Origin: Phycisphaerales bacterium
GTDB lineage: Bacteria; Planctomycetota; Phycisphaerae; Phycisphaerales; UBA1924
Direction of reading: 5' to 3'
DNA length: 48,850 bases
Assembly: GCA_007694925.1 (NCBI GenBank)
Contig: REET01000127.1
Span: 1-48,850 of the forward strand
Position numbers and translations under genes: made by a program. A model generated the notes under the pieces. That model searched no databases, had not been told where the DNA came from, and worked only from the letters and a program-made list of their open reading frames with translations. This document shows positions 1 to 48,850 of this stretch, piece by piece; the stretch's first letter is position 1; each line of letters opens with the position of its first letter.

Positions 1-38
1 CGCGAGGCAGCAGGCCAAGAGCGTGCAGGCGGCGTGCT

Positions 39-1043
39 TCAATCGGCGCCCTCCCCGCCCTGCGCCGGACGCGTCGACCATCCCTGCTCGGTCAGGATCT
101 CGCGGGCCCGCGTCGCGGCGCCGGACCTCGGGTGGTTGCGCACCAGCCGCCGGAGCGTGAACCGGGCGCTGATCGGGTCGCCCGTGCGGAGGTAGTAGCG
201 TGCGGTGTCGAGCATCTGTGCCGCGGCGGACTCGTCGATCCGGGCGAGCAGCGACTCGTTGAGGCCGACCTCGTCGGCCTCGATCGGGTACCGGTCGCGG
301 AACTCTTCGATCAGCAGCGCCGCCTCCTTGAGCGGGGTCGCGTCGTACTTGGGGCCCTTGAACTGCGTCAGGTTCGCCAAGACCTGGCGCTGCAGGGCGC
401 GTTTGCGAAAGCGGCTGTCTGGGAAGTTGATGCGGAGGATCTCGTACATCTCCGCCGCGAGCTTCATCTGGCGGGTGCGGTAGTAGAAATCGGCGAGCTC
501 GATGGCGGCGCGTTCGGCGGCCTCGCTGCCCGGCAGGCGCTGCTGCACGAGCACCAGCAGCTCTTGGGCGGTGGGGCCCGAGTCGAAGATGCGCAGCGGG
601 ATGAAGCCCTTGCGACGCATGCCCCGGGCGTAGCGAGTCGCGATCTCCAGCTCGCGCTGGATGGCGATCACATACTCGGGCGACTCGGGGAACTTGCCGA
701 TCAGGGCCTCATACGAGAAGAGCGCCCGGTACTCGTTGCCCATCGCAGAATCCGCGTCGCCAAGGAGCAGGTAGGCGGTGGGCAGGTACGGGTTGTCGGT
801 GTTTCGGTGCTCGCGGATCCAGCGCCGCAGGCGAGAGCGGGCGAGCGAGGGCCGGCCCTCGGCGATGAAGCGTCGGGAGTCGGCCATCAGGGCCGCGTCG
901 GTGCCCGGCTCGGGCGGCTCGCCGGCGATCCAGCCCGTCTCTTCGTCGAGGGTGAAGGTGGTCGCTTGCGCGTGGGCGAGGCCGGTCCACAGGCAGACCG
1001 CCAGAGCCGCCATCCAAACGGGCAGAGTCTTCGCAACGACCAT
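39..1043 (-). CDS. Exported TPR-repeat protein, BamD/YfiO-like candidate
   Basis: ORF 39..1187(-). Start moved to the internal ATG at 1043, which gives signal peptide MVVAKTLPVWMAALAVCLWTGLAHAQ. The body is a helical repeat with recurring F/H-P-x-S motifs (KFPESPEY, NFPDSRF, NHPRSGA), as in BamD-type proteins. Confidence 0.45.
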   Translation of the reverse strand: MVVAKTLPVWMAALAVCLWTGLAHAQATTFTLDEETGWIAGEPPEPGTDAALMADSRRFIAEGRPSLARSRLRRWIREHRNTDNPYLPTAYLLLGDADSAMGNEYRALFSYEALIGKFPESPEYVIAIQRELEIATRYARGMRRKGFIPLRIFDSGPTAQELLVLVQQRLPGSEAAERAAIELADFYYRTRQMKLAAEMYEILRINFPDSRFRKRALQRQVLANLTQFKGPKYDATPLKEAALLIEEFRDRYPIEADEVGLNESLLARIDESAAAQMLDTARYYLRTGDPISARFTLRRLVRNHPRSGAATRAREILTEQGWSTRPAQGGEGAD

Positions 1044-1138
1044 GGGCGGAGTGTATTGGTCTGGAGCCCCCGCGTCGCGGCCGGCCGCGGATCCTCGGGC
1101 GGGGCGAACTGCGCCTGTCGGTTCGCGGAGGGGGGCTG

Positions 1139-1176
1139 GCAAAAAAGAAGCGACGCCCCGGTGAAGGGGCGTCGCT
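1139..1176 (-). terminator. Rho-independent terminator downstream of the PEP-CTERM gene
   Basis: 10-bp perfect stem gcgacgcccc/ggggcgtcgc (1150-1159/1166-1175) with loop ggtgaa. It is followed on the minus strand by a T-run (plus-strand aaaaaa at 1141-1146). Confidence 0.7.
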
Positions 1177-1200
1177 GGAGGGAGCAATCAGGGAGAGCGA

Positions 1201-1953
1201 TCAGCGCCGGCGGCGGCCGGTCAGCAGGGGCAGGCCGGCCAGAGCGAGCAGGCTCGCCGGGGCGGGCACGACCTCGTACTGGAACTCGTAGGCGATCTTG
1301 ATGTAGTTGAAGGAATTGTTGAAGGTGTCGATCACGATGTCGCCGGGGTCGGAGACGCCGTCCATCCCGAACTCGGCCATGCCGAAGGTGAAGAAGGGGG
1401 TGTGGTTGCGGACGGTGCTGGGGGTCTGGCCCCGTCCGTCGAAGTAGCCGAGGAAGGTGACCGCCGTGGACCCGCGGAGCTCGGCGTCGACGACCCACTC
1501 GCCGAACTCGGGCGACTTGGTCATGCCGAAGTTCCACGAGAGGAACGAGATCTGGGTGCCGTTGATCTCCGTGCCCGGCTGGAGCAGGGAGGGCGCCTGA
1601 TGGGCCTGGTTGTTCGGGGTGGAGGGGTTGCGGGTGGTGAAGATCACCTCGTACCGGCGTCTGACGATGTCCGGGTTGCCGTTGCCGTTGCCGCTGGGCA
1701 CATCGCGCCACTCGGCGTAGATCTCCTGCCCGGAGGGGGAGGTGCCGATGGACTGCGGGCCCGCGTTGACCTCGACCTCGACATCGCCGCCGCTGTTGAA
1801 GTACGCGACGGGCTGGGAAGCCGAGGGCGACCAGGCCTGGAGCGAGAGCGAGGCGGTGGCGCCGGGGGCCACGGAGGGTTGGGCGTACGCCGCGGTCGCG
1901 AGCCCGGCAAGGCCGGCGGCCGCGAGGGTGCTGGTTGAAACACGCATCTTCAT
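1201..1953 (-). CDS. PEP-CTERM sorting-domain secreted protein
   Basis: ORF 1201..2070(-). The probable start is ATG 1953 (MKMRVSTSTLAAAGLAGLATAAYAQ signal peptide). The C-terminus VPAPASLLALAGLPLLTGRRRR has a PEP-like motif, a hydrophobic helix and a basic tail. Confidence 0.7.
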   Translation of the reverse strand: MKMRVSTSTLAAAGLAGLATAAYAQPSVAPGATASLSLQAWSPSASQPVAYFNSGGDVEVEVNAGPQSIGTSPSGQEIYAEWRDVPSGNGNGNPDIVRRRYEVIFTTRNPSTPNNQAHQAPSLLQPGTEINGTQISFLSWNFGMTKSPEFGEWVVDAELRGSTAVTFLGYFDGRGQTPSTVRNHTPFFTFGMAEFGMDGVSDPGDIVIDTFNNSFNYIKIAYEFQYEVVPAPASLLALAGLPLLTGRRRR

Positions 1954-2208
1954 CTCAACATCCCTCCCCGCTTCCAGCGGGGCTTGGCCCCCCGGACCGG
2001 GCCGGGGGATCTCTCTCGTGCGCAACGCAACAAAGTCGTCGCGAAGCGTCGTCCATCTATTTATGTACACCAGATCGGGGCCGGGACCAGCAAATCAGGA
2101 AGAAAACCTACAGAACGCGCAGACGCACCGGGCCCTCCAGCGCCCCAGCGGGCGCGGATATGTTTGATTATCGTGAGGTATGGAAGGGGCGCAGGTACAC
2201 TCACGCCC

Positions 2209-3489
2209 ATGAAAACCACCGATTCTTCGTCTCGTTCGGCGGTGATCACCGGGCTCGGGGCCGTCTCGCCGATCGGAATCGGAGTCGATAGTTATCGGAA
2301 CTCGTTGCAGGCCGGCGTCTCCGGCGTGCGGCCGATCGAGCCCGACGACCGCATCCGCTCCGGCGTCGCCGCCCCGTGCAGCGACTTCGAACCGTCCGAT
2401 ATCGTTTCCTCCGCGGATCTCAGGCGGCTTCCGAGACTCGCCCCGATGGCGCTGGCCGCGGCGACCGAGGCGCTGACCCAGGCCCGTCGCCCATTCGGCC
2501 CGGAGCTGGATGTCCAGGGCGGGCGATCGGTCGGGCTGGTGCTCGGGACCGGGGGTGGCGGGATCGACTTCACCCTCGACCAGGCCAGATCCATCTACGC
2601 AGGGGGCAAGGCGAGCCTCTGGACGATCACCAACGCGACCCACGGCAATCTCGCGGGCGAGCTCTCCATCCGCCTCGGGCTCCGGGGCCCGAGCCTCTGC
2701 GTCTCGACCGGGTGCGCCAGCTCGTCCGACGCGGTCGGCCTGGCGATGGATCTGCTCCGCTCGGACCGGCCCGGGACGCCCGAGGCGGTGGTGGTCGTCG
2801 GGGCCGATGCGCACATCCGCTGGGAGACCCTCGCGGCGATGGAACTGCTCGGCGTCGTCTCAACAAAGGAATGGAGCGACGAAGAAGCGCCGACCGCCTG
2901 CCGCCCGTTCGACAAGAGCCGCAGCGGCTTCGTGCTCGGCGAAGGGGCGTGGGCGGCGGTCTTGGAGCGGCCGGATGTCGCGGCCGATCGGGGGGCGAGG
3001 CCGGTCGGGCGTGTGCTGGGCTATGGGTGCACCTGCGACGCCCACCATCGCGTGCGCCCCGCCGAAGACATGGCCGAGTCCGCCCGCGCGATGACGCTGG
3101 CGATGCGGGACGCGCGTGTCGAGCCCGAAGGCATCGGCGTGGTGCACTACCACGGGACGGGCACGCCGCTCAACGACCGGCTGGAGACGATGGCGGTGCG
3201 GCTCGCGTTCGGCGATCACGCCGATCGCCTGACGGGTTCGAGCTGCAAGAGCATGATCGGGCACCCGCAGGGCGCGAGCGGGATGGCGGCGCTGGTGGCG
3301 ACGGTCGCGGCGCTCTCGGGCGACGACCCGTTCGTTCCTCCGACGATCAACCTGCACGAGCCGGGCGAGGGTTGCGACCTCGACTACACGCCCCTGGAGG
3401 CGAGGCCGGCGCCGGGGCGTGTGGCGCTGGTGAACTGCCTGGCCTTCGGCGCCAAGAACAGCGCGTTGGTGGTCGAGGGGTGCGCGTAG
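2209..3489 (+). CDS. Beta-ketoacyl-ACP synthase, KAS I/II (FabF-like) family
   Basis: ORF 1984..3489(+). The likely start is ATG 2209 (MKTTDSSSRSAVITGLGAVSPIG). The active-site Cys lies in STGCASSSDAVG, and the two His and the Lys lie in CDAHH, HYHGTGTPLND and KSMIGHPQGASG. Confidence 0.85.
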   Translation: MKTTDSSSRSAVITGLGAVSPIGIGVDSYRNSLQAGVSGVRPIEPDDRIRSGVAAPCSDFEPSDIVSSADLRRLPRLAPMALAAATEALTQARRPFGPELDVQGGRSVGLVLGTGGGGIDFTLDQARSIYAGGKASLWTITNATHGNLAGELSIRLGLRGPSLCVSTGCASSSDAVGLAMDLLRSDRPGTPEAVVVVGADAHIRWETLAAMELLGVVSTKEWSDEEAPTACRPFDKSRSGFVLGEGAWAAVLERPDVAADRGARPVGRVLGYGCTCDAHHRVRPAEDMAESARAMTLAMRDARVEPEGIGVVHYHGTGTPLNDRLETMAVRLAFGDHADRLTGSSCKSMIGHPQGASGMAALVATVAALSGDDPFVPPTINLHEPGEGCDLDYTPLEARPAPGRVALVNCLAFGAKNSALVVEGCA

Positions 3490-3499
3490 GGCGTCGGTT

Positions 3500-3763
3500 T
3501 CAGATCGCGCCGCGGAAAAAGACGAGCACGAGCACCACAAACGCGACAACGAGCACCGCCGCGATGAGCAGGATCGTCCTCGTGGTCGTGAGGTCCTGCA
3601 ACCCCCTGCGGCGGAGGTTCCAGACATCGAGCTTGGCGTCGCATTTGGGGCAGCGGTCGGTGGTGTGGTCGCGGAGGTTTGTCGAGCAGGCGGGGCAGTA
3701 GACATCGCGACCGGCGAGGAACTCGCGGAGGCGTTCGAGGGGGTCGGGCACGGGCTCGGGCAT
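3500..3763 (-). CDS. Small zinc-ribbon protein with C-terminal TM helix (hypothetical)
   Basis: 87 aa with CPAC-x13-CPKC, then TILLIAAVLVVAFVVLVLVFF. Third codon positions are GC-rich like the host genes. Confidence 0.55.
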   Translation of the reverse strand: MPEPVPDPLERLREFLAGRDVYCPACSTNLRDHTTDRCPKCDAKLDVWNLRRRGLQDLTTTRTILLIAAVLVVAFVVLVLVFFRGAI

Positions 3764-3798
3764 CGGGCGACGATAGGATCGAGCGAGGAGGCCCGGCG

Positions 3799-4677
3799 AT
3801 GGAGCTGACGCCGCTGCGGTACCTGATCGCGATCGCCGAACACGGGCACATGACCCGGGCGGCGAGTGCGATGGGTGTGACGCAGCCGGCGCTCTCGGCG
3901 ATGCTCCGCAAGCTCGAGGCGGAGGTCGGCGTCGAGCTGCTCCACCGCACCGGGCGGGGTGTTGAGCCGACCGAGGCGGGGCTGGTGTTCCTCGAGCACG
4001 CGCGCGACGCGGTGCGCCGGGCCGACGCGGGCGTCGCCGCGGTGCGATCGCTGGCGGGCCTCGAACGGGGCTCGATCCGCGTGGGGGGCGGGGCGACGGC
4101 GACGGGCTACCTGCTCCCGAGCGTGATCTCGGCGGTCCGGCACTCGCACCCGGGCCTCCGCTTCCTGGTGCGCGAGGCGGGGTCGGAGGCGGTCGCCTCC
4201 AGCGTCCTGTCGGGCGAGCTGGACCTGGGCATCGTCACCGAGGGCGTGCGCCACCCCCAGCGCGACGACCTCTTCCGGGTGCGATCGGTCGCCGACGAGC
4301 TGCGGCTGATCGTTCCGAAAGGGCACGCGCTGACGGGCAAGAAATCGTTCCGCTGGTCGGATCTGCAGGGCGAGCATGTGATCGGATTCGAGGCGGGTTC
4401 GGCGGTGCGGGAGTTGATCGACAAAGCCGCACGGGACCGGGGCGTCGCGCTCGATGTCGTGATGGAGCTTCGTTCGATCGAGTCGATCAAGCAGATGGTG
4501 GGGGCCGGGATCGGCGTGGCGTTTGTGAGCCGCTTTGCGCTCGGAGAGGGTGTCGGGCTGCGTTGCCGCGACGAACGCCTGGCGAGAGAGCTCTCGATCG
4601 TGCGTCGCCAGGGGCGTGTGCCGAGCCCGGCGGCGTCCGCGTTCGAGACGGAACTGCTCAAGAGCCTGGGGCGCTAG
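3799..4677 (+). CDS. LysR-family transcriptional regulator
   Basis: ORF 3679..4677(+). Start is ATG 3799. The N-terminal HTH is MELTPLRYLIAIAEHGHMTRAASAMGVTQPALSAMLRKLE, followed by a LysR substrate-binding-type C-terminal domain. Confidence 0.9.
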   Translation: MELTPLRYLIAIAEHGHMTRAASAMGVTQPALSAMLRKLEAEVGVELLHRTGRGVEPTEAGLVFLEHARDAVRRADAGVAAVRSLAGLERGSIRVGGGATATGYLLPSVISAVRHSHPGLRFLVREAGSEAVASSVLSGELDLGIVTEGVRHPQRDDLFRVRSVADELRLIVPKGHALTGKKSFRWSDLQGEHVIGFEAGSAVRELIDKAARDRGVALDVVMELRSIESIKQMVGAGIGVAFVSRFALGEGVGLRCRDERLARELSIVRRQGRVPSPAASAFETELLKSLGR

Positions 4678-4710
4678 CCTCCCCAACATTCACAAGAGGA
4701 GGACGGCAAG

Positions 4711-5352
4711 ATGAGAATCCTGATCGCAAGCGACCTGCACTGCGACATCGCGGCGGCCCGACGACTGGTCGACAAGTCCGCCGAGGCTGAGATGGTCATC
4801 ATCGCGGGCGACTTCGCCAATCAGCACGAGGGCCTGAAGGAACTGATCGGCGCGATCCGCGACATCCGCTGCCCGACCGTGCTCGTCCCGGGCAACAACG
4901 AGCGCGAGGATGCACTCCGCGAGGCGTGCGAGGGCTGGCTCGGCGCGACCGTCCTGCACACCGAGCGCACCAATGTCGCGGGCTTTCCGGTCTACGGGAT
5001 CGGCTGCGGCATCCCGCCGCTCAACCGCGACTGGAGCTTCGACATGACCGAGGACGAGGCGAGAGCAAAGCTCGGCGCCCTGCACGACAACGAGCTGACC
5101 GGCGGGCTGCTGGTCACCCATTCGCCGCCCAAGGGCTTGTGCGACGAGGTCACCGGCGAGCACCACGGGAGCGAGGCGATCCTGGAGGCGGTGCGCAAGG
5201 CCAAGCCCGATGTGGTGGTCTGCGGGCACATCCACCAGTCGTGGGGCGCCGAGGCGACCGAGGGTTCGACAAGGGTCTACAACGCCGGGCCGGAGGGGAG
5301 GATCATCGAGGTCGGCCCGGACATCGGCGGGGGCGGGGCGGAGGGCGCTTGA
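4711..5352 (+). CDS. Calcineurin-like metallophosphoesterase
   Basis: Motifs DLHCD, AGDF, PGNNE and CGHIH occur in the canonical order. An RBS aggagga lies at about 4697-4703. Confidence 0.85.
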   Translation: MRILIASDLHCDIAAARRLVDKSAEAEMVIIAGDFANQHEGLKELIGAIRDIRCPTVLVPGNNEREDALREACEGWLGATVLHTERTNVAGFPVYGIGCGIPPLNRDWSFDMTEDEARAKLGALHDNELTGGLLVTHSPPKGLCDEVTGEHHGSEAILEAVRKAKPDVVVCGHIHQSWGAEATEGSTRVYNAGPEGRIIEVGPDIGGGGAEGA

Positions 5353-5470
5353 CCCAGACATAAACAAAAGCAATCGAACTAAGTATATGCATTGATTCGA
5401 TATATCACTCCGGCGGTACGATACTTATGCCGAAGCAGCCGCGCCGACCGGCGCCCTGAAGGAGACTGCC
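5353..5470 (+). promoter_or_regulatory. AT-rich intergenic region upstream of acnA (putative promoter/operator)
   Basis: This is the only strongly AT-rich stretch nearby (cataaacaaaagcaatcgaactaagtatatgcattgattcgatatatcac). It contains the palindromes atgcat (5387-5392) and gatatatc (5399-5406), and an RBS ggaga at 5461-5465. Confidence 0.3.
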
Positions 5471-8329
<2,859 letters not shown>

Positions 8330-8360
8330 TGGCCGGTGTGATCAAGTCGGAATGAAGAGC

Positions 8361-8392
8361 AGCCCCGCGGGATCCCGCGGGGCTGTTTGTTT
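8361..8392 (+). terminator. Rho-independent terminator after acnA
   Basis: Perfect palindrome agccccgcggga/tcccgcggggct (8361-8384), followed by gtttgttt. Confidence 0.75.
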
Positions 8393-8410
8393 CGAGACCG
8401 GATCGGAGGC

Positions 8411-8602
8411 TCAACCTCGCGAGGGCCGGCGCAGATTTCGTGCAGCGATCCGTTCTCGCAGGCGATCCCAGTACCGATCATCGACCTCGATCGGTGTGCC
8501 GCTGCGCAGGCCATCGAGCAGCATCCGTTCAAGGGCTGCGTCGGCTTCAGTTGGACGCACGCGATCGTGGTGTGTTCTCTTATCAGCCTTTCCGTCGGTC
8601 AT
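8411..8602 (-). CDS. ParD-family antitoxin C-terminal fragment (possible remnant)
   Basis: 63 aa. ALERMLLDGLRSGTPIEVDDRYWDRLRERIAARN resembles the C-terminal half of ParD/CC2985-type antitoxins, but the N-terminal RHH part is missing. By hand count, 26 of 63 codons end in A/T, unlike neighbouring genes. Confidence 0.35.
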   Translation of the reverse strand: MTDGKADKRTHHDRVRPTEADAALERMLLDGLRSGTPIEVDDRYWDRLRERIAARNLRRPSRG

Positions 8603-8612
8603 GCCCGCGCCC

Positions 8613-9191
8613 TCACGCCCCCGGCCAGAGCAGGGCGAAGATCAGGCCCGTCGCGAGGGCGTACACCAGGCCGTCGATCGCGTCGGTCACGAAGAAGCGC
8701 AGGCGTTTGCCGAACCAGAGGCCGTTCATCATCCCGCCGAGCACATACACCAGCACGCCGCCGGTCGCGACGAGCTGGAAGACAGCGCCGAACTCGGCGC
8801 CGGGCGCCCGCGACGCGCCGGCGATGTACGCGATGACGACCGAGACCACGAGGAAGTAGAGGAAGGTCAGGCCCATGTTCCGGCCCATGCTGGGCTTGGC
8901 GGGGAACAGGTTCAGCGTGCCCCACGGGCCGATGTCGTACAGGGCCTGGAACCGCTCGGTCTTGTACTCCTTGGGGTCCTCGCAGTTGGGGAACATGTAG
9001 CTCCCCTGCGGGATGTCGAGCTTGCGCAGCGCGTCGAGCACTTCATCCTGCTGGGGCAGGCAGGCGATGTCCTTCTTGTGGTGCGGGGCGAGCATCCAGC
9101 AGACAAAGCTCAAGAAGAACAGCACGACGCCCGAGACGACGATCGGCAGCCAGAGCGCGAGCAGGTCGGTGGCCATATTGAGGGTCTCCAT
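8613..9191 (-). CDS. Hypothetical integral membrane protein (about 4 TM)
   Basis: ORF 8613..9455(-). The likely start is ATG 9191 or 9176 (METLNMATDLLALWLPIVVSGVVLFFLSFVCW). Hydrophobic helices are spread through the protein. Confidence 0.6.
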   Translation of the reverse strand: METLNMATDLLALWLPIVVSGVVLFFLSFVCWMLAPHHKKDIACLPQQDEVLDALRKLDIPQGSYMFPNCEDPKEYKTERFQALYDIGPWGTLNLFPAKPSMGRNMGLTFLYFLVVSVVIAYIAGASRAPGAEFGAVFQLVATGGVLVYVLGGMMNGLWFGKRLRFFVTDAIDGLVYALATGLIFALLWPGA

Positions 9192-9351
9192 CGGCGGCCG
9201 GGCCCGGCCGCCGCGAGAGCATACAGCATCCTCGGGTATTGGAGATGACCGGGTCTGCTGCCAAGGATCGGGGGCTTCGTTTGTCCCGCCGTCCCCCTCC
9301 CCATGCCCCGCGGGCTCATCCGCCCTGACCGTCCCCGCGAACCCGCTTACG

Positions 9352-10446
9352 ATGGATACCGTGCAACGAAAGCAACCCTCAGAGTTCGCCGCCGAGATCA
9401 TCCACGGGAGCGCCCGGGCTCTGGTCTCCGCGTCGGTCGAGCGGATGTTCGCCAAAGACCCGTCGCTGCCGGTCCGCTGGGGCTCCGGGGCCTTCCAGAA
9501 GTGGGTCTCGGAGCTGCACGCCCGGGTCGATCAGCTGATCTCCGCCGCCCGACTGCACCGCCCGGCGGTCTTTGTCGCCAACACCGACTGGGCCCGGCGT
9601 GCGTACGCCGCCCGGAATGTCGAGGAGAAAGACCTCGCCCTCGGGCTGATGTGCCTGGGGGAGGTGCTGGAGGAGGAGCTGCCCGCCCCCGCGGCCGACG
9701 CCCTCCGCCCGTACTTCAAGGGCGCTCTGGCCCACTTCGGCACGCCGCTGGAAGACGAGCCGAGCCCGCTGGACCGCTGCGGGGAGCACACCGATCTGGC
9801 CGTGCGGTACCTCACGCGGCTGCTGGAGGGCAAGCGCGAGGTCGCCAGCGGCCTGATCCTCGACGCCGTCGCCTCGGGCGTTCCGGTGGACCGCATCTAC
9901 CTGCAGGTGCTCGGCCCGGTGCAGGACGAGCTCGGGCGGCTCTGGCTGGCTGGCGAGGTGCATGTCGGCGAGGAGCACTACTGCACCGCCTCGACGATGC
10001 ATGTGATGAGCCAGCTCTACCCCGTCATCGCCGCGGCGCCCAAGCGCGACGGGCGGACGGTGCTGGCCGCCTCGGTCGAGGGCAACGCCCACGAGATCGG
10101 CATCCGCATGGTCTCGGACTTCTTCGAGCTGGCGGGCTGGCGGTCGATCTACCTCGGCACGAGCATCCCCGCCGATGACCTCGTGCAGACGATGATCGAC
10201 TTCGAGGTCGATGTGGTCTGCCTCTCTGCGATGCTGACGGTCCACCTCGATGTCGTCGGCGACACGATCAACGCCGTCCGCGCCGAACCGAGAACGGCCG
10301 ACATCCCCGTGATCGTCGGCGGCAAGGCGTTCATGCTCGACCCGGACATCTGGAAGGATCTCGGCGCCGACGGCTCCGAGCGTCATCCGGTCGACACGGT
10401 CGATCTCGCCGAGAAGCTCGTCACCGCCGGACGCCCGAAGGTCTGA
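9352..10446 (+). CDS. Cobalamin (B12)-binding domain protein, CarH-like sensor module without DNA-binding domain
   Basis: ORF 9013..10446(+). Start is ATG 9352. The helical-bundle motif W198-x9-E208-H209 (RLWLAGEVHVGEEH) is followed by a Rossmann B12-binding domain with NAHEIG (H247) and a VIVGG strand. Confidence 0.75.
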   Translation: MDTVQRKQPSEFAAEIIHGSARALVSASVERMFAKDPSLPVRWGSGAFQKWVSELHARVDQLISAARLHRPAVFVANTDWARRAYAARNVEEKDLALGLMCLGEVLEEELPAPAADALRPYFKGALAHFGTPLEDEPSPLDRCGEHTDLAVRYLTRLLEGKREVASGLILDAVASGVPVDRIYLQVLGPVQDELGRLWLAGEVHVGEEHYCTASTMHVMSQLYPVIAAAPKRDGRTVLAASVEGNAHEIGIRMVSDFFELAGWRSIYLGTSIPADDLVQTMIDFEVDVVCLSAMLTVHLDVVGDTINAVRAEPRTADIPVIVGGKAFMLDPDIWKDLGADGSERHPVDTVDLAEKLVTAGRPKV

Positions 10447-10530
10447 CGCTCGCCGCGCTCACGCGTATATTCCGGTCCGACTGCCCCGGCGGCGTGCCGC
10501 GGCGTCGGTGTTCTGTCCCCGGAGTGACCG

Positions 10531-11169
10531 GTGTCGCGAGCCGAAGCCATCGCCGGAAGCGGATCCGCCCGTCGCGAGCGGGCGGGCGACGACGCCGGGC
10601 GTCTCTCGCTGCTCTCGCGCCTGGCGCTGAGCGTGTTCGGGGCGATGATGCTCGGGTTTGCGGCCCAGGTCGCGATCCCCCTCTGGCCCTACGGCCTGCC
10701 CCAGTCGCTCCAGACACTGGCGGTCCTGCTGATCGCGATCGGCCTGGGCCCGAAGCTCGGGTCGCTCAGCCTGGTGATCTACCTCGGCGTGGGGGCGCTG
10801 GGGGCGGGGGTGTTCGCCGAGGGCGAGGCGGGGGTCGCGGTGCTGTTCGGCCAGACCGCGGGGTACCTGCTGGGGTTTTTGCTCTGTCAGCCCCTGGTCG
10901 CGAAGATCGTGCGCCGGCGGGACGGGTCGGTGCGCGGGTGGCTGGCGCTGGTCTTGGCGGGGGTCGCGGCCCACGGGCTGATCTACGCCCTGGGCGTGCC
11001 GTGGCTCTACTTCCTGCGGAACATGGACCCCGGCCTGGACCCGATCACTTGGCGGAACGCAATTCTTTACGGAATGGTCGCCTTTTTGCCCTGGGACGCG
11101 GCAAAGACAGCGCTCGCGGTCGTGATCGGACGATGGATGCTCCCGCGGGCGATGCGTCGCGTCTGGTGA
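10531..11169 (+). CDS. bioY: Biotin transporter BioY (ECF S-component)
   Basis: GTG start. LQTLAVLLIAIGLGPKLGSLSLVIYLGVGALGAGVFAEG...GQTAGYLLGFLL matches the conserved BioY core. Confidence 0.85.
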   Translation: MSRAEAIAGSGSARRERAGDDAGRLSLLSRLALSVFGAMMLGFAAQVAIPLWPYGLPQSLQTLAVLLIAIGLGPKLGSLSLVIYLGVGALGAGVFAEGEAGVAVLFGQTAGYLLGFLLCQPLVAKIVRRRDGSVRGWLALVLAGVAAHGLIYALGVPWLYFLRNMDPGLDPITWRNAILYGMVAFLPWDAAKTALAVVIGRWMLPRAMRRVW

Positions 11170-11374
11170 TGCGGACGTGTCCGCAGAGCGGCGGGTGAAG
11201 ATGGGGGCTTGCCCGTATTTGTGCCCGCCGTCGAAATAGCCCCGGCCCCGCAATTGTTCTCTCATGTGATCCGAAGTGTCGGGTCGGACGAAGAGTTCCA
11301 TGCGAACCTGTTCGACCTGATCAGGATCATCCGTTCGGCGAGGCGTGAGCCTTGCTGAGCGGCCCCAAGTCCCC

Positions 11375-11415
11375 CCCCAGCCCCGGCGGTCCTGTGTAAG
11401 GCCGCTGGGGTTTTT
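11375..11415 (+). terminator. Rho-independent terminator about 200 nt downstream of bioY
   Basis: Stem ccccagc/gctgggg (11375-11381/11404-11410) with additional inner pairs, followed by ttttt (11411-11415). Confidence 0.5.
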
Positions 11416-11465
11416 CTCTCGCGCCCGAGGCTGTTCCAGCAAAAGCCCGGACACGGCTCGGCCCG

Positions 11466-11783
11466 TCAGTGCGGGTCTTCGAAGCCGACGAGGCCGATGG
11501 CGACAACCTCGCCGTCAATCACGGTGAGCACGACGCGTCGGGGGCCGTCGTTCCAGATGAAGGTGCGGGAATCCTCGACGAGTTCGGCGTGGCCCGGGAG
11601 GGCGTGCTCGCCGAAGCCGGGCGGGGGCTCGGGGCGCTCGTGGGCCGGTCCGAGGATGGCCTCGGCCTGGGCGAGGGTCATGCCGGTCTGGACGCGCGAG
11701 ACACGCTCGGGGGTGAGCGAGTCGGAGCGGCCGCAGCCGGAGAGGCAGCACGCCAGCAGGAGCAGGAGGGCGAGAGAGCGCAT
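11466..11783 (-). CDS. Small lipoprotein (hypothetical)
   Basis: This is the C-terminal part of ORF 11466..12299(-). ATG 11783 gives MRSLALLLLLACCLSGCGRS with lipobox LSGC. The product is 105 aa. Confidence 0.65.
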   Translation of the reverse strand: MRSLALLLLLACCLSGCGRSDSLTPERVSRVQTGMTLAQAEAILGPAHERPEPPPGFGEHALPGHAELVEDSRTFIWNDGPRRVVLTVIDGEVVAIGLVGFEDPH

Positions 11784-11845
11784 GGACGAGGATATGGAGG
11801 GGCCGGGCGCAGGGCGCGGGGGAAGAGCCCGATCACGCGTAGAAG

Positions 11846-11879
11846 GACGCCGATCTCTGAGCAACGCGAAGAGTCGGGT
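11846..11879. repeat. Left arm of a 34-bp inverted repeat
   Basis: gacgccgatctctgagcaacgcgaagagtcgggt. Its reverse complement matches 12898-12931 at 32 of 34 positions (hand alignment). Confidence 0.85.
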
Positions 11880-11887
11880 CGGTGAGA

Positions 11888-12811
11888 TCACCGGATGACA
11901 TAGACCGATCGCAAGGAAAAGACCGTAGTGATGTAGACCGACCATGTTTCGGTCTCGGGGTCGTAGTACCACCTCGTGACCCAGTTGCCGACGAGCTCTT
12001 CGGGGTACCGGACGATTAGGTGGCACTCGGCGACGAGCGCTTCGCCGTCTCGTTCGAGCACGGCTTCGATGCCGGATGTCGGTTTGACGAGTTGCATCGG
12101 GCCTCGCGCAGCGCTGACATTCCACCAATCGCGATCTCTGACCGAAGGATCTCTGAGCGCTCTGTGTCCATCGAACTCTTGCCGGTCCCTGATGCGCCGC
12201 ACGACGACCAGTGAGCCGGCGTCGCCGGTCCCGAAGCCGTCGGGGATCAGCCGCCATTTGGTCTTTGCCCGCCAGACATCCTCGACAAAATCGGGCCACG
12301 GCAGTTCGGGCGCTGCCGGCCAGTCTTCGTAAAGACGGTAAAATGTCCGTGTCTGGGGGTCGTGATGCGGCTCTGGATGCGGCTGAAAGTAGGGATTGCG
12401 ACCGATCTCATCGAGGTATGCGTCGGGCGTGGGCAGGCTGCGGACAACATAGTGGCGTGCGATGGCCTCGCGGAGCTTGCCCTTCAGTTCGTCATTCAAC
12501 ACGCCGCGCGGATCGTTGATCTTGTCGAGCACCTTCTCCGTGAAGACGGCTTCGCCGTCGGACGGGCTGACGAACGAGACCTCTTCTCGCCAACGCCGGT
12601 GGCGTTCGACCTCCAATTGTTCCCTGAAGGTCAGCGATCTGGGCTCGTCCGATAGCTCGTGCATCCAAAGGACACGGAAGTCCTCCCCGCGAGGAATGCC
12701 GTGCAACGATGGCCCCGGCGGCGCCGCGATGGCGTGGGACGCGAGCCCAAGCAAAGCGATGGCGAGGAGGCAAGCGGTTGCGAATCGTCGGAGTCCCTGC
12801 TCGTCCTGCAT
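11888..12811 (-). CDS. Hypothetical secreted protein (lower-GC gene between the inverted repeats)
   Basis: ORF 11888..12883(-). The likely start is ATG 12811 (MQDEQGLRRFATACLLAIALLGLASHAIAAPPGP signal peptide). Amino-acid composition is normal (W, Y, F, D, E rich). I recognise no family. Confidence 0.6.
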   Translation of the reverse strand: MQDEQGLRRFATACLLAIALLGLASHAIAAPPGPSLHGIPRGEDFRVLWMHELSDEPRSLTFREQLEVERHRRWREEVSFVSPSDGEAVFTEKVLDKINDPRGVLNDELKGKLREAIARHYVVRSLPTPDAYLDEIGRNPYFQPHPEPHHDPQTRTFYRLYEDWPAAPELPWPDFVEDVWRAKTKWRLIPDGFGTGDAGSLVVVRRIRDRQEFDGHRALRDPSVRDRDWWNVSAARGPMQLVKPTSGIEAVLERDGEALVAECHLIVRYPEELVGNWVTRWYYDPETETWSVYITTVFSLRSVYVIR

Positions 12812-12897
12812 CGGTGCAGCGTACAGAGACGAAAAGAATCTGTCAACACAAAAGATATTCGCTTTTCGCCCCGAATAGCACACCCTTGTTAGCTCGA

Positions 12898-12931
12898 ACC
12901 CGACTCTTCGCTTCGCTCAGAGATCGGCGTC
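12898..12931. repeat. Right arm of a 34-bp inverted repeat
   Basis: acccgactcttcgcttcgctcagagatcggcgtc. It pairs with 11846-11879. Confidence 0.85.
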
Positions 12932-12949
12932 AGGGGACCGCGGAAGGGG

Positions 12950-13489
12950 CTATGCAAAGATCTCCGCCAACGCCTGCTGCCTGAACGCGAAGATCTTCTT
13001 GACATCCCGCCTCACCAGCAGCGCGTCGATCAGCGGGCCGCCGAGGTGGGCGTAGTGGACGATGTCGCGGCAGCGCGTCCGCCCCTCGCCGATCGGCTCG
13101 AAGGTGTGCTCGTGGTGCCAGAGCCGGTAGGGGCCCTTGAGCTGGGTGTCGACGAAGCGGACGGGGGGCTCCCACACCGCGATGCGTGTGCGCCACTTCA
13201 TGGGCAAGCCGCGGAGACGGAGGCGGTACTCGATCAACGCGTCCTTGCGCATGTCGATCGGGGCGGGCGTGGTGACGCTGAAGCGGAGGAGCGGGGGCGT
13301 GATGCGTTCGAGGTTGTGGGCGTCGGCGAAGAAGGGGAAGATCTCTTCGCGGGGTCGGTCGATGACGGTCTCGAACTCCAGCCGCACGGCACGACCCTTG
13401 AAGACACCGACCCCGGGCAGGTCCGGATCACGGACGACGGATTCTGTGGATACTTCGCTTGGTTGCGGTGTGGTTGCGATGGTGGTCAT
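12950..13489 (-). CDS. SRPBCC (START/polyketide-cyclase-like) family protein
   Basis: 179 aa. RPREEIFPFFADAHNLERITPP ... GPYRLWHHEHTFEP is typical of the SRPBCC family. Confidence 0.75.
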   Translation of the reverse strand: MTTIATTPQPSEVSTESVVRDPDLPGVGVFKGRAVRLEFETVIDRPREEIFPFFADAHNLERITPPLLRFSVTTPAPIDMRKDALIEYRLRLRGLPMKWRTRIAVWEPPVRFVDTQLKGPYRLWHHEHTFEPIGEGRTRCRDIVHYAHLGGPLIDALLVRRDVKKIFAFRQQALAEIFA

Positions 13490-13538
13490 GGCGTGGGGGT
13501 TTCGGCAGGCGAACCCCTCTGGATGCCATGCGGATCGA

Positions 13539-14546
13539 CTACTGGATCCTCGGGTCCACGAAGGCGTAGAGGATGTCCACCAGCAGGTTCAGCAGGATCA
13601 GCAGCGTCGAGAAGACCAGCACGACGCCCATGATCATGAACAGGTCCTTGTTGCGCACGGCGTTGACGAAGTGCTGGCCGATGCCCGGCACGAAGAAGAC
13701 GCGTTCGACCACGAACGAGCCGGTCATCGCAAGAGCCGTCGCCGGGCCGAGGAAGCTGAGCACGGGGAGGAAGGCGTTTTTGAGGGCGTGCTTGAAGAGG
13801 ACCTTGTTCTCGCTCAGGCCCTTGGCCCTGGCGGTGCGGATGTAGTCTGCGCCCAGGGCGTCGATCATGCCCATGCGGGTCAGGCGGGCGATGTACGCCG
13901 CGAAGGGGAAGCTCAGCGCGACCGTCGGCAGGATCATCTGCGAGGGCGAGCCCCAGCCCCCGGTGGGGAAAATCGGGATGAGCACGCCGAAGAGCAGAAG
14001 CAAAACCGTCCCGATCACGAAGCTGGGCAGGCTGATGCCGATCAGCGCGATCACGAGCGTGGAGATGTCCAGGAACGAGTTTGGTTTGACGGCGCCGATC
14101 ACGCCCGCGCCGATCCCGATGAACAGCGCAAGGATGATCGCGGCGATCCCCAGCGTCGCCGAGACCGGCAGCGAGGAGCCGATCATCTCGTTCACGCGCC
14201 AGTCGCGGTACTGCAGGCTCGGGCCGAGGTCGAAGATGTAACGCTCGCGCGGGGCGACGCCGACTTCGCGCGCCGATTCGGCCTCGCGCCGGATCTCGCC
14301 GCTCGCCAGATCGGAAAGGTACTGCACGCCGGTGGCGCTTTTGAGGTACGAGAAGTAGAACGACCAAAAACTGTCGAGGTTGTACTGGGCGCGCATCGCC
14401 TCCTGCACCTCGGCGGGGGGCTGGCGGCCCTCGGGGTTTTCCAGAGGATCGCCGGGCACGGCCCAGGCGAGGGTCAGCGTGAGGGTGTAGATCACCAGCA
14501 GGATGAAGGGGAGCTGCGCCAGACGGCGCAGGATGGTGCTCATCAT
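13539..14546 (-). CDS. ABC peptide/nickel-type transporter permease (OppB/DppB-like)
   Basis: 335 aa. It has an N-terminal ...PGDP... segment and the EAA-type loop ADYIRTARAKGLSENKVLFKHALKNA. The start overlaps the upstream stop (ATGATGA). Confidence 0.9.
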   Translation of the reverse strand: MMSTILRRLAQLPFILLVIYTLTLTLAWAVPGDPLENPEGRQPPAEVQEAMRAQYNLDSFWSFYFSYLKSATGVQYLSDLASGEIRREAESAREVGVAPRERYIFDLGPSLQYRDWRVNEMIGSSLPVSATLGIAAIILALFIGIGAGVIGAVKPNSFLDISTLVIALIGISLPSFVIGTVLLLLFGVLIPIFPTGGWGSPSQMILPTVALSFPFAAYIARLTRMGMIDALGADYIRTARAKGLSENKVLFKHALKNAFLPVLSFLGPATALAMTGSFVVERVFFVPGIGQHFVNAVRNKDLFMIMGVVLVFSTLLILLNLLVDILYAFVDPRIQ

Positions 14547-16756
14547 CGTGAAGGGTTCCTGCTGTCTGTGCCGGCCTGCGCCGGTGCGGCTGGGCTGTCC
14601 TTGCCGGCCTTCGCCGGTGCGGCGGTGCTATCGGGATCTTCGCCGTTGTCGTTCTGCGGTGTCGGTGCTCTCGGCGGCAAGGCTCTTGCGACGCCGGGAC
14701 CGATCGGCTCGTCGAACACCTGTGCGAGGAACGGGTTCTGCACCGATCGCGGGTGGCTGGTGATGCCCGAGAGGCGGTGCGGGTCGAACATGTAGACATT
14801 GGAGTAGTGGAAGACCGGCGCCATCGGCAGATCGTCCTCCATGATGATCCGTTCGGCCTCATGCAGCAGCTCCATCCGCCGGACGGGGTCGGCCTCGATC
14901 GCGGCCTTGTCGAGCAGGGCGTCGTACTCGGGGTTGGAGTAGTTGCGGTCGTTGTTGCCGTCGCCGGTGCGGTTGATGCCGAGGAAGGTGGAGGGGTCGC
15001 CGTAGTCGCCGTACCAGCCGGCGCGGGCGGTCATGAAGTTCTGGTTCTTCAGGTCGTCGCGGAAGACCTGCAGGTCCTTGGCGACCAGGCGTGTCGAGAC
15101 GCCGAGGTTGGTCTCCCAGCTCGAGGCGACGACCTGGGCGATCAGGTCGTGCCCGCCCTCCTGGTTGAACAGCAGCTCGACGGTGGGGAAGCGCGAGGGG
15201 TCAGAGCCCATGCCCATGTCGCGCATCGCCTCGATCAGAAGCGAGCGGGCCTCGTCGGCGATCTCGCGGCGCTCTTCGGGGGTCGCCGCGTCGCAGATAG
15301 AACGCAGGCCCCGAGGCGGCTCGTACCCCGCGACCGAGCCGGGCGGCGTCAGCGAGTACGCCTTGCGCTCGTCGATCCGGCGCACATCCCGCACGATCGC
15401 TTTTCTGTCGATCGCCATAGAAAAAGCGCGCCGGACGCGTGCGTCGCGGAAGGGGTTGTCGCGTCCGTCGTTGAGCTTGTCGTTGCAGTTGAAGTTGTAG
15501 AAATAGCTGCCGAACGCGGGGATCACATGGATGTGCAGGCGCGGGTCGGGCGGGAGGTGGCGGTCGATCTCGAACTGGTCGTACCCCTTGGCCCGCAGCT
15601 CCTCGACGAGGTCCCTGTGCTCCTCGTAGTAGGCCTTCTTGGCCTCCCACATGGCGCCGCGGTAGGCGACCTCGACATTGCTCATCCAGTCGATGCGTCC
15701 GGTCTGGAAGGCGAGGACCTGCGCGTTGCTGTCCTCGATCGACGGGGTCTCGATGCTCTGGATCTTCAGCGCCTCGCGGTTCCAGTAGTGGGGGTTCTGC
15801 TCGAAGCGCATGTCGCGCCGGAACCGCCAAAGCTTCAGTTCGAACGGCCCGTTGGAGACGATGTGCTCGGGCTTGGTCCAGGCGCCGAGGATCACGAGCG
15901 TGCCGGTCTCGGGGTTCGGCTCTTCGAAGCGGCTGACGACCGGCTCGTAGACCGGGTACATCGTGCCGAAGGCGCAGATATCGAGGAAGTAAGGCGTCGG
16001 GCGGTAGACGGTGATTTCGAGCGTGCGGTCGTCGATCGCGCGCATGCCCACGCCGTTGTCGAGCAGCCAGGGCGAGTTCTCGTCGTCCAGGCCGAGGCGC
16101 TCGCGCCGGACAGGGTCGGCAATGCGTGCGCGGGCCGCCTCGCCCGAGAGCCCGTGCTCGAAGGCGTCGATCGTTTCGGCGAAGAGGGCTTCGGCCGCGG
16201 CTCTGTTGCGCTCGGCCGCGGGGCGGGCCTGGTACTCGGTGAGCATCGCCTGTCGGAGTTGGTGAAACTGGGCCGCGCCACGGACGAGCTCGAAAAACTT
16301 CATGTAGGGCGAGGCGGTGTCGGGGAGCATGCCGCGCCGCCAGGCGTAGACGAAGTCGCCGGCGGTCACCGGGCTGCCGTTGGACCACTTGGCGTTGTCG
16401 CGCAGGTAAAAGGTGTAGACCTCGCGCGTCGCGGTGCGCTGCTGGCCCCGCTCGTTGAGCACGGGGCCGCCCATCGCGTTGACGAGGGGTTCCTCGACGC
16501 GCCGGATCTCCCAGCGTTCGGCGACGGCCGGCTGGACATCGAAGCCCCACGAGAAGATGTCGGTCTGGACGAGGCCCTCGAAGAGGATGCGCGTGGCGCG
16601 CAGGTCCTGCATCCAGCTCATCCGCTGGGGGTCCAGTGTGTTGACATCGCTGGCGTTGATGAAGACAAAGTCCGCCCTGGGGGGCGAGCGGTCGAGCCCG
16701 ATCACCACCCCGAGCAGCAGCACGAGCGCAAACAACGGAACCAGGAGGCGTGTCAT
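14543..16756 (-). CDS. ABC transporter substrate-binding protein, family 5 (OppA-like), with low-complexity C-terminal tail
   Basis: 737 aa. It has an N-terminal signal anchor (MTRLLVPLFALVLLLGVVIG), a family-5 SBP-like body and an Ala/Pro-rich tail. Confidence 0.85.
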   Translation of the reverse strand: MTRLLVPLFALVLLLGVVIGLDRSPPRADFVFINASDVNTLDPQRMSWMQDLRATRILFEGLVQTDIFSWGFDVQPAVAERWEIRRVEEPLVNAMGGPVLNERGQQRTATREVYTFYLRDNAKWSNGSPVTAGDFVYAWRRGMLPDTASPYMKFFELVRGAAQFHQLRQAMLTEYQARPAAERNRAAAEALFAETIDAFEHGLSGEAARARIADPVRRERLGLDDENSPWLLDNGVGMRAIDDRTLEITVYRPTPYFLDICAFGTMYPVYEPVVSRFEEPNPETGTLVILGAWTKPEHIVSNGPFELKLWRFRRDMRFEQNPHYWNREALKIQSIETPSIEDSNAQVLAFQTGRIDWMSNVEVAYRGAMWEAKKAYYEEHRDLVEELRAKGYDQFEIDRHLPPDPRLHIHVIPAFGSYFYNFNCNDKLNDGRDNPFRDARVRRAFSMAIDRKAIVRDVRRIDERKAYSLTPPGSVAGYEPPRGLRSICDAATPEERREIADEARSLLIEAMRDMGMGSDPSRFPTVELLFNQEGGHDLIAQVVASSWETNLGVSTRLVAKDLQVFRDDLKNQNFMTARAGWYGDYGDPSTFLGINRTGDGNNDRNYSNPEYDALLDKAAIEADPVRRMELLHEAERIIMEDDLPMAPVFHYSNVYMFDPHRLSGITSHPRSVQNPFLAQVFDEPIGPGVARALPPRAPTPQNDNGEDPDSTAAPAKAGKDSPAAPAQAGTDSRNPSR

Positions 16757-16797
16757 CGCCCGTAGGGTAACCGCCGGGGCGGGGGCTGTGGGCGCTC

Positions 16798-17919
16798 TTA
16801 GCGGGGGAACTGGCCCGTGCTGAACTCGAACGGCGGACGCACGAGCACGCCCTGAGCGCCGATCACCTGGTCCGCGGCGGTGCGGAACCTGTCGCGACGC
16901 CCATCAGCGCCCATCGCGTCTCGCAGGCCGAACTGGCGGCGCTGGGCCCTGGGGTCCAGCAGGCTCCACGAGAAGACAACCACATTCTCCGAGGCGCCCA
17001 CGATCTGCTGCAGTCGCTGCACCTCTTCGGAGCTCAGGCCACCGGCGTTCAGGCGACGCTCGGCGTAGGCGATCAGTTGCCCGCTGAGCAGGCCGGAGGC
17101 ACGCAGCGCCTCGGGCGAGAGCGTGCCGCGGTTGACGCTGGCGAAGACCGTCTCGGCCCCGCGGAGCATCGAGAGCTCCATCTCGGCGTTGGGGCGCGCG
17201 GCCTCGGCGTTCTGCACACGCTCGGCGAGGCGATCGCCGAGGACGCGTGTCGCGGCGTTGCGGAGGTTGGCGAACTCGCGGCGCTGGTTGGTCGCGCCGG
17301 CGCCGATCGAGCGGATGACGCGGTCGAGCACCAGCGGGTTTTCTTCGCTCGCGAGGCGCTCGCCGAGGCGGTTGACGAGGTTTGTCAGCTGCTGCTCGTT
17401 CATCGCCGGCGCGCCATCGGCCGCGACGCGAAGCGTCTCGCCCAAAGACGAAGCCGCGGCGTAACGGACCACCTCGTCCTCTGAGGCGAGGCGTTCGATC
17501 GCCAGCTGGCTGGCGGGGCTTGTCGCCAGCTCGCCCGCGAGCAGGAGGGCGACGGTCGCCACGCCACGATCCTGGTTGTCGGCCAGACGCCGGAGCTCGG
17601 GCACGAGCTGGGCGCTGTAGGCCAGGCGGAAGCTCACGGTCACCCCGCGGGCGGTCAGCGGCCTGCGGAGCTCGCGCCGCGCGGCCCGGCGATGGTCGAT
17701 GTTCTCGGCCGTCAGCCTCGGCAGATGCTCGCTGACATAGGTCCGCACCTGGCGCACCTCGTCCGGGGTGAGCTCCGAGGGCTTGGAGATCAGCCCCTCG
17801 GGGATCGACGCGCGTCCGGCCTGGGCCATCGCGGGGAGGGCCGAGAGACAGACCACGCCGAGGGCGAGGATCACGCTCAGCCCGCGGAAGCCGCGGACCC
17901 GCGCGGGGCGTGCAGTCAC
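16798..17919 (-). CDS. Hypothetical exported alpha-helical repeat protein
   Basis: ORF 16798..18165(-). GTG 17919 gives VTARPARVRGFRGLSVILALGVVCLSALPAMAQAG. The longer start would overlap the 3' end of the FNR gene. The body is Leu/Ala/Arg-rich and looks like a helical repeat. Confidence 0.55.
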   Translation of the reverse strand: MTARPARVRGFRGLSVILALGVVCLSALPAMAQAGRASIPEGLISKPSELTPDEVRQVRTYVSEHLPRLTAENIDHRRAARRELRRPLTARGVTVSFRLAYSAQLVPELRRLADNQDRGVATVALLLAGELATSPASQLAIERLASEDEVVRYAAASSLGETLRVAADGAPAMNEQQLTNLVNRLGERLASEENPLVLDRVIRSIGAGATNQRREFANLRNAATRVLGDRLAERVQNAEAARPNAEMELSMLRGAETVFASVNRGTLSPEALRASGLLSGQLIAYAERRLNAGGLSSEEVQRLQQIVGASENVVVFSWSLLDPRAQRRQFGLRDAMGADGRRDRFRTAADQVIGAQGVLVRPPFEFSTGQFPR

Positions 17920-18098
17920 GCTCGCGTCATGCACCTGTTGATTCCTTCCGAAAGAAACATCGCCGTGCGGGGCCCGGCCCGAACGCTCGGCGCGCCCGTC
18001 GGGGACGCGACGAAACCTACCAGCGGCCGGGGGGCCGGTCAACCCGGCGAGGTCCGCTCCGGACCCCGCCTCGGATCTGCCGGCCCGTCTGCGGCCCA

Positions 18099-19064
18099 TC
18101 AATACACCTCCGTGAAGACCCGCTTGGTCGGCCGGATCTTCTTGTGGAGCATCCGTCGGTCCCACGAGCGGATATCGGACATCGCCTCCGCGTCCACCTC
18201 CAGGTACTGCTCAAGCGCGTGGTCGGGCAGGATCTGGGCGAGCTTCTGGAAGATCCCGATCTCCATGCCCGCGACGCCGCAGATGTAGATCAGCGTCCGC
18301 TCATGACGCAGCAGGGCTTCGAGCCTGTCGCGTTCGGTCTGCAGGCGGTCCTGGACATACATCGGGTCGTGCCCGTCGGGCTGGTTTTCGCGGCTGATGG
18401 CGGTGAGGTAGGTGAACTTCTCCGAGCGGGCGTCAAGATCCGTGAACCGGCCGTGGTAGAGCAGGTCCGAGCGGTAGGGCGAGCCCATCACCAGCACGGT
18501 CTCGGAGGGCATGCCCAGCGCGTCGAGGTCGCCGAGCATCCCCCTGAACGGCGCGATGCCGGTGCCGGTCGCGAAGAAGAGGTAGTCGTGTGCGGCGGGG
18601 TCTTCGGGGAGGACGAACCGCTTGCCGCTGGGCCCGGAGAGGCGGATTTTCTCGCCCACCTGCAGGTCGGCGAGGTAGTTCGAGGCGACGCCGAGGAAGA
18701 GCTTGCCCGTCTCCCAGTCTTCGTCGATGGTGCGTTTGACGGTGGTGGAGACGACCGAGCCTTGGCCGTCCTCGCCAGCGGAGGGGCAGGCGAGGGAGTA
18801 GAGGCGGAGCTTGTGGGGCTTGCCCTTCTCGTCGTGGCCGGGCGGGAAGACACCGAAGGACTGCCCGGCGCGGAAGCCGCCGGCGAGGGGGGTGCCCGAG
18901 ACATCGATCTCGATGTGGCGGACGAACCCCGCGCTTTTGCGTTCGGTGCAGCGTTCGTTGGAGACAACGACCCCTTCGACGGGGTCGTTCGGCTTGACGG
19001 TGTTGAGGCGGACCTCCGGGAGCTTGGGCTCTCCGGGGATCGCTGTGGTCTTTGTGGGAGTCAT
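18099..19064 (-). CDS. Ferredoxin-NADP(+) reductase, plant type
   Basis: FAD motif RLYSLAC, NADP motif FFATGTGIAPFRG, ICGVAGM, and the C-terminal ...FTEVY aromatic terminus. Confidence 0.85.
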   Translation of the reverse strand: MTPTKTTAIPGEPKLPEVRLNTVKPNDPVEGVVVSNERCTERKSAGFVRHIEIDVSGTPLAGGFRAGQSFGVFPPGHDEKGKPHKLRLYSLACPSAGEDGQGSVVSTTVKRTIDEDWETGKLFLGVASNYLADLQVGEKIRLSGPSGKRFVLPEDPAAHDYLFFATGTGIAPFRGMLGDLDALGMPSETVLVMGSPYRSDLLYHGRFTDLDARSEKFTYLTAISRENQPDGHDPMYVQDRLQTERDRLEALLRHERTLIYICGVAGMEIGIFQKLAQILPDHALEQYLEVDAEAMSDIRSWDRRMLHKKIRPTKRVFTEVY

Positions 19065-19110
19065 CGACGGAGTGTTCGTACGCCGGGGGCGAGAAGATGT
19101 TCGGGAGTGA

Positions 19111-21282
19111 TCAGCCCCCGCCCATCGCGCCCATCATGGCTTGCTGCATCGCGGTGGCGAAGGCCTGGTCGAACCGCTGGAAGCTATCGATCTCGCCGCG
19201 TTCGACACGCTGAGCGAGCTGGCCCATCACGCGTCCGAGGGCCTGCTGCATGTTGACGACCATGGAGAGCTCCGGGCCTTCCATGGGAGGGAAGACGAGT
19301 CTCCACTGGCCGTCGGCTCGTCGGGCCATCAGCGCATCGGTCATCATGCCGGGGAGAACCGCCGGGCCGGTGATCATCGCCTCGGCGTCGCCCATGAGCG
19401 ACACCGAAAAGTCCGAAGCGGTGGTGGTGCGAAAGTCGGGGATCTCGAAGTCCATCGCGGCGGCCTGGGCAAAGAACGCGGTGTCTTCAAGGCCTTGTCC
19501 GAAGCGGCTCTGGAGGGCGTTTTCGAGGCGTGTGGCGTTCTGGGCGACCGAGACCATCGCGTCGAACAATCGGCGCTCGTTCGAGCCCTCGATCCGGTAC
19601 AGGCTCGGGAGATCACCGAAGCGGTCCTGCTGCATCATGTTCAGAGCGCGTTCGACCAGAGCGAGGACCTCACGCTCGGGGGAGGCGGCTCCGCCGGCCT
19701 GCGCCTGGCCGCCTGCGCGCGGCTCGCGAGCGCCGACCTGCGGCACCTCGTCGCGCGTCAGGATCTGCGTCAGCAATCGGCGTGCGTCGCGGAGCTGGGT
19801 TTCCAGATCGATCTGGTCGGCCCGGCCGGCCTCGACCGCTTCGGCGTAGGCGGCAAGGTCGTTCAGACGCTTGGCCGCAAGCTCGAGCAGCGCGTTGCCC
19901 CGGTCGTCTTCGGCGCGGACGCCTTCGAGCCTGCCCGCGGCTTCGGCGAACGACTCGCGGGCGGCCTGCAGCGCCTCGGTCCGGGCGGTGCGTGTCCGCT
20001 CCAGCGCCTGGCTGACATTGCTCTGCGCCTCGCCACTCTGGAACATCGGCAGCGCCGACGCGGACTCGAGCACCTGCGCCACCCGCCCGTTCAGCAGGGC
20101 GTGACGCATGTGGATCGCCCCGGCGATCTCGTTCGCCTGGGTCGCCGCGAGCGCCGAGGAGGACCGCAGCGTTCTCGCGGCGGCGGTCGCCCTCGATGCC
20201 GCCTGCTCTGCGGCGCTGAGCGCCTTCTCGCGCTCGGCGCTGATCGTTTCGTGAACGAACGAGACGAGGCCCGCCTCTGCGGCCTTGACGAGCATGTCCA
20301 GGCGTGCTGGCATCTCCGTCTCGTCCCGCTGCGAGAGGGCCTCGCGGAGGGCGCGGCCGAGGTCGCCGGCGTGCCCCGAAGCGCCGCCGAAGAGGGCCTG
20401 GGCGAGCTCCGCCTGCGCCCGCTCGGCGAGCCGTCGGGCCTCGTCGGCCGCCTGGTTGGCCTGCTGGCGGACCTGTTCGAGGTGCTCGATGGCGGTGGTG
20501 GTGGCGGCGACCTCGCTGCGGGCCGCGTCGACACGCGCCGTCGCGAGCTTGATCTGACGCTCAATCTGATCGATATCGAGCTGGATGAGCTCGGCGTCGT
20601 AGGCGTGCCTGTCGGCGACGCGCCGGACACGCTGGGTCTCGTGGGCCAGACGCTCGCGCTCTTCGCCCGAAGCATTGGAAGCGCGTGCGTCGAGCTCGGC
20701 CTGGCGGCCCCGCTCGGTCCCTTCCAGGGTGACCTTCTCGCGCAGCCGCGTGTTCAACTGGTCGCGCTGCGCCGTCAGCTCGGCGAGCTCGGCGCGACGC
20801 TGGTTGAGCGTCTGCTCACGCCCGGTGGACTGGCGGCGGAGGTCCTGCAGCAGTTGGTCGTTGGCGAAGGCGGTCCGCTGGGCCTGCGCGCCCGCCCGCT
20901 GGGAGGCACGGACGAGCTGGTCGGCGTGGTCTGCGCCGGTCTGGGCGAGCTGCTCGTAACCCAGGAGGCGACGGGCGTCGATGATCGCCTCGCCGAGGAA
21001 GGTCTCGGCGATGAGCAGGGCCGCGGCGGCCTTCTCACCTTCGAGCATGCTGCCCGAGCCGACCTGGGCGGGGGCGCGGATGTCCTGCTGGAGGAGGCGT
21101 CGGGTCTCGTCGGGCGCCGACTCGGCGTGTCCGCCGCGCGTCGCGAGCATCTTCATCGATGCGTCGCGGACGCTGTCGCCGGGGGTCTGCCGGTCGCAGG
21201 CGGCCATCGGGAGGGCGACAGCCGCGGCGAGCAGGATCTGGATCCGGCGCCGGGCGGCGCGTCGGGGCGGATGGTTGGCCAT
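19111..21282 (-). CDS. Large coiled-coil lipoprotein (hypothetical)
   Basis: ORF 19111..21357(-). ATG 21282 gives MANHPPRRAARRRIQILLAAAVALPMAAC (lipobox). It has long Ala/Glu/Arg/Gln/Leu heptad-like stretches and a Met/Gly-rich C-terminus. Confidence 0.6.
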   Translation of the reverse strand: MANHPPRRAARRRIQILLAAAVALPMAACDRQTPGDSVRDASMKMLATRGGHAESAPDETRRLLQQDIRAPAQVGSGSMLEGEKAAAALLIAETFLGEAIIDARRLLGYEQLAQTGADHADQLVRASQRAGAQAQRTAFANDQLLQDLRRQSTGREQTLNQRRAELAELTAQRDQLNTRLREKVTLEGTERGRQAELDARASNASGEERERLAHETQRVRRVADRHAYDAELIQLDIDQIERQIKLATARVDAARSEVAATTTAIEHLEQVRQQANQAADEARRLAERAQAELAQALFGGASGHAGDLGRALREALSQRDETEMPARLDMLVKAAEAGLVSFVHETISAEREKALSAAEQAASRATAAARTLRSSSALAATQANEIAGAIHMRHALLNGRVAQVLESASALPMFQSGEAQSNVSQALERTRTARTEALQAARESFAEAAGRLEGVRAEDDRGNALLELAAKRLNDLAAYAEAVEAGRADQIDLETQLRDARRLLTQILTRDEVPQVGAREPRAGGQAQAGGAASPEREVLALVERALNMMQQDRFGDLPSLYRIEGSNERRLFDAMVSVAQNATRLENALQSRFGQGLEDTAFFAQAAAMDFEIPDFRTTTASDFSVSLMGDAEAMITGPAVLPGMMTDALMARRADGQWRLVFPPMEGPELSMVVNMQQALGRVMGQLAQRVERGEIDSFQRFDQAFATAMQQAMMGAMGGG

Positions 21283-21489
21283 CGTCGGGGTCTCCGCGTG
21301 CGGGCACATTGCAGCTTTGGCGGCGCGGTCCGGGCGCCGGAATCGCGACTGTAGCACAAATCGCCGGGCGCGGCACCAAGGCCGCCGCTCGCCCGATGCG
21401 CCGGACGCGACACGATCCGCAGCGGCCCCGAGAACGGTTGCAGCAGGGACGCAGAAGGAGATTTGATCGGTTTGTGAAAGGGTGTTGGG

Positions 21490-22599
21490 TCAGTCGCTGT
21501 CGGTCTTGGCGGGCGAACTCAACAAGGTCTTCGAAAGCCAGTCCCCGATCGCCCCGAGCGCCTCGGGGGCGACCGGGCCGTCAAAGCCCGGCTCGTTCGG
21601 CGAGCTGACCTTCTTGAGATTGTGGCTCGCGCCCTCGATCAGCTGGATCCGGGTCGGCACGCCCGGCCGTGCGATCAGCGCGGCCTTCAGCGGGGGCAGA
21701 TCGTCGTCGACGGTGACCTGGGCGTCGTGCTCGCCCTGCACCACCAGAACCGGGCCCTTGTAGTTCGAGGCGAGCTCGGCCGGCTCGACCGTGAAGTAGG
21801 CGTAAAGCACATCGAGGCTCGACGGATTGAACAGTGAGGCGAGGGCCGGGTGCAGGTCTGCCGGGATGGTCCGGTCGGCCCGGATCGAGTCGATCGCCCG
21901 GTCGAGGTCCTTGCGGATGGTCTCTCGCAGCGCCGCGTCGGGGACCTGCAGAGGCAGCACGCGGTCGACCTGGTCCCGGATCACATGGTCCAGGCGTCGG
22001 CCCGTGGTCCCCGCGAGCACGAGTGCCGACGGAGCGTGCTCGCCCATCCGATCGGCAAGGGCCAGGGCGATCAGGCCCCCCTCGCTGTGCCCGAGGACCG
22101 CGACGCGGGAGGCGTCGATCCCGTCCCGGGCACCGAGGGCTTTGAGGGCGGCCTCGGCGTCCTGCACGAAGTGGTCCCAGGCGAAGAACGCGCCGACCTC
22201 GTCGGGCGTGCGGGGCCAGAGCCCCGCGTTGGCGTGGGCGGCCCGCTTGTCGAACCGGAACGAGGCGACCCCCCGCGAGGCCAGATCGTCGGCGATCTGG
22301 CGGAGCAGGTCGGTCTTGAGCATCGGGGGCTGGTTGCCGTCGCGGTCGGTCGGCCCCGAGCCGGGCAGGAGCAGCACGCCTGGGAACGGCCCCCCCTCAC
22401 TGGCGGGAAGCACGAGCGTGCCGGGGAGCTCGATCCCCCCGGCCCCGGTGAATGTGAGTTCAACAGCGCGTGGCTCGGCCTTTTCGGTTGCGGCTTCTTC
22501 GGGCGACTGGCTCAGGGCCGGGCCATGGGTGAGGAGCAAAGCAGCGGCGCCGAACGCCGCGGCGAGGCGGCGTCGGCTTGCTGGGCGTGTGTCGGTCAT
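21490..22599 (-). CDS. Alpha/beta hydrolase, probably Tat-exported
   Basis: ORF 21490..23088(-). ATG 22599 gives MTDTRPASRRRLAAAFGAAALLL (twin-arginine-like). The nucleophile elbow is GHSEGG. Confidence 0.75.
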   Translation of the reverse strand: MTDTRPASRRRLAAAFGAAALLLTHGPALSQSPEEAATEKAEPRAVELTFTGAGGIELPGTLVLPASEGGPFPGVLLLPGSGPTDRDGNQPPMLKTDLLRQIADDLASRGVASFRFDKRAAHANAGLWPRTPDEVGAFFAWDHFVQDAEAALKALGARDGIDASRVAVLGHSEGGLIALALADRMGEHAPSALVLAGTTGRRLDHVIRDQVDRVLPLQVPDAALRETIRKDLDRAIDSIRADRTIPADLHPALASLFNPSSLDVLYAYFTVEPAELASNYKGPVLVVQGEHDAQVTVDDDLPPLKAALIARPGVPTRIQLIEGASHNLKKVSSPNEPGFDGPVAPEALGAIGDWLSKTLLSSPAKTDSD

Positions 22600-22661
22600 C
22601 TGTAATCCTCCGGGATCGCGGGGGGGTCGCCCGGCTGTTTGGAGGATCGGGCGGCCCGATT

Positions 22662-23999
22662 TCAGCGCGGGCCGGGCGGATCGTCCGGGGGCGTGTAGAG
22701 GTCGTGCTTGGGCTGGGGCGGTTCGTAGGTGATCGGGTAGTCCGGGCGGGGCCGGTACATGCTGTTGATCCAGCGCACGCTGTCGCGAAAGCGGGGGTCC
22801 TCGGGCGAACGGAGCAGCGGGCGCCAGGGACGCTCGCGATCGAGCTCGATGATCCGCGGGTGGGGGAACTTGGAGGTCTCGCGCGGCAGGGCGAGCTGCA
22901 GCAGGCGGGACTGCTCGGGCTGTTCGTAGTCGATCAGGGGCTCGCCGTCCTCGAATCGGAAGCTTTCGATGATGAAGAAGTTGGTGTAGACGGTCTCGTC
23001 GCGGTTTGGGTGCTGGCCCCGGAGCATCAAGCGTCCGGCCTCCTGACCGCCGTGGCAGTCGTTGGTGGCGCAGCCCCTGAAGAGCCATGCTGCGTGGACA
23101 TCGCGCCTGAAGCGTTGGAAGGCCTCGGGGTCGCCGACGACCTCGACCTCGGCGTACAGCTCGCGGGCCTGGACGCGGAACATGAGTTCGAGGACGCGTT
23201 CCGGCCTGGTTCGGTACAGGGCCTGGAGGGCTTCGGGGGTGGTGGGCATGCCCCGGGCGCCGGAGTGGTTCTCGATGAGGCGCTGGACGGTCTCCCGCCT
23301 GATGCGGATGCGGGGGGGGTCGGCGAGGTCGATCTCGTAGACCTTCAGGAGGTTGATCTGCTCGGAAGAGAGGAGTGGGAAGCCTTCGCGCTCGCGCCGG
23401 TTGGAGGGGCGGTCGTTCTCGTCCCGCTCGCGGAGTCGCTGCTCGCGCCGGTTCTCAGAGAGCCTGGCCTGAGCCCGCAGCAGGGGGAGGCGTCGGATGA
23501 TCTCGGGCTGGCCCGGGACGCGTCTGAGGAGGGCCTCGGCCTCCTCAAGGGCGGTGGTGTGGGCCCCGTTGGCGGTCAGCCAATCGATCAGGACGACCAG
23601 CTGGTCCGCCTCGTAGTCGTCGATGGCGGCCCGCATCTCGCGATACCGCTCCATGATCGGATCGAGGAACTGGATCGAGCGGACCCGGATCGCCGGGTAG
23701 GTGGTGGTCACCCCGCGGATGCGGAGGACGACCTCGGCGCTGTCACGCCGGACGAGCTCGCCCCGGACGGTCGTCCCGTCGCGGAAGGTGACGATGCACT
23801 CGCGTCGTTCCTCGTCGCCGGGGTCTTCTCGCTGGGGATCGAAAGCGACAGGGGTGAGCCAGCGGTCTTGCCCGCTCATCGGGGCGAGATTCTGGAGGAC
23901 GGCGGCCCCCACGAGAACGGCGCCCGCCGAGGCGGCCAGCACGCAGAGGACGCTGCGTGCCGTCCGGAGGGATCGGCGGGGTTTGCGGGGGTTGCTCAT
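22662..23999 (-). CDS. Hypothetical membrane-anchored protein with a CxxxxCH motif
   Basis: 445 aa with an N-terminal anchor (SVLCVLAASAGAVLVGAAVL). It contains the single motif GCATNDCHGGQEAGRLML. It lies 42 bp downstream of the DUF342 gene on the same strand. Confidence 0.6.
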   Translation of the reverse strand: MSNPRKPRRSLRTARSVLCVLAASAGAVLVGAAVLQNLAPMSGQDRWLTPVAFDPQREDPGDEERRECIVTFRDGTTVRGELVRRDSAEVVLRIRGVTTTYPAIRVRSIQFLDPIMERYREMRAAIDDYEADQLVVLIDWLTANGAHTTALEEAEALLRRVPGQPEIIRRLPLLRAQARLSENRREQRLRERDENDRPSNRREREGFPLLSSEQINLLKVYEIDLADPPRIRIRRETVQRLIENHSGARGMPTTPEALQALYRTRPERVLELMFRVQARELYAEVEVVGDPEAFQRFRRDVHAAWLFRGCATNDCHGGQEAGRLMLRGQHPNRDETVYTNFFIIESFRFEDGEPLIDYEQPEQSRLLQLALPRETSKFPHPRIIELDRERPWRPLLRSPEDPRFRDSVRWINSMYRPRPDYPITYEPPQPKHDLYTPPDDPPGPR

Positions 24000-24041
24000 G
24001 CGTGCATTGTGCGCACGCCGAGCGGGAATCGCCAGTGGGGG

Positions 24042-25580
24042 TCAGGCCGCCTTGGACGGGATGATCGTGCGGATCCGGTGGAGGACCCAGCGGTCGTCCT
24101 CTTTTGTGACTGAGGCGATCTTGTCCAGGGGGGTTGCCGACCCGGAGGTCAGGTCCTCCAGGACGGGGACGCCCTTGTCGTCGGTGCGGACGGTCACGGG
24201 GCCCTTGACGGCGCTCTTGAAGAGGCAGCGGTAGGGGCCGACGAGGATGACCGTGCCCCGGTGGATGATCCTGTGGACGGTGATCGAGGGCTCGATGAAC
24301 CGCTCCATCGTGTCGGCGGTCTCTCCCAGTCCCTGCATGAGCCGGGAGATGGCCTGGTCGCAGGTCTGAACGGCGAACTGGAGTTCGGTGAGTTCTTCGG
24401 CGAGCGAGCCGCTGGGCTTGGCGCCGCCCGCCTTCTTGAGGGTCTCAAAGCGTGTCTTGGAGGCGTCTCGCTTTTCGACGAGCGCCTGGTATCTGTCCAG
24501 CCCGGCGCCGGCGAGGCGTTCGAGTTCTTCGAGCACGCCGAGGCGGACGGTGGTGGTGATCTCCGACTCGGCGCCGATCTGGGCGCACTCGCCCGATCCG
24601 CCGAGGCCGACCTCGCCCCCGATGATGACGGCGCCGGGGGCTGTCAGCTTGCCGCCCACACGCACCGTCGCGTCGTTGATCTCTCTCTCGGCGGTGAAGT
24701 TCCGGCCGACGAAGACGAGTGCGGCGTCGATGTACTTCGCGTGGAGGTCTCTGCCCGTGCGGATGACGCCCTTCTCCCGTCCGGCCATGCCCCTTGCGAG
24801 CGTGATGTCGAAGCGGGCGTCGAGGGTCGCGGCCTCGACGAGTTCGCCGACGGTCAGCGAGCCCTTGCATCGGACGGAGAAGCGGTCCTTGACGCCCTTG
24901 GAGACGCTGACATTGCCCGGGAAGTCGATGTTGCCCGTGGAGAAGTCGACGCCCCCGGAGATGTTCAGCTCGCGCTCGACGCGGATCTCGACGGGGCCGG
25001 CGACGAGGTGCCCGCTGTGGGACGCGGAGATGACGCCCTGCTCGTTGATGCGGACGGAGCGGTCGAGCTTGACGCGGGCCTTCTTGCCTTCCTTGGCGGC
25101 GATGACGCGTCCTGTGACATCGACGCCGTCGGTCCCGTCGGTCTTGGGCATGAGCCTGCCGATGCGCTGGGCGGCGAGGACGACGACGAATGCGGAGCGG
25201 TTGTAGTGGTCGGCGTTTCCGTCGTCGGCGCCCGAGGGCGGCTCGGGCGGCGCTTCCTGCTTTCGCTTCGCCTCGTCGAGCTTCTCCTGGATCTCGGGGT
25301 CGATGACGACTCTGGCGTCGGAGCCGTGCTCGACGGGCTTGCCCTTGGCGACGACGCTCTCGTGGTCCTTGTCGGGCGCCTGGCGAGCGCCGAGGAGGAG
25401 GGCGTCGATCGCGGCGTTGTCGATGGCCTGCGGGCAGACGCCGGCCTCGACGAGCGCGGCGAGCACGCCTGCGCGATCGAGTGAGTCGAGGTCTGCGCCG
25501 GCGGCGATGCGCACCGACGCTGTCAGGCGGTCTCCCGCCTGCAAGACCCTGATCTTGTTGGAGGCATCCTGTTCGGGCAT
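24042..25580 (-). CDS. DUF342/FapA-family protein
   Basis: 512 aa. The N-terminal domain is followed by a beta-helix-like repeat region (GNIDFPGNVSVSKGVKDRFSVRCKGSLTVGELVEAATLDARFDITLARGMAG) and a C-terminal coiled coil, as in FapA/DUF342. It sits in a che-operon context. Confidence 0.6.
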   Translation of the reverse strand: MPEQDASNKIRVLQAGDRLTASVRIAAGADLDSLDRAGVLAALVEAGVCPQAIDNAAIDALLLGARQAPDKDHESVVAKGKPVEHGSDARVVIDPEIQEKLDEAKRKQEAPPEPPSGADDGNADHYNRSAFVVVLAAQRIGRLMPKTDGTDGVDVTGRVIAAKEGKKARVKLDRSVRINEQGVISASHSGHLVAGPVEIRVERELNISGGVDFSTGNIDFPGNVSVSKGVKDRFSVRCKGSLTVGELVEAATLDARFDITLARGMAGREKGVIRTGRDLHAKYIDAALVFVGRNFTAEREINDATVRVGGKLTAPGAVIIGGEVGLGGSGECAQIGAESEITTTVRLGVLEELERLAGAGLDRYQALVEKRDASKTRFETLKKAGGAKPSGSLAEELTELQFAVQTCDQAISRLMQGLGETADTMERFIEPSITVHRIIHRGTVILVGPYRCLFKSAVKGPVTVRTDDKGVPVLEDLTSGSATPLDKIASVTKEDDRWVLHRIRTIIPSKAA

Positions 25581-25599
25581 GCCCGCTCAGGCGTCGCGG

Positions 25600-25974
25600 T
25601 CAGGCCGCGATGCCGGCCTTTGAGAGAGTTTCTGAGATCCGCTGGGAGAGGAGATCGGGCGTGAAGGGCTTGACGACATAGTTGTTGACGCCGGCCTTGA
25701 TGGCCTCGATCACGCGTGACTTCTCGGCCTCGGTTGTGACCATGATGATGGGCGTGGTCTTGTCCTGGGCCCTGTAGGCCTTGACGAACGAGAGCCCGTC
25801 CATGTTGGGCATGTTCCAGTCGACGAGGAGGAGGTCGGGCTTGAAGGCGCCGACCTTGGAAAGGGCGTCCTGCCCGTCGCAGGCCTCTTCGAGCTCGGTG
25901 TAGCCGAGCTGGGAGAGGACGGACTTCTGGATGTTCCGCATGGTCTTGGAGTCGTCGACGAGCATGATGCGCAT
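25600..25974 (-). CDS. cheY: Chemotaxis response regulator CheY
   Basis: 124 aa single REC domain with LVDDS, LLLVDWNMPNMDG, IMVTTE and VVKPF. All conserved D/D/D/T/K positions are present. Confidence 0.9.
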   Translation of the reverse strand: MRIMLVDDSKTMRNIQKSVLSQLGYTELEEACDGQDALSKVGAFKPDLLLVDWNMPNMDGLSFVKAYRAQDKTTPIIMVTTEAEKSRVIEAIKAGVNNYVVKPFTPDLLSQRISETLSKAGIAA

Positions 25975-25999
25975 GGCTGAACCTCCCTGTGTGCTGCGC

Positions 26000-26494
26000 T
26001 CACGCGCTGGCGGACGCCGCCTGTGTCGGGGCGTTTGCGTTTGTCTTGATGGCGATCTGGATGGCGACCTCCCCGCAGTCGGTCATGCAGGGGATCTCGA
26101 TGACGGGGACATCAGAGGTGTTGGCGATCAGGTGGCTCGAGCCGACAACGACCGAGGGGCACGAGATCGAGACCTTGGCGCCCTCGAAGTTGGCCTTGGC
26201 GCCGCCGGCGACCATGTTCACCAGCTCGCCGATGGCGTCGGCGAAGTCGGGCGAATCGGTGCTCAGCTCCTCGCCCGCGAAGAGGGCGACGACGCGCCTG
26301 GCCGCGTCGTCGGGGAACGACAGCACGACCGACCCGACCACATCGCCCGACATCCCGATAATGCCCGAGACATCGTAACCGGTGTTCTTGCCCGCCTTGA
26401 CGCGCGGCTCGCCGATCTGCATCGGCAGCTGCAGCATGGTCGAGAAGACATTCTGGACGCTTTGGATGAACGGGGTGATGAACCTGGCTTCCAT
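26000..26494 (-). CDS. cheX: CheX-type CheY-P phosphatase
   Basis: 164 aa with FITPFIQSVQNVFSTML, DVSGIIGMSGDVVGSVVLSF and the GELVNMVAGGAK (E..N) motif. Confidence 0.8.
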   Translation of the reverse strand: MEARFITPFIQSVQNVFSTMLQLPMQIGEPRVKAGKNTGYDVSGIIGMSGDVVGSVVLSFPDDAARRVVALFAGEELSTDSPDFADAIGELVNMVAGGAKANFEGAKVSISCPSVVVGSSHLIANTSDVPVIEIPCMTDCGEVAIQIAIKTNANAPTQAASASA

Positions 26495-26549
26495 GTCTGG
26501 TCCCTTCCTGGGGTGGGGCGCAATCGGGGGTGTTTCTTTTTTCGTCCGT

Positions 26550-28820
26550 TCAGGCCGCCCGCTGAAGCTCGGGTGTCTTCCTACCTTCGGCGGCGCGGAT
26601 CAGGCCGGAGGCATCGATGATGAGGCTCACGCCGCCGTCGTCTCGGACCGTGGCCCCGCTGAGCGGCCCGGCGCGTCCCACGGCCTCCAGCGGCTTGATG
26701 ACGATCTCCTGCTGCCCGATAAGCTCGGAGACGCGCAGCCCGATCTGGCGTTCGTTGACCGAGAGGATCACGACAAACGGCGTCTCGGTCCGGCGCTCGG
26801 GCGGGTACTCGAAGGCGTCGAACGCCGAGATCAGGGGGAGCACCGAGCCCCGCGTCTTGAGCACCGGGCTGTCGCCGATCGAGTAGATCATCTCGTCGGA
26901 CGGCCTGAGGATCTCGACGACATTGTCCAGCGGGATCGCGTAGATCTCGTCGGCGACGCGGACCATCATCGCCTGCATGATCGCGACGGTCAGCGGGATC
27001 GAGATCGTGAAGGTCGTGCCCTGGCCGGGCGTCGAGCTCACATCGATGGACCCGTTGAGCTTGCCGATGTTCGTGCGGACGACATCCATGCCGACGCCTC
27101 GCCCCGAGAGGTCCGAGACCTGTTCGACCGTCGAGAACCCGGCCTCGAAGATGAAGCGGAAGACATCGCGGTCGGGCAGGGCGTCGACCTCTTCGCGAGT
27201 CGCCAGGCCGCGTTCGACGGCCTTTGAGGCGATGCGGGCGCGGTCCAGCCCGCGTCCGTCGTCTCTGACGAGGATCCGCACATGGCTGCCCTGGTTGCTG
27301 GCCTCCAGCACGATGGTGCCTTCGGGGCTTTTGGCGGCGGCGCCGCGTTGCTCGGGCGTCTCCAGCCCGTGGTCGGCGCTGTTGCGCATGAGGTGGACGA
27401 GCGGGTCGCCCAGGGCCTCGATGACGGACTTGTCGACCTCGGTGTCACCCCCGACGATCTTGAGGTTGATCTTTTTGCCGGTCTTGTCGGCCAGGTCGCG
27501 GATGAGGCGGGGGTAGCGCCCGAAGATCTTGTCCAAGGGCTGCATGCGCGTGCGCATCACCGCGAGCTGCAGGTCGCCCGTGACGCGGTCGAGGTCCTCG
27601 GCCGAGGCGTTGATCTGCTCGCAGAGATCGTTGTCGCCTTTCTGGGCTGCGCCGACACGCCGGGCCAGGGCGGCGACGCGGTTCTTCTGCAGCACCAGCT
27701 CGCCGACGAGGTTCATCAGCGATTCCAAGCGACCGACCTCGACGCGGATGGTCTGCTCGATGACCTGCTTGGCGCCCGGTCGCTTGGCGCCCCGGTCCTC
27801 GCCCTGCGCCGCTTCGGCGCTGGCGTCGTCGGCGAGCTTGAGCTCGGGCGAGTCGGCCAGCTCCGGCCGGCCAGAGAGCACGCCGTCGAAGGCGAGAGCG
27901 CCTTCGGCGTCGGTATCGGCCGGAAGCGAGTGCGCTTCGTCGAGCGGCTTTCCGGCGCAGACCAGTGCCAGGCGCTCGATGAGCGCGTCGGTCGGCCAGT
28001 CGTAGAGCGTCGCCTGCTCGATCCCGTCGGCCTGGAGCGTGAGCAAGAGCGAGAGGGCTGTCAGGCGGGGGCGGATCTGCGCGATCGCGTCCTCGTCGGC
28101 GTCTTCGATGTTTGAGGCCGCGTCGCGCAGCGAGGTCGAGAGGCGCGTCACCGGCTCGAACTCGAAGAAGTCGACCGAGCGGACAAGGTCGTCGGATGCG
28201 GCCGCGAGCGCCTCGCCCGCCTCACGGCGCGAATCGGGGTTCGCCAGCGCCACGAGGCTGTCGTTGATCGTGTCGAGTGTCTGGCGGATGTCGGGCGCGA
28301 GAAACTCGACGAGCGCCATCTTGTCGGCGGGCAGGTCGATCGGAGTTGTGCGTGCGCCGAGGGGGCCGTCGGGGGCGGTCCCGGCCGCTGCTTGCGCCGG
28401 TGTCTGGGTGTCGGCGGCGCCGGCCTCTCGTCCCTCGCCGAAGGCGGTGAGCCCCTCGACGAGCGCGGGGTCGGGGGCTTCGAGGTCTTCGCCGGCGGAG
28501 AGCTGCTGGAACTGGCGGGCGAGCAGGTCGACCGTCTGCAGCAGCATGTTCATGCACGGGCGGTCGACGACGGCCCGTCCGGTGCGCGCCGCGTTGAGCG
28601 CGGTCTCCGCGGCGTGGGCGATCGCGACGAGGTTGGTCAGCGCGAGGAAAGAAGCGCTGCCCTTGACGGTGTGCAGCGCGCGGAAGATCTGGTTGAGCAG
28701 GTCCGGGTCGGTCGGGCTGCTCTCCAGCGAGACCAGGTCGCCTTCCAGACCTTCGAGCAGCTCGCCGCACTCGGTCAGAAAGTCCTGGATGATCTGAGGA
28801 TCAAAGCCCCCCGCGCTCAT
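26550..28820 (-). CDS. cheA: Chemotaxis histidine kinase CheA
   Basis: Hpt site FRALHTVKGSASF, kinase boxes HLMRNSADHG, RDDGRGLD and GRGVGMDVV, and a C-terminal CheW-like domain. Confidence 0.95.
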   Translation of the reverse strand: MSAGGFDPQIIQDFLTECGELLEGLEGDLVSLESSPTDPDLLNQIFRALHTVKGSASFLALTNLVAIAHAAETALNAARTGRAVVDRPCMNMLLQTVDLLARQFQQLSAGEDLEAPDPALVEGLTAFGEGREAGAADTQTPAQAAAGTAPDGPLGARTTPIDLPADKMALVEFLAPDIRQTLDTINDSLVALANPDSRREAGEALAAASDDLVRSVDFFEFEPVTRLSTSLRDAASNIEDADEDAIAQIRPRLTALSLLLTLQADGIEQATLYDWPTDALIERLALVCAGKPLDEAHSLPADTDAEGALAFDGVLSGRPELADSPELKLADDASAEAAQGEDRGAKRPGAKQVIEQTIRVEVGRLESLMNLVGELVLQKNRVAALARRVGAAQKGDNDLCEQINASAEDLDRVTGDLQLAVMRTRMQPLDKIFGRYPRLIRDLADKTGKKINLKIVGGDTEVDKSVIEALGDPLVHLMRNSADHGLETPEQRGAAAKSPEGTIVLEASNQGSHVRILVRDDGRGLDRARIASKAVERGLATREEVDALPDRDVFRFIFEAGFSTVEQVSDLSGRGVGMDVVRTNIGKLNGSIDVSSTPGQGTTFTISIPLTVAIMQAMMVRVADEIYAIPLDNVVEILRPSDEMIYSIGDSPVLKTRGSVLPLISAFDAFEYPPERRTETPFVVILSVNERQIGLRVSELIGQQEIVIKPLEAVGRAGPLSGATVRDDGGVSLIIDASGLIRAAEGRKTPELQRAA

Positions 28821-28845
28821 ATTCGATTCCTTTCCGGCGATTGTG

Positions 28846-29718
28846 TCAGGCGGCCTTCTTGAGCTCTGCGCCGCGCTTGCGGTAGCAGAACGCGCGTGGG
28901 ATGGGGGTCGGTTCGAGCGTGTCGTTGAGACCCCTGAGGCTCTCGGAGTGCCCGATGAAGAGGTACCCGTCGTCGGCGAGGGTCTCGCTGAACATCTGGG
29001 CGACCTGCTTCTTCATGCCGTCGTCGAAGTAGATCATGACATTGCGGCAGAAGATGACATCGAAGGTGCCGTGGCGCCGGGCCGCGAGGCGGTCCTTGAG
29101 GTTGTGCTGCTCGAAGCGGACCATCTGGGCGATGTCGGGCCTGATGCGGTAGGCGCCCGCGGGCATGGGCTGGAAGTACCGCTGCAGGATGAGCGGGCTG
29201 GTCGAGCGGAGGGCGTAGTTGGTGTACACGCCCTCCTGGGCGGCCTTGAGGACCTTGGCGCTGATGTCGGTGGCGAGGATCTCGATGCGCCAGTCGCCCA
29301 GTCGGACGCCGAGCGTGCGCTCGAGCATGATCGCCAGCGTGTAGGGCTCCTCGCCCGAGGAACAGGCCGCCGACCAGATGCGGAGCCTCTTGGTGCGTGC
29401 CCTGGCGTCGAGCAGCACCGGGAGGACCTGCTTCTCGAAGACCTCGAGCTGGGGTTCGTTCCTGAAGAACGAGGTCTCGTTGATGGTGATGCGGTTGAAC
29501 ATCTCCTGGAACTCGTCTGTCTGGTAGGGGCCCATCGTCAGGAAGGCGATGTACTGCGTGTAGTTGTCGATCTCCAGCTCGGCCAGCCTGTGGCCGAGGC
29601 GCGATTCGAGCACGTACCTCTTGTTCTCCGGGAAGTGGATGCCGGAGCGTTGGTAGATGATGTCCGCGAGCCTCTTGAACTCGGACTCGGTCATCGAAGG
29701 GCGCGTGGTTGTGCTCAT
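28846..29718 (-). CDS. cheR: Chemotaxis protein methyltransferase CheR
   Basis: 290 aa. NETSFFRN and SAM-binding RIWSAACSSGEEPYTLAI are present, followed by FCRNVMIYFD. Confidence 0.9.
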   Translation of the reverse strand: MSTTTRPSMTESEFKRLADIIYQRSGIHFPENKRYVLESRLGHRLAELEIDNYTQYIAFLTMGPYQTDEFQEMFNRITINETSFFRNEPQLEVFEKQVLPVLLDARARTKRLRIWSAACSSGEEPYTLAIMLERTLGVRLGDWRIEILATDISAKVLKAAQEGVYTNYALRSTSPLILQRYFQPMPAGAYRIRPDIAQMVRFEQHNLKDRLAARRHGTFDVIFCRNVMIYFDDGMKKQVAQMFSETLADDGYLFIGHSESLRGLNDTLEPTPIPRAFCYRKRGAELKKAA

Positions 29719-29756
29719 CGCGGGTGTTCCCGTTTCTTTGCTTGAAGATCAGGCGA

Positions 29757-30275
29757 TCAGGCGGCGACGCTGGAGGTCTGGGTCTCGTCGACCATCCGGG
29801 CGTCGAACAGACGCGAAAGATCAAGCAGGATCAGCAGCCGGTCTTCGAGCTTGCCGACGCCCGCGATAAACTCGGAGTTGATCGAGCAGACCATCTGCGG
29901 CGCCGGCTCGACGATGCTCGAAGGGATGCGGAGCACCTCGTGCACGCGGTCGACGATGAAGCCGATCACCCGCCCGTGCACCTCGACAACAACGATCCGG
30001 TTGTGCTCGGTGCGCTCGCTGGCGTCGAGCCCGAAGCGCTTGCGCAGGTCCAGCACCGGGATGATCTTCCCGCGGAGGTTGATCACGCCCTCGACCTCCG
30101 GGGGCGACTGGGGCACCCGCGTCAGCGCCATCATCCGGTTGATCTCCTGGACAGCCAGGATGTCGACGGCGAACTCCTCGCCGGCGACCTCGAAGGTCAC
30201 CAGCTGCAGCTGGTCGTCGCCCCCGTGCTCGCCCTGGGGCCCGCTCTTGTCGGTGATCGAAAGGTTCTCGTTCAT
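29757..30275 (-). CDS. cheW: Chemotaxis coupling protein CheW
   Basis: 172 aa. LVTFEVAGEEFAVDILAVQEI ... GVINLRGKIIPVLDLRKRFG is present. Confidence 0.9.
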   Translation of the reverse strand: MNENLSITDKSGPQGEHGGDDQLQLVTFEVAGEEFAVDILAVQEINRMMALTRVPQSPPEVEGVINLRGKIIPVLDLRKRFGLDASERTEHNRIVVVEVHGRVIGFIVDRVHEVLRIPSSIVEPAPQMVCSINSEFIAGVGKLEDRLLILLDLSRLFDARMVDETQTSSVAA

Positions 30276-30382
30276 GGCTCGGTTCTCCGTACGGACGGCC
30301 GGCGCGGCCCCGTCGACTGCTGGCTATCGACCCCGCGAGCATCCGCCTTGACGCCACCGCAGGCGATCTTTGAACGCCCGGG

Positions 30383-31438
30383 TCAGGAAGCCGTCCGCAA
30401 CGCACTCGCGCCGGGTCTGACCGACGCGACGACCTGCCCCAGTTCTCGGGGTGAACCCTCAAAGGCGGCCATCCCGCGCGAGGCGACAGCGCGGGGCATG
30501 CCGTAGACGGCGCACCCCTTCTCGTGCTGCACGATGATCTGTGCGCCCAGGTCGGTGAGGTCCTTTGCGCCCTTGGCGCCGTCCTCGCCCATGCCGGTGA
30601 GGACGACGCCGAGGCAGGCGCGTCCGACGGTCTTTGCGGCGGTGGAGAAGAGGATGTCGACGCTGGGCTTGTAGGGCGCCTCGGGGGGATCCTCGCTGAT
30701 GGTGAGCACCATGCCGCGCTGCCCCGAGCCGATGCGTCCGTGCTTGCCCCCCTGGATGATGTAGACGGTCCGCGGGTTGAGCACGGCGCTGCGCGTCACA
30801 TGCTCGACATCGAGCGGGCAGTGTGCGCCCAGGCGCTCGCCGAGCCCCTTGGTGAACAGGGGGGGCATGTGCTGGGCGATGACGATCGGCACGCCGAGGT
30901 CGCTGGGCATGACGCTCAGAAACTCTTCAAGCGCCACCGGACCGCCCGTCGACGAACCGACAAGCACCAGGCGGATGCGGTTCGGGTGGTCCAGGCGGAA
31001 GCCGCTGCCGTGCGCGACATTGGGCGGCAACAGACGCGAGATCTCGCCGAGCAGCTTGGCGCCGGTCTCGGGGTCCGCGGCCCGGAGCTTTTCGGGCTCC
31101 GCCTGCAGCCAGCCCGCCTTGCACCGGCGCATCTGAAAGAGCGCGTCTCGGTGTGGCCGGTCACCAGTCCAGACAAACACGCAGACCGGGGGGCGGGTGC
31201 GCTCGGGGCCGGTGGCGGTCATCGCGTCGAGCTGCGAGAGATCCGGGGGCGCGCCGAGGGTCACGATCGCATCGGGGCGGAGCGTCGGCGTCAGGCCCAA
31301 GGCCGTGGCCGGGTCGGAGGCGTACCCGCAGACGGTCACCTTCCCGGGCTCAGAGAGCATGCGGGCGACGGCCTGTCTGACGAACGCCGAGCTGTCGACG
31401 ATGAGCACACGCACGCCGGCTCGATTCCCCCCGGACAA
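30383..31438 (-). CDS. cheB: Chemotaxis methylesterase CheB with a degenerate N-terminal receiver domain
   Basis: The catalytic domain is intact (GSSTGGP, AQHMPP, GMGEDG). The receiver-like N-terminus has VDSS and IVTLGAPP where DD and the phospho-Asp are expected. The track start is TTG 31438; GTG at 31414 is an alternative. Confidence 0.85.
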   Translation of the reverse strand: MSGGNRAGVRVLIVDSSAFVRQAVARMLSEPGKVTVCGYASDPATALGLTPTLRPDAIVTLGAPPDLSQLDAMTATGPERTRPPVCVFVWTGDRPHRDALFQMRRCKAGWLQAEPEKLRAADPETGAKLLGEISRLLPPNVAHGSGFRLDHPNRIRLVLVGSSTGGPVALEEFLSVMPSDLGVPIVIAQHMPPLFTKGLGERLGAHCPLDVEHVTRSAVLNPRTVYIIQGGKHGRIGSGQRGMVLTISEDPPEAPYKPSVDILFSTAAKTVGRACLGVVLTGMGEDGAKGAKDLTDLGAQIIVQHEKGCAVYGMPRAVASRGMAAFEGSPRELGQVVASVRPGASALRTAS

Positions 31439-31594
31439 AAGGAAGCTGCACGCCCGGTCCGAAAAACGGCGGGCGGATCGCTGGGAGGATCGGCGATCAA
31501 GAGACGACTCTTAACGCGGGCGAAAGGGGCGGCACGCGCCGGGCCCGATTCCCGGTGGTTCTCCCGGGAGGCATGAGCGGAGGCGTATCTCGTT

Positions 31595-33607
31595 TCAGTC
31601 CGGGCAGCAGGCGCCGCGGAGCACCTCGACGGAGGCCTCTCGGACCGCCCCCCTGATCGGCTCCGCCCTTCCCCCCAAGTGGCGGGCGAGAAAGGCCTCG
31701 GCGCAGGCGATGAAGGCGAGCATGTTCTCTGGTTTGCGCAGCCCGTGCCCCTCGTTGGGGAAGAGCAGGTAGGTCACCTCGACCTCGCGCTGCGCGAGCG
31801 CTTCGGCGATCCGGTCGCTCTCGGACCGGTTCACGCGCGGGTCGTTCGCCCCGTGCACGAGCAGGAGCGGGCGCGAGATGTCGTCGACGCGGCTGATCGG
31901 CGAACGCTCCAGCAGACGCTTGCGCCCCTGCTCGCTCTCGACATCGCCCACTCGCTCGCGCCAGAGCGCCCGCAGGGGCTGCCAATAGGGAGGGATCGAC
32001 TCCAGCAGGGTCACCAGGTTGCTCGGGCCGACCAGCGAGATCCCGCAGGCGAAGGCGTCGGGCGTGAAGGCAAGCCCGCTGAGCGCCGCGTACCCGCCGT
32101 AGCTCGCCCCCATGATCGCGACGCGGTCGGCGTCGGCGTGCCCTTGCTCGACGGCCCACGCGACGGCGTCGAGCAGGTCGTCCTGCATCGCGGCGCCCCA
32201 CTGGCGGTTGCCCGCGTTCACGAACGCCTTGCCGAAGCCGGTCGAGCCCCGGAAGTTCACGCTCAGCACGGCGTACCCCCGGTCGGCCAGGAGCTGGTGC
32301 AGGGGGTTGAAGCCCCAGCGGTCGCGCGACCATGGGCCGCCGTGCACCATCAGCACCATCGGGGGCGGGCCCGAGGCGTGGTCGTGGTGGGGTGGGAGCG
32401 TCAGGTACGAGGGGAGCGTCAGCCCGTCGCGCGAGGGGATCACCACCGGATGCATCGGCGCCAGGGCGAGCCCGTCGAGGTCGTCGCGGTGGGCGAAGAG
32501 GTAGCGGGCGGAGCGCCGGCCAGCCTCGTCACGCTGCATCAGGTAGTAGCGAGTCGGGGCGTCGGCGTGCCTGAACGCGACCAGCCAGCGCGCGTCGTCG
32601 AGCGAGCGACCGGTCACCGTCGGCTCCCCGCCCGAGAGCGTGCGGATCGCGCGGAGATCCGCGTCGATCGATGGGTCGACGCTCTGCCAGCGTGTCCGGA
32701 GGTGTTCGAAGCTCGCCGCCTGTGGCTCGCGCGTTTGCGGATGCAGCAGCACCTCCGAGGCGTCTGCGTCGGGGTCGTGCGCGAGCACCTCCGGCTCGGC
32801 CCCGCGCTGGCGCAGATCGATCGCGACGAGCGCCGAGGTGTCGCGCCCGCGGCTGTCGCGCATGATCAGCCGCCGATCGCCGACGAGCGCCAACGGTCCG
32901 GTCGTCAGCACATCGTCGGGGGGCACCGTCAGAAACCGGCGCAGACGCCCGGCCTCGTTGAGTCGGAGCAGCTCGACCGAGCCGTCGTCGCCCATCCTGC
33001 GGGCCAGTCGTGGCGTGCCGCCCTCGTCGAAGACCCAGCCGATCACCCCGGGCGGGCAGAGGAGCACGAGATCGAGCTCGCCCGTTTCGACATCGACGCG
33101 GTAGAGATCGTGCAGGCGCGCGTCGCGATCGTTCAGACCAACGATCACGCTCGTCGGCGTCGAGGGGCTCTGGTGCAGCAGTTGGGCCTGCACATTCGCG
33201 CCGGGGGTCAGGGCGAGCTGGCGTCCGTTCTCGATGTCCGCGGCGTACAGGCGCCAGTTCTCGTCGCCCCTGTTGTCGCGCAGGTAGAGCACCCGACGCG
33301 AGCAGTACGACCACGACGATCGGGTGATCGGGTCTCGCCGCTCGGTCGTGAGCGGGCGGGCCTCGTGGGGCTTGTCGGCCGGGGCGATCCAGACATTCAG
33401 CACACCCTCCCAGGGGGCGTGGAAGCTGATCCACTGGCCGTCGGGGCTGAGGCGGACGGCGGCGCGGTCGGGGTTTCCGAAAAAGACTTTGCGGGGGATC
33501 AGCTCCCGCTCGGGGGGCGGGGCGGTTGCCGCGGCGGCGGTCGCCAGCACGCCGGCGGCGAGGATCGGCGCGAGGGCCCTCCTGATTGTGCGAGCGTTCA
33601 GAAGCAC
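31595..33607 (-). CDS. S9-family serine peptidase (prolyl oligopeptidase/dipeptidyl aminopeptidase-like)
   Basis: ORF 31595..33751(-). Its 5' end overlaps the tRNA, so GTG 33607 is proposed (VLLNARTIRRALAPILAAGVLATAAA). The triad context is GASYGG, HGANDPRV and NEGHGL, after an N-terminal beta-propeller-like region. Confidence 0.85.
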   Translation of the reverse strand: MLLNARTIRRALAPILAAGVLATAAAATAPPPERELIPRKVFFGNPDRAAVRLSPDGQWISFHAPWEGVLNVWIAPADKPHEARPLTTERRDPITRSSWSYCSRRVLYLRDNRGDENWRLYAADIENGRQLALTPGANVQAQLLHQSPSTPTSVIVGLNDRDARLHDLYRVDVETGELDLVLLCPPGVIGWVFDEGGTPRLARRMGDDGSVELLRLNEAGRLRRFLTVPPDDVLTTGPLALVGDRRLIMRDSRGRDTSALVAIDLRQRGAEPEVLAHDPDADASEVLLHPQTREPQAASFEHLRTRWQSVDPSIDADLRAIRTLSGGEPTVTGRSLDDARWLVAFRHADAPTRYYLMQRDEAGRRSARYLFAHRDDLDGLALAPMHPVVIPSRDGLTLPSYLTLPPHHDHASGPPPMVLMVHGGPWSRDRWGFNPLHQLLADRGYAVLSVNFRGSTGFGKAFVNAGNRQWGAAMQDDLLDAVAWAVEQGHADADRVAIMGASYGGYAALSGLAFTPDAFACGISLVGPSNLVTLLESIPPYWQPLRALWRERVGDVESEQGRKRLLERSPISRVDDISRPLLLVHGANDPRVNRSESDRIAEALAQREVEVTYLLFPNEGHGLRKPENMLAFIACAEAFLARHLGGRAEPIRGAVREASVEVLRGACCPD

Positions 33608-33668
33608 TGTCAGGAATCTAACGGGTCCGGGCCTCAGCGTTGCGTCCGGGATTTTTCGGGCTTGTCCC

Positions 33669-33700
33669 AAAAACCGGCAACGCCCCAGAAGGGGCGTTGC
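33669..33700 (-). terminator. Rho-independent terminator after tRNA-Leu
   Basis: 10-bp perfect stem gcaacgcccc/ggggcgttgc (33677-33686/33691-33700) with loop agaa. A minus-strand T-run follows (plus-strand aaaaa at 33669-33673). Confidence 0.7.
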
Positions 33701-33724
33701 GACGAGGGCCTCTCGGCCGCTAAA

Positions 33725-33808
33725 TGCCCAGGAGAGGACTCGAACCTCCACCCGGTTGCCCGGACTACCACCTCAAGGTAGCGCGTCTGCCAATTCCGCC
33801 ACCTGGGC
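33725..33808 (-). tRNA. tRNA-Leu (anticodon GAG)
   Basis: 84 nt, folded by hand. The acceptor is GCCCAGG/CCTGGGC, the D-arm has GG, and the anticodon stem CTACC/GGTAG carries loop TTGAGGT. There is a long variable arm (type II) and a T-arm GGAGG-TTCGAGT-CCTCT. No CCA is encoded. Confidence 0.9.
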
Positions 33809-34022
33809 ATGGACCGCCTCGCCCGCTCTGGGCTTGGGGGTGGAGATTGTAACGGGCGGAGCCGAGAAGTCGAACCGCCCGGCCGAGCGGGCGTCCGGCG
33901 TGCAAGGGTCCGGAAACAGTTCTATCGTTGGCCCACGCGGGGCCGGCCCCTCGGCCCCGCGGAGTACGGTGAGGCTGCAGAGTGATCGCCGGGTCAGCCC
34001 GGCGTCGGAAGAGGCAGGTGCT

Positions 34023-35453
34023 ATGCGGATTCTGATGCTCGGCTGGGAGTTCCCGCCGTTCATCTCGGGCGGGCTTGGCACGGCGTGCCACGGCCTTACG
34101 CGCGCTCTGGATCGCCAGGGCCACAAGGTCTACTTCCTGCTGCCCAAGCCGGTCGAGGCCCCCGAGACCACCCATGTCACGCTGCTGAGCCCCTCCCTGC
34201 TCAAGCGGAAGGGCGTCCCTGACCCGCTCGGCCTCGAGCGATCTGCTCAGGCCGGGTCGGCGGCGGCGTCCAAGGCCATCGCCGAGGAGAGCAACCGCAG
34301 CGACCTGCAGAAGACCGAGTTCTTCGAGGTGCCCGCGAACTTCTCCAGCCCATACCCCGACGGCGGGCTGAACCTGCCCGAGGGCGTCACCTACGAGACC
34401 GTCGCCGGCCTGATGGCCCGGGCGCAGAAGAACGACCCCGGCGCGATCCAGGCGCTCAAGGAGCTGGGCATCGCCCCCTCGGGCTCGCTGTCTGACGAGG
34501 TCGACCAGCTCGGCGAGGGGTTCGGGGACTACGGGCGTGACCTTTTCGCCGACGCGCACCGCTACGCGAGGATCGCCGCGGCGATCGCCTCGGGCATCGA
34601 GTTCGATGTCGTCCACGCCCACGACTGGCTGACCTACCCCGCGGGGGTGGCGATCCGGCGTCTGACGGGCAAGCCCCTGGTCTGCCACATCCACGCGACC
34701 GAGTTCGACCGCTCGGGCGACAATGTCAACCAGCCCGTCTACGACATCGAGCGCATGGGCATGCACGCCTGCGACCGACTCATCGCCGTTTCGATGCTCA
34801 CGCGATCGATCTGCATGCGTCGTTACGGCGTGCCGGAATCGAAGATCGATGTCGTGTACAACGGCGTCGAGCAGGAGCACAACCAGCCCGAGCCGGGCGC
34901 ACAGATCGGCTCGGACGACAAGATCGTGCTCTTCCTCGGGCGGATCACGATGCAGAAGGGGCCTGAGTACTTCATCCGCGCCGCCAAGCGCGTGCTGGAG
35001 AAGGTCGAGAATGTCAAGTTCGTCGTCGCCGGCTCGGGCGACATGGCGATGCGGATGATCGAGCAGGCCGCCGGCCTGGGCATCGGCTCGAAGGTGCTCT
35101 TTACGGGCTTCCTGCGCGGGCGGGATGTCGCGCGCGTCTTCCGCATGGCCGACTGCTATGTGATGCCCAGTGTTTCAGAGCCCTTCGGCATCGCGCCCCT
35201 GGAGGCGATGAGCCACGACACGCCGGTGATCATCTCCAAGCAGTCGGGCGTCGCCGAGGTGCTCCAGCACGCCCTGAAGGTCGACTTCTGGGACACCGAC
35301 GAGATGGCCAACAAGATCGTCGCGGTGCTGAAGTACCCGCCGCTCAGCAAGACGCTGCGTCAGCACGGCGTCTTCGAGCTGAAGAGCCTGACCTGGGACC
35401 GCTCGGCCGAGAAGGTCGCAAGGGTGTACGAGCGGGCGATCTCCAGCGTCTGA
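34023..35453 (+). CDS. GT4-family glycosyltransferase, glycogen-synthase-like
   Basis: ORF 33324..35453(+). Start is ATG 34023 (MRILMLGWEFPPFISGGLGTACHGL). The C-terminal GT-B motif is SEPFGIAPLEAM. Confidence 0.8.
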   Translation: MRILMLGWEFPPFISGGLGTACHGLTRALDRQGHKVYFLLPKPVEAPETTHVTLLSPSLLKRKGVPDPLGLERSAQAGSAAASKAIAEESNRSDLQKTEFFEVPANFSSPYPDGGLNLPEGVTYETVAGLMARAQKNDPGAIQALKELGIAPSGSLSDEVDQLGEGFGDYGRDLFADAHRYARIAAAIASGIEFDVVHAHDWLTYPAGVAIRRLTGKPLVCHIHATEFDRSGDNVNQPVYDIERMGMHACDRLIAVSMLTRSICMRRYGVPESKIDVVYNGVEQEHNQPEPGAQIGSDDKIVLFLGRITMQKGPEYFIRAAKRVLEKVENVKFVVAGSGDMAMRMIEQAAGLGIGSKVLFTGFLRGRDVARVFRMADCYVMPSVSEPFGIAPLEAMSHDTPVIISKQSGVAEVLQHALKVDFWDTDEMANKIVAVLKYPPLSKTLRQHGVFELKSLTWDRSAEKVARVYERAISSV

Positions 35454-35507
35454 TCGCCGCGCGAGCGTGACGGATCACCCAGACTGAAAACAGACTGAAA
35501 ACACAAC

Positions 35508-35535
35508 GGGGCCGCGCTCCGGTGAGCGCGGCCCC
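35508..35535. terminator. Hairpin terminator between convergent genes
   Basis: 12-bp perfect stem ggggccgcgctc/gagcgcggcccc with loop cggt, followed by gcgttgattgtttgt on the plus strand. Confidence 0.65.
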
Positions 35536-35585
35536 GCGTTGATTGTTTGTGCGCTGGCCGCGAGCGGCCCGGACATTACAGAGAT

Positions 35586-35828
35586 TCAGGCGCCCGCCTC
35601 GATGATGCGACCGGCCTCGATGTCCTGCTGCTGCTGGCGCTGCTGGCGCTGGAACTCCTCGGTCTGCTCGAACGCGTCAGCTTCTTCCATCAGCTGCTGA
35701 TACTCAGTCGACGGAGGCGGAGTGGAATCGCCGCCGATGACGCCGAAGTACATCGCGAGCACGACGCCGGCGACCACGAGGGCCGCGATGGCGAAACCGA
35801 TCTTGATCTTGTCGTTCTTGGAAGCCAT
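35586..35828 (-). CDS. Small membrane protein with Gln/Glu-rich tail (hypothetical)
   Basis: 80 aa with one TM (IGFAIAALVVAGVVLAMYFGVI). Third codon positions are GC-rich like the host genes. Confidence 0.5.
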   Translation of the reverse strand: MASKNDKIKIGFAIAALVVAGVVLAMYFGVIGGDSTPPPSTEYQQLMEEADAFEQTEEFQRQQRQQQQDIEAGRIIEAGA

Positions 35829-36028
35829 GTCGATATCTCCGATTAGCTGTCGCGGACACGGCCCGCATTCTGCTTTGAAACCCCCGAACCCCCGTAGGGC
35901 CCGGCCTGAACTGCCCGAGCGGCTCCGACGAACGCCGGATCGGCCGCTCTTGTTTCTATGCTAACACGCCGGGAGGTGTTCGTCATTCCCGGATCCGCCC
36001 CCGGAAAGTTTCCGGACGCGGGGAAGGG

Positions 36029-37381
36029 TCACCCGACATCGCGCCGCTGGAAGAACGCCACGCCCAGAGCCAGGAAGGCGATGATCAGCAGAACGGCGTA
36101 GAGCATCACCATGGCGACATGGCCGGCGGGGATCGCACGGTTCTGCGCGATCGCGTCCATCAGCCAGAAAAACTGCATGTTCGGGGTCAGCACCCAGGCC
36201 GTCAGCAGCACCGGGTTGTACTCCGTCGGTCGGAGGAAGACCGCGTCGTTGACCATCGGGGGCCTGCGGATATTGAGCGGTCGACCGCCGATGTGGCGGA
36301 TGTGGACCGTCAGCCCGTCCACCCCCGTGACGATGACCGCTGGCTCGACATCCCGCCCCAGGACATCGCCCTCGGGGTCGCCCTCGAACGGGGCGAAGGG
36401 GGGGACGGCCAGCCGGAAGCCGTTCGGATTCTCGCCGTAGTAGAACGAGCCGCCGGGCAGGATGTCCTCGTTGGGCGGCCCGTCGAGCACGACGGTGTAC
36501 CGCTGCCCCGGCCTCGAGAAGGACTGGTCGGCCAGGTCGACCGACTCGACCGACTGGATGTAGGCGATGACCTTGTTGTCCATCGCGCCGCGACCGACCA
36601 GGTGGTTGGCCAGGAGCCCGAAGAGGAAGAGGCCGGCGCAGACGACGATCGTCATCACCTGCCCCAGCCGGGTCGAGACCGCCACCGCGACGGCGGTCAG
36701 CACCAGGATCGCCATCGCCAGCACCCCGCAAGCGAGTGTGACAGCGGGCATGAAGTCAGTGCCCAAGGGCTGTGGGCGCCACTCCTTGCTGAAGAGGAGC
36801 ACCCCGAGGTAGGCCAGGAGGAAGGTGGGGAGGACCAGGGTCGAGGCGACCTGCGTGAACGACCACCCGTAGAAGTAGTTGCACCACGCCGCCAGCCCCA
36901 ATGTCAGCAGCGCCGCGACGAACGAGAAGAGGATCACCGGCTGATCCGGGTCGTCCGCGGCGGTGGTGAGCACCCCGTGGCGGAGGCTCAGGAGCAGGAA
37001 CAGGAGCATGACGGCGGTCGCCATCATGATCGCGACAGTCACGCCGATGTACTTGCCGATCACGACGGTCGCCCGCCCAACGGGCTTGCTGATGACGGTC
37101 AGGGCGGTCTTGTTCTCGATCTCGCGGCTGATGGTCGCGGTGGCGATGAAGGCCGCCAGCAGGACGCCGCACCCGAAGATCGTCCCCATCCCGATGTCCA
37201 GCAGGAGCTGGTCGTCGGCGGAGACCTCCGCGGAGGTGCTGTAGGCCATGCTGAAGTTGGTGCCCCAGGTGTTGAAGATCTGGATCACGCCGCAGAGCGC
37301 GATCAGAAAAAAGTAGATCGGCTGTCGGATCGCCTCGACGAAGGTCGTTCTGGCGATGGCGATGACCTGAGCGAATGGCAT
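36029..37381 (-). CDS. ABC-2-type transporter permease with a large inserted extracytoplasmic domain
   Basis: 450 aa. VIAIARTTFVEAIRQP and ISREIENKTALTVISKPVGRATVVIGKYIG match the ABC-2/NosY-like signature. It has multiple TM helices and is paralogous to 43588..45582. Confidence 0.7.
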   Translation of the reverse strand: MPFAQVIAIARTTFVEAIRQPIYFFLIALCGVIQIFNTWGTNFSMAYSTSAEVSADDQLLLDIGMGTIFGCGVLLAAFIATATISREIENKTALTVISKPVGRATVVIGKYIGVTVAIMMATAVMLLFLLLSLRHGVLTTAADDPDQPVILFSFVAALLTLGLAAWCNYFYGWSFTQVASTLVLPTFLLAYLGVLLFSKEWRPQPLGTDFMPAVTLACGVLAMAILVLTAVAVAVSTRLGQVMTIVVCAGLFLFGLLANHLVGRGAMDNKVIAYIQSVESVDLADQSFSRPGQRYTVVLDGPPNEDILPGGSFYYGENPNGFRLAVPPFAPFEGDPEGDVLGRDVEPAVIVTGVDGLTVHIRHIGGRPLNIRRPPMVNDAVFLRPTEYNPVLLTAWVLTPNMQFFWLMDAIAQNRAIPAGHVAMVMLYAVLLIIAFLALGVAFFQRRDVG

Positions 37382-37767
37382 CAGGGAAGGCTTCCGGTTG
37401 GGGGCTTCGCGATCTTTGACATGTCCCTTGGGCCGATCGGCCGGGGGTGGTGGCGGGAATTTTACGCCGCCAATGAACCCGTGTTCGCGCCAAGCGTATC
37501 TCGGTGGATCTCCGCAGGGGAGGTGTTTTCCGCTGCGGGCCGTCGACTGACGGGCCCGCGCCGGCGAGCCCTGTTCTGGGGATCTTCGGGTTTCGGGGCG
37601 TTCCTTCCGCTTCGCCGGGTGGACAAGTGGCCCGCCACCCGAGACAATCCCGCCCCTCGGCGGCGGGCGTCGGGTCTCGGCGCCCCGCGGTGTGTTTCAC
37701 TCCGCACGCGGGGAATGGGTTGGAAGCAGGAACAGCGGTTCGGGGTCTCTCCGGGAGCCGTCGCGGC

Positions 37768-39834
37768 ATGAAACCAGACTTCTCCAGTTACCGTCGGGCG
37801 CTGAACATCAGCATCATCGGCATCGCCATCCAGCTTGTGATGGCGGTGCTCTTGGTGTTCTACGGCACCTTCGCCAACGACCACGCGGCGATCACCGCTT
37901 CGATCTACGCCGCCATCGGCCTGGTCTCGTGGCTGACGCTCATCATCCTTTTCGACCAGCACCGGCGCGAGCGGGTCGAGGCCTTCGAGGCCGAGGCGAT
38001 GGAATCGTCGGGGGCGTCGGCCTCCAGCGTCTTCGAGCAGTCGGGCGACGAGCTCCGCGTGGCCGCGAGGCGCCTGAGGGCGCTGTACCGCTTCTTCCTG
38101 CCCGTGATGGGGCTGATCGTCGGCGGGGGGATGGTGACCGTCGGCGTCGTCCGCTTCAACGCGGGTCGGGAGCTGATCGGCGACCTGGACAGAGAATTCG
38201 CCGCCGACACTTTCTTCGCGCTCTTCGTCTCGCTCGCGGCGACCGTGATCGGGTTCATCTTCGCCCGCTTCTGCTCGGGGATGGGCAAGCAGAAGGTCTG
38301 GGTGAACCTGAACGCCGGCGCGTCGGCCGCCGTGGGCGTCGCGGTCTTCGGGGCCCTGATCGCGGTGGGGCACTTCTTCAAGATCGCCGGGCCGGACACG
38401 CTGCTCCGGTATCTGACGGTCGTCCTCCCGCTGGTGATGATCCTGCTGGGCGTCGAGACGCTGTTGAACCTGCTGCTTGAGATCTACCGCCCCCGGAAGA
38501 TCGACGAGCACCCCCGTCCGGCGTTCGACTCGCGCATGCTCGGCCTGATCGCCGCCCCCGACAGGGTGGCCCAGTCGATCGGCGACGCGATCAACTACCA
38601 GTTCGGCACCGACATCACCGGAAGTTGGTTCTACAAGCTGTTCAGCCGCTGGGCCGGCACGCTCGTGCTCTTCGGGCTCCTCGTCGGCTGGCTGCTGACC
38701 TCCGTCGCTGTGGTGCAGCCCCACCAGGTGGGCGTGCTGGAGCGGTTCGGTCGTCAGGCGGCGATCGTCGAGCCGGGCCTGCGATTCAAGCTGCCCTGGC
38801 CGATGGATCGCGTCGTCGTCCCCGAGTTCATCAACCGTGATGAGCGGGGCAACATCGTCGCCCGCATCCGCACCGCGACGGGCATCCGCACCGTCCAGCT
38901 CTCAACACCCCCGGTCACCTCGCCCCACCAGCCGATCCTCTGGACCAACGAGCACGCGGCCGAAGAGGTCTTCACCATCGTCCGGGCCGACGAGGGCACG
39001 GGCGGCGAGGACGAGCTGGCCGACTTCGGCCTCATCGCGGCTGAAGTCCCCCTGCACTATGTGATCGACGATGTGCTCTCCTTCGAGCGGCTCGCCACCC
39101 CCGAGCACCGCGAGGAGATCATCAAGGCGATCGGCCGGCGCGAGGTCATGCTCTACCTCTCGACCATCACGCTCGACGAAGCGCTGGGCGAGGTGCGATC
39201 GGACATCCGCAAGGAGCTCGCGTCGAGGCTCTCGGGCTCGCTCGACGCCGTCGGCACCAGCGGCCAGAACGCGGGCGTCCGCGTCGCGTTCGTCGGGTAC
39301 CAGGGCGTCCACCCGCCCCGCCGGGCCGCGACCGCCTTCGAGAATGTGATCGTGCAGGAAGCCAAGAACGAGGCCCTGTACAGCCGCTCGCGGGGCCGGG
39401 CGATCCGCGAGCTGACCGAGGCCGCGGGCTCAGAACGCGACGCCGAGCGGGCGATCGAGCTGCTCGACCGGCTCGAGCGTCTCCGCGAAGAGAGAGCTTC
39501 GGACCAGGAGATTCTCGATGTGACTATCGAGATCGAGCAGGCGCTGGCGCGTGGCGGCGAGGCTTCGCGCCTCCTGGCGAGGGCCAGGGCCGAACGCTGG
39601 ACGAGGCACATGTCAGACAGAGCGCTGCGGGATCAGTACGAGGGCGAGCTCGCCGGCTTCCGGGCCAACCCGGGCCTGTTCATGGCGATCCGCTGGTTCG
39701 ACACCCTCGCAGACATCATGAACAGCACGAGGGTGTACGTCACCGACAGACCGGACCTTGTCGATTCGGTCTACATGCTCCAGGAGCGGACCTCGGCGGC
39801 GGACATCTTCATTCAGGATGACACCGATCAGTGA
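37768..39834 (+). CDS. SPFH/Band-7 protein, HflK-like, fused to a polytopic (about 7 TM) N-terminal module
   Basis: ORF 37504..39834(+). Start is ATG 37768. Residues 1 to about 312 carry about 7 hydrophobic helices. The HflK-like core follows: VVQPHQVGVLERFGRQAAIVEPGLRFKLPWP ... VAFVGYQGVHPPRRAATAFENVI. Confidence 0.75.
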   Translation: MKPDFSSYRRALNISIIGIAIQLVMAVLLVFYGTFANDHAAITASIYAAIGLVSWLTLIILFDQHRRERVEAFEAEAMESSGASASSVFEQSGDELRVAARRLRALYRFFLPVMGLIVGGGMVTVGVVRFNAGRELIGDLDREFAADTFFALFVSLAATVIGFIFARFCSGMGKQKVWVNLNAGASAAVGVAVFGALIAVGHFFKIAGPDTLLRYLTVVLPLVMILLGVETLLNLLLEIYRPRKIDEHPRPAFDSRMLGLIAAPDRVAQSIGDAINYQFGTDITGSWFYKLFSRWAGTLVLFGLLVGWLLTSVAVVQPHQVGVLERFGRQAAIVEPGLRFKLPWPMDRVVVPEFINRDERGNIVARIRTATGIRTVQLSTPPVTSPHQPILWTNEHAAEEVFTIVRADEGTGGEDELADFGLIAAEVPLHYVIDDVLSFERLATPEHREEIIKAIGRREVMLYLSTITLDEALGEVRSDIRKELASRLSGSLDAVGTSGQNAGVRVAFVGYQGVHPPRRAATAFENVIVQEAKNEALYSRSRGRAIRELTEAAGSERDAERAIELLDRLERLREERASDQEILDVTIEIEQALARGGEASRLLARARAERWTRHMSDRALRDQYEGELAGFRANPGLFMAIRWFDTLADIMNSTRVYVTDRPDLVDSVYMLQERTSAADIFIQDDTDQ

Positions 39835-39864
39835 CGCGCGTGACCGCGTATTAGGAGCCAAAGA

Positions 39865-40887
39865 GTGCGCATCAAGGCAGTTGTCATCTGGGGTCTCGTG
39901 GCCGTCTTCGGCATCGCGCTGGCGTCGTTCATGTTCACCTACACGGTGCGGTACACCGAGACGGCGGTCGTGACGACCTTCGGCCGGGCCCCCGCCGACG
40001 CCGAACCAAAGGGCGCCGGCATCTACTTCCGCTGGCCGTTCCCCTTCCAGATCGTCACCAAGTACGACACCCGTCTGCGGATCATCGAGACCACCGCCGA
40101 GACGCAGCAGACCGCCGACGATCGGCCGCTCATCGTCGAGGCCTACGCGATCTGGCGGGTCAGCGATCCGATGGCGTTCTTCCGCGAGTACAGCGGCGCC
40201 GGCGACAGCGCCGAGCGTCACTTCAACGCCGCCGACGAGGTCGTCCGCGGGCGTCTGCGTGCCGGCCAGTCGCTGATCGGGCGCTACGCGCTGACGGACC
40301 TCTTCCCGCCTTCGGGGCGCGGGGGAAGGATCCCCGAGCTCGAGCAGCGGATGCTCGAAGAGATGCGTGCCGAGGGCGCCGGTGTCGGCGAGCGGAGCCT
40401 CGCCGACAGCGGGATCGAGGTCGTGCAGATCGGGATCAGCCGCGTCCGACTGCCGCAGGAGGTCACCCAGGCGGTGATCGAGCGCATGCAGGCGGCCCGC
40501 AACCGCGAGACCGAGACCCTGCGCAGCCAGGGCCAGCAGGTCGCCGCCCGCATCCGCTCCGACGCCGAGGCCGACCGCCAGCGCATCCTCGCCTTCGCCA
40601 GGGCCCGCGCCGCGGAGATCCGGGCGCTGGGCGACCGCGAGGCGGCCGAGTACCTCGCCGGCATGACCGAGGAGCCCCGTCTGGCGATCTTCCTGAAGAA
40701 CCTGGACATGCTCCGCGACTCGCTCGCCAACCGCACGACGCTCCTGCTCTCGACCGACCTGCCGGGCCTGCGTCTGCTGAGCCCAGAGTCGATCGAAAAC
40801 ATCGGGCCCGACGGGCTGCCCTACCTGGGCGTCTTCGAGGAGCCCGCGCAGACCCCCGTTTCCCGCCGGGAGGGACAAGGTGACTGA
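39865..40887 (+). CDS. SPFH/Band-7 protein, HflC-like
   Basis: GTG start with RBS aggag at 39852-39856. It has a single N-terminal TM. IEVVQIGISRVRLPQEVTQAVIERMQAARNRETETLRSQGQQ ... LAIFLKNLDMLRDSL parallels E. coli HflC. Confidence 0.8.
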   Translation: MRIKAVVIWGLVAVFGIALASFMFTYTVRYTETAVVTTFGRAPADAEPKGAGIYFRWPFPFQIVTKYDTRLRIIETTAETQQTADDRPLIVEAYAIWRVSDPMAFFREYSGAGDSAERHFNAADEVVRGRLRAGQSLIGRYALTDLFPPSGRGGRIPELEQRMLEEMRAEGAGVGERSLADSGIEVVQIGISRVRLPQEVTQAVIERMQAARNRETETLRSQGQQVAARIRSDAEADRQRILAFARARAAEIRALGDREAAEYLAGMTEEPRLAIFLKNLDMLRDSLANRTTLLLSTDLPGLRLLSPESIENIGPDGLPYLGVFEEPAQTPVSRREGQGD

Positions 40888-42316
40888 AGGCAACAGCAAC
40901 CAGGGTCAGGACCCGATCTTGGGCGGTGACACTCCCGCCTCGCAGCGTGAGGCCTCGGTCACGCTGCAGCAGCGCACGCAGCGTGAATCCGGCTCCCTGA
41001 TGGATCCGGCGCACGAGTCGCTTGCCGACGCGCTGCGGATCACGATGCGCGTCGTGCAGTTCGCGATGATCGCGCTGGTGCTGCTGTTCTTCCTCAGCGG
41101 CGCCCGCCAGATCAACGAGGGCGAGCGGGGCGTGCGCCTGGTTTTCGGGCGCGTCGCCGACGACAACCTCACGCCCGGCTTCCAGCTCTCGTGGCCTTTC
41201 CCCATCGGCGATCTGATACGGGTCGGCACCGGCACCGAGCGGATCGCGTTGGACGGCGCTCGTGAGTTCTGGCCCTTCCTCACCGAGACCGAGCGCCGAC
41301 GCTCGATCGACGAACTCGGCGGTCGCCCCAGCCTCGATCCGGCCAACGACGGCTCGCTCATCACCCGCGACCAGAACCTCGTGCACGCCCAGTGGCGTGT
41401 CACTTACCAGCGGCGCGAGCCCGCCTCCTACATCCGCAATATCCACCCCGAGCACGAGGAACGGATCATCCGCGCCGTCACCAAGCGCGCCGTCGTCCGC
41501 CATGTCGCCGAGCAGTCGATCGACGGCGTGCTCCGCGAGGGCGGCAGCGGCGAGGGCTCGCTCTCGATCGCCGTCCGCTCGACCGCCCGCGATCTCCTGG
41601 AAGACATCGGCTCGGGCATCCGCGTCGAGTCGATGGAACTCATCAGCAAGGTCCCGCCCCTGGCGGCCCGCAGCGCGTTCAACCAGGTCTCTTCGGCGCA
41701 GTCCGAGGCGCAGCGCGAGGTCGAGAACGCGCGTGCGCACGCCCGCGGCGCACTGCTCGGGGCCGCGGGGTCCATCCCCGCCGCCGAGCGTCTCGTCGAG
41801 CTCATCGGCGAGTACGAGCTGGCGACCGACCGCGAGCGTGCGGCCCGCGACGACAACGACGCCGAGGCCGTCCAACTCGCGATCGCCGACCGCGACCGCT
41901 GGCTCGCCGAGATCCACACGCTGATGGAGGACCCCGAGACCAGCGGGCAGGTGAACAGCCTCGTCAGCGACGCGAGGACCTACCAGCTCACCGAGTCGGC
42001 CCGTCGCCGCACAGACTTCGCCACCTACCAGGCCCGTCTGGCCCAGTTCCGCGAGAACCCCAGCGTCACCATCCACCGCGACTGGTCCGACGCGTGGCTG
42101 GCGTTCATGAACCGCGACGCGGTCGAGCTCTTCTTCCAGCCCAAGGGCGTGAGGGGGACGGAGATGCGATTCGGCCGCGACCCGGAGATCATGCGCACCC
42201 TCGAGCGCGTGCAGAAGCAGCGCCGGGCCGAAGAGATCGAGCGTCAGCGCCAGCGTGAGCTCGAGCGTCGCGAGTTCGAGGTCGACACCACCCGCGTCGA
42301 GATGGACGCCGGCTGA
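40880..42316 (+). CDS. SPFH/Band-7 protein, second HflK-like paralog with coiled-coil tail
   Basis: GTG start overlapping the previous stop by 8 nt. It has one TM (VVQFAMIALVLLFFLSG), then INEGERGVRLVFGRV...PGFQLSWPFPIG ... IRVESMELISKVPPLAARSAFNQV. Confidence 0.75.
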   Translation: MTEGNSNQGQDPILGGDTPASQREASVTLQQRTQRESGSLMDPAHESLADALRITMRVVQFAMIALVLLFFLSGARQINEGERGVRLVFGRVADDNLTPGFQLSWPFPIGDLIRVGTGTERIALDGAREFWPFLTETERRRSIDELGGRPSLDPANDGSLITRDQNLVHAQWRVTYQRREPASYIRNIHPEHEERIIRAVTKRAVVRHVAEQSIDGVLREGGSGEGSLSIAVRSTARDLLEDIGSGIRVESMELISKVPPLAARSAFNQVSSAQSEAQREVENARAHARGALLGAAGSIPAAERLVELIGEYELATDRERAARDDNDAEAVQLAIADRDRWLAEIHTLMEDPETSGQVNSLVSDARTYQLTESARRRTDFATYQARLAQFRENPSVTIHRDWSDAWLAFMNRDAVELFFQPKGVRGTEMRFGRDPEIMRTLERVQKQRRAEEIERQRQRELERREFEVDTTRVEMDAG

Positions 42317-42334
42317 CGCGCCGACGGAGACCGC

Positions 42335-43591
42335 ATGACCCAGTCCGCCGCTTCTCCAGACAAACCGGTCGTCGCGGCCGATCGCCTGACCAAAGTCTTC
42401 AAGGACTTCTGGCTCAGGGACCGCGCCCGCGCCGTCGACAACCTGACTTTCGAGATCAACCGGCGCGAGATCTTCGGGCTCCTCGGGCCCAACGGCTCGG
42501 GCAAGAGCACCACCATCAAAATGATCCTCGGCCTCCTCAGGCCGACCTCCGGGCGCCTGGCCGTCTTCGGCAAGCTCCCCACCGATGTCTCCACCAAGAA
42601 GCGCATCGGCTTCCTCCCCGAGGAGTCGTACCTCTACGGGTTCCTCAACGCCCGCGAGACGCTGGACTACTACGGCAAGCTCTTCGGCCTCACCCACCGC
42701 GACCGCCAGAAGCGCATCGAAGAGCTGCTGGACATGGTCGGCCTGACCCAGGCCCAGTTCCGCCCCGTCCGCGAGTACTCCAAGGGCATGCAGCGCCGCA
42801 TCGGCCTCGCCCAGGCGCTCATCAACGACCCCGAGTTCCTCATCCTCGACGAGCCGACCACCGGCCTCGACCCTCTGGGCACGCGACAGGTCAAGGACCT
42901 CATCATCGAGCTCGGCAGGCGGGGCAAGACCATCCTCCTCTCCAGCCACCTCCTCGCCGATGTCGAGGACTGCGTCGACCGGATGGTCATCCTCTACGGC
43001 GGCAAGAAGCGCGACGAGGGCATGCGCGACGACCTGCTCGTCCGAAACTCGCGCACCACCATCGAGTCCGAGCTGCTCGACGACGCGACCATCGCCGAGA
43101 TCGACCGCATCATCCGCGAGCGGACCGGCGGCGAGAAGTCCATCCTCACCGTCTCCCACCCCCGCCAGAAGCTGGAAGAGAAGTTCCTCGAGATCGTCGA
43201 GCGCGCCCGCGCCGAGAAGCTCGAAACCTCCGGCGCCACCCACGGGGGCGAGGTCGCCGCCTTCCTCCGCGGCACCGCGACCGGCGAGCGGCTCATCGAG
43301 GAGCTCGTCTCCGCCGTCGACGACGCGCCGCCCCCCCCGGAAGTCGAAGAGGCTGTCGAAAAGAGAAAGGGCCCCGACGGCCCCGACGCCTCGGTCATCG
43401 GCGACCTGCTCAAGCAGGCCGACGCCGAGCCGGCGCAGCGACCTGCCCCGGGCCCGGACAAGGAAGCCGACCGCAAGGAACGCCCGGCCGACGACCGCGT
43501 CGACATGGATGTGATCGGCTCGCTGCTGGATTCGGGCGACCGCGATAGAAACGACGGCGACGGCCAGGGCGGCCGGGAGCGCAAGCAGTGA
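42335..43591 (+). CDS. ABC transporter ATP-binding protein with an acidic low-complexity C-terminal extension
   Basis: Walker A GPNGSGKST, signature-like YSKGMQRR, Walker B FLILDEPTTGLD, H-loop LLSSHLL. A tail of about 110 aa carries two VIGxLL motifs. Confidence 0.9.
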   Translation: MTQSAASPDKPVVAADRLTKVFKDFWLRDRARAVDNLTFEINRREIFGLLGPNGSGKSTTIKMILGLLRPTSGRLAVFGKLPTDVSTKKRIGFLPEESYLYGFLNARETLDYYGKLFGLTHRDRQKRIEELLDMVGLTQAQFRPVREYSKGMQRRIGLAQALINDPEFLILDEPTTGLDPLGTRQVKDLIIELGRRGKTILLSSHLLADVEDCVDRMVILYGGKKRDEGMRDDLLVRNSRTTIESELLDDATIAEIDRIIRERTGGEKSILTVSHPRQKLEEKFLEIVERARAEKLETSGATHGGEVAAFLRGTATGERLIEELVSAVDDAPPPPEVEEAVEKRKGPDGPDASVIGDLLKQADAEPAQRPAPGPDKEADRKERPADDRVDMDVIGSLLDSGDRDRNDGDGQGGRERKQ

Positions 43592-45582
43592 GACTCGGCG
43601 AAACGCTGAGAAGGCTCGACAGGCTCCAGCATTCGCTGGGGTTCAAGATCGCCGCGTCAGCCGTTGTCGTCGGCCTCATGCTCTTCGGCCTCGGCGCCGT
43701 GGCGCTCGACGCGATCGGCAGCCGCGAAGCGGTCGAGGAACGCCTCGCCGCCGTCGAAGCCACCCAGGAGGAACAGGCCGACGGGCGAGAGTCGCTCGCC
43801 CGCGCGGGCGACGACGCCTCGGCGCTGGCGGCCGTCCAGCGCATCGCCGAGCAGCAGGACAACCCCACCGGCAGGGCCTTTGCGATCGGCGCCGGCGGCT
43901 TCGTCGCCCTGGTGATCGTCTGGCTCGGGCTGGCGCTGACCTACCTCGGCATCGCCCTGGTCGCGGGGGTGGTCGTCGTTCCGCTCTGGCTCTTTGAGTC
44001 CACGCGCAGCTTCGCGCTGATCGGGGCGGGTGTGCTCGCGCTCTCAGCGTCGTTTACGGCGTTGATGCAGTTTCTGCGTCTGGCCTTCAGCGGCCCCGGC
44101 CCGGTCTTCGCCATCGCCCGCAATGTGCTGGCCGAGGCCGTCCGCCTGAAGCTCTCGCTGCTGTTCATCGTGCTCCTGGTCTTTGCGCTCGCGGCCCTGC
44201 CGGGCCTGCTCGACGGGGAACGCCAGCTCCGCTTCCGCATCCAGTCCTTCCTGCAGTACGGGACGGGCGGGGCGTTCTGGATCATCGCCCTGCTCACGCT
44301 GCTCTTCTCGGTCGCGACCGTCGCCTTCGAGCAGCGCGACAAGCTCATCTGGCAGACCGTCACCAAGCCCGTCTCGCCGGCCAAGTACATTTTCGGAAAG
44401 TGGCTCGGCGTCGCCGGCCTCAACGCAGTGCTGCTGGCGGTCTGCGCCTCGGGCGTCTTCCTGTTCGTCGAGTACCTTCGCGTGCAGCCTGCTGCGGGTG
44501 AGATCCGGGCCTTCGAGCCCGCCTCGACGGGCGTGCTCATCAGCGAGGACCGCCTGAAGCTCGAGACCGAGGTGCTCTCCGCACGCGTGACCGCCGAGCC
44601 CGAGCCGCCCTTCCGAATGGACGACCCCGGCTTCCGCGAGAGCCTCCGCGAGTACATCGAGAGCCGGCGCCGCATCGAGCCGGGCTTCGCCCAGACCGAC
44701 GCGGAGTTCGAGGAAGTTGTCCGCGACACCTTCCGATCGGCGACCGTCCACGCGATGACGCTCGAACCGCCGATCATCACCCCGACGGGCGCGCAGGCCG
44801 TGCCCCGGTACTTCCGCTTCGAGAATCTCGAAGGCGCCAGGCGGAGCACGCGCCCCGTCACCATCCGCTTCAAGGTCAACTCCGACGAGAACAACCCGAC
44901 GCACTTCTACGACATCGAGTTCCTCTTCATGGGGTCCAGCGGGCCGTTCTCGACGCACCGAAAGACCGCCGCCGCCGTCACGCAGACGATGACCCTCCCC
45001 AACGACATCATCCAGGCCAACGGGGTCCTGGAGTTCTACATGTACAACCACGGGCGCGACGACGACCGATGGTGGGAAACCGGCATGCAGCTGTCGGGGC
45101 CGCTCTACATCGACGAGAACGGCGGGCTCCAGCTCCTCTACAGCGTCGGGGACTACCGCGCCAATTTCATGCGTGTGATCTTCGTGCTCTGGCTCAAGCT
45201 CGCGGCGCTGGCGATGCTGGGCATCTGCACCGCGACCTTCCTGAGCTTCCCCGTCGCCACGCTCGTCGCCGGGGTGATCTTCCTCAGCGCCGAGGCCGCG
45301 GGCTTCCTCGCCGGCTCTCTGGAGTCCTACCGGATCCGCGACCACGACGGGAACCTGATCTGGTGGAAGTATGTCGCCGAGCAGATCGCGCTGGTCATCA
45401 GCGATTTCTTCCGCATCTACGCCAGCCTGAGGCCCACCTCCCGTCTCGTCGACGGGCGGCTGCTGAGCCTGGGCGACACGGCGCTGGGTCTCGTCGTTCT
45501 GGCGCTGTTCACCCTGGTTGTCTACGCGGTCGCGGTGCTGATCTTCCGCAGACGCGAGCTGGCGATCTATTCGGGCCAGTGA
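43588..45582 (+). CDS. Large ABC-2-type permease-like membrane protein
   Basis: GTG start overlapping the ATPase stop (GTGA). VFAIARNVLAEAVRLKL and FEQRDKLIWQTVTKPVSPAKYIFGKWLG mirror the motifs of 36029..37381. It also has an extra N-terminal TM region and a large central soluble domain. Confidence 0.7.
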   Translation: MRLGETLRRLDRLQHSLGFKIAASAVVVGLMLFGLGAVALDAIGSREAVEERLAAVEATQEEQADGRESLARAGDDASALAAVQRIAEQQDNPTGRAFAIGAGGFVALVIVWLGLALTYLGIALVAGVVVVPLWLFESTRSFALIGAGVLALSASFTALMQFLRLAFSGPGPVFAIARNVLAEAVRLKLSLLFIVLLVFALAALPGLLDGERQLRFRIQSFLQYGTGGAFWIIALLTLLFSVATVAFEQRDKLIWQTVTKPVSPAKYIFGKWLGVAGLNAVLLAVCASGVFLFVEYLRVQPAAGEIRAFEPASTGVLISEDRLKLETEVLSARVTAEPEPPFRMDDPGFRESLREYIESRRRIEPGFAQTDAEFEEVVRDTFRSATVHAMTLEPPIITPTGAQAVPRYFRFENLEGARRSTRPVTIRFKVNSDENNPTHFYDIEFLFMGSSGPFSTHRKTAAAVTQTMTLPNDIIQANGVLEFYMYNHGRDDDRWWETGMQLSGPLYIDENGGLQLLYSVGDYRANFMRVIFVLWLKLAALAMLGICTATFLSFPVATLVAGVIFLSAEAAGFLAGSLESYRIRDHDGNLIWWKYVAEQIALVISDFFRIYASLRPTSRLVDGRLLSLGDTALGLVVLALFTLVVYAVAVLIFRRRELAIYSGQ

Positions 45583-45661
45583 GGCCCCCGGGCCCGGCCC
45601 GCACGGGCCGAAGGCGAACAATCACCCGTCCGCCGGCGTTGGTAGCCGGGGAGACAGTGCC

Positions 45662-47908
45662 ATGCAACGAAACACCGTTCTGCAACTGATCGCGCTGGGT
45701 GTTTTCGCGTCGTGCGTCGCCGCGGCGGGGTTCGTCTCGACACGCCTGACCAGCTCGTCCAGCCGCCACCAACTGGTCTACACCGAGCACACCGCCGAGG
45801 GCCTTCCCGCCGCCGTCGGGCTCGGCGTCGCCCTCGGGCCGGTCCGCGGGTTCTTCGTCAACTTCCTTTGGATGCGGGCCAACCAGCTCAAGGACGACGG
45901 CCGCTTCCACGAGGCGATGAACCTCTCGCGGGCCATCACCGCCCTCCAGCCCCGCTACCCCCATGTCTGGGTCTTCCACGCCTGGAACATGGCGTACAAC
46001 ATCTCCGTCACCAGTTCCGACCGCCACGAACGCTGGCAGTGGGTCAACAACGGCATCCAGCTCCTCCGCAACGACGCCATCCGTTTCAACAACTCCGACC
46101 TGCTGATCCACAAAGAGCTCGGCTGGATCTTCCTCCACAAGATCTCCGGCGTCACCGACGACGCCAACCAGTTCTACAAGCGAGAACTCGCCGCCGAGTG
46201 GACCGAGGTGCTCGGCGAGCCCCCCAGGCTCGGACCCGTCCTCTCCGCCTCGCTGGCCAGGACCCTCTCAGAGAGCCTGCGCGGGACGCACGGGTACCGA
46301 CTCCAGCTCCCCCGCAACGAGGGCGAGCGCATCGCCCGACGCTTCACATCCGTCGCCCGCGCCGATTTCGAGCAGACACTGGAAGAAGGCGTCGGTCCCG
46401 ACAACACCCTGACGCGGCGCCAGGCCGAGGCCCTCGCCGAGATGCTCGAGCGTTTCGGTGTCGCAGGCGAGCTGCCCCGCATCCCCCTGAGCCAGTACCT
46501 CGCCGGCGCGCTCTACGAGGCCTGGTTCGGCCCCGTCGCGGCGGCGCCCGAGACGATGGCCGAACTCTACCAGCGGAACCCGCAGACGCGGGCGCTCGTC
46601 GAGGCCATCCGCGCCAATGTCACCACCAACCTCGACCGCACCTTCCTCCAGCGGTACACGCGGACACGGGCGATCGCAAACTCCGTCTACCGCGACCGCC
46701 TCGACCAGGTCGGCCCCCGCTCGCGCGCCCTCTTCGACCTCGTCGAGGACGAACGCTTCGCCGACGCTTGGCCCGCCCTGCTCAACCATGTCCGCAGGCG
46801 CGTCCTCATCGACCACTACAACATGGAGCCGTCGCGCATGATCCGCTACACGCGACGCTTCGGGCCCATCGACTGGAGACACCCCGCCGCGCACGCCCTC
46901 TACTGGACCACCCGCGGCGTCGAACTCAGCCTCCGGCGCGTCGAGGACCGCAACCAGGACGACTTCGACTTCATCAACACCGACCGGCAGGTCATGCACG
47001 CCCTCCAGGAGCTCTACCGCTTCGGCGATCTCTACTTCAGTTACCTCTACCATGTCTTCCCATCGCTCCGCCTCGATCGAGGCCAGCTCGCCGACGGCAT
47101 GGTGATCGACAGCCTCTACAGGGCCGTCCCCAACGCATACTTCATCGACACCTACGCCCAGACGCTCGAAGAGCTCCGCGAGCGCGCCAACCAGTTCGGC
47201 ATCTTCGAGGACTACCGCCGGCGCACCTACACCCTCTACTCCGCCGGCTACGAGAACTTCCTCAAGGACGCCATCCGCTTCCTCTACCGTCGCGGCGAGA
47301 TCGAACGCGCCAACTACTACCACGAGAAGCTGATCACCTACGACAAGCGGAATGTCCACTACGCCGCGCTCACCTACGAGCTGGCCACCTCCATCGACGA
47401 GTTCGTCCGCGAGCAGTTCTCTGAGGACCGCTTCAAGACCCACTATGTCGCGGTCTCGGAGATCGAGGCCGCCCTCCAGGGCGCGTTCATCAACGGGCTG
47501 CTGACGGGCAACGACACGCTCTTCCAGCGCAACTTCGCCTACGCCAGGGCCTTCCACCGCGCGTATGTGCGCGAGCAGGTCGAGGGCATGGACCTCGCAG
47601 CCGCCGGCGGACGCGGACGCGCCCGCATGGAGGTCGTCGACCGCGACTTCCGCTGGGTTGCGGGCAGCACCTTCATGGACCTGATCTCCACGCTGGACAT
47701 CTCCGACGCCGAACGCGTCTACGACGCAGCGCCCGAGGACCTCCGGCGCTTCGGCTACTGGATCATGCAGCGCGAGGTCGGCTCGGCGCGCAACCCCGAG
47801 ATCGCCCTCGGCGGACGCGAGTTCAACGATGTCTTCCCAGAGCCCCCGGGCATGGACGAGTTCGAGCGCTGGATGGACGAACAGCTCACCCGATTCCGGT
47901 CGAACTGA
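45662..47908 (+). CDS. Hypothetical membrane-anchored helical-repeat protein (748 aa)
   Basis: ATG start with an N-terminal anchor (VLQLIALGVFASCVAAAGFV). Composition is normal (W, Y, F, N rich) and the region LWMRANQLKDDGRFHEAMNLSRAITALQPRYPHVW looks TPR-like. I recognise no family. Confidence 0.6.
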   Translation: MQRNTVLQLIALGVFASCVAAAGFVSTRLTSSSSRHQLVYTEHTAEGLPAAVGLGVALGPVRGFFVNFLWMRANQLKDDGRFHEAMNLSRAITALQPRYPHVWVFHAWNMAYNISVTSSDRHERWQWVNNGIQLLRNDAIRFNNSDLLIHKELGWIFLHKISGVTDDANQFYKRELAAEWTEVLGEPPRLGPVLSASLARTLSESLRGTHGYRLQLPRNEGERIARRFTSVARADFEQTLEEGVGPDNTLTRRQAEALAEMLERFGVAGELPRIPLSQYLAGALYEAWFGPVAAAPETMAELYQRNPQTRALVEAIRANVTTNLDRTFLQRYTRTRAIANSVYRDRLDQVGPRSRALFDLVEDERFADAWPALLNHVRRRVLIDHYNMEPSRMIRYTRRFGPIDWRHPAAHALYWTTRGVELSLRRVEDRNQDDFDFINTDRQVMHALQELYRFGDLYFSYLYHVFPSLRLDRGQLADGMVIDSLYRAVPNAYFIDTYAQTLEELRERANQFGIFEDYRRRTYTLYSAGYENFLKDAIRFLYRRGEIERANYYHEKLITYDKRNVHYAALTYELATSIDEFVREQFSEDRFKTHYVAVSEIEAALQGAFINGLLTGNDTLFQRNFAYARAFHRAYVREQVEGMDLAAAGGRGRARMEVVDRDFRWVAGSTFMDLISTLDISDAERVYDAAPEDLRRFGYWIMQREVGSARNPEIALGGREFNDVFPEPPGMDEFERWMDEQLTRFRSN

Positions 47909-47944
47909 ACGCCGCGGCCCAGCCCCCGGCTCTCAGTCCGCCTC

Positions 47945-48850
47945 TCAGCCCCCAACGCAGAGGCGCCGGGCGGCCTCGGCGTAACGCTCAAGCGTCCCGA
48001 GCACCACTTCCTCGGGAAGATCCGGCCCGGGCGGGCTCTTGTCCCACTCGCCCCGTGAGACAAGCCCGAGCAGGTGCTCGCGCACGAACTGCTTGTCGAA
48101 GCTCTCCTGCGCCCCGCCCGGCTTCCACCTGTCGCCCGGCCAGAAGCGTGAGCTGTCGGGCGTCAGCGCCTCGTCGATCAGGATCGCGTCGCCCTCCGCC
48201 TCGCCGCGAGCGTCCAGCGGGAAGCCGAACTCGAACTTGGTGTCGGCCAGGATCAGCCCGCGGCTTTCGGCGTGCTCGGCCGCCGCCAGGTAGATCGCCA
48301 GCGACCGCTCCCGCAGCGTCCGCATCGTCTCGGCGCCCGCGATCGCGCACGCCTCGTCGAAGCCGATGTTCTCGTCGTGGGCCCCCTGCTCGGCCTTGGT
48401 CGCGGGGGTGAAGATCGGTTCGGGCAGCTTCGAGCCCCGCTCCAGTCCCGGCGGCAGCTCCACCCCGCACACCCGACCCGACGCTCGGTACTCCTCCCAG
48501 CCCGACCCGTCGAGGTACCCCCGCACCACGCACTCAACGGGCACCACCTTGCACAGCCGCCCGATCGTCACCCGCCCGGCGAGGTCCTCCCGCGAGGTCG
48601 AGCCGATGAACGCCTCCTCGGGGATCTCGCCCTCGTCGGTCGAGAGCAGGTGGGTCCTGCAGAGCCCCTTGGCCTCGATCCAGCGGAGCCACCACGAGGC
48701 GATCGTGTTGAGGATCACCCCCTTGCCCGGGATCGGCGTGGGCATCACGACATCGAACGCGCTGATCCGGTCCGTCGCGATCACCAAGAGGCGGGGCGAG
48801 CCCTCCCCGTGCCCGAGCGTGTACACATCGCGGACCTTGCCCTCCCGGCG
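47945..48850 (-). CDS. purC: Phosphoribosylaminoimidazole-succinocarboxamide (SAICAR) synthase, 5' end cut by the window edge
   Basis: LLVIATDRISAFDVVMP and the FEFG motif region are present. The reading frame stays open to 48850 (…EGKVRDVYTLG), so the true start lies outside the window. Confidence 0.85.
   Translation of the reverse strand, partial: RREGKVRDVYTLGHGEGSPRLLVIATDRISAFDVVMPTPIPGKGVILNTIASWWLRWIEAKGLCRTHLLSTDEGEIPEEAFIGSTSREDLAGRVTIGRLCKVVPVECVVRGYLDGSGWEEYRASGRVCGVELPPGLERGSKLPEPIFTPATKAEQGAHDENIGFDEACAIAGAETMRTLRERSLAIYLAAAEHAESRGLILADTKFEFGFPLDARGEAEGDAILIDEALTPDSSRFWPGDRWKPGGAQESFDKQFVREHLLGLVSRGEWDKSPPGPDLPEEVVLGTLERYAEAARRLCVGG

What the first reader, a model, noticed from the sequence alone, without database searches (positions are those of the whole stretch)
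36029..47908. Candidate undescribed envelope system: three SPFH (HflK/HflC-like) paralogs in one operon with an ABC ATPase, two ABC-2 permease paralogs and an orphan 748-aa protein
The plus-strand genes 37768-47908 are tightly packed. The HflC-like stop and HflK-like-2 start overlap by 8 nt. The ATPase stop and permease start overlap in GTGA. The other gaps are 18-79 nt. The order is HflK-like(7TM)-HflC-like-HflK-like-2-ABC ATPase-ABC-2 permease-748 aa protein. A second ABC-2 permease, sharing the IARxxxxEAxR and E/Q-x…T…KPV…GK motifs, is transcribed divergently across a 386-bp region. In characterised systems HflK/HflC form a membrane cage around the FtsH protease. Here no FtsH or NfeD gene is present, and the only enzymatic partner is an ABC transporter. 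This suggests an SPFH assembly that encloses or scaffolds an ABC-2 exporter. I do not know of a described system with this composition.
Basis: partly seen in the sequence, partly recalled or inferred. Interest (0 to 1): 0.75.

Follow-up and report, generated by a model that had tools for sequence, protein, structure and literature searches.

The report
Conserved SPFH–ABC transporter envelope gene cluster
A block of seven genes (three HflK/C-like membrane-scaffold proteins, an ABC transporter with two permeases, and a large membrane-anchored helical protein) stays together in 70 of 71 informative genomes of one group of Planctomycetes, so it is probably one undescribed cell-envelope machine, though its function is unknown.

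Summary
One detail is wrong: the 748-aa protein is not an orphan. It is a membrane-anchored all-alpha solenoid with 2,806 representative homologs, and every named one is from Phycisphaerales or unclassified Planctomycetota.

All seven genes are collinear in 70 of 71 related loci with enough flank. Identities fall to 27-30%, the flanking genes differ, and the set includes cultured Mucisphaera calidilacus. SPFH2/SPFH3 and ATPase/permB start-stop overlaps are conserved.

SPFH2 is HflC-like. SPFH1 and SPFH3 are HflK-like paralogs, and SPFH1 carries an extra six-helix membrane bundle. No ABC component reaches the score cutoff of any characterised family (Gld, Nos, Drr), and I found no publication describing the module.

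The best reading is one periplasm-facing inner-membrane complex in which an SPFH assembly scaffolds an ABC-2 engine. This rests on gene linkage only. The lack of a nearby ftsH gene does not exclude FtsH as a partner, because canonical hflKC operons are not next to ftsH either. Distribution outside Phycisphaerales was not resolved.

The parts
35506..35537 (.). Bidirectional terminator-like hairpin (14 bp stem, 12 G-C pairs) that closes the permA/small-ORF unit and the convergent glycosyltransferase gene
35586..35828 (-). Possible eighth member: an 80-aa single-TM protein with a Q/E-rich tail, downstream of permA on the same strand, with no terminator in between
   Evidence: (positional homologs in L008, L009, L029, L078, E 3e-4 to 2e-10). 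Not present next to permA in L086/L087
36029..37381 (-). permA: ABC-2 permease (PF12679), about 8 TM segments, with a roughly 110-150-aa predicted periplasmic domain (window residues 265-414; residues 284-394 are absent in the divergent tier)
   Evidence: (NosY E=0.067)
37382..37767 (.). 386-nt divergent intergenic region between permA and SPFH1; one weak sigma-70-like match at 37620-37648; no Rfam element
37768..39834 (+). SPFH1: HflK-like SPFH protein. Its N-terminal 290 residues form a six-helix membrane bundle plus an amphipathic segment, followed by a TM anchor (295-318) and a predicted periplasmic SPFH and helical region
   Evidence: (family profile vs HflK 2.8e-25)
39865..40887 (+). SPFH2: HflC-like, with an N-terminal TM and a predicted periplasmic SPFH plus coiled-coil region
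   Evidence: TIGR01932 112 bits, cutoff 134; E. coli HflC 2.8e-26
40880..42316 (+). SPFH3: HflK-like and a full-length paralog of the SPFH1 C-terminal half; its start overlaps the SPFH2 stop
   Evidence: (TIGR01933 98.7 bits, cutoff 159)
42335..43591 (+). ABC ATPase of the DrrA/GldA/NatA type with intact Walker A (GPNGSGKST), signature (YSKGMQRR), Walker B (ILDEP) and H-loop (SSHLL); long acidic low-complexity C-terminal tail
43588..45582 (+). permB: divergent ABC-2-type permease with an N-terminal extension of 3-4 TM segments, a 6-TM core and a 225-aa predicted periplasmic domain (residues 300-524); GTGA overlap with the ATPase stop
45662..47908 (+). 748-aa protein: N-terminal TM helix followed by a roughly 700-aa all-alpha (TPR-like) solenoid, predicted periplasmic; residues 194-274 are an insertion absent from most homologs
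   Evidence: (pLDDT 83.4, pTM 0.82)

Best explanation
The seven genes (possibly eight) encode one lineage-specific inner-membrane machine of Phycisphaerales that faces the periplasm. Its engine is an ABC-2 transporter, probably an ATPase dimer on a permA/permB heterodimer. Both permeases keep the N-terminal amphipathic helix and the E..K...KPV...GK loop. The transporter works with a hetero-oligomeric HflK/C-type SPFH assembly built from HflC-like SPFH2 and two HflK-like paralogs, SPFH1 and SPFH3. SPFH1 adds a six-helix membrane bundle. A membrane-anchored alpha-solenoid acts as a scaffold, predicted to be periplasmic. By analogy with HflK/C around FtsH, the SPFH ring would corral or scaffold the ABC engine. 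ATP hydrolysis would then either export an envelope component or do NosFY-style conformational work on the periplasmic partners. Shown here: the domain identities, the predicted topology, the paralogy, the intact ATPase motifs and the deep conservation of the gene block. Inferred only: physical association, subunit stoichiometry, enclosure of the transporter, and the substrate.
For: All seven genes are collinear with identical strand pattern in 70 of 71 loci with at least 9 kb upstream, and the 17 truncated loci are consistent. Identities drop to 27-30%, and the set includes cultured Mucisphaera calidilacus and strain ZRK34. Flanking genes differ between loci, and the GT/S9/Che block lies on opposite sides of the cluster in the window and in L002, so rearrangement breakpoints respect the block. 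Start-stop overlaps are conserved: SPFH2/SPFH3 in 52 of 66 loci and ATPase/permB in 66 of 70. The median SPFH3-to-ATPase gap is 21.5 nt. No terminator-like site with more than 6 stem pairs lies between the plus-strand genes; the one 12-pair match falls inside the SPFH1 coding sequence. Hydropathy, assuming an N-in orientation as in E. coli HflK/C, puts the three SPFH domains, both permease soluble domains and the solenoid on the periplasmic side. SPFH2 best matches HflC, and SPFH1 and SPFH3 best match HflK, which is the cage-forming clade. The only solved relative of permA is NosY of the NosDFY machine. No ABC component reaches any NCBIfam equivalog cutoff.
Against: There is no interaction, expression or phenotype evidence. 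No multimer structure prediction could be run. SPFH2 and SPFH3 may simply be this lineage's HflC/HflK acting on FtsH. I could not list all Band_7 genes in any complete genome to check this. The NosY match is not significant (E=0.067). permB is below Pfam thresholds. One genome (L022) has the solenoid homolog without the other six genes within 9.7 kb upstream. permA is divergently transcribed, so it is not in the same transcript as the rest.
Confidence: 0.5

Rival explanations
1. SPFH2 and SPFH3, with SPFH1 as an extra HflK paralog, are simply the Phycisphaerales HflC/HflK and modulate FtsH as in E. coli. The ABC transporter and solenoid are co-transcribed neighbours, perhaps an FtsH client or a co-regulated envelope function, and are not enclosed by the SPFH assembly.
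For: The best solved relatives are E. coli HflC (2.8e-26) and HflK. The best NCBIfam hits are the hflC and hflK models. Canonical hflKC operons are also not linked to ftsH (PMC13086221), so the absence of ftsH here is uninformative. HflKC is reported to affect proteins beyond FtsH substrates (PMC12005517).
Against: Scores are below both equivalog cutoffs (112 vs 134.4; 98.7 vs 159.4). Three paralogs, one with an added six-helix bundle, is not the canonical pair. Linkage to the ABC genes and the solenoid is invariant in 70 of 71 loci, with short SPFH3-to-ATPase gaps, which is hard to explain without a shared function.
Confidence: 0.25
2. Two unrelated systems, an SPFH operon and an ABC-2/solenoid operon, happen to be adjacent and are inherited together without functional coupling.
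For: There is no direct evidence of interaction. ABC transporters and SPFH genes are both common. permA is on the opposite strand.
Against: Collinearity is preserved at 27-40% protein identity with different flanks. Intergenic gaps are short and no terminator-like site with more than 6 stem pairs lies between the genes. permA sits on one side of the SPFH genes and permB on the other, so the SPFH genes are nested inside the transporter's gene set.
Confidence: 0.1
3. This is a metal or ion-handling module. The SPFH1 N-terminal bundle would be a cation-diffusion-facilitator-like transporter domain, and the ABC-2 part would work like NosFY (copper delivery), with the SPFH ring regulating ion flux.
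For: The top Foldseek hits for the N-domain model are all CDF transporters such as YiiP and ZnT1/3/7/8 (query-normalised TM-score 0.34-0.49, best E=0.014). Two of 36 family members give faint Pfam Cation_efflux hits (E=0.0039). NosY is the only PDB hit for permA.
Against: All these matches are below significance. From direct reading of alignment A3, the only invariant polar residues I see inside the helices are Q22 and E230, and I see no counterpart of the CDF Asp/His metal-site motifs, which I recall from memory and did not align. No NosD, NosL or CDF cytoplasmic domain is present.
Confidence: 0.08

Closest known systems
E. coli HflK/HflC-FtsH complex (PDB 7VHP, 7WI3, 9CZ1)
   Same: It has N-terminal TM anchors and periplasmic SPFH plus helical regions. 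The HflK-like and HflC-like genes are adjacent and translationally coupled. The best sequence matches of SPFH1/3 are HflK and of SPFH2 is HflC.
   Different: Here there are three paralogs instead of two. SPFH1 carries an extra six-helix membrane bundle. Scores are below the NCBIfam equivalog cutoffs. The conserved operon partners are an ABC-2 transporter and a solenoid protein. An FtsH partnership is untested.
NosDFY ABC-2 machine (PDB 7O0Y), in which ATP hydrolysis drives a periplasmic partner rather than classical transport (mechanism recalled from memory)
   Same: permA belongs to the same Pfam family (ABC2_membrane_2), and NosY is its only PDB hit. Both have a single ATPase gene and large periplasmic partners.
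   Different: The match is not significant (E=0.067). There is no NosD beta-helix protein or NosL. There are two different permeases, both with their own periplasmic inserts in the window's lineage (permA's is absent in the divergent tier), and there are SPFH partners.
GldA/GldF/GldG gliding-motility ABC transporter of Bacteroidota
   Same: Both have a DrrA/GldA-type ATPase and ABC-2 permease(s) with a large extracytoplasmic component, and the substrate is unknown in both.
   Different: The ATPase scores 192 bits against the GldA cutoff of 402.6, and neither permease hits any Gld-named model at E<=0.01. The phylum is different, and Gld has no SPFH partners.
PaFlo5-PaFlo6-PaFlo7 operon of Pseudomonas aeruginosa (PMC13086221)
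   Same: Three SPFH paralogs are encoded in one predicted operon, with function unknown.
   Different: That paper's text mentions no ABC transporter or other transporter. The operon has a patchy, HGT-like distribution, whereas the present cluster recurred in every related lineage I sampled. No sequence comparison was made here.
SPFH-NfeD pairs (stomatin/QmcA/FloA with NfeD)
   Same: An SPFH scaffold is encoded with a dedicated membrane partner in one operon.
   Different: No NfeD domain occurs in any of the seven proteins. The partner set is an ABC transporter plus a solenoid protein.

Membership tests
HflK/HflC (FtsH modulators) | Band_7/SPFH domain present | tested here: met
   PF01145 scores above the cutoff in SPFH1, SPFH2 and SPFH3
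HflK/HflC (FtsH modulators) | Score above the NCBIfam equivalog cutoffs (TIGR01932 hflC, TIGR01933 hflK) | tested here: not met
   SPFH2 112.4 vs 134.4; SPFH3 98.7 vs 159.4; SPFH1 48.3 vs 159.4
HflK/HflC (FtsH modulators) | Single N-terminal TM followed by a periplasmic SPFH and C-terminal helical region | tested here: met
   Met for SPFH2 and SPFH3 (the HflC alignment runs to residue 325 of 334). SPFH1 deviates, with 7 TM segments
HflK/HflC (FtsH modulators) | Adjacent, co-translated hflK/hflC gene pair | tested here: met
   SPFH1 (K-like), SPFH2 (C-like) and SPFH3 (K-like) are adjacent. SPFH2/SPFH3 overlap in 52 of 66 loci
HflK/HflC (FtsH modulators) | Physical complex with FtsH and modulation of it | not testable with these tools
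   An FtsH-like gene lies within 10 kb in 1 of 89 loci, but canonical hflKC is also unlinked to ftsH
ABC-2 type transporter | ABC ATPase with intact Walker A, signature, Walker B and H-loop motifs | tested here: met
   PF00005 at 5.3e-31; motifs read directly from the translation
ABC-2 type transporter | Permease matching an ABC-2 membrane family above the Pfam threshold | tested here: met
   permA 49.5 bits vs 27.2. permB is sub-threshold (22.2 vs 31.6) but homologous to permA by hhalign, E=5.9e-9
GldA/GldF/GldG gliding ABC transporter | Equivalog-level matches to GldA, GldF and GldG | tested here: not met
   GldA 192 bits vs 402.6; no Gld-named model hit by either permease at E<=0.01
NosDFY | A NosY-like permease together with a NosD periplasmic beta-helix protein and NosL | tested here: not met
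   NosY E=0.067 only; no NosD or NosL domains in the cluster
SPFH-NfeD operons | An NfeD-domain partner gene adjacent to the SPFH gene | tested here: not met
   No NfeD Pfam hit in any of the seven proteins or in the scanned ORFs of the window
TPR/alpha-solenoid scaffolds | Recognisable TPR repeats or a significant structural match | tested here: inconclusive
   The AF2 model is all-alpha. Best Foldseek E=0.011, to Ctr9, Tom71 and Naa15. Only faint TPR_14 annotations appear on some homologs
Cation diffusion facilitator (CDF) membrane domain (SPFH1 N-domain) | Six-TM CDF fold with Asp/His metal-site motifs in TM2 and TM5 | tested here: inconclusive
   Foldseek query-normalised TM-score 0.34-0.49, E>=0.014. 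Pfam Cation_efflux in 2 of 36 members at E=0.0039. No metal-site motif seen among the invariant residues
Sterol-sensing domain / RND (SPFH1 N-domain) | Significant sequence or fold match to NPC1, Patched or RND membrane domains | tested here: not met
   Single-sequence hit E=1.9e-4 weakened to 0.038 with the family profile. No SSD, Patched or MMPL Pfam hits. None among the top 50 Foldseek hits
Known anti-phage defence systems | A match to PADLOC models beyond generic ATPase similarity | tested here: not met
   Only generic ABC/AAA hits for the ATPase; nothing for the other six proteins

The most novel reading that the evidence does not exclude
A three-paralog HflK/C-type SPFH cage (HflC-like SPFH2 alternating with HflK-like SPFH1/SPFH3) physically encloses or gates an ABC-2 engine and a periplasmic solenoid. 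This would be the first SPFH assembly whose dedicated client is an ABC transporter rather than a protease or NfeD protein. In that reading it is a lineage-defining envelope machine of Phycisphaerales, possibly a mechanotransducer rather than a simple exporter.
Probability: 0.25. Interest if true: 0.8.

Novelty: new variant of a known kind. Interest (0 to 1): 0.55.

Why it matters
Recent cryo-EM work shows that HflK/C, prohibitins, flotillins, erlins and stomatin form membrane cages, but few dedicated clients are known in bacteria (FtsH and NfeD partners). This cluster is a deeply conserved, operon-level pairing of an HflK/C-type trio with an ABC-2 transporter and a large solenoid protein. That makes a concrete and testable candidate for a new client class. 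It occurs in cultured strains with complete genomes (Mucisphaera calidilacus Pan265, strain ZRK34), so co-purification, cryo-EM and genetics are feasible. It also assigns a context to several protein families with no annotation: the solenoid family with 2,806 representatives, permB, and the SPFH1 N-terminal bundle. The host lineage has a poorly understood envelope biology.

Tried and rejected
1. Sterol-sensing-domain lead. The SPFH1 N-domain hit NPC1L1 at E=1.9e-4. The family profile weakened this to 0.038, no SSD, Patched or MMPL Pfam hits appeared in 36 members, and Foldseek found no NPC1 or RND match. Rejected as composition bias between membrane segments.

2. Defence-system reading. PADLOC gave only generic ATPase similarity.

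3. Riboswitch or other known RNA in the 386-nt leader. There is no Rfam match.

4. A specific structural homolog for the 748-aa protein. There are no PDB sequence hits, and Foldseek returned only generic TPR or solenoid scaffolds at E>=0.011.

5. A PDB relative for permB. None was found by single sequence or by profile.

6. Homolog search with the SPFH1 N-domain alone. It returned only 16, mostly partial, proteins because of the word index, so it says nothing about distribution.

A smaller accepted alignment was used instead.

8. Breadth outside Phycisphaerales. Every ranked list was filled by Phycisphaerales or unclassified Planctomycetota, so presence or absence in other Phycisphaerae orders or other phyla could not be established.

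9. Linkage to ftsH. One of 89 loci has an FtsH-like gene within 10 kb. This is not informative either way.

10. Literature. Seven searches and four papers read, with no description of this gene combination.

Full report
OBSERVATION.

The ORF list reproduces every coordinate in the finding:
- permA, 36029-37381 (-), 450 aa
- SPFH1, 37768-39834 (+), 688 aa
- SPFH2, 39865-40887, 340 aa
- SPFH3, 40880-42316, 478 aa
- ABC ATPase, 42335-43591, 418 aa
- permB, 43588-45582, 664 aa
- a 748-aa protein, 45662-47908

The junctions are as described: an 8-nt SPFH2/SPFH3 overlap, a GTGA ATPase/permB overlap, gaps of 30, 18 and 79 nt, and a 386-nt divergent region.

Pfam gives Band_7 above threshold in all three SPFH proteins, ABC_tran (5e-31) in the ATPase, and ABC2_membrane_2 (49.5 bits, cutoff 27.2) in permA. 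permB reaches only sub-threshold ABC-2 hits. It is nonetheless homologous to permA over the N-terminal amphipathic helix through TM3, by BLASTP (E=1e-6) and by profile-profile comparison (95.9% probability, E=5.9e-9).

The ATPase has intact Walker A, signature, Walker B and H-loop motifs (read directly). The SPFH1 start at 37768 is supported by homolog lengths of 660-720 aa with one 511-aa outlier, and by a shared N-terminus.

WHAT THE PARTS ARE.

SPFH2 is HflC-like. Its best solved relative is E. coli HflC (2.8e-26), aligned almost to the C-terminus. It scores 112 bits on TIGR01932, below the 134 cutoff.

SPFH3 and the C-terminal half of SPFH1 are HflK-like. They are full-length paralogs of each other, 24% identical over about 390 residues at E=2e-14. 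Each shows only marginal pairwise similarity to SPFH2, confined to the N-terminal TM and first strand region. The set is therefore two HflK-like proteins plus one HflC-like protein.

The first roughly 290 residues of SPFH1 form a confidently modelled bundle of six long membrane helices plus an amphipathic segment, ahead of the HflK-type TM anchor (pLDDT 83.8, pTM 0.77). An initial phmmer hit to the NPC1L1 sterol-sensing region (E=1.9e-4) did not survive testing. The family profile weakened it to 0.038, Pfam found no SSD, Patched or MMPL match in 36 members, and Foldseek found none either. The top fold matches are instead all cation-diffusion-facilitator membrane domains (query-normalised TM-score 0.34-0.49, best E=0.014), and two of 36 members gave faint Cation_efflux hits. 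This is suggestive only, and I saw no CDF-type metal-site motif among the invariant residues.

The 748-aa protein is an N-terminal TM helix followed by an all-alpha solenoid (pLDDT 83.4, pTM 0.82). It has no PDB sequence relative and only generic TPR or solenoid fold matches (best E=0.011). Residues 194-274 are an insertion that most homologs lack.

Hydropathy, assuming an N-in orientation as in E. coli HflK/C, places all three SPFH domains on the periplasmic side. The same applies to the soluble domains of permA (265-414) and permB (300-524), and to the solenoid. Only the ATPase is cytoplasmic.

The family profile of permA has one solved relative, NosY of the NosDFY machine, at a non-significant E=0.067. 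permB has none. No component reaches any NCBIfam equivalog cutoff. The ATPase scores 205 vs 312 for DrrA and 192 vs 402.6 for GldA, and the permeases hit no Gld-named model. PADLOC shows nothing specific.

CONSERVATION.

The 748-aa protein is not an orphan. The word-indexed search found 913 homologs. An exhaustive profile search of 1.84 billion cluster representatives found 2,806 at E<=1e-3 and 958 at E<=1e-30. Every named member is from Phycisphaerales, Phycisphaeraceae, Phycisphaera or unclassified Planctomycetota, apart from one isolate and one MAG labelled Planctomycetales/Planctomycetaceae.

A scan of GTDB species genomes found relatives in 443 stretches. I tested synteny by tblastn of the seven window proteins against 89 fetched loci. 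Of the 71 loci with at least 9 kb upstream of the solenoid gene, 70 carry all seven genes in the same order and strand pattern. The 17 truncated loci are consistent as far as they reach. One locus, L022, has the solenoid homolog next to GCS2 and MFS genes instead.

Median identities to the window proteins are 36-50% (65% for the ATPase), with minima of 27-30%. The divergent tier includes cultured Mucisphaera calidilacus Pan265 (CP036280.1), strain ZRK34 (CP050848.1) and a 7.4-Mb genome (CP087563.1), and all have the same arrangement.

Flanking genes differ between loci. The glycosyltransferase/S9-peptidase/chemotaxis block lies upstream of permA in the window but downstream of the solenoid gene in L002. 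Rearrangements have therefore stopped at the edges of the cluster.

Start-stop overlaps are conserved. SPFH2/SPFH3 overlap in 52 of 66 loci (48 of them by 4 nt), and ATPase/permB overlap in 66 of 70 (55 by 4 nt). The median SPFH3-to-ATPase gap is 21.5 nt. No terminator-like site with more than 6 stem pairs lies between the plus-strand genes, and the one 12-pair match falls inside the SPFH1 coding sequence. A 14-bp hairpin at 35506-35537 closes the permA side. No Rfam element was found.

INTERPRETATION.

Neither is orthology of the ABC genes to a characterised module. The SPFH genes sit between the two permease genes, which argues against chance adjacency of two separate systems.

The most likely reading (about 0.5) is one periplasm-facing inner-membrane complex in which an HflK/C-type hetero-oligomer scaffolds or surrounds an ABC-2 engine, with the solenoid as a further scaffold. 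The ATPase would either export an envelope component or do NosFY-style conformational work.

All of this beyond co-function is inference. I could not run multimer prediction, and no expression or interaction data exist.

The main rival (about 0.25) is that SPFH2/3 are simply this lineage's HflC/HflK acting on FtsH. Canonical hflKC operons are hfq-hflX-hflK-hflC or hflK-hflC alone and contain no ftsH (PMC13086221). I found an FtsH-like gene near the cluster in only 1 of 89 loci, which distinguishes nothing. The two readings are not mutually exclusive.

I could not enumerate all Band_7 genes in a complete Phycisphaerales genome. That enumeration is the cheapest decisive computation.

NOVELTY.

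The searches and papers read turned up no description of this combination. These included the 2009 survey of prokaryotic SPFH operons (PMC2636767), a 2024 genomic analysis of the class Phycisphaerae (PMC11266412) and a 2026 survey of SPFH proteins in P. aeruginosa (PMC13086221).

The nearest published precedent for three SPFH paralogs in one operon is PaFlo5-7 of P. aeruginosa. Its function is unknown and the paper mentions no ABC partner.

The components are all known kinds, while the conserved combination and the SPFH1 fusion are new. I therefore rate this a new variant of a known kind, with moderate-to-good interest.

LIMITS.

Distribution outside Phycisphaerales is unresolved, because all ranked outputs were filled by that lineage. 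Gene starts in the related loci were chosen by proximity to the window's start, so the overlap counts are approximate.

Noticed in passing
window 35586-35828 (-): An 80-aa single-TM ORF with a Q/E-rich tail lies 200 nt downstream of permA on the same strand. Positional homologs occur in L008, L009, L029 and L078 (E 3e-4 to 2e-10). Most loci end before this position, and it is absent next to permA in L086 and L087. It may be an eighth member in part of the lineage.
   Followed up: partly
window 35506-35537: A strong bidirectional terminator-like hairpin (14-bp stem, 12 G-C pairs) lies between the small ORF and the convergent glycosyltransferase gene.
   Followed up: no
L022:9739-11733 (CAYVFW010000013.1): This is the only locus where the solenoid-protein homolog (38% identity) is not preceded by the SPFH and ABC genes. 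Upstream are an MFS transporter and a GCS2 glutamate-cysteine ligase. Whether the other six genes lie elsewhere in that genome is unknown.
   Followed up: partly
window 37768-38650 (SPFH1 residues 1-290): The six-helix membrane bundle fused to the HflK-like protein has its best fold matches to CDF zinc transporters such as YiiP and ZnT (query-normalised TM-score 0.34-0.49, E>=0.014). I saw no CDF metal-site motif. Invariant Q22, W55 and E230 lie inside helices. The loop motif YRPRKxGExPRPAFDSR is nearly invariant.
   Followed up: partly
L087:12273-20710 and L089:12494-21428: In two divergent-tier loci the solenoid gene is followed on the same strand by a conserved run: a hypothetical gene, a VWA or DUF5684 gene, a TPR gene, ExbB/MotA, two or three ExbD genes, and a TPR protein of about 900-950 aa. 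This looks like a Tol/Ton-like energiser cluster. It is not present in the window.
   Followed up: no
window 36200-36530 (permA residues 284-394); L086-L089: The periplasmic insert of permA is absent in the divergent tier (permA 321-355 aa there, 450 aa here), and permB is also shorter there (550-616 aa vs 664 aa). The permease periplasmic domains are therefore lineage-variable.
   Followed up: partly
window 46241-46483 (solenoid residues 194-274): An 81-residue insertion relative to most homologs, which are about 655 aa. It is shared only with the closest relatives and is modelled as confident helices.
   Followed up: partly
window 43200-43591 (ATPase residues ~290-418): A long acidic, low-complexity C-terminal tail on the ABC ATPase. 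ATPase homologs vary from 393 to 490 aa across loci.
   Followed up: no
window 24042-31438 (-) and L002:16973-21942: A chemotaxis and flagellar block (FapA, CheA, CheB), with the S9 peptidase and the GT4/GT5 glycosyltransferase, lies upstream of permA in the window but downstream of the solenoid gene in L002. This indicates an inversion or rearrangement with breakpoints at the edges of the cluster.
   Followed up: partly
L085 (ERZ25039483 contig_32998, 840 kb): The same cluster, but SPFH1 and permB are each split into two called genes. This is probably frameshift error in a long-read assembly rather than real pseudogenes.
   Followed up: no
   Followed up: no
window 33724-33809 (-): A tRNA-Leu(GAG) gene lies between the S9 peptidase and the glycosyltransferase gene. 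Long spurious ORFs on both strands overlap it, as is typical of 68% GC DNA.
   Followed up: no
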